Shown piece by piece: positions 1 to 35,847 of a DNA stretch of 35,847 nt. The notes under the pieces were generated by a model, which saw only the letters and a list, made by a program, of their open reading frames with translations, made no database searches and was not told where the DNA came from. The stretch is from Patescibacteria group bacterium (GTDB lineage: Bacteria > Patescibacteriota > Minisyncoccia > Minisyncoccales > UBA10102). The stretch covers positions 259,277 through 295,123 of the forward strand of contig JANBVJ010000001.1 of assembly GCA_024239055.1 (NCBI GenBank), written 5' to 3'. The translations under genes were made by a program, and so were the position numbers. Within the stretch, counting starts at the first letter, position 1. Each line of letters begins with the position of its first letter.

Positions 1-1196
1 CCGTTTATGCCTTTTTTCACCTTTAATCCTCCTGTAAAGGAACTAAGAGCATGAGCTGACTCTTTTAATCCTATTCCCACCTCCAAACTCGCAAGTTGAG
101 CTAATAAGATGTTTTCTAGGAAAGGACCTCCAACACGAACTTGTACAGCGGCACTTTCACCTTCTTTATGTACGGCAGTAAAAGAAATCTCATGTTTTGT
201 AATTATTAAATTTTCAGCCCATAGTTCACCTTCTTTTCCAATCTTTCGTTTCTTGCCCTGAGTTCTTTCATACATCTCTTTGCAATATGGATTAAAGCCG
301 TTAAAGATACTCACTCCTTTATTATCCAAAGACTCAACTAATTCATACTTTCCCTCAATTATATTCTTTTGAGAGCCAAAAGTTGCCATGTGCTGTTCAT
401 TAATGCCTGTAACTATTGCAATCTTTGGTTTTGCTATTGAAGCAAGTAAACGAATTCCTCCTTTGTTATACGCCCCCATCTCACATACAAAAACCTCATG
501 TTCTTCTCTAAGGCCTCGTAAAATGGTCTGCGATATTCCAACTTCAGAGTTATTATTCTTTTGTGTCTTTAGAGTCTTATACTTTGCAGAAACTATATGA
601 AAGAGAAGTTCTTTTACTGAACTCTTACCATATGAACCCGTAACACCAATAACTAAAAGACTGCTCATTTCAGCTCTCTTTTTTCTTGCTTGTTGAATCA
701 TGCTATTTCGCTGATAGACCGCAATTGGCTGAAACAGCAAGACCACAACTGAAACCAATAAAGGAGAGGCGAGATCTAAAACAACAAGCGAGACTAAGAA
801 CATATTTCCGCTTAAACCAACAACAAAGAATAAAATACCGACAATCACTAGCGCAATCACTATTGTCGCCACAGAGAGTATTAAAGTCTTTAAGGTAAAT
901 ACCGGACGAGTAATAGATCTCCGTAATACATCAAAGAAAACCTTCCCCGCTTCCAAACCATAGAGAATAAAAACAAGAATATTAGCTTGAGAGAAAACAA
1001 ACAAAAAACGGATAAGCACAATCTTTACTGCAATCAAAGAATTAATGAAAAGATGACTTCCCCTATACGTTCTAAAGTGATCTGTAAACCTTCCAATATG
1101 GTATTCTTTTAACTGCCAGAGATATACCCAAAAGAGCACATTCTTTGCCATGCGAAAAAACCAGAGCACAATAACCACTGGAATAATAAAATTCAT
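1..1196 (-). CDS. murF: Mur ligase, MurF-like, with N-terminal hydrophobic extension (3' end runs off the window)
   Basis: Manual translation from ATG 1196 (MNFIIPVVIVLWFF...) reaches the P-loop VIGVTGSYGKSSVKE in frame near 659-610. Absent from the ORF track because it is open-ended. Confidence 0.8.
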   Translation of the reverse strand, partial: MNFIIPVVIVLWFFRMAKNVLFWVYLWQLKEYHIGRFTDHFRTYRGSHLFINSLIAVKIVLIRFLFVFSQANILVFILYGLEAGKVFFDVLRRSITRPVFTLKTLILSVATIVIALVIVGILFFVVGLSGNMFLVSLVVLDLASPLLVSVVVLLFQPIAVYQRNSMIQQARKKRAEMSSLLVIGVTGSYGKSSVKELLFHIVSAKYKTLKTQKNNNSEVGISQTILRGLREEHEVFVCEMGAYNKGGIRLLASIAKPKIAIVTGINEQHMATFGSQKNIIEGKYELVESLDNKGVSIFNGFNPYCKEMYERTQGKKRKIGKEGELWAENLIITKHEISFTAVHKEGESAAVQVRVGGPFLENILLAQLASLEVGIGLKESAHALSSFTGGLKVKKGIN

Positions 1197-1197
1197 A

Positions 1198-1968
1198 TTA
1201 TTTAGTAAGAAATGTTTCTATCTCCCTTACCAATTCGTCTGGAATTTTCTTATGTGGAGTATGTCCAATGTCTGGAAATATAACAAGTTTTGCATTTTCA
1301 ATCTCCTGTTTCATAATATTCGCATCCTCAATAGGTACAAAGTCATCCTTCTCACCCCAGAGCACGAGAGTAGATGTCTTAATAGAAGAAAGTATTGGTC
1401 GAAGATTTTTTGATAGAACGCTTAAGAATATTTCTTTCATAACACCCTCAGCCTCCAAATAATCCGTTCTTTTGATGGCACGATAAAACAATCTCCTTAC
1501 GTGAGGACGCCATCTCCGTATAAAAGGAAGGGAACCAACAAGGTTTGCGGACTTTGCAATAATGAGGAGTACTTTGTGACGTAGACGCATATGACGTATG
1601 CCCGCAGCCGCGCATAGGATAAGATAAGAAAGCTCTTCTGGGTACTTTACTGCATATTGAATAGCGATCCTTCCGCCAAATGAGTGCCCAATAAGAATTA
1701 TGCCTTCAAGATTCAGTTCTTGAGAAAACTTCTCCACAAACTCCACATAGCGCTCCAAAGACCAACCAGCAGGGGGAGATGGAGTCTTTCCAAATCCAGG
1801 AAGATCGGGAACAACAACCAAATACTTCTTTGAGAGTAACTCTTGTACCTTTGTCCAGGATGCAGATGTTCCTCCCCAACCGTGAAGAATTAAAATCGGC
1901 TGACCTTTGCCAGCTATCTTGTAATTCACATCCAATCCATCTATTTTTATACTACGTTCTTCAATCAT
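1198..1968 (-). CDS. alpha/beta fold hydrolase
   Basis: LHGWGG, PDLPGFG, GHSFGG nucleophile elbow, C-terminal GH. Confidence 0.9.
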   Translation of the reverse strand: MIEERSIKIDGLDVNYKIAGKGQPILILHGWGGTSASWTKVQELLSKKYLVVVPDLPGFGKTPSPPAGWSLERYVEFVEKFSQELNLEGIILIGHSFGGRIAIQYAVKYPEELSYLILCAAAGIRHMRLRHKVLLIIAKSANLVGSLPFIRRWRPHVRRLFYRAIKRTDYLEAEGVMKEIFLSVLSKNLRPILSSIKTSTLVLWGEKDDFVPIEDANIMKQEIENAKLVIFPDIGHTPHKKIPDELVREIETFLTK

Positions 1969-3284
1969 GTAGATTTCTTTATTTCCTTTACTCCAACATA
2001 TTTTTGCAAAACAGCAGGAATCTTCACCGATCCATCTTTTTTCTGATAATTCTCGAGTATGGCAATAAGCATTCTCCCAATGGCAAAAACAGTGGCATCG
2101 TTCATATGGACAAATTGCTTTGTCCCATCTTTAAATCGAACGCGAATATTAAGACGCCTTGCCTGATAATCAGTCATTAAATCTGAGCTATGGGTTTCCC
2201 TATATAAATCTTGCCCCGGCATCCATGTCTCAATATCAATCTGCCGTGCATCTGGCTTACCCATATCTCCAGTAGAAATAAGAACAACTTGATATGGAAG
2301 TTTTAAAGACTGCATGAGATATTCCTGAAGAGCTACAATAAATTCCTGTTCAAGTAGTGAATTCTCACCTGTTGTAAATGACTCAATCTCAACCTTATCA
2401 AACTGATGAACGCGAAGGATACCCTTTGTATCCTTACCATATGAACCGGCTTCTCGGCGAAATGATGTAGAGAACCCAACATATCTTTTTGGCAACTCTT
2501 TTTCCTCTAATGTTTCTTTCATGTGCAATGGTCCTAAGGTATGTTCTGCTGACCCAACTAAATATAAATCATCTTGTTTTAAATAATATCTTTCATCCTT
2601 GTCATCTCCAGAAAGACGGGCCATCTGAGAAAGAACCTCAGGGCGTATTATTACAGGAGGAACTACAGGTATAAAAGGAGTAGATGAATATCCTTTTTTT
2701 ACAGAGCTTGCTATCTTTTTTATAATCTTCTCAGAAGTTAAAATCTCAAAAGCATAATGAATTAAGGCAAATTCCAGCAATGCCGCCCCTCCCTTTAAAT
2801 ACGCAAATCGAGTACCTGAAACCTCAGATGCTTTTTTTGTATCTATAATATCCAACTCCTCTCCAATCTCCATATGATCTTTTGGTTTAAAATCAAAAGA
2901 TGTAGGTTTACCCCATTTTCTCAAAACTTTATTTGCAGACTCATCTTTTCCAATAGGAACATCTTTAAATGGAATATTTGGAACAGCATCCATTAACTCA
3001 AAAAATACCTCCTGAGTTCTTCTAAGCTCTGCCTCCCTTTTGCTTAACTGCTTTTTTAATTTTGCAGAATCTGCTATCTTTTTTTCCTTCTCCTTTCCAG
3101 ACAAAGAAGCAATAGAAACTGAAACCTTATTCTGCTCAGCTCGAAGCACATCAACTTCCTGAATCATTGTTCTTCGTTCTTCATCAATCTTTAAAAGATT
3201 ATCCACATCAAAAGTTAGACCCTTTGACTGAACTGCCTTCACTACCTTATCTGGATTCTCTCTAATAAACGCAATATCTAACAT
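1965..3284 (-). CDS. serS: seryl-tRNA synthetase
   Basis: MLDI..IREN start, coiled-coil arm, FRREAGSYGKDTKGILRVHQFDKVE. Confidence 0.98.
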   Translation of the reverse strand: MLDIAFIRENPDKVVKAVQSKGLTFDVDNLLKIDEERRTMIQEVDVLRAEQNKVSVSIASLSGKEKEKKIADSAKLKKQLSKREAELRRTQEVFFELMDAVPNIPFKDVPIGKDESANKVLRKWGKPTSFDFKPKDHMEIGEELDIIDTKKASEVSGTRFAYLKGGAALLEFALIHYAFEILTSEKIIKKIASSVKKGYSSTPFIPVVPPVIIRPEVLSQMARLSGDDKDERYYLKQDDLYLVGSAEHTLGPLHMKETLEEKELPKRYVGFSTSFRREAGSYGKDTKGILRVHQFDKVEIESFTTGENSLLEQEFIVALQEYLMQSLKLPYQVVLISTGDMGKPDARQIDIETWMPGQDLYRETHSSDLMTDYQARRLNIRVRFKDGTKQFVHMNDATVFAIGRMLIAILENYQKKDGSVKIPAVLQKYVGVKEIKKST

Positions 3285-3285
3285 A

Positions 3286-4752
3286 CTATTTTTTTTGTCT
3301 CATAAATGGAAACAGGATACTCTCGCGCAGGCTATTGGAATCTGTCAGAAGTGTAGTGAGGCGGTCAATGCCCATACCAAATCCAGCTGTTGGAGGCATA
3401 CCATACTCCAATGCTTCTATGAAGTTCTCATCCATACGTTGCGCTTCTTCATCCCCCTTCTTATACAACTTCTCTTGGTCTTTAAATACTCTTCTCTGCT
3501 CTATGGGGTCATTAAGCTCAGAGTATGCCTTTATTAATTCCCATCCTGCCGCCACTAGCTGAAATGCTCCCAACTTTGAGTCATCTTCATCAAGCTTTTT
3601 CGCTAAAGGAATGGAATCAGCAGGATAATGAATAATAAAAGTAGGCTCCCACAGCTTTGGAAAACAGTATTTCTTCATAATGGCGTCCGCCACCTTAGCT
3701 TTAGAATAGCTGGGTTCTACAGGCACATCCAACTCCTTTGCTTTCTTAATCAGAGCCGTTCTATTCAATTCTTCAATATCAACTTTCGCATACTGCTTAA
3801 TGAGTTTTGAATACTCAACTCGCTTCCATGGAGTTTTAAAATCAAGCTTTTTCCCATCATACTCAATTGTTGTCTTACCAAATACATCTTTTAATAAAGT
3901 AGTAAACATCTCCTCTGTAAACTTCATCATATCTTTATAGTCTGCATACGCCCAGTAAAACTCCAGCATGGTAAAGTCAGGATTATGGGACTTATCCACT
4001 CCTTCATTACGAAATACCCGCCCTATCTCATACACCTTTTCAAATCCTCCTACAATTAATCTCTTTAAATAGAGTTCAGGAGCAATCCTCAGGTATACAT
4101 TAGCATCAAAGGCCTTCATATGAGTTTTAAATGGAGTGGCATCAGCTCCTCCATACAAAGACTGAAGAATTGGTGTATCAACCTCCATAAATCCTTCTTT
4201 TTCCAAAAATCTTCGCAGAGATTGTATAATCTTAGTTCTCGTCTGAAACTTTTCTCTTACGTCTTTATTAAAGATTAAGTCTAAATATCGCTTTCTGTAT
4301 CGTTCTTCAACATCCTGCAAACCATGCCACTTTTCTGGCAAGGGAAGTAAAGACTTAGCTAAGATCTTGTAATCTGCAACCTCCACAGTCTTTTCTCCTT
4401 TCTTTGTTTTAAAAAGAGTACCTCTAATCTGCACAATATCTCCAATATCAAAGTTATCCAGAAAAAAAGCATATGCCTTCTCCCCTACTCCATCTCTTTT
4501 CAAATATGCCTGTATGCTTGCCGTAGCATCCTGCACATCAAAAAAGGTGGAGCCACCGTGCTCTCGAAACGAGCGCATTCTTCCCGCTATAGTAACTTCT
4601 TTTTTGCCTTTTGAGAGTTTCGTGAAATCAGAAAGAAGACCATCAATTAAATGAGTTCGTTGAGAAGTAACAGGATATGCCTTTTTTCCTGCTGACTCAA
4701 TACGTTTTAGCTTTGAAAGTCGCGCTTTTTTAATATCAGAAATACTTGCCAT
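3286..4752 (-). CDS. lysS: lysyl-tRNA synthetase (class II)
   Basis: PLPEKWHGL, YLRIAPELYLKRL, FRNEG, EYGMPPTAGFGMGIDRL. Confidence 0.98.
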   Translation of the reverse strand: MASISDIKKARLSKLKRIESAGKKAYPVTSQRTHLIDGLLSDFTKLSKGKKEVTIAGRMRSFREHGGSTFFDVQDATASIQAYLKRDGVGEKAYAFFLDNFDIGDIVQIRGTLFKTKKGEKTVEVADYKILAKSLLPLPEKWHGLQDVEERYRKRYLDLIFNKDVREKFQTRTKIIQSLRRFLEKEGFMEVDTPILQSLYGGADATPFKTHMKAFDANVYLRIAPELYLKRLIVGGFEKVYEIGRVFRNEGVDKSHNPDFTMLEFYWAYADYKDMMKFTEEMFTTLLKDVFGKTTIEYDGKKLDFKTPWKRVEYSKLIKQYAKVDIEELNRTALIKKAKELDVPVEPSYSKAKVADAIMKKYCFPKLWEPTFIIHYPADSIPLAKKLDEDDSKLGAFQLVAAGWELIKAYSELNDPIEQRRVFKDQEKLYKKGDEEAQRMDENFIEALEYGMPPTAGFGMGIDRLTTLLTDSNSLRESILFPFMRQKK

Positions 4753-4824
4753 ATTTCAGAATTATACCTAATTTTGAACCTTAGGTCAAAAGAAAAATCC
4801 TGTAAAATTACAGGACTTCCCTCG

Positions 4825-5280
4825 CTATGAAATCTTAACAACTAAATAATCAATACTTCCATTTGGAGTCTCAATCTTCACCTTATCCCCTTTTTTCTTT
4901 AAAAGAAGGGCTGAACCTATTGGAGACTCAACTGAAATCTTGCCGGACATAGGATCAGCTTCCAAGGCCGTCACAATAGTATATGTTATATTTTCTGTTC
5001 CGTCTTTTAACTCTACATTAGAGCCAATCTGAACAGCTCCGTTTCCTGTGGACTTCCCAACTACCTCTGAAGTATGTATCTTTTCTCCAATCTCTATAAT
5101 CTTGCGTTCCAACATCTCCTGTTCTTCTTTCGCATTATGATAATCAAAGTTTTCAGATAAATCTCCAAAAGAAATTGCCTTTCTAAGACGAGCTGCTATC
5201 TCTTGACGCTTTGTAGTCTTGAGCTCTTTCAACTCCTCCTCAAGTTTTTTTAACCCTTCTTTGGTAATATATGTTGCCAT
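4825..5280 (-). CDS. greA: transcription elongation factor GreA
   Basis: GDLSENFDY, ISVESPIGSALL. Confidence 0.97.
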   Translation of the reverse strand: MATYITKEGLKKLEEELKELKTTKRQEIAARLRKAISFGDLSENFDYHNAKEEQEMLERKIIEIGEKIHTSEVVGKSTGNGAVQIGSNVELKDGTENITYTIVTALEADPMSGKISVESPIGSALLLKKKGDKVKIETPNGSIDYLVVKIS

Positions 5281-5283
5281 AGC

Positions 5284-7224
5284 CTATTGGCTAAAATACC
5301 ATTCTAAAATCTCTTTTGCAATAGGCAAAGCCGCAATCTGCTCTCCTCTTACGTCTTCAATAAGAACTGTTAAAACAATCTCAGGATTTTCATATGGAGC
5401 AAATACAGTCACCCAGTTATGTAGAATATCGGGATCTGGAGTCTGAGCCGTTCCTGTCTTGGCCGCAACCTCTACAGGGAGACTATTTAAGAGCACTGAG
5501 GAACCTGAAGTTACAGCTTGACGCATACCTTCTCGAACAATTTGTAAAATCTCCTGCTCAATGATGTTCTCTCTTACTACAACGCTCTCAATTTTCTGCT
5601 GTCCCTCATCTCTAACAATTTCCTTTACAACCTGTAACTCAAATACCGTTCCATTATTTGCTATTGCAGAAAAGGCACGCACAACCTGGAGTGGTGTTGT
5701 AAGAAGATTACCCTGCCCAATTGAAAGTAAATAGGTATCACCATCCCACCATCCTTCACCTTTTACTTCTTGTTTCCATTCTGGAGTCGGAAGCAGACCC
5801 GATTTTTCACCCTGAATATCAATTCCGGTCTTCTCTCCCCATCCAAACAAAGAAAGATACTGGGTAATCCTTGAAGGACCCAATCCTTCTTGCTGACCAT
5901 ATCCTCCTCCAATAGTATAAAAGTATACGTTTGAAGAAACGGCAATGGCATCTCGCATATTAACCCAACCATGATTCTTCCAATCTAGATACTTATATAC
6001 AATCTCGGGGTCATAACGATTTGGTACCTCAATGTATCCCTGTGTGAACATTAGCTCGTCTGGATCAATAATATCTTCTGCCAGGGCTGCTGAGGCCACA
6101 AGGGGCTTTATAGTAGACCCTGTGGGATACAACCCTCCTACGGCACGATTAAAGAGTGGTTCTGCAGGATCTTCCAGCAATTGTGAATATTCTTTTTGGC
6201 TAATACCTCCAGAAAAAGCATTAATGTCAAAACCAGGCATACTTACAAGAGAAAGAATACCGCCTGATCTTGGATCCATGGCAATGACAACTCCTTTTTT
6301 CGAACCTATACGTTTAAGATTATCAGAAAGAGCCTGTGTAACCTTTTCTTGCAGGCCAAGATCCATCCACAAAACAAGTGACTCCCCGGGTTCAGAAGGA
6401 ATCTCGCCCTTATCTTTCACAATCTTCCCATAAGCATCGCGTTCAAAAAGCTGTGCTCCTGGTTTTCCCCGTAAAACTGACTCAAAAGACTGTTCAACTC
6501 CAACTTTTCCTATTTGGTCTGTCACGCCATATCCTGAAAACTCCTCTAATTCCTCAGGAGATACTTTAGCAGTATACCCAAGTAAATGAGAGAGTACAGA
6601 ACCTTGTACATATTCACGGATTGTATTCTCCTGTACCCAACATCCTTCAAGATTTTCTAGTCTAGTCTCCACCATTATCAACTCCTCATGACTTAGATTC
6701 TCTCCAATTAACATAGTAGATGATGATTGCCTATCAAATACATCCTTTAAATCTTCAAAAGAGAAATCAGATAAACCTGCAAGTTCCTTGAACATATCCT
6801 CTCTTACACCTCTTTTTTGAGATATCTCCAACTTATCACACACCAAATCAAAACTCGGTCTATTAAATACAAGCTGGATACCAGAGGAATCATACATAAC
6901 TCCGCGTTCTGCTGCAATGGCAATGGATCTTATGGCATTCATCTTAGCTCTTTCACTTAATTCTTCTCCTTGAACAATCTGTAAATAACCTGTCCTAATG
7001 AAAAATACCGTCAAGATAACAACAAATCCAAAATATAAAACACGCAGTACGAGTTGAGAAAGAGGAATCTCAATCTTTCGCTCAAATCCGCCTTCCCGCT
7101 CTTGTTGATTTGCGGCAAGTTTATCCAAAAAAACCTCCTGAAACTCTACTTCTTTGGAGAAACGTGTAACAAATGACCCTTTATCTTTGAAGAATGGGAG
7201 GCCGAACATATGATTTAATAACAA
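5284..7224 (-). CDS. mrdA: penicillin-binding protein 2 (class B transpeptidase); start uncertain
   Basis: GSTIK (SxxK), SSN (SxN) and KTG motifs; single TM anchor; downstream of mreC/mreD. Confidence 0.92.
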   Translation of the reverse strand: MLLNHMFGLPFFKDKGSFVTRFSKEVEFQEVFLDKLAANQQEREGGFERKIEIPLSQLVLRVLYFGFVVILTVFFIRTGYLQIVQGEELSERAKMNAIRSIAIAAERGVMYDSSGIQLVFNRPSFDLVCDKLEISQKRGVREDMFKELAGLSDFSFEDLKDVFDRQSSSTMLIGENLSHEELIMVETRLENLEGCWVQENTIREYVQGSVLSHLLGYTAKVSPEELEEFSGYGVTDQIGKVGVEQSFESVLRGKPGAQLFERDAYGKIVKDKGEIPSEPGESLVLWMDLGLQEKVTQALSDNLKRIGSKKGVVIAMDPRSGGILSLVSMPGFDINAFSGGISQKEYSQLLEDPAEPLFNRAVGGLYPTGSTIKPLVASAALAEDIIDPDELMFTQGYIEVPNRYDPEIVYKYLDWKNHGWVNMRDAIAVSSNVYFYTIGGGYGQQEGLGPSRITQYLSLFGWGEKTGIDIQGEKSGLLPTPEWKQEVKGEGWWDGDTYLLSIGQGNLLTTPLQVVRAFSAIANNGTVFELQVVKEIVRDEGQQKIESVVVRENIIEQEILQIVREGMRQAVTSGSSVLLNSLPVEVAAKTGTAQTPDPDILHNWVTVFAPYENPEIVLTVLIEDVRGEQIAALPIAKEILEWYFSQ

Positions 7225-7492
7225 ACTTCACAAGAAGAACAATTCCCAAAAGAAGTATTACCCAGAATCCAAAGAAATAACCTGAGAATATATCCAAGAG
7301 CACTCCACCTACAATTGCATACCAGAAGCTCTTTATATCCCCAGATGCCTCAAAAAAGGCATAAAGAAAAATAAATCCAAAGATAAGATTAGGCACTATT
7401 CCAAAAATAGAAATATGGACAAGAAATGTTGTCTGAAAAATAATCAGAATGAGAAAAAGAATAAATATGAGAAAATTCTTTAACATAATCAA
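7181..7492 (-). CDS. mreD: short MreD-like membrane protein
   Basis: Hydrophobic, with PNL and GGVLLDIFSG motifs; lies between mreC and pbp2. Confidence 0.75.
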   Translation of the reverse strand: MIMLKNFLIFILFLILIIFQTTFLVHISIFGIVPNLIFGFIFLYAFFEASGDIKSFWYAIVGGVLLDIFSGYFFGFWVILLLGIVLLVKFVIKSYVRPPILQR

Positions 7493-8295
7493 AAAATAGA
7501 ACTTGGAACGTCATAATTTGTAATAACAAGCAGCACATTATACAAGCTGATATTAAAAGAAGGCTCTAGTACTGCTCGCTGAAATGGCTCAACATCTGAT
7601 GTAATAGCTTCAGTAACCTTACCTACAAGAAAATTCCTGGGAAATATACCTCCTAACTCATAGGTAGATACTATATCTCCCTGTTGAATAACCGCATCCT
7701 GCGGAAGAAGTTCTATTATAGCTTGAAACTTCCCTCTTCCTTTTAATACTCCCCCAATTCTATCTTCTCCTACCACTACATCAACTGAGCTTTGCGTATG
7801 AGAAAGAAGACGGACTCTTGAAAATTCACCAATAACCTCCTCAATTCTTCCAACGGCAATCTTCTCTGATGTAATAACGGGCATCCCCTCTTTTACCCCG
7901 GTACCCGAACGAATAACTAATACATCTTGAGTGGGGTCTTTGAAAAGAATCTCACCCTCTACAAACGTATAATCTTCCTCTAAACCAAATGCAAGAGCTT
8001 CCCTAAGTTTTTCATTTTCCTTTTGTATGCTTTCCAACTCACCAATCTTCTGTTCTAATTCTGCATTTTCAAGTAATAGACGCTCATTCTCTGTTTTTAG
8101 CCTTCCTGCATCAAATACCTCTTTACCTGCATCTGAAAAGGAATCTCCTATTTTCCATAAAGCAGACTGAGATGAAGCAAAAATATTCCATACTGTACCT
8201 CTGATTGGATTTTCAATCACATTGAGTGAGATGATTACCAAGAGCACAATAAAAAGGACTGTACGAGACCTTCTTGAAAATAGAACTTTTATCAT
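7489..8295 (-). CDS. mreC: rod shape-determining protein MreC
   Basis: TM anchor, coiled coil (ENERL...ENEKLREAL), GGIFP..VGKV. Confidence 0.92.
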   Translation of the reverse strand: MIKVLFSRRSRTVLFIVLLVIISLNVIENPIRGTVWNIFASSQSALWKIGDSFSDAGKEVFDAGRLKTENERLLLENAELEQKIGELESIQKENEKLREALAFGLEEDYTFVEGEILFKDPTQDVLVIRSGTGVKEGMPVITSEKIAVGRIEEVIGEFSRVRLLSHTQSSVDVVVGEDRIGGVLKGRGKFQAIIELLPQDAVIQQGDIVSTYELGGIFPRNFLVGKVTEAITSDVEPFQRAVLEPSFNISLYNVLLVITNYDVPSSIF

Positions 8296-8301
8296 TTATT
8301 C

Positions 8302-8352
8302 ATTATACGGCTCTACTTACCTCTTGACAACAAATGCATAATAATATAACAT
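8302..8352. promoter_or_regulatory. overlapping divergent sigma70 promoters (mreC and candidate RNA-1)
   Basis: Minus strand: TTGTCA-17-TATAAT (8330-8302), 6 nt before the mreC ATG. Plus strand: TTGACA (8324)-17-TAACAT (8347). Confidence 0.65.
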
Positions 8353-8354
8353 AA

Positions 8355-8645
8355 GGGGCATCTTGGACACTTAGAAACATGTGTCTGGGTGGTGCTCAGT
8401 CAGTGGGGGTATATCAGATGTGCTCTCAGAAAAAGACTAGTCAACGCGGAGGATTTGGTAATAACCTGGAATTAGCTACCGGGTTCAGAAGTACGCCCGT
8501 TTCCGGCAAAATGGTCCGGGATTAAGATTCTGGAGGGGTTCAATAAGACCCTAAAAGGTTCTAGGGCAACGGAATACCAGATCAATGCGCCACAGCCCGT
8601 ACTGGGTATTGGGGTTACAACTGAATAACCCACTTGGCTGACACC
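8355..8645 (+). ncRNA. candidate structured RNA-1 (~290 nt, family unknown)
   Basis: Promoter upstream and terminator downstream. 5' hairpin 8356-8397. Long-range AGTCAGTGGG/CCCACTTGGCT and GATTTGGTA/TACCAGATC pairings plus several inner hairpins. No convincing ORF. Confidence 0.55.
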
Positions 8646-8661
8646 AAAAAGCTCTTTCCTC

Positions 8662-8693
8662 GACGGTACCCCTTCTGGATACCGTCTTTTTTT
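8662..8693 (+). terminator. intrinsic terminator
   Basis: GACGGTA..TACCGTC followed by T7. Confidence 0.8.
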
Positions 8694-8795
8694 ATGAAAA
8701 GAAAAACCGATGGGTTTAATCATCGGTCTTCAAAATAAGCATCTCTTTGCTAGCTACATGAATATATAGATATAGCTAAAAAGTCAATATATCTA

Positions 8796-8824
8796 TTGAC
8801 AAGTAAAGGAAATAATGATAGTCT
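8796..8824 (+). promoter_or_regulatory. sigma70 promoter of candidate RNA-2
   Basis: TTGACA-17-TAGTCT with TGn extension; predicted +1 at about 8831 is the first base of the closing stem. Confidence 0.75.
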
Positions 8825-8830
8825 ATTTAT

Positions 8831-9021
8831 AGGGTGTTTGGGGGTAGGTCTTTGCTTACAATTGCTTGCGCTGCAAGTTCGGGCGGCGATATCCCCGGAC
8901 AGGATATCTCATTAGTGTGACCAAGTCATACGTGCAGCACTCCTGTAGATTAAGGTACAAACGCCTCCGTACCTATTCCGCTGGATAAGCTAAATACGTA
9001 GAGATCTCCCCCAAATACCCT
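8831..9021 (+). ncRNA. candidate structured RNA-2 (~191 nt; 6S-sized but branched)
   Basis: ~24-bp terminal stem AGGGTGTTTGGGGG(T)AGGTCTTTGC / GTAGAGATCTCCCCCAAATACCCT with G-U pairs, enclosing a junction with four hairpins; own promoter and terminator. Confidence 0.7.
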
Positions 9022-9022
9022 T

Positions 9023-9066
9023 AAAAAACGCCGCAGTACAATAATTGTACCCTGGCGTATTTTTTT
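9023..9066 (+). terminator. intrinsic terminator after RNA-2
   Basis: ACGCC..GTACAAT-A-ATTGTAC..GGCGT followed by a T tract. Confidence 0.7.
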
Positions 9067-9070
9067 ACAT

Positions 9071-9106
9071 AAACAAAAAGCACCCAAATAAATGGGTGTT
9101 TTTGTT
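9071..9106 (-). terminator. rrn (23S-5S) terminator
   Basis: Minus strand AAACACCCA..TGGGTGCTTTTTGTTT directly after the 5S. Confidence 0.75.
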
Positions 9107-9117
9107 CATCATAGACA

Positions 9118-9230
9118 CTGTAAGAGAGCTACCTACTTTCGCCCGTAAAGACTATCATCGGCCTTGAGAATTTTCACTTCCGAGTTCGGAATGGGATCGG
9201 GTGGAGCACTCTCAGCATAGCTCCCCTACG
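9118..9230 (-). rRNA. rrf: 5S rRNA (ends approximate)
   Basis: CCCATTCCGAACTCGGAAGTGAA, GCCGATGATAGT, GAAAGTAGG; flanking processing stem 9105-9244. Confidence 0.95.
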
Positions 9231-9552
9231 GTATCTATGATGAAATATCAAACGTCTGCTATAAATTGTTAGCTAATATATTGAAGGGAAGATCATTAGT
9301 ACTCCTCAGCTTAATGCGTTACCGCACTTACACTTAGAGCCTATCAACCTTGTAATCTTCAAGGGATCTAAAAGTTCTTATCTTGGAGTTGGCTTCGTGC
9401 TTAGATGCTTTCAGCACTTATCCATTCCCGACGTAGCTACTCAGCAATGCTCTTGGCAGAACAACTGATACACCAGAGGTCAGTTCATTCCGGTCCTCTC
9501 GTACTAGGAACAAATCTCCTCAAAACTCAACGCCTACGGTAGATAGGGACCA

Positions 9553-9596
<44 letters not shown>

Positions 9597-9657
9597 TTGG
9601 CGAACAGCCAAACCCTTGGAAGCTGCTTCACCTCCAGGATGTGATGAGCCGACATCG

Positions 9658-9955
9658 CTTTGTCGACATTTTGCCCTCGTTACCGAGGGGATCGGACTAT
9701 ATCTTCATCCTCTAAAATCTAAGAGGCGTCGGCGTATTAGCTCTACTTAATAAATAGAACTCCGATTCTTACGAATCAAGTCTCTACAGGGTTATAACTT
9801 AATATGCAACAAACTACATACGATTTTTCAATTAAGTTAAACTTCCCACGGTATTGTCCAGATGTATCTGGTAATACATTTCCTGGAGTTCACCGTTATA
9901 AGCCGAATTTTTCTTGATGACATTACTGTCATGGCGCCCCGATGTATATTACATA
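9658..9955 (-). mobile_element. group I intron (298 nt, no ORF) inserted after U2500 (E. coli numbering)
   Basis: Interrupts GGCACCU|CGAUGUCGGC. Exon ends in U and intron ends in G. IGS GGGGCGCC pairs with the 5' exon and ACATCG with the 3' exon. P3 TCGGC/GCCGA; core elements ACGGTGAA, AATACCGTG, GTAGAGACT, GAAGATATAGTCC. Confidence 0.93.
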
Positions 9956-11868
9956 AGGTGCCGAACAGGGCCGTAGATATGGACTCGCGGGCCCTACCAG
10001 CCTGTTATCCCCGGGGTAGCTTTTATCTGATAATCTCCGCGTTTTCTACGAAAACACGTCGGTTCACTAAGTTCTGGTTTCCCAACTGCTCGACATATCC
10101 GTCTCGCAGTAAAGCTAGCTTGTGCCTTTACACTATCTCCACCATTTCCATCGGCGGATAGCTAACCTTTAAACGCCTCCGTTACCTTTTAGGAGGCAAG
10201 CGCCCCACTTAAACTGTCCACCTCCCACTGTCATTCGCTGAGCGAAATTAGTGCTATCTTCGTAAAAGATGGGTGTTTCATTGATGGCTCCACTAAGACC
10301 GAAATCTTAGCTTCAAAGCCTCCCCACTACGCTACGCATCTAAAAAAATAGAACAATGAGAAGCTACAGTAAAGCTCCCGGGGTCTTTCCGTCTAGCCGC
10401 AGGTAACCGGCATCTTCACCGGTATTGCATTTTCACCGAGCACCTCCTCGAGACAGTTCTCCAGTCGTTACGCCTTTCATGCAGGCCTGAACTTACCAGG
10501 CAAGAGATTACGCTACTTTAACACGGTTATAGTTACCGCGGACGTTCACTGGGGCTTCGACCGCTCAGCCTTCAGATAAATCCAAAGACCGGCAGTTTTA
10601 ACACTCCAGCACTGGTCAGGCGTCAGCCCCTATACATACTTTTACAAGTTGAGCAGGGACCTGTGTTTTTGATAAACAGTCGCCAGAGAAACAGTCGCTG
10701 CGGCCCTAATATTAATTAGGGCAGTCCTTATCCCGAAGTTACGGACACTGATTTGCCGAGTTCCTTAAGGAGGTTTCACTCGTTCACCTTAGCATATTTG
10801 CGCTAACCTACCTGTGTTGGTTTGCGGTACGGACTCTTTAAGTTATACGTAATAGAGATTTTCTTGGAAGCGTGCTCGTTCGGATTCCTTCTCCCGTGGG
10901 AAAAGATTTCCACCACACTTGGATTGCTCCTTATGCAGCCGACAGAAATCCAATAATCTGCCCGAAGTACTACACTCCGTCATCTACTACAACACTTAAC
11001 GAGGGGCAGGAATATTAACCTGCTGTCCATCGCTTCAGACCTTTCGGTTCAAAAGCTTAGGCCCGCCTAACCCTTGGATGATCACCATTGCCAAGGAAAC
11101 CTTAGGTTTTCGGTGTGCAGGGCTCTCACCTGCATTGCGGTTACTCATGCCAACATTCTCACTTCTCATCGCTCCACAAGAGGTCACCCTCCAGCTTCAA
11201 CGCAATAAGAACGCTCTCCTACCACTCCTGAGATAAATCTCAGAAATCCTTATCTTCGGTATTTAACTTAAGCCCCGATAAATCTTCGGCGCAAAACCTC
11301 TGAACTAGTAAGCTGTTACGCACTTTTTAAAGGGTAGCTGCTTCTAAGCTAACCTCCTAGCTATCTGAGAAGTTTCACCTCCTTTCTTAGCACTGAGTTA
11401 AAATTTAGGGACCTTAGATGAAGGTCTGGGCTGTTTCCCTTTTGAACATGGAGCTTAGCCCCCACATTCTGACTGACTATGCTAGTCACTCTAGTATTCG
11501 GAGTTTGGTAAGAATACCTAGCTTGCGCCACGAGAATCCTTTCCAGTGCTCTACCCCCAGAGTGTTGTTCATAATCGCTAGCCCTAAAGCTATTTCGGAG
11601 AGAACCAGCTATTACCAAGCTCGATTAGCTTTTCACTTCTTACCACAGCTCATCCCAAGACGTTGAACGGTCTACGGGTTCGGACCTCCCTTTGCCTTTC
11701 GGTAAAGTTCATCCTGGCCATGGCAAGCTCGCTTGGCTTCGGGTCTTCTCCCATCGATTTTAATTCGCCCTATTAAGACTTGGTTTCCCTATGCCTTCGC
11801 GCCGTAAGCGCTTTAGCAACCGATGAGAAAAACTCGTTGGCTCGTTCTGCAAAAAGCACGCCGTCACC

Positions 11869-12054
11869 CCGCATCTTTTTACTCTTTAAGAAAATATAGT
11901 TGCTGAGAGGCATAGATGTTTCACTTCTAGGCCCAACTAGGATTTGACCAGATGAGCAAGCTCATCTCCCCTCAGCGTTTGGCTCCCCACGACTCAAATC
12001 AGGATCGTTTGGGGACCGCAACATAAACAAAACTTAAAGAACAAAAAGATACGG
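11869..12054 (-). other. intervening sequence or expansion in 23S helix 25 (~186 nt)
   Basis: Replaces the short H25 apex; long basal stem CCGTATCTTTTTGTTCTTTAAG/CTTAAAGAGTAAAAAGATGCGG with a branched top. Confidence 0.85.
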
Positions 12055-12115
12055 AGCTCCGACTCCTTGTAGGCAAGATGGTTTCAGGTACTATTTCACC
12101 GCCCTCAACGGGCTA

Positions 12116-12154
<39 letters not shown>

Positions 12155-12757
12155 AATATTAAGTATTTAGCCTTTCCCGGTAGAACGGGATGATTCCCAC
12201 GAGGCTTTCGTTTCTCGAGGTACTCAAGAATAATAACAAGGAGCATGAAAGAATTTTCAAATACGGGGCTATTACCCTCTATGGCGCCACTTTCCAGAGG
12301 CTTCTCTTAATCAACAATCAACTTGTGCTCTCCCTCAGGGGCATTCTTGTGCGTAAACACAAGAGCACTCCCGACGTTATTACCTTACAACCCCCTATAT
12401 TCCTAAAGAAATGATAGGGTTTGGGCTCTTCCCTTTTCGCTCGCCGCTACTAAGGGAATAAACAATTCGTTCTCTTTTCCTCCGCTTACTGAGATGTTTC
12501 ACTTCAGCGGGTTCGCTTCTGAGCTAACGCTCAGACGATGCTGGTTTCCCAGCAACAGGTTTCCCCATTCGGACATCTCCGGATCAAAGGTTGCTAGCCA
12601 CCTCCCCGAAGCTTTTCGCAGACACGCCACGTCCTTCATCGCCTTAATATTCCGAGGCATCCCCCATCTGCCTGTAACCTACAATATACTAACTAACAAT
12701 CGATAACATTCGTTCGATATTCTATATTTATACCTCTTTTAAGGTTCTCACGAGCAA

Positions 12758-12853
12758 CCAAAAAACCGCGTCAGAGCGGTTTCATTTCTTTCACAAAAGA
12801 ATATCAGTCCTTAACCGCTTTGATTACTTTTTTATAATCATCTTGTTACTCAT
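12758..12853 (-). promoter_or_regulatory. putative attenuator in the 23S leader (uORF MSNKMIIKK*, antiterminator, terminator)
   Basis: uORF 12853-12824. AGCGGTT (12819-12813) can pair with AACCGCT, which is also the 5' arm of the AAACCGC-6-GCGGTTTTTT hairpin. Confidence 0.45.
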
Positions 12854-12861
12854 GTAAGTTT

Positions 12862-12890
12862 AGTATATATGAGACAAAGAATGATGTCAA
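12862..12890 (-). promoter_or_regulatory. dedicated 23S-5S promoter
   Basis: TTGACA-17-TATACT. Confidence 0.85.
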
Positions 12891-12906
12891 GGATTAATAT
12901 TTATAG

Positions 12907-13602
12907 CTAATTTGTTATTAAAAATTCACTATTAAAAAGTTCATTTAAGAAGTAACCCGACCATTCTTTATATACATCAGCTTTATGGTTATCTGCGATA
13001 ATATGAAGCAATAATTCAATACATAATGGATTAATTTTTTGAATAATCTTAATATCTTCACCTACATCTTTTTTAAGGTTATATAAACAAAAATCTTTTG
13101 AGAAAGTATCATGCAATTTTACTATATTTTGTACAAATTCAATCTCAGATGCAATTAAATCTGAGCTTTCAAGAAGCTTTGGAACCAATTTCGCTCCTGC
13201 TTGTTCATGTCCCGTAGATTCTGTATTATTTTCTTCATTAATAACATGAAGATATGTGATCCCCTTCTCCTTTTCAACTCCTTTGCCAATATCATGAATA
13301 GCGCTTGCAAGTAATAACAAATCTCCCTTGATATACTTTCCATTTTCATCAACTAACTTATTAAAATATTTCTTATACTTATCTTTTAATTCTAAAGATG
13401 TAATAAAATTAAAATTCAAAAGTTCTTGCATATTAAAAAATACATCTTCCATATGTGAAAGAACATTTTCTGAATCATGATATTCATTATTTTCAATTAA
13501 AGAAGAGAGTCGCTGCATCTCAGGTAATTTAACAACACCATCTATTACTTGAGATAAATCAGAATTAATATCTGAATTTACAATTTCAAAGTTTTTTTTC
13601 AT
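12907..13602 (-). CDS. HD-domain protein (resembles the HD domain of CCA-adding enzymes); start reassigned to MKKNF
   Basis: YH..NVLSH, IHDIGK, GHEQAG, LHD; very AT-rich; TGTTATACT 7 nt upstream of ATG 13602. Confidence 0.8.
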   Translation of the reverse strand: MKKNFEIVNSDINSDLSQVIDGVVKLPEMQRLSSLIENNEYHDSENVLSHMEDVFFNMQELLNFNFITSLELKDKYKKYFNKLVDENGKYIKGDLLLLASAIHDIGKGVEKEKGITYLHVINEENNTESTGHEQAGAKLVPKLLESSDLIASEIEFVQNIVKLHDTFSKDFCLYNLKKDVGEDIKIIQKINPLCIELLLHIIADNHKADVYKEWSGYFLNELFNSEFLITN

Positions 13603-13735
13603 ATATTTAAGTATAACAAAAAATCTAATAAACCATATAGACTTCTTGACAAAATACAAATAATATGTAATGATATGAATCAGATTGTACTTATTGCACC
13701 TAAAAAACTAGTATGCACACGGAGATGATGCATCA

Positions 13736-14239
13736 ATGAATAAGAAAAAAATGGTCCTGATGGCGATTGTAGCCATTGCAGCTATTACTATTGGCACAGG
13801 AATTGCCTTTGCCAGTACACTGGTGACCGACTCGGTAACTATCGACGCCAAAGTTCAAGAGCCGATTGAGATTCTGAACTTCAATCACGAAAATCTTTTC
13901 TCTCCAGGAAAAGATTTCTGGCCTGGAAAGCCAGTAGTGCGATGGACTATGCAACTAAAAAACATAGCCGATGTGCCTTTCAGCGTATTGCCTCGCGTTA
14001 TGAAAAAAGATTCCGAAGGAATCGACATCGTCACGGAGACTTACGCAAACGGTGAGCTTGTCTTAACTCCTTGGGTAGGTACAAGTATTGCCCCAGGAGC
14101 GACAATAACACTCGTTGTTGAAGTCCGCATCAGTCCAACAAGTTCTCCAGGAACAATTGGAGATCTCGTTCTCCAAATAGACCGCTACCTCTCGCCTCCT
14201 GAAGTAGAGGTCGAAGAGAACAAGGGACAGCTCGGCTAG
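13736..14239 (+). CDS. hypothetical exported protein
   Basis: Basic then hydrophobic signal peptide ending AFA; beta-rich body; followed by a terminator. Confidence 0.75.
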   Translation: MNKKKMVLMAIVAIAAITIGTGIAFASTLVTDSVTIDAKVQEPIEILNFNHENLFSPGKDFWPGKPVVRWTMQLKNIADVPFSVLPRVMKKDSEGIDIVTETYANGELVLTPWVGTSIAPGATITLVVEVRISPTSSPGTIGDLVLQIDRYLSPPEVEVEENKGQLG

Positions 14240-14260
14240 TCTGACCAAAAAAATCGAAAT

Positions 14261-14343
14261 CCCCAGAGTATCTACATAGGTATGTCTGGGGTGTTTTTTA
14301 TATAACAAAACTCTGTAGGCATATCACCTACAGAGCATGTTTT
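14261..14343. terminator. pair of convergent terminators
   Basis: CCCCAGA..TCTGGGG followed by a T tract (+); CTCTGTAGG/CCTACAGAG with a T tract on the minus strand. Confidence 0.7.
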
Positions 14344-14361
14344 AGAACAATATTTATTGCT

Positions 14362-15039
14362 CTACCCTCTGAGTTTTCTAATCATATCCTGCAAGAGCAT
14401 AGCTGCCGTATCTTTTCCTCCCAAGCCGAATGCTATTCCACCTGAGATTACAATTAAGGCAACAAGTCCGGTAAAGAGTGTTTGAAGTAATGCTGTAGCT
14501 ACTCCAAGTTGAGTTAACATTGCAATAATTGCAAATATCCAAATGGACCACTTTACCACAGCTCCAACTACTCCTCCGTGAGAAAACTGTGCTGATTCTA
14601 CTGTAGCTCTCATCACCTTCTCTACGATATCGGCAATGATTACTGCTACCGCAAAAATAAGAGCGGCAACAATCACGTTAGGCAAGTAAGCCAATACACT
14701 CTGAAGGAAGATTGCAAATTGGTCTAAACCGAGAATTTCTACTGAAGCAGCTAAGAATACAATAACTAAGACCCATTTTACAATAGATCCAATAAATCCT
14801 GCTGGATCTATTTTCAACTCAGCCTTGTCTAATGCTGACTTCCAGTTTCCCCGTTCAAATATTTGGTTAAAGCGTAGGCGTTTTAATATGTCGGCGATCA
14901 ACTTTCCGAATCCAGCGGAAATTAACCAACCGATAGTAAATACGAGTAGTGCTCCCACCAACTCAGGAATGAAGTTTAAGAAACTCCCCCAGAGATCAAA
15001 CAGGGCGTTCACGGTGACCGCGTACCAGTCAAGTAACAT
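14362..15039 (-). CDS. CmpX/MscS-type TM-helix-repeat membrane protein
   Basis: FIPELVGALL and YLPNVIVAAL repeats, GIAFGLGGKD. Confidence 0.85.
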   Translation of the reverse strand: MLLDWYAVTVNALFDLWGSFLNFIPELVGALLVFTIGWLISAGFGKLIADILKRLRFNQIFERGNWKSALDKAELKIDPAGFIGSIVKWVLVIVFLAASVEILGLDQFAIFLQSVLAYLPNVIVAALIFAVAVIIADIVEKVMRATVESAQFSHGGVVGAVVKWSIWIFAIIAMLTQLGVATALLQTLFTGLVALIVISGGIAFGLGGKDTAAMLLQDMIRKLRG

Positions 15040-15150
15040 ATGTGTTTTGATTATATTTCACTTGTATTAAACCGACCTTTCTGCAAGAGTACCTTTAAAA
15101 TGGTCTCTCAGCATTTCTTCATTATACCAGAATAAAGCAGGTCAAATACC

Positions 15151-15429
15151 TTACTTGTGGATAACTTTTGCGAGGCCCAAAACACTATCTTTGTTAACCC
15201 AACCAAATACTCTACTATCAAGACTTTCTTCCTTATTATCCCCTTTTAACCAATACTTCTTATCTATTTTTTTAATAACGCGCTTAAGTAAAAAACGAGA
15301 AGAAATGGGGTGTCTTATAACAGCAACATCTCCCTCTTTTAAACCAATAAACTTGTTCACGAATACAAAGTCCCCTTCTTTGCAGTAGGGCTCCATGCTT
15401 CGTCCTTGAACTCGAAAGAATAAAATCAT
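15151..15429 (-). CDS. sodX: NiSOD maturation protease (S26 family)
   Basis: GRSMEP catalytic Ser, LKRV Lys, GDN..S.DSR.FG; translationally coupled to sodN. Confidence 0.88.
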   Translation of the reverse strand: MILFFRVQGRSMEPYCKEGDFVFVNKFIGLKEGDVAVIRHPISSRFLLKRVIKKIDKKYWLKGDNKEESLDSRVFGWVNKDSVLGLAKVIHK

Positions 15430-15875
15430 TACTTTGACGAAGCCTTCTCAAACATCTCAGCTATATTCTCTACAGCAGAAAGTAATCCCTTTGCCGTATC
15501 CATACTTACCTCCTGCTTTATTTTTGAACATAACTTAGTAGCTGACCAAAATGTATCATGCAAATCAGGAAATATTTCCAAATGTTCTTTATTAAAGAAA
15601 TCTGTCCAAAGAATAAGTAACTGTTCCTTACAAATCTGAGCATGCTCTTCTTTTGTAGCAACATAGCGAGACATGGAATTTTCATACTCCATCACCACTT
15701 TCTTATCTTTCCAGTCTGGAATCTCTAGTTCTTCAATTAACTCAACCATACGGACAACCGTACGGGCTGCTGTGTGAGCTGGTTCTGAGGTATAAATGCC
15801 ACACGGAATATCACAATGCGCATACACTGTATTAAATGGAATAAGCTTATGGATGAAAGAAATAAAACGATACAT
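15429..15875 (-). CDS. sodN: nickel superoxide dismutase precursor
   Basis: Ni-hook HCDIPCGIY after a leader; LILWTDFF. Confidence 0.95.
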   Translation of the reverse strand: MYRFISFIHKLIPFNTVYAHCDIPCGIYTSEPAHTAARTVVRMVELIEELEIPDWKDKKVVMEYENSMSRYVATKEEHAQICKEQLLILWTDFFNKEHLEIFPDLHDTFWSATKLCSKIKQEVSMDTAKGLLSAVENIAEMFEKASSK

Positions 15876-15887
15876 ACTATTTATATA

Positions 15888-16448
15888 TTACTTATATGTT
15901 GGATGATGTTCCTCACTATGCTTTGTTTTTGCCGCATGACGAGCCATTGCATACAACAAAGAAGACAATCTATTTAAGTAAGCTAAGATTGAAGGCTCCA
16001 ACTTTTTCCTGTGTCGCCTATCTAACTTTACCATAACAACCTCAGCTCTACGAACTACAGAGCGAGCAAAGTCCAACCAAGAGGAAGCTTCATTTGAACC
16101 TGCAATAATAAATCCTTTCTCTGGCTTTACCTTCTTTTCAAATCCATCAATGAGTTTTTCAATTTCCTTAACCTTTTTTAAAGAAAATGGAGGAGCTGTA
16201 AACTTCCTTATCATTAACACTCCTACATGTGCCTGAATAATAAATAGATTCTCCTGTACCTGCTCTAAAATATCTTTATGTCCTTTAGGCAAACTCTGAG
16301 TCTTTACCAATCCCAATAGACTATTAACCTCATCCAAAAATCCAACAGCCTCAATCTCCAAAGAAGTTTTATGTATCTTCTTTCCTTCAATCTCAGAAAC
16401 ACCCTTATCCCCTTTTCCTGTATAAAATAGTCTCTTTAATAAGCTCAT
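15888..16448 (-). CDS. PduO-type ATP:cob(I)alamin adenosyltransferase family protein
   Basis: YTGKGDKG, DEVNS, ARSVVRRAE, YLNRLSS. Confidence 0.9.
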   Translation of the reverse strand: MSLLKRLFYTGKGDKGVSEIEGKKIHKTSLEIEAVGFLDEVNSLLGLVKTQSLPKGHKDILEQVQENLFIIQAHVGVLMIRKFTAPPFSLKKVKEIEKLIDGFEKKVKPEKGFIIAGSNEASSWLDFARSVVRRAEVVMVKLDRRHRKKLEPSILAYLNRLSSLLYAMARHAAKTKHSEEHHPTYK

Positions 16449-16476
16449 ATGATATTAACTTTCTCCACCAGTTTTT

Positions 16477-16962
16477 TTATTTCCCTTGAATTCCTATCAG
16501 TTCTACTTCAAAGTACAATGTTGAATTTGGTGGGATCGCTCCAGGTATTCCTCCAGCTCCATATGCAAGTTCAGGTGCAATAGTAAGATTTCTTACGCCT
16601 CCAATCTGCATTCCAGCTACCCCTTCATCCCAACCCTGAATCACTTGTCCTACTCCCAAAGTAAATGTAAATGGCGTATCCTTTGCTCTTGAAGAATCAA
16701 ATGTAGTTCCATTCTCAAACGTACCAACATAGTGTACCGTAACTTGGTCTCCTGCTTCTGCAGTTGCTCCCTCACCTACTTTTATATCTTCAATTTTAAG
16801 TTTTGTTTCTTGTTCCATATTTTCTTGTGGATTTTCTATAACGACTTGCTGATCTTCTTCTGACTGTTGAGAGGAAAAGAATATAAATCCTCCAACAATA
16901 ACAACAGCTACAATAACTAGTATTAAAACCATACTCAATCCCCTCTCTTTAATATGATGCAT
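16477..16962 (-). CDS. membrane-anchored FKBP-type peptidyl-prolyl isomerase
   Basis: VHYVG, FDSS, VIQGWDEG, IPPNSTL.FEVEL. Confidence 0.95.
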   Translation of the reverse strand: MHHIKERGLSMVLILVIVAVVIVGGFIFFSSQQSEEDQQVVIENPQENMEQETKLKIEDIKVGEGATAEAGDQVTVHYVGTFENGTTFDSSRAKDTPFTFTLGVGQVIQGWDEGVAGMQIGGVRNLTIAPELAYGAGGIPGAIPPNSTLYFEVELIGIQGK

Positions 16963-16999
16963 AGAATAATATGTAATTAATAATTCGTATCTATACTAT

Positions 17000-17122
17000 A
17001 TTCTACCAAAAAACCGCCTTAAAGGCGATCTTTTGCGAAATGTGGACTACATCGGATTCAATTGGAACCAAATAATTCAGGAATTAGGAACCTGGCAGCA
17101 GCTCAGCTCCAATCTTCTCTAA
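17000..17122. repeat. cassette-junction repeat 1
   Basis: TACCAAAAAACCGCC-n5-GGCGAT..GTGGACTACATCGGATTCAATTGGAACCA; plus-strand frame 17042-17122 reads VDYIGFNWNQIIQELGTWQQLSSNLL*. Confidence 0.9.
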
Positions 17123-17650
17123 AAGTAACGGAAAAGTCTGAAATCCTGACTGTGCCTGAAAATGTTCTCCTCCTTTTACTAAAGTTACGTTAACCCCTAG
17201 ATTCTTTGCAAGTTCTTCCGCTCTCCCTAAGGGGATATAAGGGTCGTTATCGGAATGAATTACGGAAAAATGCTTACAATTTTGTTTTATCTTTTTCCAA
17301 TCAAAATCTCTTTCAGCAAAATCATCAAGATTTGGCTCCCCTTCCGCTTTAAGATGTCCTGAAAATCCTGCAACCAAGAAAGTTGCCCGAGCACTTACCT
17401 CCCACTGATTCAAAACATTTAGTATAAATGGTACTCCAAGACTATGACCCACAATAATGGAATCTGATAGGTGTTCTTTCATTGGACGAAGAGTATCCAA
17501 CCAATTCTGAAGAGTCTGTTTATCTTCTTCAATAGGAAACTGTGGTAAGAAAACCTGCAATTCTTTTTCTTCCAGTTTTTCTTTCAACCACGGATACCAA
17601 TGAGTATCTTTACTTCCAGAAGAACCGTGAATAATAAATGCTGTTCTCAT
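17084..17650 (-). CDS. YdeN/RBBP9-family serine hydrolase
   Basis: IIHG..W.PWLK, GHSLG, SDNDPYI, GEHF. Confidence 0.9.
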   Translation of the reverse strand: MRTAFIIHGSSGSKDTHWYPWLKEKLEEKELQVFLPQFPIEEDKQTLQNWLDTLRPMKEHLSDSIIVGHSLGVPFILNVLNQWEVSARATFLVAGFSGHLKAEGEPNLDDFAERDFDWKKIKQNCKHFSVIHSDNDPYIPLGRAEELAKNLGVNVTLVKGGEHFQAQSGFQTFPLLLEKIGAELLPGS

Positions 17651-17662
17651 ACACTTTATGAT

Positions 17663-18238
17663 TCAGTACTCTTCATTTTCTACTTCTTTTGGAAATAATA
17701 ATTGAAATGGATAACCTACATAGTTCCTGTTTATTTTCCCGCAGCCAATATCTTTAAGAAATGCAACCATTTCTTCTGTAATCTTTTTAGGATCTACATT
17801 TTCATCCTTACCTTTGTACTCAATTTCTACAAAATCTCCAAGTCCTTTTATCGTATCTAATGCAATCTCATAATCTTCATGCATCCATGTTTTCCTTAAT
17901 TTATCAACTATAACGATTGATTTAAAATTAAGAACGTCTAGTATCTTCTTTAATTTACTTAAATCCCCTATCTCCGTCTCATATTCGTCAGCATAGTTGC
18001 TTTTTCCATCTTCTTCATAGTGCCAGTTCTTATAATTTATTGAGTATGTACCGCCTGAATCTCTTAGCCGTATCCACTCTTTTATTGGACGAACCTCAAT
18101 AAAATTACGATGAGCCGGAGAAAAATACTCATCTACTTGATGTTTTTCCGATTGAAAGTCAGCATTCTTTTCCAAAAACTCAATGAGTGGTTTACTGTTC
18201 TCAATCCTAACTTGTATTTCAATTTCAATATCAGACAT
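17663..18238 (-). CDS. CYTH-domain (class IV adenylate cyclase-like) protein
   Basis: EIEIQ, Q.DEYF, IRLR, LGDFVEIE. Confidence 0.9.
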   Translation of the reverse strand: MSDIEIEIQVRIENSKPLIEFLEKNADFQSEKHQVDEYFSPAHRNFIEVRPIKEWIRLRDSGGTYSINYKNWHYEEDGKSNYADEYETEIGDLSKLKKILDVLNFKSIVIVDKLRKTWMHEDYEIALDTIKGLGDFVEIEYKGKDENVDPKKITEEMVAFLKDIGCGKINRNYVGYPFQLLFPKEVENEEY

Positions 18239-18245
18239 ATATCTT

Positions 18246-18373
18246 ACTATACCAAAAAACCGCCCTTATGGCGATATTTTGTTTTTGTGGACTACATCGG
18301 ATTTAGTTGGAACCAGATTATAGAGGAATTGTTGGCTTGGAAGGGTTACGCAGACTTAGAGAACAGGACCTAA
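18246..18373. repeat. cassette-junction repeat 2
   Basis: Same module; frame 18287-18373 reads VDYIGFSWNQIIEELLAWKGYADLENRT*. Confidence 0.9.
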
Positions 18374-18393
18374 ATCTTAAACACATTACTGAC

Positions 18394-19017
18394 TCACAAA
18401 TTATCTAATACTGAGGGTAATTCAGATAACCCATCATCCCCACTAAAATGCCCTTTGCCAGTTTCAATTATAATTTTTGCATTGAGTTCCTTCTCAAATA
18501 ACTCTTTATTCTCTTCAAATGGAACAAGAGGATCGTCTTCCGAAAAGATACAAGTGAAGCTTTCTGCGGCGTTCTTTATTCTTCTAAAATCTATAGAAGT
18601 TTCTATCCAGGGTCTTGCAATAGATTTAGATTCTTCATCTGACATCGCTTCTAAAGTAAGAGTCATCCAAGGAGCAACAAGAACGACACTCCCTACTTTA
18701 CTATACGATAAAGATTTTTCTCTATATTTCTTCCCCACAGCCTCAAAATATGGGAGCTTCTGACTAATGGATTCTAAATATCGTAGCACAGTCTGACAAC
18801 CTACGCTGTGTCCAACAAAATGTGTATTTTCATCTGGGTACTTTATTTCATCTTTAAGTAACCCAACCCAGTCCACAATAGTTGGGTTCTCTGGATGGGG
18901 CATTGTAAAAATAGATACCTCAAAATCTCTACTCTCTAATTCCTGTTTTAGCCAAGGAAACCATCCCTCTTCTGGATAGCCATCCCACCCGTGAACAACA
19001 TAAACTCTTTGCTTCAT
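18394..19017 (-). CDS. YdeN/RBBP9-family serine hydrolase (second homolog); start reassigned to MKQRV
   Basis: VHGW..WFPWLK, GHSVG, SEDDPLV, GHF. Confidence 0.9.
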   Translation of the reverse strand: MKQRVYVVHGWDGYPEEGWFPWLKQELESRDFEVSIFTMPHPENPTIVDWVGLLKDEIKYPDENTHFVGHSVGCQTVLRYLESISQKLPYFEAVGKKYREKSLSYSKVGSVVLVAPWMTLTLEAMSDEESKSIARPWIETSIDFRRIKNAAESFTCIFSEDDPLVPFEENKELFEKELNAKIIIETGKGHFSGDDGLSELPSVLDNL

Positions 19018-19025
19018 ATAATCAC

Positions 19026-19133
19026 ACTGTACCAAAAAATCGCCTGCTTGGCGATTCTCTGGTGTTTGTGACCAAATCGGAATCTGTTGGAACCAATTAG
19101 TAAAATCTCTTAAAGAATACGATGAACTAATGT
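19026..19133. repeat. cassette-junction repeat 3 (1-nt deletion in the core)
   Basis: TACCAAAAAATCGCC-n5-GGCGAT..GTGACCAAATCGGAATCTGTTGGAACCA; frame reads DQIGICWNQLVKSLKEYDEL. Confidence 0.85.
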
Positions 19134-19487
19134 CTATTTCTTCACAATGTTGTTCTCAGAATCCTTATGGTCATATTTCACAAGGATTTCATCCTTTACC
19201 ATATTGAATGCCTCCTCGACATCAACATCAAGTTGATTTGCGAGACGGCAGAGTCCAAAAAACAAATCTCCAATACCATCTACAAAAATATCTTTATTCT
19301 GTTTAACAAATTGAATCCTTTCCTCCTCTGATTTATATCTCAGGTGCTGTGACATTTCTATAAGTTCCTCGTGTAAATGATCGAACTTATCAACATTAGG
19401 AATATCTTTCCATGCGTTACGTTCAGCAAAAAACTGCACAAGAGCCTGTGATTCTTTCATTGTCTCTATTGTTTTCTTTACATCCAT
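19134..19487 (-). CDS. MazG-like all-alpha NTP pyrophosphohydrolase
   Basis: FFAERNAW, HLHEELIE, GIGDL...LANQLDVD. Confidence 0.75.
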   Translation of the reverse strand: MDVKKTIETMKESQALVQFFAERNAWKDIPNVDKFDHLHEELIEMSQHLRYKSEEERIQFVKQNKDIFVDGIGDLFFGLCRLANQLDVDVEEAFNMVKDEILVKYDHKDSENNIVKK

Positions 19488-19509
19488 AAAACTATCTTAC
19501 CAAAAAACT

Positions 19510-19929
19510 TTACTCGCCAAGAAATCTTTTAAAAGCCTGATACTCTTCCATATCACAAAAGTCACTTCTCTTGAGTCGATCATCTACAGATGCCCAAAAG
19601 TAGCTGCTGTGCTCTGGAGAAAGTTTGATACTCCCTGATATGTACTTCCCCTCATATACAATAACAAACACTGGGACTTTACGATTAGCAGATTTACGAT
19701 AGTGAGCAGCAATGGGTTTCCCAATTTTATACTTCACTTTACTCCCCAATTCTTCTTTTACCTCCCGGATCAATATTTTCTCAAGCGGAATATCACCTTC
19801 AATGTTATCAATACGGCCACCCGGTAAATCCAAATGGTCGTCTTTTGTATTTCTCAAAAATAAAAACTTCTTATCTCTTTCCAAAAGTATTTTTAAGGAG
19901 ACCTGGTACTTTTCAAAATCACGGTTCAT
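19510..19929 (-). CDS. NUDIX hydrolase (start 19929 or 19938)
   Basis: LPGGRI..REVKEELG Nudix box; LSPEH. Confidence 0.9.
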   Translation of the reverse strand: MNRDFEKYQVSLKILLERDKKFLFLRNTKDDHLDLPGGRIDNIEGDIPLEKILIREVKEELGSKVKYKIGKPIAAHYRKSANRKVPVFVIVYEGKYISGSIKLSPEHSSYFWASVDDRLKRSDFCDMEEYQAFKRFLGE

Positions 19930-19936
19930 CTTTATC

Positions 19937-20061
19937 ATTCTACCAAAAAACCGCCATTATGGCGATATTTTGTTTTTGTGGACCAAATCGGATTCAGTTG
20001 GAACCAGATTATTGCAGAGCTACAACTCTTCCAAGATCTTGGTTCTTTCACTTATACATAA
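19937..20061. repeat. cassette-junction repeat 4
   Basis: Same module; frame 19978-20061 reads VDQIGFSWNQIIAELQLFQDLGSFTYT*. Confidence 0.9.
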
Positions 20062-20117
20062 ATTACCTTATCAAAAAAGCAAAGGAATCTTTCTTTTCGC
20101 ATTGGAGTGATAGAATT

Positions 20118-20429
20118 TTAAAAAGAGTCAATCATACTTACTCCAAAAGAAACAGGAACAATATTCCTTGGTGGATCAGGAATACTTGGATTTTCTGGAG
20201 CTGTTTTTGGTGTTCGAGAAACTGGAGAAAGAGCAAATCTATCCCTTATTATAAATTTATTCATATCTTTATCATTAGCTATAACTCCTCGAAAATTTCC
20301 TTCGGAATCCCAAACTGTATTACCGTCAACCCAACCTAAATAAACGCCATCTCTTGAAAACACAAAACCACCCTCGATAAACCCCAAGTAATTTCCGTTT
20401 GTTTTGAATATAAATATTATATTACCCAT
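20118..20429 (-). CDS. small beta-repeat protein (4-fold beta-flower-like)
   Basis: Repeated F/W-x-x-x-G-x-Y/F-L-G-F/W units with a Pro-rich tail; overlaps the protease gene. Confidence 0.65.
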   Translation of the reverse strand: MGNIIFIFKTNGNYLGFIEGGFVFSRDGVYLGWVDGNTVWDSEGNFRGVIANDKDMNKFIIRDRFALSPVSRTPKTAPENPSIPDPPRNIVPVSFGVSMIDSF

Positions 20430-21105
20430 TCTTTTCTTCTTCTAAAGTTTTATGCTCAGGAATATAAGAAGCTGGTACTGCATATCCAACGCCAAGTTGC
20501 AGATTTCTTATCAGCGCGGTGTAAATTTCGACAACATCTACTCCGTGTAGGGATAATGCACCAAACTCCATATCTTCTACCTTTTTTAAAATTTTACCCC
20601 TCTCTCTTCCTGTCGCATTAACAACACCTATTACCTCGCCATCTGAATTCATTAAAGGACATCCACTGTTTCCAAGATTAACCGTGCCATCGATAAGATA
20701 TGTAACTACTCCTACTGCATCTTTAGTTATAGCAGAGAGTATGCCTTGATGAGTTATAGGAATTTTAGAATTTAGTGGATACCCAGAAAATACCACTGGC
20801 ATTCCTTCTTTAACTACCGAAACATCCGCAAGTATAAGTGGTTCTATTGTATCATCTTCAAATTTTAAAAGGGCAAGATCGTGCTCATCATCTCGAACTA
20901 CTACTTTTGCATTAATATATTCCCCTTCTGGAAACTTAATGAGAAGAGACTCAGCTCCTCTAACTACGTGATTACAAGTAACTAAAACTCCTTTTTTAGA
21001 AAATACAAAACCTGTACCAGTTCCAGAACTTTTTCCTTTTTTGTTTATAGTAACAACGAGTGCAATACTTGACCTTGTCTTATTTACGGCATTGGAGCAA
21101 TCCAT
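20422..21105 (-). CDS. trypsin-like serine protease (no signal peptide or PDZ domain)
   Basis: TCNHV, DLALL and GNSG catalytic triad. Confidence 0.92.
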   Translation of the reverse strand: MDCSNAVNKTRSSIALVVTINKKGKSSGTGTGFVFSKKGVLVTCNHVVRGAESLLIKFPEGEYINAKVVVRDDEHDLALLKFEDDTIEPLILADVSVVKEGMPVVFSGYPLNSKIPITHQGILSAITKDAVGVVTYLIDGTVNLGNSGCPLMNSDGEVIGVVNATGRERGKILKKVEDMEFGALSLHGVDVVEIYTALIRNLQLGVGYAVPASYIPEHKTLEEEKNG

Positions 21106-21166
21106 ATTTTATACTAACTCATAGTATAATATTATTCAACAATTTCCTCTGTCTATTATAAAAGAG

Positions 21167-21200
21167 ATCATACCAAAAAACCGCCCTAATGGCGATCTTT
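21167..21200 (-). terminator. terminator/promoter module after tRNA-Ala (fifth copy of the repeat arm)
   Basis: Minus strand ATCGCC-ATTAG-GGCGGTTTTTTGGTATGAT. Confidence 0.85.
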
Positions 21201-21208
21201 TGTATTTG

Positions 21209-21282
21209 TGGACCTGATCGGATTCGAACCGATGACCCCTTCATTGCAAATGAAGTGCTCTAGCCAGCTGAGCTACAGGCCC
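21209..21282 (-). tRNA. tRNA-Ala(TGC), CCA not encoded
   Basis: Cloverleaf with G3:U70; anticodon arm CTTCA-TTTGCAA-TGAAG. Confidence 0.97.
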
Positions 21283-21340
21283 CTTCTCTCACATCGTGCG
21301 CACTTTGTGAGACGTGGCCGTACTTTTCACACCAGTACGG

Positions 21341-21417
21341 TGGTGGGCGTGGAAGGACTCGAACCTTCGACCTCATTCTTATCAGGAATGCGCTCTAACC
21401 AGCTGAGCTACACGCCC
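21341..21417 (-). tRNA. tRNA-Ile(GAT)
   Basis: GGGCGTG acceptor stem, CTGATAA loop, encoded CCA. Confidence 0.97.
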
Positions 21418-21436
21418 CAAAAAAGAACTATAAGGG

Positions 21437-21475
21437 ATTATACAAGAAAACAAACCCTTCGTAAAGGGTTGGTTT
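21437..21475 (-). terminator. terminator after 16S, overlapping a TATAAT box for the tRNAs
   Basis: Minus strand AACCCTT-TACG-AAGGGTTTGTTTTCTT, then GTATAAT at 21443-21437. Confidence 0.7.
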
Positions 21476-21606
21476 CCGTTGATTCCTAAAAGTTGTTTCA
21501 ATTCTAGCTCCATAAAATGGAGGGTCAAGACATTTAGGCACTTGACCATGCCATCTGAATCAGTTTAAGAATTCTCATAAACCGATTCGGGTCGACAATC
21601 CAAAAA

Positions 21607-23096
<1,490 letters not shown>

Positions 23097-23297
23097 ATAG
23101 AATTGAAACAACTCTTAAAAATCAACACTAGTGTGTATATTAAGTTTTCAAATAACTATCTCATCTGATTCTATCTCTCAAAACAACTCTCCAAGACATT
23201 CAAATAAACACCTTGGAGAGTGGTCTTCTAAAGAAGATTGAATATCGTTTTTTTTACATAGGTTTGTTAAATAAGCTTAATTATCCATGTATTAATC

Positions 23298-23325
23298 ATT
23301 ATATACATCACAGCACCCTTGTCAA
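23298..23325 (-). promoter_or_regulatory. 16S promoter
   Basis: TTGACA-16-TATAAT. Confidence 0.85.
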
Positions 23326-23333
23326 GAAATATA

Positions 23334-23408
23334 TGGAGCCAGCGGACGGATTTGAACCGACGACCTACTGTTTACAAAACAGTTGCTCTGCCACTGAGCT
23401 ACGCTGGC
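23334..23408 (-). tRNA. tRNA-Thr(TGT)
   Basis: GCCAGCG acceptor stem, ACTGT-TTTGTAA-ACAGT anticodon arm, encoded CCA. Confidence 0.97.
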
Positions 23409-23768
23409 CTACTTTTCTTCCTTTTGAGACTTCTTTCCCTCACGAAGTTGACTCCAATAAGCATCTTTGAATCTACCTTCTTTCTCTTTTGAACGCTCAC
23501 GCAGATTCTCCAACCACGCTGATGTTTTGTTATCTGTCTTGAGAGCCAATACTCTGGTCTTGCTCAAGGCCTTCTGGAGCAACTTCTCTGGCTTTAATGG
23601 CTGCAGCTTCTCTGAATTTGCAAGAGTATCTGTTGCATCAGATATTACTTCTCTTAATCCCCAGTCATCTTTGGGAAGTTCGCGGAGCCGGGAAAGTTTT
23701 GGAAGAACAATACCAAGAATACCTATAAAGCTTACTGCAAGTATAAAAGATGAAACAGGAATAACCAT
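23409..23768 (-). CDS. hypothetical single-pass membrane protein
   Basis: N-terminal TM segment; coupled to the tsf stop codon; its own stop abuts tRNA-Thr. Confidence 0.75.
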   Translation of the reverse strand: MVIPVSSFILAVSFIGILGIVLPKLSRLRELPKDDWGLREVISDATDTLANSEKLQPLKPEKLLQKALSKTRVLALKTDNKTSAWLENLRERSKEKEGRFKDAYWSQLREGKKSQKEEK

Positions 23769-24217
23769 TAGATTTCAAAGCGTGTAAACTGCTGAACTAC
23801 AATGTTCTCACCTAACTTTGCCACCGCTTCATCAACCAAATCTTTCATCTTCTTTGAGGTGTCTTTAATGTAGTCTTGCGCCATTAACTCTTTTACATCC
23901 TCCGGATCCATAGAAGCTATCTGCATGGCAATCTCGTGAGCCAGATATTTAAAGTCTTTTGCGCGGGCCACAAAGTCGGTTTCTGACCTTAGTTCTAAAA
24001 GTACTCCGACCTTGCCAGTAGAATGAATGTATGCTTCCACAATCCCATCTCCTGCTACGCGAGAGCTTTTCTTTCTTGCAACTTTCTTTCCAAGCTTACG
24101 AAGAACCTCTTTTGCCTTCTCTATATCGCCTCCAGCCTCTTTTAAGGCTTTTGCGCATTCAGCATACGAGATACTCGTAGCTTCTCTTAACTCTTTTACT
24201 TTATCTAAATCTGCCAT
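23768..24217 (-). CDS. tsf: elongation factor Ts (short form)
   Basis: VKELREAT, ELRSETDFVAR, KLGENIVV. Confidence 0.96.
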   Translation of the reverse strand: MADLDKVKELREATSISYAECAKALKEAGGDIEKAKEVLRKLGKKVARKKSSRVAGDGIVEAYIHSTGKVGVLLELRSETDFVARAKDFKYLAHEIAMQIASMDPEDVKELMAQDYIKDTSKKMKDLVDEAVAKLGENIVVQQFTRFEI

Positions 24218-24218
24218 G

Positions 24219-24962
24219 CTATTCTTTTTCTTCTTTTTTTTCTTCTTTTGGTTTTATACTTCCCAACTTTTCTTTGATTTGGTCAGCAACATACTTAAGA
24301 GCCAAAATTGCGTCATCATTTGCAGGAATTGCCTCATCCACAATATTGGGATCTATGTTTGTATCAACCAAGCCAAAGGTAGGAATTCCTTTTCTCTTTG
24401 CCTCGCTGGCAGCTAACGCATTCCAATCTACGTCAAAGATGAATACAGCATCTGGAAGCTTTTCCAAACTCTTAATCCCACCAAACTTGGTATCTAATTT
24501 TGATAATTCCTTATCAAAACGGGCTCTGTCTTTCTTTGTAAGCTCCTTGTATTTTTCTCCCGTTTTTTTCTCTTCAAGTTCTTTCAATCTTTCTACGCGC
24601 TTTGTAATGATATCAAAATTCGTGAGCATTCCTCCAATCCATCTTTCTGAAACATAAGGAAAGTTTAACTCTTCAGCCAGTGCTTTTACAATATCCTTTA
24701 CCTGCACCTTTGTACCAACTAAAAGAATTACCTTCCCCTCTTCTCTCAATGTAACAAGTGCCTCTAAAACCTCATTAAGCCTTGCTTTACTTTTTTCCAG
24801 GTCAATAATGTGGATAGTGTTTCTAACTCCCTCAATAAACGGGAGCATATTTGGGTGTGTTTTTGAGGTCTTATGCCCAAAATGCAAACCCACCTCCATC
24901 ATCTCTTTAATCTGAGGGTCTAGGGAAAGTTCTGTAGTTTTTGGTTTAGTATCTACTGCCAT
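24219..24962 (-). CDS. rpsB: 30S ribosomal protein S2 (ATG 24962 preferred as start)
   Basis: GLHFGH, RWIGGMLTNF, VDTN, IPANDDA. Confidence 0.97.
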   Translation of the reverse strand: MAVDTKPKTTELSLDPQIKEMMEVGLHFGHKTSKTHPNMLPFIEGVRNTIHIIDLEKSKARLNEVLEALVTLREEGKVILLVGTKVQVKDIVKALAEELNFPYVSERWIGGMLTNFDIITKRVERLKELEEKKTGEKYKELTKKDRARFDKELSKLDTKFGGIKSLEKLPDAVFIFDVDWNALAASEAKRKGIPTFGLVDTNIDPNIVDEAIPANDDAILALKYVADQIKEKLGSIKPKEEKKEEKE

Positions 24963-25029
24963 ACAAAAATACTCTACCACTAAATAGATGAGGAATCAAG
25001 AACTAAACAATTATTAGAAACAAATCTAT

Positions 25030-25070
25030 AAAAAATGCCCCCAGCTTGCAATTCTGCGAAGCCAGGGACA
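25030..25070 (-). terminator. intrinsic terminator
   Basis: Minus strand TGTCCCTGGCTT..AAGCTGGGGGCATTTTTT. Confidence 0.7.
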
Positions 25071-25091
25071 AAGATTCCCAGAGACAAAGCT

Positions 25092-25736
25092 CTAGGAAAT
25101 AAGGGAGAACACACGGCAGCCTTTTTCATGCAAGGTTCGCTTTATGCTTAGTTGTGCATTCACGATCCAGCCGTCCCAATTCCAGTGGACAAGCACCTCA
25201 TAAAGCCTCCAATATTGATTCTGGATATAGAAGATATTACGCCGATTGTCGTCGTAAGTGAGGAGAATACCTTCTTCGCCATTCTTCTGGAGCTCCATGA
25301 GCGCGAATACCATGCCGAGTGTAGTCTCAGCATTTTTATCAAGCTTTTCCAAAATTGAATCGTTAGACCAAGCTGACTCCGTAAGTTCTGAGTAACGAAT
25401 CGTAGTCTCTGGCATTGGATCCTCAATCTTGTCAAGGAAGAATTCTGAGAAGTCGCTCATTATCCGAGGAATCATTACCGGGGTACTTCCTGGTACGAAT
25501 TTTTCTCGTACTATAAATGGCTCTATAGCCGCTGGGAGTGTGGCGATGCCGATGTGATCAAAAACCAGCGGGATGAGTCCAAGAAGCTTCCGGAAATCAT
25601 CTCGATTAACCACCTCAGTGTTTCCATCACGAAGATCGGCCAAGAGTCCAGATTTAACCAATGCCTGAATTTGCTCCCGAGGTGTATCTTTAAGTAACTC
25701 CAGAATCTTTCCTGCCTGCTTAAGGGTTGCATCCAT
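25092..25736 (-). CDS. hypothetical protein
   Basis: 214-aa ORF with AGGAGG upstream and its own terminator; no family recognised. Confidence 0.75.
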   Translation of the reverse strand: MDATLKQAGKILELLKDTPREQIQALVKSGLLADLRDGNTEVVNRDDFRKLLGLIPLVFDHIGIATLPAAIEPFIVREKFVPGSTPVMIPRIMSDFSEFFLDKIEDPMPETTIRYSELTESAWSNDSILEKLDKNAETTLGMVFALMELQKNGEEGILLTYDDNRRNIFYIQNQYWRLYEVLVHWNWDGWIVNAQLSIKRTLHEKGCRVFSLIS

Positions 25737-25896
25737 TGCAAGTCCTCCTTTTTTTTGGGTGTCGCCTTTCAGCGGACCCTTATTAAGTGCTCACGCAGCC
25801 CAATTTAGACCTGCTGCGTTCATACTACCTTTATCAAAATTTCTTCATTCCGTCAAATAGTTGATTACCATTAAAGAACATGGTAAGGTATTTCAT

Positions 25897-26124
25897 ATGA
25901 AAAAGGATATTCATCCAACATATTTTCCCAAGGCAAAAGTGAAGTGTGCATGCGGAAACACTTTTGAGATGGGAGCTACAAAAGAACTTATTGAGATTGA
26001 GGTATGTTCCACATGCCATCCTTTCTATTCTGGAGGAGCAAGAAACTTAGATAAGGTAGGCCAGGTACAGAAGTTCCAAAAACGAATGGAGCAAGCGCAA
26101 AAATCAAAGAAAAAGAAGTCATAA
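25897..26124 (+). CDS. rpmE: 50S ribosomal protein L31 (Zn-binding type)
   Basis: [21 protein letters not shown]. Confidence 0.97.
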
Positions 26125-26125
26125 A

Positions 26126-27154
26126 ATGGAATTAAAAGAAGCCAGAAAAGAATTTAATACTCTCACAGAACAGCTCGGAGACCCCGAGCTGCTTTCAAAC
26201 TGGAAAAAGTTTCAAGATATATCAAAACGGCGTGGATATTTAGAAAAGATAGTAAAGAAAGCAGAAGAACTGGAAGAGTTGAACCAGAAACTTGAGGAAT
26301 CAAAGCAGATTATTTCGGCAAACGAAGACGCAGAACTACTTTCTATGGCAGAGCAAGAGTTAACCTCATTAACGGATAAACAAAAACAGGCAGAAAAAGA
26401 ATTAGAGATATTGCTAAAAGGAGAAAATGAATCCCCTTCTTCCTTAATTATGGAAATACGTCCTGGAACTGGAGGTGAAGAAGCAGCTCTCTTTGCCTCA
26501 AACCTCTATACTATGTATCTCAGATATTCGGAAAATCAGGGATGGAAGACAACCATATTAAACCTTTCCAACACCGAATTAGGAGGAATAAAAGAAGTTT
26601 CCTTTGAGATTAAGGGAAAAGAGGCTTTCGCAAAACTCCATAATGAAGCTGGAGTACACAGAGTACAAAGAATACCAGAAACAGAAAAACAGGGACGAAT
26701 TCATACGTCTACCGCTTCCGTAGCCGTGCTTCCTGTGGCTCAAAAAAAGCAGATAGAAATAAAGACAGACGATATTGAAATTGATACATACCGGGCTTCT
26801 GGAAAAGGAGGGCAGAACGTAAACAAAAGAGAGACTGCAATTAGAATAACCCACAAACCATCAGGCATTGTGGTGACCTGCCAAACAGAGAGAAATCAAC
26901 TAAAGAATAAGGAAAATGCTTTAAATATTCTATCTGCAAGACTTTTAGAACAACAGGAGTCAGATACATCTTCTCAAGTTGCATCACAAAGAAAATCCCA
27001 AATTGGAAGTGCTGAAAGATCTGAGAAAATAAGAACATATAATTACCCTCAAGATCGCATCACCGACCACAGAATAAAGAAATCATGGCACGGTATGGAA
27101 CAGATACTTGGAGGAGGCTTAGACGACATCGTAAAAGAACTTGCGAAAGTATAA
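26126..27154 (+). CDS. prfA: peptide chain release factor 1
   Basis: PET anticodon motif, [18 protein letters not shown]. Confidence 0.96.
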
Positions 27155-27247
27155 AGAACCAGGTAAGTTAAACAAACTCATTTGATTTTTTGAAAAACCT
27201 TGGTACAATAATTTTGCTCTTTTCAAACTGAAGTTAAGGAAAGATAC

Positions 27248-27853
27248 ATGGAAGGTAAAATCCGCTGTATTGTGTGTAGTTCTCCTGAAATCAAATTCTA
27301 TACAAAAATAGAAGATGATGCGATAGAGGACATCATACTCTCCTGCAAAAATGAACATGAACGTAGTATTAAGGACTACATAGAAAAAGGTGCTATATCT
27401 AAAAAAGATGCAGGCATCTTAGCAGGGCAAGCTCAAGAAGGCATAGAACTGATTCGCGAGGCGCGCAATAGACCATTTCGCGCATCCGATTTAACAGCAA
27501 ACTCTGAAGTAATAGCGCAAGGATGGCCATGTGTTCGCTGTAACAATCTAGCTGAATGGGCACCACCAGGAAACACTAAAAAACAAAATAGGGCTTTGTG
27601 TCTTCCGTGTCGTGCTAATTGGATGTCATGGGGACGGAAGAAAGAAATCTCTGCCCCAGGTAGAACTCACGGTAGGCCAGCAGATTTATTCGGAGAAATA
27701 CAGTTCCAGCGCTTTCTAAACAACACAGACCCTATTGTGGACGAAGCTACAGAACTTCTCTTGGAAGACTGCCGGGATCAAGCCAAGCGTTCAAAAAACT
27801 CCGACGAGGAGTTTGTAAAGAAAGCCTCAAAAGACCCTAGATATACATCCTAA
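27248..27853 (+). CDS. hypothetical Cys-rich (possibly Zn-binding) protein
   Basis: CIVC, CxxxH, CVRC, CLPC motifs. Confidence 0.7.
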   Translation: MEGKIRCIVCSSPEIKFYTKIEDDAIEDIILSCKNEHERSIKDYIEKGAISKKDAGILAGQAQEGIELIREARNRPFRASDLTANSEVIAQGWPCVRCNNLAEWAPPGNTKKQNRALCLPCRANWMSWGRKKEISAPGRTHGRPADLFGEIQFQRFLNNTDPIVDEATELLLEDCRDQAKRSKNSDEEFVKKASKDPRYTS

Positions 27854-27862
27854 GGTCTTTTT

Positions 27863-29212
27863 TTATTCCTCAAGTGTCTTGATATCCTCCTCGTACCTAT
27901 TGGCAATTGCTCTCACGCTATCTCCGTAGAACTCATACGCTATCTGGTTCTTACGAGAACAGTTTCCAGAAAAGTAGGATACCGCAGCACACCATTCAGC
28001 TCCATATAAATCTCTGTTTGCACCCAAATCCACAAGGTATACAGCAGAAGCTAAAAATGAATCACTTACATTCCAAGGATCGGCTGGTTTACCTAAAATA
28101 TCCTTGAATTCATCTCTATAAGCCATCCATGTGGAAGGAATGAACTGTGCTGGACCCATAGCTCCGCCATATCCATAACTTAATGGACAGGAAACCGCAG
28201 TGTTTAATGGGTCGCGTCCCAGCTCTCCGGTAATCTCCAAAAATGGCTGAATATCACGGCTTGGTTTCATGACACGTGATCTGGCAATACCCGTTGCAAC
28301 AACTACACCGCTTCCGTTAGAGGTATTCTTTAAATAGCACCTCCCAACGTTTTTCCCTAGATTAGATTCCTGTGTTAAGACAGCCAAGAGAAAGGCAGGA
28401 CGAATACCTGTTTGAGATGAAACAACATTTGCTATATCTAAAGCTTCTCCAAAAGTAGGAGCTTCTGGAACTCCAATCAATTCAAAGATACGTGAGCGAA
28501 TCTCAGCTGCCTGCTTTTTTTTATCAAGCAATAGCTTTTGATATTCCGACTCCTGGCCTTTTGTAACCTCAAGAAGATTTTCTGACTGGCTCTGTGCTGA
28601 TTTGGATTCTTCTTTCTGCAATAGGCTAATCTTTACCAAATACTCCTCATCTACTTTTTCTGACTCTAAAGCCTGTTTCTGACCTCCCAAATACTCATAC
28701 AGGGCCTCAATATCAAAAAGAAGATCTTTATTCTTTTCATTGATGGCTTGCAAAGCCATTAAGTTATCAAAAAAGTCAGAAAGCTGATCCCCCACTAGTA
28801 GAACTTCCAGCTTTGTCTTTCTATCTTCCTCGTAAATACGCTGTAGAATCTTCCCCAACTGCAGACGTATATCCGCTATATCTTCTTGTGTCTTTATAAT
28901 AGATTCTGCGGTATCGTCAATCTGAACCCTGAGGTCATTAATTAACCTATTTGACCGATAAATCTGCAAGTCCAACTTTCTAATCTTATTTTGCAAGATA
29001 TAAATCTCATTCTGTAAGGACTTTTTTTGCTGTTTAGTAATTTCAATATTATCCTCATACTCCTGAATCTCTCTTTCCAAACGCTCTAGCTCCTCTTCTA
29101 AAGATTGGCGCTCTTGTTGTTGAGTTTGAGCTGAAACAAAAGCATCTGGAATAAAAAATCCAGATACAATCAAGAGTAGAATGATAATCTTGAATACGTT
29201 CCTCCGTACCAT
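27863..29212 (-). CDS. secreted coiled-coil protein with C-terminal lytic transglycosylase (SLT_2-like) domain
   Basis: Signal peptide, long heptad region, QESNLG, GAMGPAQFIPSTW, DPWN. Confidence 0.88.
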   Translation of the reverse strand: MVRRNVFKIIILLLIVSGFFIPDAFVSAQTQQQERQSLEEELERLEREIQEYEDNIEITKQQKKSLQNEIYILQNKIRKLDLQIYRSNRLINDLRVQIDDTAESIIKTQEDIADIRLQLGKILQRIYEEDRKTKLEVLLVGDQLSDFFDNLMALQAINEKNKDLLFDIEALYEYLGGQKQALESEKVDEEYLVKISLLQKEESKSAQSQSENLLEVTKGQESEYQKLLLDKKKQAAEIRSRIFELIGVPEAPTFGEALDIANVVSSQTGIRPAFLLAVLTQESNLGKNVGRCYLKNTSNGSGVVVATGIARSRVMKPSRDIQPFLEITGELGRDPLNTAVSCPLSYGYGGAMGPAQFIPSTWMAYRDEFKDILGKPADPWNVSDSFLASAVYLVDLGANRDLYGAEWCAAVSYFSGNCSRKNQIAYEFYGDSVRAIANRYEEDIKTLEE

Positions 29213-29226
29213 AAGAACTTAAAAAA

Positions 29227-29934
29227 TTACTTTTCTTTTTTCTCCTCTTTCTCGCTCTCCTCTTTCTCCCCAGAATCACCCTCTTCTTTTGCCTCCTCTT
29301 CGCTCTCAGTCTCCTCTTCCTTTTTCTCAGCTCCTTCAACTGAAGCTACATCTTCCTCAATTGGAACCTCAAGTTCTGCCTCTACATCTTCTGCGGGAAT
29401 AACCTGAGCTACTAGATCTTCAGGATCTCTTGAAATAGTAATATCATTTGAAACAACAATATCCTTAACCAGAATTCTATCCTCAAAGGTTTTCAATCCC
29501 TGCACAAGAACTACAATCTCATGGGGAAGATTCTGGGGGAGAGCAGTAACTGCAATCTCCTGAATATTTCTGAGTAGTGTTCCACCCAGTTCCTTAACTC
29601 CCGGGGCTTCACCCTCAAATACCAAGGGAACAGTAACCTCTATCTCCTTAGTAAGGTCTGGCTGATAAAAGTCAACATGCACAGGAATGCCTGACAAAGG
29701 ATCTTTCTGAACCTCATGAATCAGACTAGGAAACTCAGTTCCATCTAACTCAACACTTATCAAAGAGGACGCTCCGGCTTGCGCATAAACTTTATCAAAC
29801 TGCTTTTGCTCAACTGACAAAACCATAGGTTCAAGTTTTGGACCATATAATATGGCTGGTATAAAACCCTGCTTTCTTAAAACATTCAGCTTCTTTTTTA
29901 CTATATCCCGTTTTTGTACAGAAAGTGTTTCCAT
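29227..29934 (-). CDS. rplY: 50S ribosomal protein L25/CTC
   Basis: IPAILYG, HVDFY, CTC C-terminal domain, acidic tail. Confidence 0.96.
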   Translation of the reverse strand: METLSVQKRDIVKKKLNVLRKQGFIPAILYGPKLEPMVLSVEQKQFDKVYAQAGASSLISVELDGTEFPSLIHEVQKDPLSGIPVHVDFYQPDLTKEIEVTVPLVFEGEAPGVKELGGTLLRNIQEIAVTALPQNLPHEIVVLVQGLKTFEDRILVKDIVVSNDITISRDPEDLVAQVIPAEDVEAELEVPIEEDVASVEGAEKKEEETESEEEAKEEGDSGEKEESEKEEKKEK

Positions 29935-29971
29935 GACTCCTTATAATACTCAAATAAAAGAGAAAATCAAG

Positions 29972-30826
29972 TCAGAGAACGTTTGAGGCTGAAAATAGCT
30001 TCATTTTATCCCGCACTAAGTCTCCAACCGCTTCCCTTGGAGCTTTTAGATACTTATAAGGAGCTACTTCTTCTGGCATATTCTTGAGCGTACTTCGCAG
30101 TTTCTCGCCATAGGCTATTCTAAGTTCCGTAGAAATATGAATATTATTAAAACCAGATGCAATAACTCTTTTCATATCATCATCTGAAACTCCAGAACCT
30201 CCATGCAATACTAAAGAAACATTTAAAGCCTCAGCAAGTTGTTCTGCCAAATTAAGACGAAGGCGAGGAGTGTTTGCTGCAATTCCATGAATGGTCCCGA
30301 TTGCAGGAGAAAATCTATCAACTCCGGTCTCCTTCACAAATCGCACAGCTTCGGGTACTTTTGTATAACTCTCTTCTGGAATTGCGACCTCCTCACTGTA
30401 AATCTTAGATGAATCGGTAACAAGATACCCTAACTCGCCTTCCACCTGAACCTTTTTCTTTTTTGCATACTTTACTACCTCCTTTGTTCCAACAAGATTC
30501 TTTTCAAAAGACTCCTTGGAAAGATCAATATTTACAGAATCGTATCCAGCATCAATAGCTTCTTTTGCTAACTCAACTGAACGAAAATGATCTGCATTTA
30601 AGAATACCGCAATCCCCTGCTCTCTGTAGCTTTTTACTAAGGCTACAGCTTGCTGCATTCCCACAAATTTACTTTCGTTTTCAGAGGTCCCAACCAAAAC
30701 AGGACCCTTTACACTGTGAGCTGCCTCAACAATAGCGTTCAACTGCTCAAGAGTAGAAAAGTTAAAATGAGGAACCGCCCACTTTTCCTTTTGCGCCTTT
30801 GTAAAATAATCTTTTAGTGTTTCCAT
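29972..30826 (-). CDS. fba: class II fructose-bisphosphate aldolase family
   Basis: ADH, VEGELG, IGTIHG, LVLHGGSG. Confidence 0.9.
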   Translation of the reverse strand: METLKDYFTKAQKEKWAVPHFNFSTLEQLNAIVEAAHSVKGPVLVGTSENESKFVGMQQAVALVKSYREQGIAVFLNADHFRSVELAKEAIDAGYDSVNIDLSKESFEKNLVGTKEVVKYAKKKKVQVEGELGYLVTDSSKIYSEEVAIPEESYTKVPEAVRFVKETGVDRFSPAIGTIHGIAANTPRLRLNLAEQLAEALNVSLVLHGGSGVSDDDMKRVIASGFNNIHISTELRIAYGEKLRSTLKNMPEEVAPYKYLKAPREAVGDLVRDKMKLFSASNVL

Positions 30827-32817
30827 TAAATAATAAAGGCAATAATAAGTAAGGCTACAATATTAAGAACCTTAATCATAGGGTTAATAGCGGGTCCTGC
30901 TGTATCTTTAAAAGGGTCGCCAATAGTATCTCCGGTTACCGCTGCCATATGTGCGTCACTTCCCTTGCCTCCGTGCTCTCCATCCTCAATCAACTTCTTT
31001 GCATTATCCCATGCTCCCCCGCCTGAAGTCATAGAAAGCGCAAGGAAAATACCAACAATAATTCCACCAACCAGCAATCCTCCCAAGGCTTCAGGTCCCA
31101 AGATAAAGCCTACTGCAATGGGAAAGACAATCGGAAGTAAAGCAGGAAGTACCATCTCACGCAGAGAGGCCTTGGTAACAATATCCACTGCTTTTTCGTA
31201 ATCCGGCTTTGCCTTACCCTCACGAAGCCCTGGAATCTCACGGAACTGACGCCTTACTTCTTCAACAACGGCTTGTGCTGTCTTGCCCACAGAAGCCATT
31301 AAAAGAGAAACAAACAGATAACTCACTACTCCTCCTAAAAATAGTCCAATAATAACATTCGGGTCATCCAAGGCAAAGATAATTTCTCTGCCCGCTAACA
31401 CAGAAAGCTCTTCTTTAAATGCAGCAAAGAGTACCAGTGCCGCCAGGCCAGCTGAAGCTATGGCATATCCCTTGGTAACGGCTTTCGTGGTGTTTCCAGC
31501 TGAGTCCAGAGAATCTGTCACCTCTCTTGTCTTTTCAGGAAGCCCTGCCATCTCAGCAATTCCACCTGCATTATCAGCCACAGGGCCGAATGCGTCCACC
31601 GCAACCACGACACCAGCTAGAGATAACATGCCAACTACAGCTAAAGCAATGCCATAGATACCAGCTAACCAAAAGCTCAAGAAAATACCAGCTGCAATAA
31701 GAATAACGGGAGCCGCAGTTGCCTCAAATCCAACTCCAAGCCCTGCTATTACGTTTGTTGCGTGTCCGCCCAAAGAAGCCTTGGCAATCCGCTTTACAGG
31801 CCTAAACTCCTTTGATGTGTAATAATCGGTAATAGCAAACATACCAATCACCAAGACAAATCCAATTAAAACAGCTCCATACAGTTGAAAGAAAGAATAC
31901 TCCATACTATCTGAAAAAACCGTGTAGATTATGGGAAATAGCATAATAATAGCCAGAATCACTGAGATTATAACAGCGGCATATAAGCTCTTCATGACCT
32001 TGGTATACGGTACAAGACGGGAAAGGAATACGCCTAACATGGTAGCAATAATACCTACTCCTCCAGCAGCCAACGGAAAGAGTATGGCCGCCTCTACTCC
32101 GCGAAATAGCAGAGAGCCCAAAAGCATGGCTGAGAGGAAAGAGATAATATAGGTCTCAAAGAGGTCAGCTGCCATACCAGCGCAATCCCCTACATTATCT
32201 CCAACGTTATCTGCAATAACAGCGGGATTTCTTGGATCATCTTCTGGAATACCAGCCTCAACTTTACCTACTAGGTCAGCTCCCACATCAGCTGCTTTCG
32301 TAAAAATACCTCCTCCAATTCTTGCGAATATTGATACTAAACTTCCTCCAAATCCCAAACCTATAAGAGCCATAAAATCTCCTATAAAATAGTAAAAAAG
32401 GCTTAGCACCAAGAGAGCCAGTCCCGCAACCATAAAACCGGTTACGGCTCCCGAACGAAGCGCAACTCTAAAGGCTGAAACCTCAGAAGTTCCCGCAGCT
32501 TCCGCTGCAGCTCCATTGGCGTGTACTGAAACAATCATGCCAATATAACCCGCTGCGGCTGAGGCTATGGCCCCTACTAAAAATCCTGCGGCTACCTTCC
32601 AGGAGAACAAAAAAAATAAGGCAACGAATATGACTGCCGCCACAACAGCAATAGCACGATACTCACGAGCAAGATACGCCTTTGCTGAGGAACGAATAAA
32701 ACCCGTAATCTCACGGACCTTTTTATTTTTTACAGAACCCCTCTTAAATTCCAAAGCCCAGATAGAAGCTATAACAAGAGCTGAAAGAGCGGAGAGCGAA
32801 GAAAAAAGGATAATCAT
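30826..32817 (-). CDS. hppA: membrane pyrophosphatase, predicted K+-independent H+-PPase
   Basis: [36 protein letters not shown] (Lys at the K+ site). Confidence 0.96.
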
Positions 32818-33833
32818 TATAATGTCTTAGCCACAGCTTCCAGGTGCGAAACAAGTGTTGCAACATACCCAGCCTCGTTATCATACCAAGAAAGTACTTT
32901 TACCAAATCTCCATCCACCACCCTTGTGAGATTCAAATCCACGATAGCCGCATAAGGCTCCCCAATAATATCTGCTGAGACTATGGGATCTTCTGTGACC
33001 TTGAGAATACCCTTCCATCTCTTTGAACTGGCGGCCTTACTTAAAATACTGTTTATTTCTTTCACTGATGTCTTTCTCTTTGAAATAAAGGTAACGTCTG
33101 CAATGGAACCCGACAACACAGGAACTCTCAGGGCAATACCGTCAAATTTACCTTCAAGTTCTGGAATAGCTCGGGCAACGGCTATGGCAGCTCCCGTGGA
33201 TGAAGGAACAATATTTTGAGCAGCTGCCCTTCCCCGCCTTACATCCTCTCCTTTAGACGAACCATCCACCAAATTCTGAGAGGCTGTATACCCATGAGAG
33301 GAATTCAGAATTGCCTTTAGCATGCCAGGATTCTTTCTCAAAATCTCAATAACCGGGGCTGCGGCATTTGTAGTACAGGAACCGTTTGAGGTAATAGTGG
33401 CCGAGTCAATCTCATTATCATTAACCCCAACGAGTATGGTCTTTGAATCCTTTGTATCTTCGTCTTTGGAGGGAGCCGTAATGACTACTCGTTTTGCTCC
33501 AGATGCCAGATGCACTTTTGCTGAACCATAGGAACGGAATGCGCCAGTTGCCTCAACAACCACATCCACCTTAAGTTTTCCCCATGGAAGCTTCACCGGA
33601 TCCTTTTCTGAAAATACCTTAATAGACTTTCCTCCAACGACAATGCTATCCTTTTTTATCTCAACCTTTTCAGAAAATCTGCCATAAACCGTATCATACT
33701 TTAAAAGGTACGCTAGTTGTTCAATATCCCCCAAGTCATTTATTGCTACAATTTCAAATCCGCCTTTCTCAACTACCTGCCGAAAGAAAAGACGTCCTAT
33801 TCTTCCAAAACCGTTAATTGCAATGCGTGTCAT
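32817..33833 (-). CDS. gap: type I glyceraldehyde-3-phosphate dehydrogenase
   Basis: [20 protein letters not shown]. Confidence 0.97.
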
Positions 33834-33869
33834 AGTATTTATTATACATTAAATAATTTACTTGCCAAA

Positions 33870-34580
33870 TCATACTTTTTTCACATATGAAGGTAATTTT
33901 GTCTGCGTAAATACTGTAATAACAACCAACAGACCAAAGACAATGGCAAAGGCATAGTCAGAAGAGCGAGGACCCAGAGCGAGCATCTGCTCTAATACAA
34001 AATCAGAGAAACTTCCTGCAAAGGCAAGAAACATAATAAATCCAAGTCCCAGTGCGCGAATCTTAATATGAGGCTCTAAAGCTGTTGATGACTGCTGAAA
34101 AAATATGTAGCCCATAGGCAAAAAGGTTAGGAAAAAGGCAACTGCCCTGGGAATTGAGACACCTAAAGGAATAGCCCACTGAACGGCCGAAGCAACCTCG
34201 TCAAAAATAGGTTCATAGGGTAGAAAAACTGCAAGCACAGTTGAAAGAATGGTAATGGCAAAGATTATCCCAAATCCAATCTTTGGAGAAATACTTTTTA
34301 TCTTTAAAAAAACAATCATATACCCCAAAAAAGACATGCCTAATCCTTGAAAAAAGGCAGCTGTAATTACAGCAAACTTAAGGGCGGAACTGCTCTCATA
34401 TAAAAACAGAGTAACAAAAGCAGTAATGGCCAAAAACACTGTGAAACAAGCACTGAAATAAAAGAACATACGTGAGGTCACGGTATTCTCAGCTTTAGCG
34501 TAAGAAAAGAACCTCCATGTTAATAGAATAAAAGAGATCAGTCCGGCAAGATATGCAATAGCGGTAATGGAAACTGGCAT
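33870..34580 (-). CDS. hypothetical ~7-TM membrane protein
   Basis: About seven hydrophobic segments, no soluble domain. Confidence 0.75.
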   Translation of the reverse strand: MPVSITAIAYLAGLISFILLTWRFFSYAKAENTVTSRMFFYFSACFTVFLAITAFVTLFLYESSSALKFAVITAAFFQGLGMSFLGYMIVFLKIKSISPKIGFGIIFAITILSTVLAVFLPYEPIFDEVASAVQWAIPLGVSIPRAVAFFLTFLPMGYIFFQQSSTALEPHIKIRALGLGFIMFLAFAGSFSDFVLEQMLALGPRSSDYAFAIVFGLLVVITVFTQTKLPSYVKKV

Positions 34581-34589
34581 CTAGTTTTT

Positions 34590-35441
34590 TTATAGAGAAT
34601 TACCTTCACTATACTTTGGATCTTTCTGTAAAAGATACAAGGTAGACCTAAGCCAATTTTCCTTATCCCCGCACTCAAGCCACTCTCCGTCCACCTCATA
34701 TCCATAGACAACTTTACCGTGATTCACCATATCAGAATATACTTCTGTAAGATTAACCTCCCCCTTCTGATCAGGCTTGGCCTTCTTTAAATAATCAAAG
34801 ACTTCTGCAGTAATAATCCTGCGTCCGACAATAGCAAGATTAGAGGGAGCTGAACCTGACTGGGGTTTTTCTACTATTCCTCTTATCTTTCCAAGGCGTC
34901 TGGCAATGGGTTCCTGGGAAACCACGCCATAAGAAGAAAGTTTCTCGTCTGGCAGACGGAATAGACCAAGCACGGGCTTTTCTGAGGTCTTAAAGACGTT
35001 TGCCAGCTGTTGAACGCATGGAATCTTGGAAATAACAACATCATCTGGATATACGACAAAACAAGGATCATCTTTAACAATCTTTCTTGCCTGAAGTACT
35101 GCGTGACCATCTCCCAAGGGCTTGTCATTTATATACGTAAAAGTAAGCCCCCGCATCAAGTCATCTATCTTCTTTAGTTCTTTTAAGGGTTCCGCCTGTT
35201 TTCTATCTTGTAGTAGTTTTTCTAAAGCAGGAGACTTTTTAAAGTACTCCAGAATATACTTTTTATTGGTGTTTACAATAAAAATGACGTCTGTAACTCC
35301 TGCTGCCTTAAGCTCCTCAATTGCATATTGTATGAGAGGTTTGTCTAGAAGAGGTACAAGCTCTTTTGGAAATGCCTTGGTTATAGGATAAAATCTCGCT
35401 CCTAAACCAGCTATTGGAATAATTGCCTTTGTAATAAGCAT
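34590..35441 (-). CDS. galU: UTP--glucose-1-phosphate uridylyltransferase
   Basis: KAIIPIAGLGARFYPITKAFPKE, PLGDGHAVL, VEKP. Confidence 0.9.
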   Translation of the reverse strand: MLITKAIIPIAGLGARFYPITKAFPKELVPLLDKPLIQYAIEELKAAGVTDVIFIVNTNKKYILEYFKKSPALEKLLQDRKQAEPLKELKKIDDLMRGLTFTYINDKPLGDGHAVLQARKIVKDDPCFVVYPDDVVISKIPCVQQLANVFKTSEKPVLGLFRLPDEKLSSYGVVSQEPIARRLGKIRGIVEKPQSGSAPSNLAIVGRRIITAEVFDYLKKAKPDQKGEVNLTEVYSDMVNHGKVVYGYEVDGEWLECGDKENWLRSTLYLLQKDPKYSEGNSL

Positions 35442-35443
35442 AC

Positions 35444-35847
35444 CTATCCTTGAGAGCGATTACGAAGAAATGAAGGGATATCCCACTTCTTCTCCTCCTC
35501 TTCTATATTCTTTAATTCCTCATCCACCTCTTTTTTTAAATCCAAAGCATTCTTTCTCACCATAACAGGAGATTGTTGAGGAGATGGCGCAGGTTTTGAT
35601 TTACGCGGCACCTTTTTCTTTAACTTTGCCGTTTTTTTTACTACCTTTTTTTTCTTTGGTTTTAAAGCAGGCTCGGGCTTTTCCTCCTTCTTCTCTTCTG
35701 GCTCCTTAATAATTTTCTTTCTTTTTGGTTTCTTCTTCTTTAAAGCTTCTTTTTCCTCTTTTTTATCATTACAACCTATAGCTAAAAGAGTTATACGGAG
35801 CTTATTCTTAAAGTCAGATCTAAATGAGATACCAAAGATAATACGCG
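35444..35847 (-). CDS. ftsZ: C-terminus of an FtsZ-like protein (partial)
   Basis: Manual translation: RIIFGISF..KLRITLLAIG, Lys/Pro-rich linker, then WDIPSFLRNRSQG* (FtsZ C-terminal core). Confidence 0.7.
   Translation of the reverse strand, partial: RIIFGISFRSDFKNKLRITLLAIGCNDKKEEKEALKKKKPKRKKIIKEPEEKKEEKPEPALKPKKKKVVKKTAKLKKKVPRKSKPAPSPQQSPVMVRKNALDLKKEVDEELKNIEEEEKKWDIPSFLRNRSQG

Follow-up and report, generated by a model that had tools for sequence, protein, structure and literature searches.

Positions 8796-9066 of the window (the whole 35,847-nt stretch of DNA analysed, from an uncultivated marine bacterium whose genome is 97.3% complete) probably carry a stand-alone gene for a lineage-restricted structured sRNA of about 190-236 nt outside known families, as judged from sequence and folding models. 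A promoter, a non-coding folded body and an intrinsic terminator, the generic make-up of a stand-alone sRNA gene, were all found on one strand. The fuller proposition, that 8796-9066 encodes, as a gene of its own, a lineage-restricted, structured, non-coding plus-strand RNA that belongs to no Rfam family and acts in trans, is one we regard as evenly balanced. The gene adjoins the rRNA genes, with the 5S rRNA gene and mreC as its neighbours, and it is present in a single copy according to both BLAST and a single-sequence covariance model (R1). Together with a second orphan structured RNA, named Y here, it lies inside a lineage-specific insert of about 740 nt at the 5S-mreC junction. Bacteria of the candidate phyla radiation have genomes of about 1 Mb with few recognisable regulators, and hardly anything is known, as far as we are aware, of their non-coding RNAs. 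By title or abstract, our literature search found no non-coding RNA of this kind in print for the radiation, and among the papers listed there was nothing relevant on structured RNA with covariation in Patescibacteria.

The plus-strand promoter consists of a -35 hexamer TTGACA (8796-8801), a 17-nt spacer and a -10 hexamer TAGTCT (8819-8824), all of which an earlier, sequence-only reading had named. We found in addition that the -10 hexamer is preceded by TG, giving an extended -10 element TGATAGTCT (TGaTAGTCT, 8816-8824, plus strand). Because TAGTCT fits TATAAT at only three of six positions, a simple consensus scan does not list the promoter at 8796-8824, and the -10 hexamer is weak without its TG. 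One occurrence of the pattern TTGACA-N14-TGNTANNNT was counted in the 35.8-kb window, where 0.05 would be expected, and at least one match was seen in 5 of 100 shuffles. Promoters of the TTGACA/TGnTAnnnT-like type number 23 on contig C1, one of them at the head of the genome's 6S-like RNA. A perfect 9-bp inverted repeat with a 13-nt spacer (ATAGATATA / TATATCTAT, 8766-8796, no strand) abuts the -35 hexamer and, to judge by its sequence, may be an operator. The transcription start is predicted at 8831 (+/-1), at the foot of a 24-bp closing stem. At the other end, an intrinsic terminator of the RNA's own, which had also been claimed, is formed by a plus-strand hairpin (T2, 9028-9058) and the U7 run AUUUUUUU that extends to 9066. 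The promoter ends 7 nt before the closing stem, and the terminator begins 6 nt past the last stem base. An A-run lies 5' of the T2 hairpin, and T2 could therefore work in both directions.

Next, we examined the fold of the RNA. The minimum free energy (MFE) of 8828-9024 on the plus strand is -80.2 kcal/mol, compared with a mean of -53.6 (sd 4.55) for shuffled sequences (z = -5.84; none of 200 shuffles as stable), and the full predicted transcript (8831-9068, plus strand) reaches -94.0 with a z-score of -7.30, a stability that again none of 200 shuffles equalled. On the minus strand, 8828-9024 folds at -68.5 (z = -4.19), 11.7 kcal/mol less stable than on the plus strand. In the MFE fold, a 191-nt structured core (8831-9021) is closed by helix P1, in which 8831-8855 forms 24 pairs with 8998-9021 and U8845 is bulged; the terminal stem of about 24 bp proposed earlier was thus recovered, starting at the predicted +1. 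All four non-Watson-Crick pairs of P1 (8836/9016, 8848/9005, 8852/9001 and 8854/8999) are G-U on the plus strand and therefore A-C mismatches on the minus strand, in agreement with the claim that G-U pairs favour the plus strand. Above P1, an internal loop or bubble (5' strand UUACAAUU, 8856-8863, opposite 8991-8997) is followed by hairpin H0 (GCUUGC-GCU-GCAAGU, 8864-8878), which the sequence-only reading had left unnamed, and by a junction-closing helix whose 5' strand, UC then GGCGG (8879-8886), pairs with 8978-8985. The GGCGG/CCGCT pairing within this helix (8882-8886/8978-8982) and the four hairpins named in that reading all appear in the MFE fold: H1 (GAUAUCC/GGAUAUC, 8888-8908), H2 (GUGUGAC-CAA-GUCAUAC, 8915-8931), H3 (UGCAG-CACUC-CUGUA, 8933-8947) and H4 (AGGUAC, loop AAACGCCUCC, GUACCU, 8953-8974).

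A homologue was found in a marine metagenome from another study (run X2), as a 387-nt contig of about 86% identity that spans 8761-9084; runs X3 and X4 gave no match on the stretch. The sequence was reconstructed from a contig of depth 3.3 with two inserted letters left unplaced, and stretches uncovered in run X2 were kept out of the interpretation. It differs from this genome by 27 substitutions and 20 gap letters. The homologue carries both promoter hexamers and the first 14 closing-stem pairs unaltered, and the three substitutions in P1 (8848, 8850 and 8852) preserve every pair on the plus strand only. Nine substitutions fall at paired positions, and pairing survives six of them (G-U>A-U, C-G>U-G, U-G>C-G, U-A>U-G, A-U>G-U and G-U>G-C), none being double-sided compensatory; all four transversions fall within loops or the remodelled H1. 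Deleted letters lie at paired MFE positions in 9 of 13 cases, mainly in H1 and the junction-closing helix, and the five listed inserted letters occupy the bulge and strands of junctions or loops. In a permutation test that kept substitution types, 3 pairs were broken compared with 5.1 expected (p = 0.14); without the indel-rich H1, 2 were broken compared with 2.86 expected (p = 0.38); and the minus strand gave p values of 0.24 and 0.25. The changes in the homologue are compatible with the closing stem and two of the hairpins, a support that is not significant. The identity roughly equals that seen for the few mreC pieces from the same run, and no extra sequence constraint is therefore evident.

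The interior of the RNA differs more between the two sequences. H1 is lost in the homologue, in which CC and GG are missing from its two strands along with the closing G-C pair, and the junction-closing helix has been remodelled by deletions in each of its strands. H2 is kept through the A-U>G-U and G-U>G-C changes. A 27-nt block (8934-8960) is unchanged, and H4 retains its core (8954-8958/8969-8973) with a loop two letters shorter and a broken terminal pair. The AT-rich bubble described in the sequence-only reading is present in the MFE fold of this genome's RNA but is closed in the homologue by four pairs, 8857-8860 with 8993-8996, at pairing probabilities of 0.68-0.91 (0-0.43 here). The branched apex described there likewise holds for the MFE of this sequence, whereas the homologue prefers a different, two-armed interior, and the 5-way junction is the MFE here only. 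In the two-sequence consensus, 8864-8868 pairs with 8986-8990 and replaces H0; this fold is 15 kcal/mol costlier here (-64.9 versus -80.2), and the RNA apex is branched in it as in the MFE.

From these features we propose the following sequence of events. A sigma-70-type RNA polymerase would start at about 8831 from the extended -10 promoter and stop at the hairpin and U7 run near 9066, yielding a product of about 236 nt made up of the 191-nt core and the terminator hairpin. According to the folding, the core pairs its 5' end with its 3' end in the 24-bp, G-U-containing stem, with which the one homologue is compatible. Most likely, this stem would serve as a protective clamp for the RNA and display small hairpins in an apical domain; the RNA itself would be a small RNA with a regulatory or protein-binding role in trans. 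Its likeliest contact surface would be the invariant 8934-8960, comprising H3 with its loop CACUC, the linker GAUUA and the 5' strand of H4.

We then asked whether the RNA belongs to a known family or has relatives elsewhere. A search of the whole window with 4227 Rfam families at gathering scores returned only rRNAs, tRNAs and a group I intron, and at E<=10 the segment 8700-9120 gave noise only, far under the cut-offs; the RNA matched no family, consistent with its having been described as unannotated. As that description had also held, it is not SRP RNA, RNase P RNA or tmRNA, which have no match in the window and whose genome copies lie at C16:308-564, C1:317091-317455 and C1:430062-430420, respectively. 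BLAST of 8790-9070 against 60 relatives gave only matches of at most 35 nt with E>=0.01. Model R1 matched none of the 35 genomes from the family, 150 from the order and 150 from the class, in a type of search whose sensitivity is indicated by a control single-sequence model (R3) of the 6S-like RNA, which recovers 11 of 32 known carriers among the 35 relatives. On the 5S-mreC loci of the relatives R1 scored only their 5S genes (4-16 bits). There was no match to 8296-9119 in phage and plasmid collections by blastn, none of the 590 pattern matches in metagenome contigs that were obtained with MreC as bait was confirmed, and exact-pattern scans of metagenome, viral and genome contigs found none; a 19-mer match in a Chryseobacterium contig among the genome contigs was dismissed as chance, as R1 scores 1.5 bits there. 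Several other identities were rejected. A HEARO/omega-RNA was discarded on the absence of any PF07282 (TnpB) match in the genome and of any HEARO match, the neighbours being 5S and mreC. A retron msr-msd was discarded as well: two terminators and the converging 5S gene lie downstream, no reverse transcriptase gene is adjacent, and the RVT_1 matches in the genome are confined to contig C31 and to C1:540318-540923, about 270 kb away. A riboswitch or other cis-regulatory leader is not supported, since the next genes past the terminator (5S and 23S rRNA) lie on the opposite strand.

The locus itself bears on an alternative in which the insert is mobile or recombined debris, the inverted repeat folds merely by virtue of being one, the promoter and terminator are fortuitous or leftover, and no functional RNA is made. 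Adjacency of 5S and mreC is kept in 20 of 35 relatives, and in 16 of these 20 the gap is 57-149 nt compared with 824 nt here, which marks the locus as an insert. Unrelated sequences occupy the same spot in other genera, and the genera of two relatives (G024 and G003) have different structured elements of 320-400 nt at this junction. The long inverted repeat runs from 8826-8844/9008-9026 inward. That no homologue appears in the family, order and class genomes, that covariation is not significant and that divergence is about that of neighbouring DNA would all suit relic DNA. Against this, the single copy gives no sign of mobility; a miniature inverted-repeat transposable element was rejected on the same ground and because no flanking direct repeat was found around the gene. 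The wobble pairs of the long stem, four in all, point to a single strand; a perfect -35 and an extended -10 are placed exactly 7 nt before the stem with a terminator right behind it; the hexamers and the first 14 stem pairs persist in the homologue; and small hairpins outside the inverted repeat contribute to the z-score. We therefore consider the debris explanation unlikely, while still giving it some weight, and keep to a stand-alone RNA gene.

The second orphan RNA of the insert, Y, is a structured RNA of about 335 nt on the plus strand (8355-8695; fold z -3.73 compared with -0.45 on the minus strand) with its own promoter (TTGACA-17-TAACAT, 8324-8352, plus strand) and a plus-strand terminator hairpin (8662-8686) followed by U7. 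Y has no Rfam match, and a piece of a relative covers its positions 8564-8649 in run X2. The -35 of the Y promoter overlaps that of the mreC promoter, which lies at 8330-8302 on the minus strand and points the other way. The candidate RNA and Y do not qualify as duplicates, their alignment score of 139 being not significant compared with 125.2 +/- 7.8 for shuffled sequences; they are alike only in promoter context (8318/8790) and terminator tails (8683/9056). Intermolecular pairing between them was equally good in 71 and 86 of 200 shuffles. Between the two genes lies a terminator-like hairpin on the minus strand (8702-8731), which may be the end of a short minus-strand transcript. It is conceivable, if rather improbable, that both RNAs are self-contained RNA-only cassettes (promoter, structured RNA, terminator and counter-terminator) and that, in this family of ultra-small bacteria, unrelated and strongly folded RNAs repeatedly land or arise at the 5S-mreC junction. 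If true, such cassettes would be an undescribed way for reduced genomes to gain or exchange structured RNA genes, with functions that could be regulatory, anti-phage or related to host interaction.

The same arrangement could be read as a cis-acting insulator, in which stacked terminators and head-on transcription shield the leaderless mreC-mreD-PBP2 operon from read-through out of the very strong rRNA operon and the RNA has no role. Four terminator-like hairpins stand between 5S and the mreC promoter, namely 9081-9098 (T1, the minus-strand terminator of the converging 5S rRNA gene, itself at 9120-9228 on the minus strand), 9028-9058, 8702-8731 and 8662-8686; two plus-strand promoters are also located there, all elements are opposed to the flanking genes, and the promoters of Y and mreC share a -35. 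A gap of 57-149 nt nevertheless suffices between 5S and mreC in 16 of the 20 relatives, and a 191-nt multi-hairpin core with a one-strand G-U bias would be unneeded for shielding. We thus regard the insulator as improbable. Still harder to credit is a conditional terminator in which the core decides whether T2 forms and read-through RNA is antisense to 5S and 23S rRNA. It starts from the finding that the 5' half of T2 (9026-9039) is 86% identical (12/14) to the H4 loop and 3' stem (8959-8972), so that either copy is able to pair with the 3' half of T2; by inspection, the 9033 G>U change of the homologue raises the likeness of the two copies. However, the RNA matches no ligand-pocket family, the competing pairing would span a long distance and be disfavoured kinetically, another terminator (9081-9098) stands further on, and the basis is a single 14-nt repeat. 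We rate it very improbable, and a stand-alone RNA ending at T2 remains our preferred reading.

A resemblance to 6S RNA had been suggested by the sequence-only reading, and the candidate could accordingly be a second, 6S-like RNA, posing as an open promoter and sequestering RNA polymerase. The length of about 190 nt and the long closing stem would fit, as would the internal loop that the fold in this genome places 25-33 nt from the 5' end, and RF00013 (cut-off 46.4 bits) finds no 6S RNA at E<=10 anywhere in the genome, the segment 8700-9120 included. However, sub-threshold RF00013 matches in 7 of 35 relatives seeded a model (R2) that matches 32 of the 35 as well as this genome at C1:87968-88103 (43.7 bits). 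In this family-wide 6S-like RNA, covariation is seen at 32 of 38 pairs, with a score that none of 500 shuffles attained. R2 gives the candidate 5.3 bits at best. A 6S identity was hence rejected, since a separate R2 RNA fills the role, the candidate matches neither model and its bubble is closed in the homologue; nor does it look like a conserved housekeeping copy, a 6S trait, as R1 found it in none of the genomes searched at family, order and class level. The candidate shares with 6S RNA and the R2 RNA its size, a strong promoter of the same type, an intrinsic terminator, an end-paired stem and a loop near the 5' third. By contrast, it scores with neither model, its loop is unconserved, its apex is branched in both fold models, and no copy was found in the 35 family genomes. 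A second 6S-like RNA is thus a very doubtful reading. Our literature search brought up no paper on 6S RNA in the candidate phyla radiation.

As the sequence-only reading had held, neither strand of 8796-9066 has an ORF longer than 40 aa, and the only 5'-proximal frame is a 28-aa frame with GTG at 8834, 3 nt after the predicted +1. A leaderless mRNA for this 28-residue peptide would suit an organism that uses such mRNAs (in mreC, TATAAT is followed after 6 nt by ATG) and whose 16S rRNA carries no anti-Shine-Dalgarno motif, but we give it next to no credence, as its start codon is a GTG, not an ATG, and is buried in the 24-bp stem, and, by inspection, the homologue loses the stop (8920 A>G) and has -2 and -1 deletions that interrupt the frame, shifting it over about 20 nt.

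The outcome is a clean candidate with predicted ends, from which a tempting but wrong 6S label has been removed; its practical value is modest for now. The RNA would join Y and the divergent 6S-like family among the orphan RNAs of this genome, and would mark the 5S-mreC junction as a site of structured-RNA turnover.

Compared with known systems, the candidate resembles orphan structured bacterial RNAs such as the raiA motif RNA and other Breaker-laboratory motifs in its strong fold and its own promoter and terminator; it has no sequence or model similarity to them and is known from two sequences only. Bacterial Y RNA (YrlA), which is bound by the Ro60 orthologue Rsr, has a bulged, end-paired long stem and a multi-branched cap, and the ends of the candidate likewise pair into a long bulged stem under a multi-branched module. 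The candidate differs from YrlA in that it matches no Y-RNA family and has no evident T-loop-like hairpin, and a YrlA identity was rejected, with 0 TROVE/Rsr (PF05731) matches in the 97.3%-complete genome. RsaE and RNAs with RNAIII-type loops are terminator-ended, trans-acting sRNAs with C/U-rich exposed loops, from bacteria that do not rely on Hfq. Because the host 16S rRNA lacks the anti-Shine-Dalgarno motif, the logic of masking a ribosome-binding site may not apply in this organism; a literature search for this motif in Patescibacteria found nothing in print. Like these sRNAs, the candidate is a stand-alone, lineage-restricted non-coding unit running from promoter to terminator, with conserved C/U-rich loops (here CACUC in H3 and CGCCUCC in H4). 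Unlike them, it is far more base-paired and is clamped by a 24-bp terminal stem.

The candidate RNA (8796-9066, + strand) has a real candidate gene with clear boundaries. It would be an orphan, structured small RNA restricted to its lineage, and one homologue gives its structure partial support. The promoter proposed by the sequence-only reading is present, with TTGACA at 8796-8801, a 17-nt spacer and TAGTCT at 8819-8824, and we found it to be of the extended -10 type, with a TG one base upstream of the -10 hexamer. A plain consensus promoter scan of the window did not list it; the composite extended -10 pattern occurs once in the window versus 0.05 expected. Folding of 8828-9024 (+) gave a minimum free energy (MFE) of -80.2 kcal/mol (z -5.84), with none of 200 shuffles as stable, and the full predicted transcript including the terminator (8831-9068) reached z -7.30. 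Every helix claimed earlier appears in the MFE fold: 8831-8855 paired with 8998-9021 as a 24-bp closing stem, the helix GGCGG/CCGCU, and four hairpins. An extra hairpin lies at 8864-8878. The preference for the + strand proposed from G-U pairing was confirmed: read on that strand, the four pairs of the closing stem that are not Watson-Crick are all G-U, and the minus-strand fold is 11.7 kcal/mol weaker.

The candidate RNA stretch is identical in X1, a public sequencing run of marine sediment that is possibly the source of the assembly and so is not independent. In X2, a marine metagenome from another study, a 387-nt contig aligns to 8761-9084 at about 86% identity, differing by 27 substitutions and 20 gap letters. 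X2 also contains a nearly identical piece of 151 nt on 9021-9112, a diverged piece on 8564-8649 of a neighbouring unit, RNA Y, and three short mreC pieces. The homologue was rebuilt by applying the listed differences to the window, and is slightly incomplete because two inserted letters were unlisted. Both promoter hexamers and 8804-8843 are without change. Three substitutions in the closing stem convert G-U to A-U, C-G to U-G and U-G to C-G, and an existing bulge is widened there by three inserted letters; hairpin H2 (8915-8931) shows A-U to G-U and G-U to G-C. All four transversions fall in loops or in hairpin H1 (8888-8908), which is dismantled by deletion of CC and GG on its two strands and loss of its closing pair. 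The terminal pairs of hairpins H3 (8933-8947) and H4 (8953-8974) are broken, and the bubble (8856-8863/8991-8997) is closed by four pairs through three 3'-side changes (8993, 8994 and 8996).

The branched interior proposed earlier stood in part: a five-way junction is the MFE fold in the genome itself, whereas both the MFE fold of the X2 homologue and the two-sequence consensus form a long rod with two arms; for the genome's own sequence, the consensus fold is less stable than the MFE by 15 kcal/mol. A permutation test with substitution types kept, on this one homologue, gave 3 broken pairs versus 5.1 expected (p 0.14), and p 0.38 once the indel-rich H1 was removed. No double-sided compensatory change separates the two sequences. 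Taken together, the homologue is compatible with two of the hairpins as well as with the closing stem, and it favours the + strand, without amounting to proof of conserved structure.

The window occupies C1:259277-295123 of a genome that comprises 1.08 Mb in 47 contigs and is 97% complete; genomes of relatives span 0.3-0.9 Mb. A further tmRNA (85.7 bits) and a further RNase P RNA (81.8 bits) adjoin one another at C4:3313-4944, on a contig that probably comes from another organism within the bin. Both gene sets flanking the candidate RNA lie on the minus strand. On one side, the Rfam search placed the 5S rRNA gene (9120-9228, -) and, beyond it, the 23S rRNA gene (9276-12687, -; 3412 nt) with a group I intron (9673-9976); the Rfam alignment reveals more long insertions in the 23S rRNA gene. 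The rRNA operon is split, as ordinary protein genes occupy about 8.2 kb (12907-21105, -) between 16S-tRNAIle-tRNAAla and 23S-5S: a trypsin-like peptidase, NUDIX, CYTH, two serine hydrolases, FKBP, a cobalamin adenosyltransferase, Ni superoxide dismutase, a signal peptidase fragment, a mechanosensitive channel and an HD protein. On the other side lie mreC (7489-8295, -), which is leaderless with its ATG 6 nt after TATAAT, then a PBP2-type transpeptidase and greA.

We found the candidate RNA, by BLAST or with a single-sequence covariance model (R1), in none of 35 family, 150 order and 150 class genomes. To gauge sensitivity, we made a model of the same construction (R3) for the genome's own 6S-like RNA, and it recovered 11 relatives out of the 32 in which this RNA is known; an RNA conserved to a similar degree across the family would therefore have shown up. 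Synteny accounts for its absence, because the junction between 5S and mreC is short in most relatives that keep it. The 5S gene was found in 22 of the 35 and MreC in 27; both were located in 22, and the two genes adjoin in 20 of these. In 16 of the 20, 57-149 nt separate 5S from the point where the MreC match starts; the remaining four have 186-406 nt. Here the distance is 824 nt, and the candidate RNA thus lies within a lineage-specific insert of about 740 nt.

RNA Y is a second orphan unit in this insert. The promoter scan gave it TTGACA-17-TAACAT (8324-8352, +), and its body (8355-8695, +; about 335 nt) folds with z -3.73 on the + strand and -0.45 on the minus strand and is closed by a hairpin-U7 terminator. 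Rfam gave no match for it and, barring one 25-nt match at E 1e-3, 60 genomes contained no relative. Promoter context and terminator tails are all that it has in common with the candidate RNA; the overall alignment is not significant, and mutual pairing is nothing special. The RNA Y and mreC promoters diverge from an overlapping -35 (TTGACAA on +, TTGTCAA on minus; 8302-8352) and may therefore compete for polymerase. A short transcript of about 55 nt is possible at 8702-8784 (-), where a TTGACT -35-like hexamer (8784-8779) diverges from the candidate RNA promoter and a terminator hairpin occupies 8731-8702; Rfam gave only terminator-driven noise there. The same junction in the family relatives G024 and G003 (another genus) holds unrelated 320-400-nt elements with very strong folds, at L037:1609-1989 in G024 (z -7.86 on the rRNA-gene strand, -4.58 on the opposite strand) and L031:1609-2014 in G003 (-6.78 and -6.82, respectively). 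Neither matches Rfam, and neither resembles the other or the insert in the window. One alternative to a small-RNA gene is that the insert in the window is relic DNA left by insertion; another is that the candidate unit serves in cis as an insulator separating the rRNA operon from that of mreC.

The likeness to 6S RNA suggested by the sequence-only reading was not borne out. A search of the genome with RF00013 (Rfam 6S RNA) at E<=10 gave no match, and sub-threshold matches of 18.6-42.7 bits were found in 7 of 35 family relatives. These seven sequences of about 140 nt align well with each other, and a covariance model made from them (R2) detects one copy each in 32 of 35 relatives, and also one in this genome at C1:87968-88103 (+) (43.7 bits, E 2.8e-8); these loci include L089-L120 and L126. 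This 6S-like family stays under the Rfam 6S cut-off (best 42.7 bits). Its covariation is strong, with double-sided changes in 32 of its 38 pairs and none of 500 shuffles reaching the observed score, in an alignment with one weak reverse-strand match among its 32 rows. The copy in this genome has its own promoter (TTGACA / TGATAAAAT) and terminator. With this copy and the covariation, the lineage's 6S-like RNA is accounted for; it is separate from the candidate RNA, which R2 scores at only 5.3 bits. A second 6S-like RNA is a further, improbable alternative.

As for other families, no Rfam 15 match was obtained at gathering scores, and matches at E<=10 were noise far under family cut-offs. SRP RNA (C16:308-564), RNase P RNA (C1:317091-317455) and tmRNA (C1:430062-430420), already doubted as identities, are sited elsewhere. 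The candidate RNA is not 6S and belongs to no Rfam family. A Y-RNA reading would be without a partner, since the 97%-complete genome has no Ro60/TROVE gene, and a miniature transposable element is disfavoured by the single copy. We detected no TnpB-type zinc-ribbon domain in the genome and no reverse transcriptase near the candidate RNA. Unrelated by position, a 326-codon open frame at C1:540318-540923 (-) has a reverse-transcriptase domain (40.2 bits); its enzyme could be of retron or DGR type.

A conditional terminator has also been considered, based on a 14-nt repeat (8959-8972/9026-9039). The weakest alternative is a 28-codon leaderless frame. As claimed, the locus has no ORF longer than 40 aa.

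The analysis shows a stable, strand-biased fold with a promoter-like signal and a terminator-like one placed precisely at its borders, both of the kind that this genome uses for its 6S-like RNA. For the small RNA that we favour, a transcript of about 236 nt is predicted from the unit. Its terminal 24-bp stem would shield the RNA and present the apical domain, and it may act in trans on an RNA or protein partner, with the invariant 27-nt block at 8934-8960 as the most plausible contact. By analogy with other bacteria, its C/U-rich loops would suggest ribosome-binding-site masking. The 16S rRNA 3' end of this genome (21607-21625, -) reads GGAUCACAACAUUU, without a CCUCC anti-Shine-Dalgarno motif; a passage in PMC9297842 describes part of the Parcubacteria, a subgroup, as lacking this motif. 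In contrast to the setting of ribosome-binding-site-masking RNAs in other bacteria, CCUCC is missing here and the adjacent mreC is leaderless.

Follow-up and report, generated by a model that had tools for sequence, protein, structure and literature searches.

A variable islet of small gene cassettes behind a patescibacterial tRNA-Ala gene, bounded by a composite tRNA-derived junction

IMEX and dif modules are non-autonomous elements that carry no recombinase of their own and are moved by Xer, the chromosome-dimer resolvase of the host. The locus described here, a row of small cassettes behind a tRNA-Ala gene of a Patescibacteria group bacterium, resembles them in that its cassettes lack a recombinase and the sole candidate enzyme of the genome is Xer-like, a link drawn by elimination; it differs in that the junctions yielded no dif-like site and the target is a tRNA end. 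Integron arrays are a second parallel, with co-oriented cassettes of 1–2 genes in a row, bounded by a repeated recombination-type site, with content that varies among relatives and a recombinase located outside the cassette. Unlike integrons, the array has neither an adjacent intI nor an attC-like site, each cassette has its own predicted promoter, and the anchor is a tRNA gene.

In tRNA-gene islands, tyrosine integrases cross over in the anticodon loop, in the T loop or at the T/acceptor junction, attP includes a tDNA fragment, and some ORFs run across attP, according to the sections available of the Islander account (PMC4383910). The array shares three features with the islands described in those sections (PMC4383910): downstream of an intact tRNA lie 3' fragments of it that point the same way, both the inferred crossover and the end of the fragment fall into the T-loop or T-acceptor junction class, and the units stand in tandem. 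In contrast, the units of the array are 0.78–1.25 kb long and have no integrase, whereas Islander, as far as those sections go, rejects candidates that are below 2 kb or lack an integrase; moreover, the tRNA fragment is fused here to a conserved small ORF, and in many genomes the fragment at the junction differs from the resident tRNA. The same sections (PMC4383910) describe SSV-type virus and Mx8 integrases with a reading frame that overlaps a tRNA-derived att core, as at our junctions, but those ORFs encode several hundred residues, whereas the junction ORF encodes 24–34 and no longer form was found. The Prochlorococcus islands and their tycheposons, in the accessible part of their description (bioRxiv 10.1101/2020.12.28.424599), likewise occupy a streamlined host genome, beside tRNAs, with plug-in cassette cargo and scattered partial tRNAs, where serial integration displaces older elements outward and leaves the partial tRNAs behind. 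Tycheposons span several kb and encode a tyrosine recombinase, often together with replication genes, according to the same part of that source, whereas the array contains neither gene type and its junction bears a peptide-coding block; smaller integrase-less tycheposon forms are possible.

We analyzed a window of 35,847 nt (the whole stretch of contig JANBVJ010000001.1 under study). An exact search for TACCAAAAAAYCGCC-N5-GGCGAT recovered all five module copies of the preliminary description, at 17004, 18250, 19030, 19941 and 21171, with core-to-core spacings of 1246, 780, 911 and 1230 nt, and gave no match in 100 shuffles. The module, estimated there at about 70 bp, proved to be a composite of two halves measuring ~120 nt. 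Four copies run on through GTGGAC-nnn-ATCGGATT into yArTTGGAACCArAT (families D1 and D3), and identity among the copies is 62–88%, i.e. 12–38% divergence, copy 3 being degenerate (62–65%) with a 1-nt deletion in GTGGAC. Copy 5 is, as first described, the genuine 3' end and trailer of the adjoining tRNA-Ala(TGC), an intact gene on the minus strand (21208..21282; ARAGORN; Rfam tRNA, 70.3 bits) that has G3:U70 and does not encode CCA. On the same strand, tRNA-Ile(GAT) (21341..21417; ARAGORN, Rfam) lies just downstream of the 16S rRNA (21607-23096). The distal flank of the array, 4.2 kb from tRNA-Ala, is a minus-strand gene for an FKBP-type isomerase (16477..16962; Pfam FKBP_C, E 3.3e-36), which is also the flank in the relative L092 (75% amino acid identity).

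The left half of the module reads as a hairpin, a T-run, a TG-extended -10 and then an ATG, a predicted terminator/promoter. All copies lie on the minus strand. Copy 5 (21171..21207) combines the trailer of tRNA-Ala with the hairpin ATCGCC-N5-GGCGGT, a T-run and the -10 TGGTATGAT, which is TG-extended; a promoter-like site at 21195-21167 has TG ahead of the -10. Copy 4 (19941..19977) has a terminator hairpin, a T-run, the -10 TGGTAGAAT and a trailer; it resembles a terminator on either strand and also a promoter with TG. Copy 3 (19030..19067) has a terminator/promoter with the -10 TGGTACAGT, copy 2 (18250..18286) one with the -10 TGGTATAGT 7 nt ahead of the CYTH gene ATG, and copy 1 (17004..17041) precedes the FKBP gene. 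An ATG follows the TGnTAnnnT box after 7–8 nt at copies 2, 3 and 4, in line with the "usually" of the preliminary description, and after ~40 and ~60 nt at copies 1 and 5, respectively. At ≤2 mismatches the left half matches 12 sites dispersed through the genome, 7 of which lie outside the array (reversed control, 0), and a looser pattern gives 17; it is also found 3' of tRNA-Ala in a different genus of the family. Rather than belonging to a dedicated site, as had been supposed, it represents a regulatory motif in general use across the genome. Within this genome the right half is confined to the array.

The four intervals hold 2, 1, 2 and 2 genes, all on the minus strand and co-oriented with the tRNA, as previously claimed. 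Next to tRNA-Ala, cassette D encodes a 227-aa trypsin-like serine protease (20422..21105; Pfam Trypsin_2, E 1.5e-26), with further matches to protease domains in PADLOC models, and a 103-aa 4-fold beta-flower protein (20118..20429; Pfam Bflower, E 2.8e-10). Cassette C contains a gene for a 142-aa NUDIX hydrolase (19510..19938; Pfam NUDIX, E 9.6e-07), likely starting at the second ATG, 7 nt past the -10, and one for a 117-aa protein (19134..19487) with its own TTTTTTGGTA box but without a hairpin; the latter gave no Pfam match above threshold and a weak NCBIfam match to mazG (E 2.3e-4), far below the cut-off. Cassette B encodes a 207-aa YdeN-like Ser_hydrolase, starting from the ATG at 19017 (18394..19017; PF06821, E 1.4e-19), and cassette A a 191-aa CYTH/class IV adenylate cyclase-like protein (17663..18238; Pfam CYTH, E 2.3e-20; NCBIfam cyaB, 87 bits, above the cut-off) and a 188-aa Ser_hydrolase (17084..17650; PF06821, E 6.2e-29). 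The genes had been called unrelated, and those of different cassettes do belong to different families, except for the two Ser_hydrolase paralogues (22% identical).

The right half consists of the antisense of a tRNA-Ala 3' end (18 nt, from the T-loop to the 3' end) and a conserved block of ~50 nt. Its plus strand reads as an ORF of 26–28 aa (FSWNQIIxEL..W), the first six codons of which are tRNA antisense; what had been taken for a tRNA-end mimic forms the head of a small, conserved ORF that is read from the opposite strand and occurs across the order. Plus-strand copies 1 (17042..17122; 26 aa, VDYIGFNWNQIIQELGTWQQL...; profile E 1.3e-12), 2 (18287..18373, head 18287-18304; 28 aa, VDYIGFSWNQIIEELLAWKG...; E 3.8e-12) and 4 (19978..20061; 27 aa, VDQIGFSWNQIIAELQLF...; E 3.6e-12) are intact; the 3' end of copy 1 overlaps that of the hydrolase gene, and the leading 18 nt of copy 4 (19978-19995) are antisense to a tRNA-Ala 3' end. 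Copy 3 (19068..19100, plus strand) is decayed, its frame shifted because of the 1-nt deletion in GTGGAC, and was missed by the peptide scan. Counted over those codons that had played no part in selecting the 25 sequences, the block has no stop in the plus frame and 5–15 in the others; its pN/pS is 0.38 versus 1.05 for the tRNA-derived head. The block looks coding, and the peptide would presumably be expressed; a terminator-like hairpin precedes the ORF on the plus strand, and we found no conserved promoter or ribosome-binding site upstream.

Among 401 genomes of the order, this one included, 17 matched a strict DNA pattern of the junction (reversed control, 4). Reading of the contexts indicated that ~14 of the 16 others are real, giving the same head–block fusion in ~14 of 400 other genomes, and the peptide profile matched 2 of 35 further genomes in the family. 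A search of 1.84 billion representative proteins with this profile retrieved 28 clusters, all of short ORFs (30–173 aa); neither there nor in a "longer" search was the block found within a longer protein. Fusions with other tRNA-like tails are present in MAGs labelled as other phyla.

The layout of the head is always 4+5+7+1 nt (plus CCA where encoded) with a fixed T-loop boundary, spanning in this array T-loop position 57 to the tRNA 3' end. Judged by this layout, the head is tRNA-derived. There are at least four head types: Ala-like, two others in the family, and a CCA-ending type in the MAGs of other labels. In this genome and L092 the head is identical to the resident tRNA-Ala at 15–16 of 18 nt. 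The acceptor triplets of the heads in the array (TAC, TAC, CAA and CAA) differ from the CTG of the tRNA, as the preliminary description had noted, and could not pair in the tRNA of this host. Most junction-bearing genomes have a head that mismatches the resident tRNA: 14 of the 18 nt agree in G104 and 11 in G264, where 10 positions are fixed anyway; no resident tRNA matched the head at ≤1 mismatch in G020, and none matched the heads of the MAGs of other labels. In L046 and L052 a tRNA-Glu lies 1.8–2.7 kb off, while the head is of a different type. In this genome, L092, L017, L026/L078, L028 and L030/L063, the small ORF lies 0.5–1.2 kb downstream of tRNA-Ala(TGC) in convergent orientation.

Comparison with relatives supports a variable cassette islet at tRNA-Ala, as proposed. 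The contig of L092 has only the CYTH gene in common with our cassettes (92% amino acid identity, tblastn) and keeps one junction module with different genes on either side. In G298 and G310, labelled as one genus, tRNA-Ala is 100% and the junction 94% identical, while the DNA between them is unrelated. Beside the junction, 10 relatives carry diverse genes: CYTH, Fic, a TylF methyltransferase, HTH, DUF4238, a PEP-utilizer domain and four unknown genes. In the family member G014, tRNA-Ala directly adjoins the NiSOD gene, 60 nt away, resembling an empty site; the distance is ~480 nt in G011, ~1.35 kb in G032 and ~5.3 kb in this genome. A crossover in or next to GTGGAC had been proposed, and it would agree with the published T/acceptor-stem junction subsite, as given in the sections available (PMC4383910). 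Homology in L092 and L017 does stop at the trailer/GTGGAC(C) boundary, and in L017 40 nt of tRNA-Ala trailer plus GTGGACC are duplicated ahead of the small ORF; breakpoints in relatives are nevertheless heterogeneous and not all at one core, one lying within the GTTTTTTGGTA promoter motif.

No integrase was found in the window, as first reported, or in or near any junction inspected. The genome (97% complete) encodes a single tyrosine recombinase, Xer-like, the only PF00589 match (C1:235606-236136), 41 kb away and outside the window (C1:259277-295123); it scores 104 bits against the integron-integrase model, the cut-off being 265. Searches for five further recombinase or transposase families (PF00239, PF07508, PF00665, PF01797 and PF01548) gave no match in the genome. 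Four of five other junction-bearing genomes have only 1–2 tyrosine recombinases, and in the one genome where recombinases and junction were placed on one contig, 39 kb and 105 kb separate them. The palindromic core typical of Xer sites was not evident in the junction by eye, and no attC-like folded site was found.

We give about even chances to the reading that this is a flexible islet of small, integrase-less cassettes, which a recombinase supplied in trans exchanges at the composite att-like junction. Four cassettes would make up the 4.2 kb from tRNA-Ala to FKBP, each consisting, on the tRNA strand, of a terminator/promoter, 1–2 genes (most starting 7–8 nt past the -10) and a junction made of the ~50-nt block, the 18-nt tRNA-Ala 3' end and a trailer. 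Cassettes would enter and leave through site-specific recombination between two equivalent trailer/acceptor-end segments, one in the real tRNA-Ala and one in a junction, resembling phage and island att sites at the T-stem/acceptor junction, and newer cassettes would displace older ones outward. The enzyme could be the single Xer-like recombinase, the only candidate in the genome, or, equally possibly, come from a helper element absent from it. Further shuffling might then occur at the repeated terminator/promoter motifs, by homologous or short-homology recombination. Serial insertion by a trans-acting recombinase, as proposed earlier, is consistent with the missing cis recombinase and the variable content, although the mechanism is inferred and no recombination event was observed directly. 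To call the platform distinct from integrons is fair; to call it wholly new is too strong, because tandem tRNA-anchored islands with partial tRNAs are already known.

Alternatively, the array could lack a dedicated system, with 16S–tRNA-Ile–tRNA-Ala as a homology anchor, short repeats allowing homologous or homology-facilitated illegitimate swapping, and the small ORF a duplicated small gene or scar. The 17 genome-wide copies of the terminator/promoter motif and its presence behind tRNA-Ala in another genus would suit this, as would the L092 cassette boundary that consists of a terminator only, without the small ORF, the absence of a cis recombinase and of the five further families, and a GC content of 0.33–0.39 in the cassettes, no different from the flanks. 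In run X2, furthermore, the CYTH start is joined behind NUDIX within an 11-nt shared TACCAAAAAAC. We consider this explanation rather unlikely, as it leaves unexplained why the same T-loop point is fused to the same block across tRNA types and lineages, why the L092 and L017 breakpoints fall at the tRNA 3' end, and why two partial tRNA-Ala halves follow tRNA-Ala in tandem in G021, with nothing between them; in addition, module copies only 62–88% alike are a poor RecA substrate. The G021 halves mark tRNA-Ala as an integration target in the family.

These bare halves, the decayed junction copy 3 and the correctly oriented partial tRNA repeats downstream of the intact tRNA would also suit four integrase-carrying elements of the tycheposon/P4 type that integrated serially at tRNA-Ala and then lost the integrase and most genes; decay after serial integration has been described in Prochlorococcus islands, in the accessible part of that work (bioRxiv 10.1101/2020.12.28.424599). 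Nevertheless, we found no integrase fragment, the sole PF00589 match being 41 kb off, the cassettes are uniform and tidy, each with a predicted promoter and intact ORFs, and identical truncation would be needed in every cassette and in ~14 other genomes. With the block in no representative protein above 173 aa, and none of the six stretches matched in IMG/VR real, such decay is improbable. Least probable is an old tandem duplication of one tRNA-trailer/small-ORF unit that diverged and is no longer mobile. The 12–38% divergence of the module copies and the single arrangement in the source sample, where among the assembled contigs of the run one spans the whole array with no alternative joint, would fit it, but the four cassettes hold genes of different families, and run X2 contains 90–95% similar pieces in a different order. 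The boundaries, moreover, persist while the gene content of relatives differs.

Anchored at tRNA-Ala(TGC) is a flexible islet composed of minimal cassettes that carry no integrase, and its boundaries, judged by their sequences, belong to a conserved tRNA-tail/sORF junction family. The window (C1:259277-295123 of a 1.08-Mb, 97%-complete assembly) carries on its minus strand the 16S rRNA gene (23096-21607), tRNA-Ile (21417-21341), tRNA-Ala(TGC) (21282-21208) and, beyond ~8.5 kb of protein genes (12700-21200), the 23S rRNA gene (12687-9276), with the 5S gene further on. The array studied is the first 4.2 kb behind tRNA-Ala. The 23S rRNA gene contains a group I intron at 9673-9976 (Rfam, 70.8 bits). 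In none of 11 loci of the family (L112-L129) does a 23S gene lie within 1.5 kb of tRNA-Ala. The genes conserved nearby in these loci are a NiSOD gene, its S26-type peptidase gene and an MscS-like gene.

The five repeat modules noticed in the preliminary description, at 17004, 18250, 19030, 19941 and 21171, were recovered with the pattern TACCAAAAAAYCGCC-N5-GGCGAT (0 of 100 shuffles matched), at core spacings of 1246, 780, 911 and 1230 bp. Four of the five copies extend through GTGGAC-nnn-ATCGGATT-yAr-TTGGAACCA, and the fifth continues into the genuine tRNA; copy 3 is decayed, with 62-65% identity and one base lost in GTGGAC. The four intervals hold seven genes, all on the minus strand and co-oriented with the tRNA, as had been stated: CYTH and Ser_hydrolase genes in cassette A, a Ser_hydrolase gene in cassette B, genes for a NUDIX and a weakly MazG-like protein in cassette C, and a Trypsin_2 protease and a Bflower gene in cassette D. 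None of the seven proteins has a recombinase, primase, helicase or polymerase domain, and GC content revealed no foreign signal in the array. A defence role of the cassette genes was also considered and rejected: the NUDIX protein matches a candidate model and the matches of the protease are to the protease domains of several systems, but no complete system was found.

The module is a composite of two halves. With up to 2 mismatches, the left half has 12 matches in the genome, 7 of them outside the array (reversed control, 0), and a looser pattern finds 17 sites (e.g. C1 508204, 240729 and 304854). Its genome-wide form is rTCGCC-N5-GGCGrTTTTTTGrTAnnnT, then ATG 7-8 nt on, and an ATG follows within ~10 nt of most copies. 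A promoter and terminator scan scored the hairpin arm TCGCCA as a -35 box, 17 nt from a TG-extended -10, and the hairpin with its T-run as a terminator, on both strands in two copies; TG-extended -10 boxes precede the cassette genes as sequence matches. One copy lies behind tRNA-His with an identical 12-nt trailer, and at L116, a locus from a different genus of the family, the same motif stands behind tRNA-Ala. The left half reads as the probable standard terminator/promoter of the lineage, with starts 7-8 nt past the -10, which suggests leaderless mRNAs. Genome-wide dispersal of the module with no link to a tRNA, an outcome that the preliminary description had named as telling against its reading, was found for this half (7 of 12 copies outside the array) and not for the right half, which is confined to the array. 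A second repeat, TATATGAAGCyGGACTCAAAGTCG, often doubled, occurs just 5' of such terminators behind small hydrolase genes (C1:237521-238760, 398979-399495, 114859 and 116005).

On the plus strand the right half is a small ORF (sORF) starting at the GTG of GTGGAC, with peptides VDYIGFNWNQIIQELGTWQQL... (26 aa), VDYIGFSWNQIIEELLAWKG... (28 aa) and VDQIGFSWNQIIAELQLF... (27 aa). Its first 18 nt, the head, are antisense to the 3' end of tRNA-Ala and comprise four T-loop bases, the 3' T-stem strand, the 3' acceptor strand including U70, the discriminator and one extra base; the conserved block begins exactly at the T-loop boundary. The array holds four displaced tRNA-Ala 3' fragments of ~18 nt, matching at 15, 15, 16 and ~14 of 18 positions. 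For other tRNAs of the genome, no displaced 3' ends were seen when the 22-nt tails of the 43 C1 tRNAs were searched with up to 3 mismatches, every match lying within another tRNA; this setting misses the 18-nt Ala fragments, so that only longer displaced fragments are excluded.

Among 25 distinct junctions, the plus frame has no stops in the seven codons unused for selection, against 5-15 in the other frames. The pN/pS ratio is 0.38 for the block (a value inflated by sequence selection) versus 1.05 for the tRNA-derived head. The consensus fold of 25 junctions (RNAalifold) reaches -0.14 kcal/mol with 4 pairs and no compensatory change, and apart from tRNA and rRNA no Rfam family matches; a structured RNA was therefore rejected. 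Together, the stop-free frame, the pN/pS values and the absence of a fold make selection on the block at the peptide level likely, although the coding signature could instead be inherited from an unseen master copy. No conserved promoter or ribosome-binding site was found ahead of the sORF. We also considered the block as the start of a longer protein, such as a split integrase, and rejected it: a word-based search for longer forms gave 3 candidates, none with E<=1, and the 28 profile matches among 1.84 billion representative proteins were all short ORFs of 30-173 aa, in which the motif either sits at or close to the end or makes up the entire ORF. This rejection is qualified by the under-calling of small or unusual genes. 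The junction defines a new family of small ORFs whose opening codons are tRNA-end antisense.

Of 401 genomes in the order, counting this one, 17 match a strict 20-nt junction pattern (reversed control, 4); judged by context, the full motif is present in ~14 of the other 16, and in two of these ~14 it contains stops. The peptide profile matched 2 of 35 other genomes of the family, one with two copies 5 kb apart, and another genome (locus L037) has two junction copies 730 bp apart. The sORF sits behind tRNA-Ala(TGC) in six lineages, at a distance of 0.5-1.2 kb and in convergent orientation. MAGs labelled Actinomycetota and Omnitrophota have the same block at the same T-loop position, with different tails ending in the antisense of ACCA; no resident source tRNA matched their heads, and these MAGs may be incomplete. 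Among IMG/VR viral contigs, 6 stretches matched the pattern, none with the remainder of the motif. We found no description of such arrays in this bacterial group among the titles and abstract openings of the literature searched; the supplements of the tycheposon preprint might describe integrase-less forms.

The contents of the locus turn over. The distance from tRNA-Ala to the NiSOD gene is 60 nt in G014, ~480 nt in G011, ~1.35 kb with three small ORFs in G032 and ~5.3 kb here, and two genomes labelled as one genus (G298 and G310) have identical tRNA-Ala and a 94% identical junction head with nothing alignable between. L092, a contig from a metagenome, shares 91% identity with this genome across the rRNA-tRNA segment and 75% (amino acids) across the FKBP flank. 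From tRNA-Ala it carries Ser_hydrolase and HAD genes, one junction with an sORF, ATP-grasp-like and methyltransferase-like genes (identified by eye, unscanned), a terminator without sORF, a CYTH gene (92% amino acid identity to that of the window), a terminator, a high-GC foreign gene and FKBP. CYTH is the sole cassette gene common to both, and the genes on either side of the one L092 junction differ from those here. The high-GC gene (L092 1214-1879, 221 aa), in an otherwise low-GC islet, is an evident foreign acquisition. In L078, from a genome of another family (G116), CYTH genes at 5700-6266 and 6836-7378 flank a decayed sORF junction behind tRNA-Ala, and one of them is 67% identical to the window's CYTH protein. 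In G021, two tandem partial tRNA-Ala 3' halves, starting from the anticodon loop, lie directly behind the intact tRNA-Ala (L124 382-500); a HAD hydrolase gene resembling that of L092 comes after them.

Assembled contigs of the source run show a single arrangement. In X2, a run of another study with a depth of 3-4, contigs that are 90-95% similar to cassette C and to the start of CYTH show these pieces joined in another order; one joint passes through 11 shared nt, TACCAAAAAAC, and the joint 17035>19126 is weak because one side spans 29 nt inside the dispersed terminator motif. Array parts without cover in X2 and in a further run, X4, are uninformative on arrangement.

The preliminary description placed the crossover in or next to GTGGAC, and the breakpoints agree with it. 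Upstream of CYTH, homology between this genome and L092 stops at the trailer-GTGGAC boundary, and another relative (L017) has a duplication of GTGGACC together with 40 nt of trailer, beyond which the sequences diverge. The three acceptor bases beside the T stem are TAC, TAC, CAA and CAA in the heads against CTG in the resident tRNA, so the heads could not have served in this tRNA; with the breakpoints, this mismatch places the exchange at or left of the triplet. The position corresponds to the 'junction between T and acceptor stems' subsite, as given in PMC4383910. Heads do not match the resident tRNA in many genomes, so the head apparently moves together with the block and is not excised anew in every host. 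On inspection by eye, no dif-like palindrome (two inverted arms with a 6-8 bp centre), the site that host Xer recognises in Xer-dependent integrative elements, was seen around the head.

As had been observed, no integrase is encoded in the window: the genome's only PF00589 match, a Xer-like tyrosine recombinase (C1:235237-236190), lies 41 kb from the array and scores 226 bits to XerC and 104 bits to the integron-integrase model TIGR02249 (cut-off 265). The five other recombinase or transposase families searched, PF00239, PF07508, PF00665, PF01797 and PF01548, have no match in the genome. Two reverse-transcriptase genes (PF00078, RVT_1) were found, neither near the array (C31:933-1535 and C1:540318-540923, the second adjoining a tRNA-Ser cluster). 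Four of five other junction-bearing genomes have 1-2 tyrosine recombinases, at least 39 kb from the junction where both can be placed on its contig.

In the way it works the array resembles tandem tRNA islands and, more loosely, an integron, but it lacks defining features of both. Integrons have an adjacent IntI-type recombinase gene and the array has none; their cassettes end in folding attC imperfect palindromes, whereas here, in line with the initial observation, the sole recurrent inverted repeat is the terminator hairpin. Integron cassettes are mostly promoterless and expressed from Pc, in contrast to the putative own promoters of the array genes. The Islander signature of an intact tDNA with a displaced same-orientation 3' fragment downstream fits, but Islander islands each carry a tyrosine integrase and span 2-200 kb, whereas the array units carry none and are shorter. 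Tycheposons bear a tRNA-specific tyrosine recombinase and often a replication module, and the cassettes have neither. Unlike REP/MITE-type repeats, scattered with no tRNA link, the tRNA-head/sORF half is not dispersed.

To explain these arrangements we prefer site-specific cassette exchange by a trans-acting recombinase, to which we give an even chance. The strongest competing explanation, shuffling driven by homology with the conserved rRNA-tRNA segment as its anchor, is possible but doubtful. That the units are decayed full-size elements fits less well and seems unlikely, and static duplication also fits less well and is improbable. A tentative and rather speculative further reading is an integron-like, differently built gene-capture system in this small-genome order, perhaps also in other phyla, in which integrase-less cassettes with their own promoters would dock at a tRNA 3' end through a ~120 nt composite site (tRNA trailer/terminator, 18 nt of tRNA and the conserved microprotein-coding block) and be moved by a trans enzyme, possibly the sole Xer-type recombinase. 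On this reading the 26-aa peptide would have a function within the system, such as that of a targeting or directionality factor.

Genomes of this group measure ~0.5-1 Mb and have very few recognisable mobile elements, so accessory gene gain and loss in them is poorly understood. The locus reveals a hotspot that recurs immediately behind the tRNA-Ala gene next to 16S rRNA, where one- or two-gene units without a recombinase gene are swapped between fixed boundaries. Such units would be dropped by standard island finders, whose criteria include an integrase and a length of >=2 kb, and similar islets may therefore be widely overlooked; the conserved junction offers a simple sequence handle for locating them. 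If a host Xer or a helper element does move the cassettes, genes would be captured here by a route that is both compact and new.

Two further features of the genome concern tRNA genes. On a 53.6-kb contig, C4:237-9410 holds 27 tRNA genes and a tmRNA gene within 9.4 kb, which may represent a phage or a different organism that was binned together with this genome. At C1:217296-217372, the anticodon of the tRNA called by ARAGORN has four bases (tgag).

Follow-up and report, generated by a model that had tools for sequence, protein, structure and literature searches.

The window analysed is a 35,847-nt stretch of the genome of a Patescibacteria group bacterium (GCA_024239055.1, JANBVJ010000001.1:259277-295123). 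It carries a tRNA-Ala(TGC) gene of the rRNA operon on the minus strand, with four units of 780–1245 bp behind it. Each unit is a complete transcription unit having its own promoter, one or two genes, a putative half-site plus tail, and a terminator. A short open reading frame is found at the unit junctions in four copies, all on the plus strand, at 17042, 18287, 19067 and 19978 (c1 to c4). The features are as follows.

16992..17035, minus strand: terminator and extended -10 promoter module (TACCAAAAAACCGCC N5 GGCGAT) left of c1; rho-independent, family D2, by fold
17042..17122, plus strand: junction c1; core GTGGAC, putative P half-site TACATCGGATTCAATTGGAACCAAAT, probable orphaned integrase tail of 26 codons + TAA; translation VDYIGFNWNQIIQELGTWQQLSSNLL, then stop
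17084..18238, minus strand: unit D cargo; CYTH protein 17663-18238 and a second Ser_hydrolase 17084-17650
18238..18281, minus strand: terminator/promoter module left of c2; ATG of the CYTH protein at 18238
18287..18373, plus strand: junction c2; core, putative P half-site, probable orphaned tail of 28 codons + TAA; translation VDYIGFSWNQIIEELLAWKGYADLENRT, then stop
18394..19035, minus strand: unit C cargo; Ser_hydrolase PF06821, 213 aa
19018..19061, minus strand: terminator/promoter module left of c3
19067..19207, plus strand: junction c3, degenerate; core deletion, startless, probable tail more diverged; translation (C)DQIGICWNQLVKSLKEYDEL..., open for 46 codons
19134..19938, minus strand: unit B cargo; NUDIX hydrolase 19510-19938 and a 117-aa protein 19134-19487 with no Pfam match above cut-off
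19929..19972, minus strand: terminator/promoter module left of c4; ATG of the NUDIX hydrolase at 19938
19978..20061, plus strand: junction c4; core, putative P half-site, probable orphaned tail of 27 codons + TAA; translation VDQIGFSWNQIIAELQLFQDLGSFTYT, then stop
20118..21105, minus strand: unit A cargo; trypsin-like peptidase 20422-21105 and beta-flower protein 20118-20429
21159..21202, minus strand: terminator/promoter module directly downstream of tRNA-Ala
21208..21282, minus strand: tRNA-Ala(TGC) of the rRNA operon, putative target gene; antisense GTGGAC CTG ATCGGATTC GAACCGAT

The original prediction gave four copies of the frame with their positions and translations, and all are reproduced by pattern scan and translation. 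With 3 mismatches allowed, the pattern ATCGGATTCAGTTGGAACCA matches the window at 17051, 18296, 19076 and 19987, all on the plus strand (0 matches in 100 shuffles), and the whole 1.08-Mb genome contains no other copies of it. A tblastn search of the genome with the peptides also returns the four copies only; the next best match has an E-value of 0.18. All four translations stand as first given, with one correction for c3. The c3 core shows a 1-base deletion (GTGACC vs. GTGGACC), which leaves it without an in-frame GTG, and no start codon is present anywhere from the upstream stop to D2. The same frame at the tRNA gene had been given as VDLIGFEPMT; the antisense of the tRNA-Ala gene reads (M/V)DLIGFEPMT, as part of an open reading frame at 21208..21489.

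Conservation of the frame was measured on six copies, the four in the window and the metagenome copies L160 and L158. Plus frame 0 is the sole stop-free frame of the six in all copies (24 codons). Synonymously differing codon pairs, counted over c1, c2, c4, L160 and L158, number 38 in frame 0 vs. between 6 and 19 in each of the five others. Of 20000 shuffles of the columns, 783 lacked stops, 27 had at least 38 synonymous pairs and 0 combined the two, and the synonymous count observed for nt 33–66 was reached in 24 of 20000, all these figures being rough because neighbour effects are ignored and the copies are related. The synonymous excess is situated mostly past the approximately 25-base half-site. 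The codon variants CAA/CAG, ATA/ATT/ATC, GAA/GAG and TTA/TTG/CTA are present, and the proposed signal of coding-level selection beyond the DNA core exceeds chance by all three measures, i.e. the one open frame of six, the synonymous excess and the shuffles. A copy in genome G017 has the codons CTC ATC vs. ATT ATA elsewhere; the peptide WNQLIREL is kept.

A pure DNA site, e.g. a tyrosine-integrase core with arms, a Xer/dif-like site or an integron attC, would make the protein pattern accidental. Such a site would fit the first 10 codons, which overlap a tRNA-like imperfect palindrome (ATCGG..CCAGAT), and the genome does encode a single tyrosine recombinase, at a distance of 24 kb from the window. 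This reading is nevertheless extremely unlikely, as it is contradicted by the synonymous excess that continues past the palindrome, by distant copies that alter the DNA and keep the residues (as in G017), and by the match of the motif to a serine recombinase C-terminus described below; in addition, no hairpin is conserved except the terminator. Two other nucleic acid elements were considered and rejected. An Rfam scan shows no family at the junctions, where folds give terminators only and a T-arm-like hairpin is broken in c2, c3 and L158. A promoter, suggested by the antisense of Q-I-I forming TATAAT in several copies, is lost in G017 while the peptide is kept.

A search of 400 other genomes of the order with the peptide profile showed 27 further matches with E < 1e-3, in 23 genomes. 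At E ≤ 0.1 the profile of approximately 28 residues finds copies in 47 of the 400, and it offers a simple marker with which past insertions can be mapped in the ultra-small genomes of Patescibacteria. The motif is V-D-x-x-(G/R)-F-S-W-N-Q-I-I-x-E-L-x-x-W-x-x-L. DNA pattern scans are nearly empty because the DNA diverges faster than the peptide. At the family level (36 genomes) nothing related to the junctions was found; the sole matches come from duplicated 5′ regions of glyS in G025, which are unrelated. The class-level scan of 400 other genomes gave none, and viral contigs gave 0 matches and then 1, in a giant-virus bin. A scan of genome contigs, with a basis of 130 pattern matches over 125 loci (119 of these loci from that scan), shows the junction flanking context only in the four window-derived loci; three loci not derived from the window got through a loose GTGGAC/GTGAC filter and were rejected, their flanks being unlike the junction. 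The terminator/promoter module is generic in the order. When the 104-base repeat is used as a BLAST query over the order, the matches listed outside G000 (the genome of the window) cover the terminator/promoter half and end by approximately query position 53, with two of those listed extending to 68–69.

A 31-copy tail profile (HMMER) gives 65 protein matches with E ≤ 1e-3 among 1.84 billion representatives, and all of them are short open reading frames of 30–212 aa. Twenty of these were fetched, and two (P0035 and P0031) carry recombinase-type sequence upstream of the motif. P0035 is a C-terminal piece of 520–545 aa proteins that contain PF00239 Resolvase and PF13408 Zn_ribbon_recom and are annotated as 'recombinase family protein [Patescibacteria group]'. 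The tail profile built from six copies aligns to columns 507–531 of the 543 columns of an alignment of seven full-length recombinases (hhalign probability 96.2%, E-value = 2e-9). Ten fetched recombinases show two kinds of ending: seven end in the tail motif (e.g. ..VVDSLRISWNQIIEELMVWQQLQADIKLALTA) and three in a tRNA-antisense peptide (..VDLRGIEPRP.., ..VVDRAGLEPATF.. and ..VAPPGIEPE..). Counted from the V, the tail is 27–34 residues long in the full-length proteins vs. 26–28 in the window. Counting against an integrase tail, a first word-based search for longer proteins, made with a 42-aa version of the alignment, found none (145 candidates, none at E ≤ 10), and none was found among proteins of similar length.

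The frames might instead be remnants of the N-terminal domain of TnpB (IS605/IS1341 OrfB), since PF12323 (HTH_OrfB_IS605) matches 5 of 31 copies at profile positions 24–43, the best with an E-value of 2.9e-4 and 20.7 bits. All five matches fall under the Pfam cut-off of 21 bits, however, and the genome has no PF07282 match and shows PF12323 elsewhere only at E = 0.1. With no protein matched by the tail profile exceeding 212 aa, and with the recombinase match being far stronger, the probability of a TnpB origin is close to nil.

The integrase open reading frame overlaps an opposite-strand tRNA gene in eight of eight close genomic homologues (44–73% identity to P0066), the tRNAs being Ala-GGC in four, Arg-TCG in two and Lys-TTT in two. 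The two integrase endings together with these overlaps place attP inside the 3′ end of the integrase gene in the relatives. The hhalign match and the 7/10 and 3/10 endings argue that the junction sequence derives from a recombinase attP. In G056, G393, G017 and G104 the integrase is also accompanied by a tail copy that lies 7–18 kb away on its 5′ side, within the same contig and on the same strand. The G056 tail may come from another event, because its core is GTGGAG vs. GTGGAC at the tRNA end adjoining the integrase. The original prediction held that the frames are C-terminal tails of distinct recombinases with attP in their own gene, and that hits at recombinase C-termini in a profile search would favour such a split gene; these hits were found, and the endings, the hhalign match and the tRNA overlaps bear the model out.

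Thus the junction micro-ORFs appear to be detached 3′ ends of large serine recombinase genes, forming an attR-type stack behind tRNA-Ala(TGC); a rough probability for this reading is 0.85. The frames would look protein-coding because they are the cut-off last 25–30 codons of a serine integrase gene. In the proposed mechanism, attP of this Patescibacteria recombinase family would lie inside the last approximately 30 codons of the integrase gene. The V-D codons (GTGGAC) would imitate the last bases of the target tRNA at its 3′ end, with the crossover inside or next to them; the approximately 25 bases that follow would be the element-side half-site, and the remainder would encode a conserved C-terminal helix, WNQIIxELxxWxxL. 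On integration at the tRNA 3′ end, the integrase body would stay by the tRNA and gain a tRNA-antisense tail, and the true tail would move to the far junction, behind sequence formerly downstream of the tRNA, which is here the terminator. With the tail displaced to the far junction, the four window copies would therefore be junctions of the attR type, belonging to four units that form a stack in the 16S-23S spacer, behind tRNA-Ala(TGC). The protein-like conservation would be inherited from functional integrase genes in donor elements and not arise from translation in place. The findings point to a family of large serine recombinases acting at tRNA 3′ ends, in which integration rewrites the C-terminus of the enzyme.

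Selection in place would be expected if the copies were expressed, GTG-initiated peptides of 26–28 aa acting as a directionality factor, inhibitor or toxin, which the original prediction had offered as its alternative. The frame is open and rich in synonymous changes, the motif occurs in short predicted open reading frames in the 65 database matches, and 28 of 37 copies open with GTG or ATG and close within 22–35 codons, GTG being retained at codon 1 in 26 of the 37. But this GTG belongs to GTGGAC, the imitation of the tRNA end, and in intact recombinases it encodes an internal valine; the lengths are those of natural integrase tails. The terminator hairpin, flanked by T-runs on both sides, ends 11–13 bases upstream of the core GTG in the window, and no GGAGG-like ribosome-binding sequence is visible before this GTG. 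The frame upstream of the GTG is unconserved (spacing 38 bases in c1 vs. 37 in c2), c3 is startless, and in-frame stops are found in four listed matches elsewhere (G116, G372, G129 and G355). The copies do not display the independent start, ribosome-binding site, promoter and throughout-intact frame of a micropeptide gene. The peptide alternative is thus very unlikely, and the micro-ORFs do not appear to be a peptide gene family. Coding-type conservation in a promoterless frame, startless in one copy, is the footprint of a gene functional elsewhere.

The half-site co-varies with the target tRNA and consists of the tRNA half plus 5 bases. In G000 the half-site is ATCGGATTC[AGTTG]GAACC vs. ATCGGATTC GAACC in the tRNA, and in G017 it is AAGGATTT[GATTG]GAACC vs. 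AAGGAGTC GAACC in tRNA-Arg. The same 5-base insertion pattern is present in G333, G310 and G298. For serine integrases, the legend of Fig. 6 in PMC3783163 places the zinc-ribbon motif 5 bp closer to the centre of attB than it lies in attP, and the attP/attB relation given in that paper for the LI integrase is seen here too, the conserved motif being 5 bases outward in the element half-site. In the putative attP half, the distal motif thus appears to lie 5 bp further out than in the attB half. Both halves can be read straight from genomes, which is useful for integrase prospecting. Homology between G000 and the relative L160 (91–92%) ends at 18286, one base before the GTGGAC of c2, and the two have different cargo adjoining the same tRNA-Ala. 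At the level of sequence, the tail homology to integrase C-termini, the dual endings, the tRNA overlap and the half-site co-variation are established.

The module at 16992..17035 is the host-side (B′) flank of junction c1, and the module at 21159..21202, taken with the end of the tRNA, resembles an attB that is unoccupied. The GGCGAT of the terminator was also considered as a candidate mirror half-site of the tRNA ATCGG (CGAT-N20-ATCG), and is not relied on here.

The whole 97%-complete genome yields no serine recombinase, with no PF00239 match and no P0066 match, and none of the 26 window open reading frames is a PF00239-type recombinase. The recombinase is present in relatives and absent here, and therefore the window represents junction remnants and not a complete element. 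Only attR-type junctions are found in the window, vs. the relatives with the integrase-tRNA junction in all eight and the 5′ tail in four genomes. No unit in the window contains the integrase body expected beside the tRNA under the model, which counts against the best explanation. A terminator lies 11–13 bases from the core at every junction and at the tRNA itself, an arrangement that simple repetition of attP x attB recombination would not give, and attL is normally no substrate for a serine integrase. Among the sequencing runs listed, the stretch occurs in the probable source sample alone and in no RNA run. No circular form, empty site or joint is present in the source-sample contigs, which cannot show rare forms. 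The units presumably arrived one after another, as the original prediction had proposed, by serine-recombinase integration, and the integrase may subsequently have been lost or may have acted in trans.

Action in trans bears on another reading, in which the junctions are not dead scars but working sites of integrase-less cassettes, forming an integron-like capture platform. The units are short and transcriptionally complete, the terminator-to-core spacing of 11–13 bases is kept in seven junctions read, a close relative carries different tRNA-proximal units, and similar short arrays lie behind tRNA-Ala in G333 and G298, both without a P0066 match at E ≤ 1e-20. Against this, c3 is visibly decayed, the source sample gives neither circle nor empty site, and each junction is composed like an attR, of a host flank and a P half; according to the abstract of PMC3783163, serine integrases do not recombine attR without a directionality factor. 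A working platform is therefore a tentative possibility, less probable than displaced tails left by integration. More broadly, though doubtfully, Patescibacteria may use tRNA genes, in this case the tRNA-Ala within the rRNA operon, as landing pads for serine-recombinase cassettes, a recombinase in trans inserting, stacking and perhaps reshuffling them. The cassettes would, on the same uncertain footing, be integrase-less units of one or two genes, each with a promoter, a terminator doubling as the host half-site, and an integrase-tail half-site. Equally tentatively, the exchange of the integrase tail at integration may be a built-in directionality switch. The 16S-23S spacer of these bacteria can serve as an entry point for accessory genes.

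Comparison with known systems shows partial likenesses. Relatives of the tail parents are Resolvase plus zinc-ribbon proteins of 520–545 aa, like the large serine integrases of phages and mobile elements (A118/LI, Bxb1 and phiC31), whose attP and attB sites are short. They differ from these in having attP within the 3′ coding end of the integrase, so that integration swaps the protein tail, in targeting tRNA 3′ ends, and in the stacked integrase-less units. We know of no serine integrase that combines these three features, and the literature searched contained no description of a large serine recombinase that carries attP within its gene and targets tRNA 3′ ends. Myxococcus phage Mx8 (intX) and Sulfolobus virus SSV1 reportedly have the attachment site within the integrase open reading frame. 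Integration at a tRNA gene is said to change or split their integrase, the displaced part lying at the other end of the element, and SSV1 is said to be split near the N-terminus. Both enzymes are reportedly tyrosine recombinases. The earlier analogy to SSV1 and Mx8 therefore holds for attP inside the gene and fails for the enzyme, which is here a serine recombinase (PF00239 Resolvase).

Prochlorococcus tycheposons, in the parts of bioRxiv 10.1101/2020.12.28.424599 that treat them, show repeated integration at one tRNA gene that displaces older elements outward, a likeness shared by Islander-type tRNA/tmRNA islands. In a streamlined genome, the tRNA-linked islands leave behind repeats of part of the tRNA, along with degenerate elements and cargo, as partly described in bioRxiv 10.1101/2020.12.28.424599 and PMC4383910. 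Tyrosine recombinases are counted in 910 of 937 elements in the former account, where fragments of tRNA make up the repeats; the repeat in the window consists mostly of element half-site plus integrase tail, the units are 0.8–1.2 kb and the site is inside the rRNA operon. The Ralstonia filamentous phages phiRSM1 and phiRSM3 share a serine recombinase at a tRNA 3′ end. It is a small resolvase/invertase-type enzyme with a tRNA-Ser 3′ end target, and attP lies between two genes, unlike the attP inside the integrase here; the sections of PMC4471427 on these phages describe no cassette stacks.

Integrons are likewise arrays of short, mostly promoter-dependent accessory units in one direction between repeated sites, with similar cargo (NUDIX, hydrolases). 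The window differs in having no IntI/attI, no attC hairpins on folding, a site derived from a serine recombinase, and a promoter and terminator for each unit; the sole tyrosine recombinase is the distant one mentioned above and the common hairpins are terminators only. Should the landing-pad reading be true, the arrays would be functionally analogous to the integron, with a different enzyme at their base.

The junction repeat is about 86 bases long and is present as four plus-strand copies (c1 to c4) starting at window positions 17042, 18287, 19067 and 19978, with no others in the whole genome (G000; 1.08 Mb, 47 contigs, 37.7% G+C). The left half is made of a terminator hairpin and, further along in the minus sense, an extended -10 box with an ATG that has almost no leader. 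The right half begins with GTGGAC, the antisense of the last bases of tRNA-Ala, and reads in all four copies as originally predicted, translations included. The c3 copy shows a one-base deletion in the core, and has neither a start codon nor a nearby stop. The array forms the tRNA-proximal 4 kb of an insert of about 8.5 kb of protein genes that splits the rRNA operon (window 9120-23096) between tRNA-Ala and 23S. The insert carries HD-domain, MscS-like, S26 peptidase, Ni-SOD, cobalamin adenosyltransferase and FKBP genes in addition to the four units, and no tail copy, i.e. no copy of the short antisense frame, was detected in its older remainder (12700-16990).

Features of the rRNA operon and the junction array
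9276-12687, minus strand, 23S rRNA with a group I intron at 9673-9976, 5S after it
16992-17035, 18238-18281, 19018-19061, 19929-19972 and 21159-21202, terminator plus extended -10 module; also 19493-19508
21208-21282, minus strand, tRNA-Ala(TGC), after tRNA-Ile in the operon
21607-23096, minus strand, 16S rRNA, then tRNA-Ile
unit cargo 1, minus strand, trypsin-like peptidase and beta-flower protein
unit cargo 2, minus strand, NUDIX and a 117-aa protein
unit cargo 3, minus strand, Ser_hydrolase
unit cargo 4, minus strand, CYTH and Ser_hydrolase

The module in the left half is made up of TACCAAAAAACCGCC N5 GGCGAT, then TGGTAnnnT, with an ATG about 7 bases further, and is also found directly after tRNA-Ala. 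This layout of terminator, -10 box and close ATG would imply leaderless mRNAs. In a BLAST search with the module-containing repeat, 221 of the 401 genomes of the order Minisyncoccales gave matches, often many per genome; among those listed outside G000, similarity does not extend beyond about query position 53, except for two that continue to 68-69. By these matches the terminator/promoter module appears to be generic in the order.

The right half displays protein-like conservation. The four window copies were compared with two metagenome copies, L160, from a relative (91-92% identical where the two share sequence), and L158, whose source is a different organism. Plus frame 0 alone among the six frames is stop-free in all six copies, and shows 38 synonymously differing codon pairs vs 6-19 in the other frames; the synonymous signal persists past the first 11 codons. 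With 20000 column shuffles, 27 reach 38 synonymous pairs, 783 are stop-free and none is both, but the shuffle is crude and the copies are related, and these figures are not used alone as support. A 185-base contig of depth 4 (run X1, record 2) maps to window 18299-18331 with three differences in the junction sequence; this low-depth variant in the same sample probably belongs to a different strain or organism.

DNA pattern scans gave no further junction copies outside G000. Genome G025 contains two copies of a stretch made up of the start (about 60 bases) of the glycyl-tRNA synthetase gene and the region upstream of it (L005, G025:C36; L006, G025:C5), the second copy preceding an unrelated small open reading frame. 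When the six peptides were built into a profile and the 400 other genomes of the order searched in six frames, 47 genomes gave matches at E ≤ 0.1; at E < 1e-3 there are 27 matches in 23 genomes, every one in a short open frame. Thirty-one loci were fetched, for 37 tail copies in total, with the consensus V-D-F-V-R-F-S-W-N-Q-I-I-Q-E-L-x-x-W-Q-Q-L-K and a variable end of 3-15 residues. Distant copies alter the DNA yet keep the residues, e.g. CTC ATC in genome G017 vs ATT ATA elsewhere, thus a pure DNA or promoter motif is excluded. The tails lie antisense, just 3′ of a neighbouring gene, and several follow the rRNA-operon tRNA-Ala of other families (in G310, G333 and G298) or have a different tRNA nearby. 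Paired tails 0.4-1 kb apart are present at three loci, those of G333 and G298 directly behind tRNA-Ala(TGC).

Paired tails in other genomes
L179 (G333:C10), 1703-3476
L180 (G298:C10), 1805-2441
L178 (G159:C3), 1905-2698

A HMMER search with 31 tail copies against 1.84 billion representatives yields 65 proteins at E ≤ 1e-3, all 30-212 aa. Of 20 fetched, P0035 and P0031 carry recombinase-type sequence upstream of the tail (...FPEGIPF..GFGTAKL..LN...). P0035 matches 87 longer proteins, mostly 505-550 aa, with PF00239 Resolvase and mostly also PF13408; where named, they are annotated as 'recombinase family protein [Patescibacteria group bacterium]' or 'site-specific DNA recombinase'. These longer proteins are large serine recombinases. 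The C-terminal ends of ten fetched recombinases show the tail motif in seven and a tRNA-antisense peptide in three, and tails of the window type match the final columns of a seven-sequence recombinase alignment with a probability of 96.2%. The reading of the frames as recombinase tails left behind by insertion is supported, the enzyme being a serine recombinase; the alternative of expressed micropeptides, also raised in the original prediction, is unlikely. A TnpB remnant is rejected: the Pfam hits to its N-terminal domain, in 5 of 31 copies, are all sub-threshold (20.7 bits at best vs a cut-off of 21), and TnpB is absent from the genome. In P0062 (212 aa) and P0033 (130 aa) the tail motif is fused to unrelated upstream sequence, phosphoribosyltransferase-like or membrane protein; such open reading frames probably arose when gene calling continued across a junction.

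A search of the order with the recombinase P0066 at E ≤ 1e-20 finds homologues in 65 of 400 other genomes and none in G000. In all eight close homologues (44-73% identity) the open reading frame enters an opposite-strand tRNA (Ala-GGC in four, Arg-TCG and Lys-TTT in two each). Intact and integrated recombinases have ...KSQVVD in common and diverge immediately past VD, which would place the crossover at GTGGAC or next to it. This position agrees with three more observations. Five genomes from three families each contain GTGGACTTCGTGAGATTC a single time, and it therefore travels with the element. The homology between G000 and L160 stops at 18286, one base ahead of the GTGGAC of c2, and in four genomes a tail shares the strand of the integrase and lies 7-18 kb to its 5′ side.

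Past the core, the sequence is similar to that of the target tRNA except that five additional bases precede GAACC. The G000 half-site is ATCGGATTC (AGTTG) GAACC vs ATCGGATTC GAACC in the tRNA, that of G017 is AAGGATTT (GATTG) GAACC vs AAGGAGTC GAACC in tRNA-Arg, and G333, G310 and G298 show the same pattern. For the Listeria LI integrase, a figure legend places the zinc-ribbon motif 5 bp nearer the centre in attB, the target site, than in attP, the element site (PMC3783163, Fig. 6). The half-site tracks the target tRNA, and therefore the first tail residues co-vary with it (VDxIGF in G000, VSLQGF for a tRNA-Arg target). The codons predicted to be free of site constraint are the later tail codons only, and the wobble pattern is located there.

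Integrase genes split by their own integration are known from the tyrosine enzymes of Mx8 and SSV1; the present enzyme differs in being a serine recombinase. The small serine recombinase of phiRSM targets tRNA-Ser with attP between genes (PMC4471427), and for tycheposons, decayed elements piled up at tRNA genes have been described (bioRxiv 10.1101/2020.12.28.424599). A literature search, mostly of non-subscription journals, found no paper on a large serine recombinase that acts at Patescibacteria tRNA genes and has attP within the 3′ end of its own gene.

Each window junction, running from terminator through core to P half-site and tail, has the make-up of an attR. Judged from sequence, the tRNA-proximal site, which has a terminator of its own, resembles an unoccupied attB. 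No serine recombinase is found in the G000 genome, and no integrase body in any of the four units. Two routes are possible: integrases may have been deleted and the generic terminator restored at a fixed distance of 11-13 bases, or the units may be integrase-less cassettes moved in trans, the latter being less likely than not. The first tail of G298 begins about 50 bases past tRNA-Ala and would be a gene-less unit. The contigs of one source sample contain no joints. L160 has other units beside the same tRNA-Ala yet keeps a deeper CYTH gene in common with G000, which suggests that the array turns over at its end nearest the tRNA. Ser_hydrolase (PF06821) cargo is represented by three different genes in these two related genomes (window 17084-17650 and 18394-19035; L160 2673-3236), which suggests repeated acquisition of one function at this hot spot.
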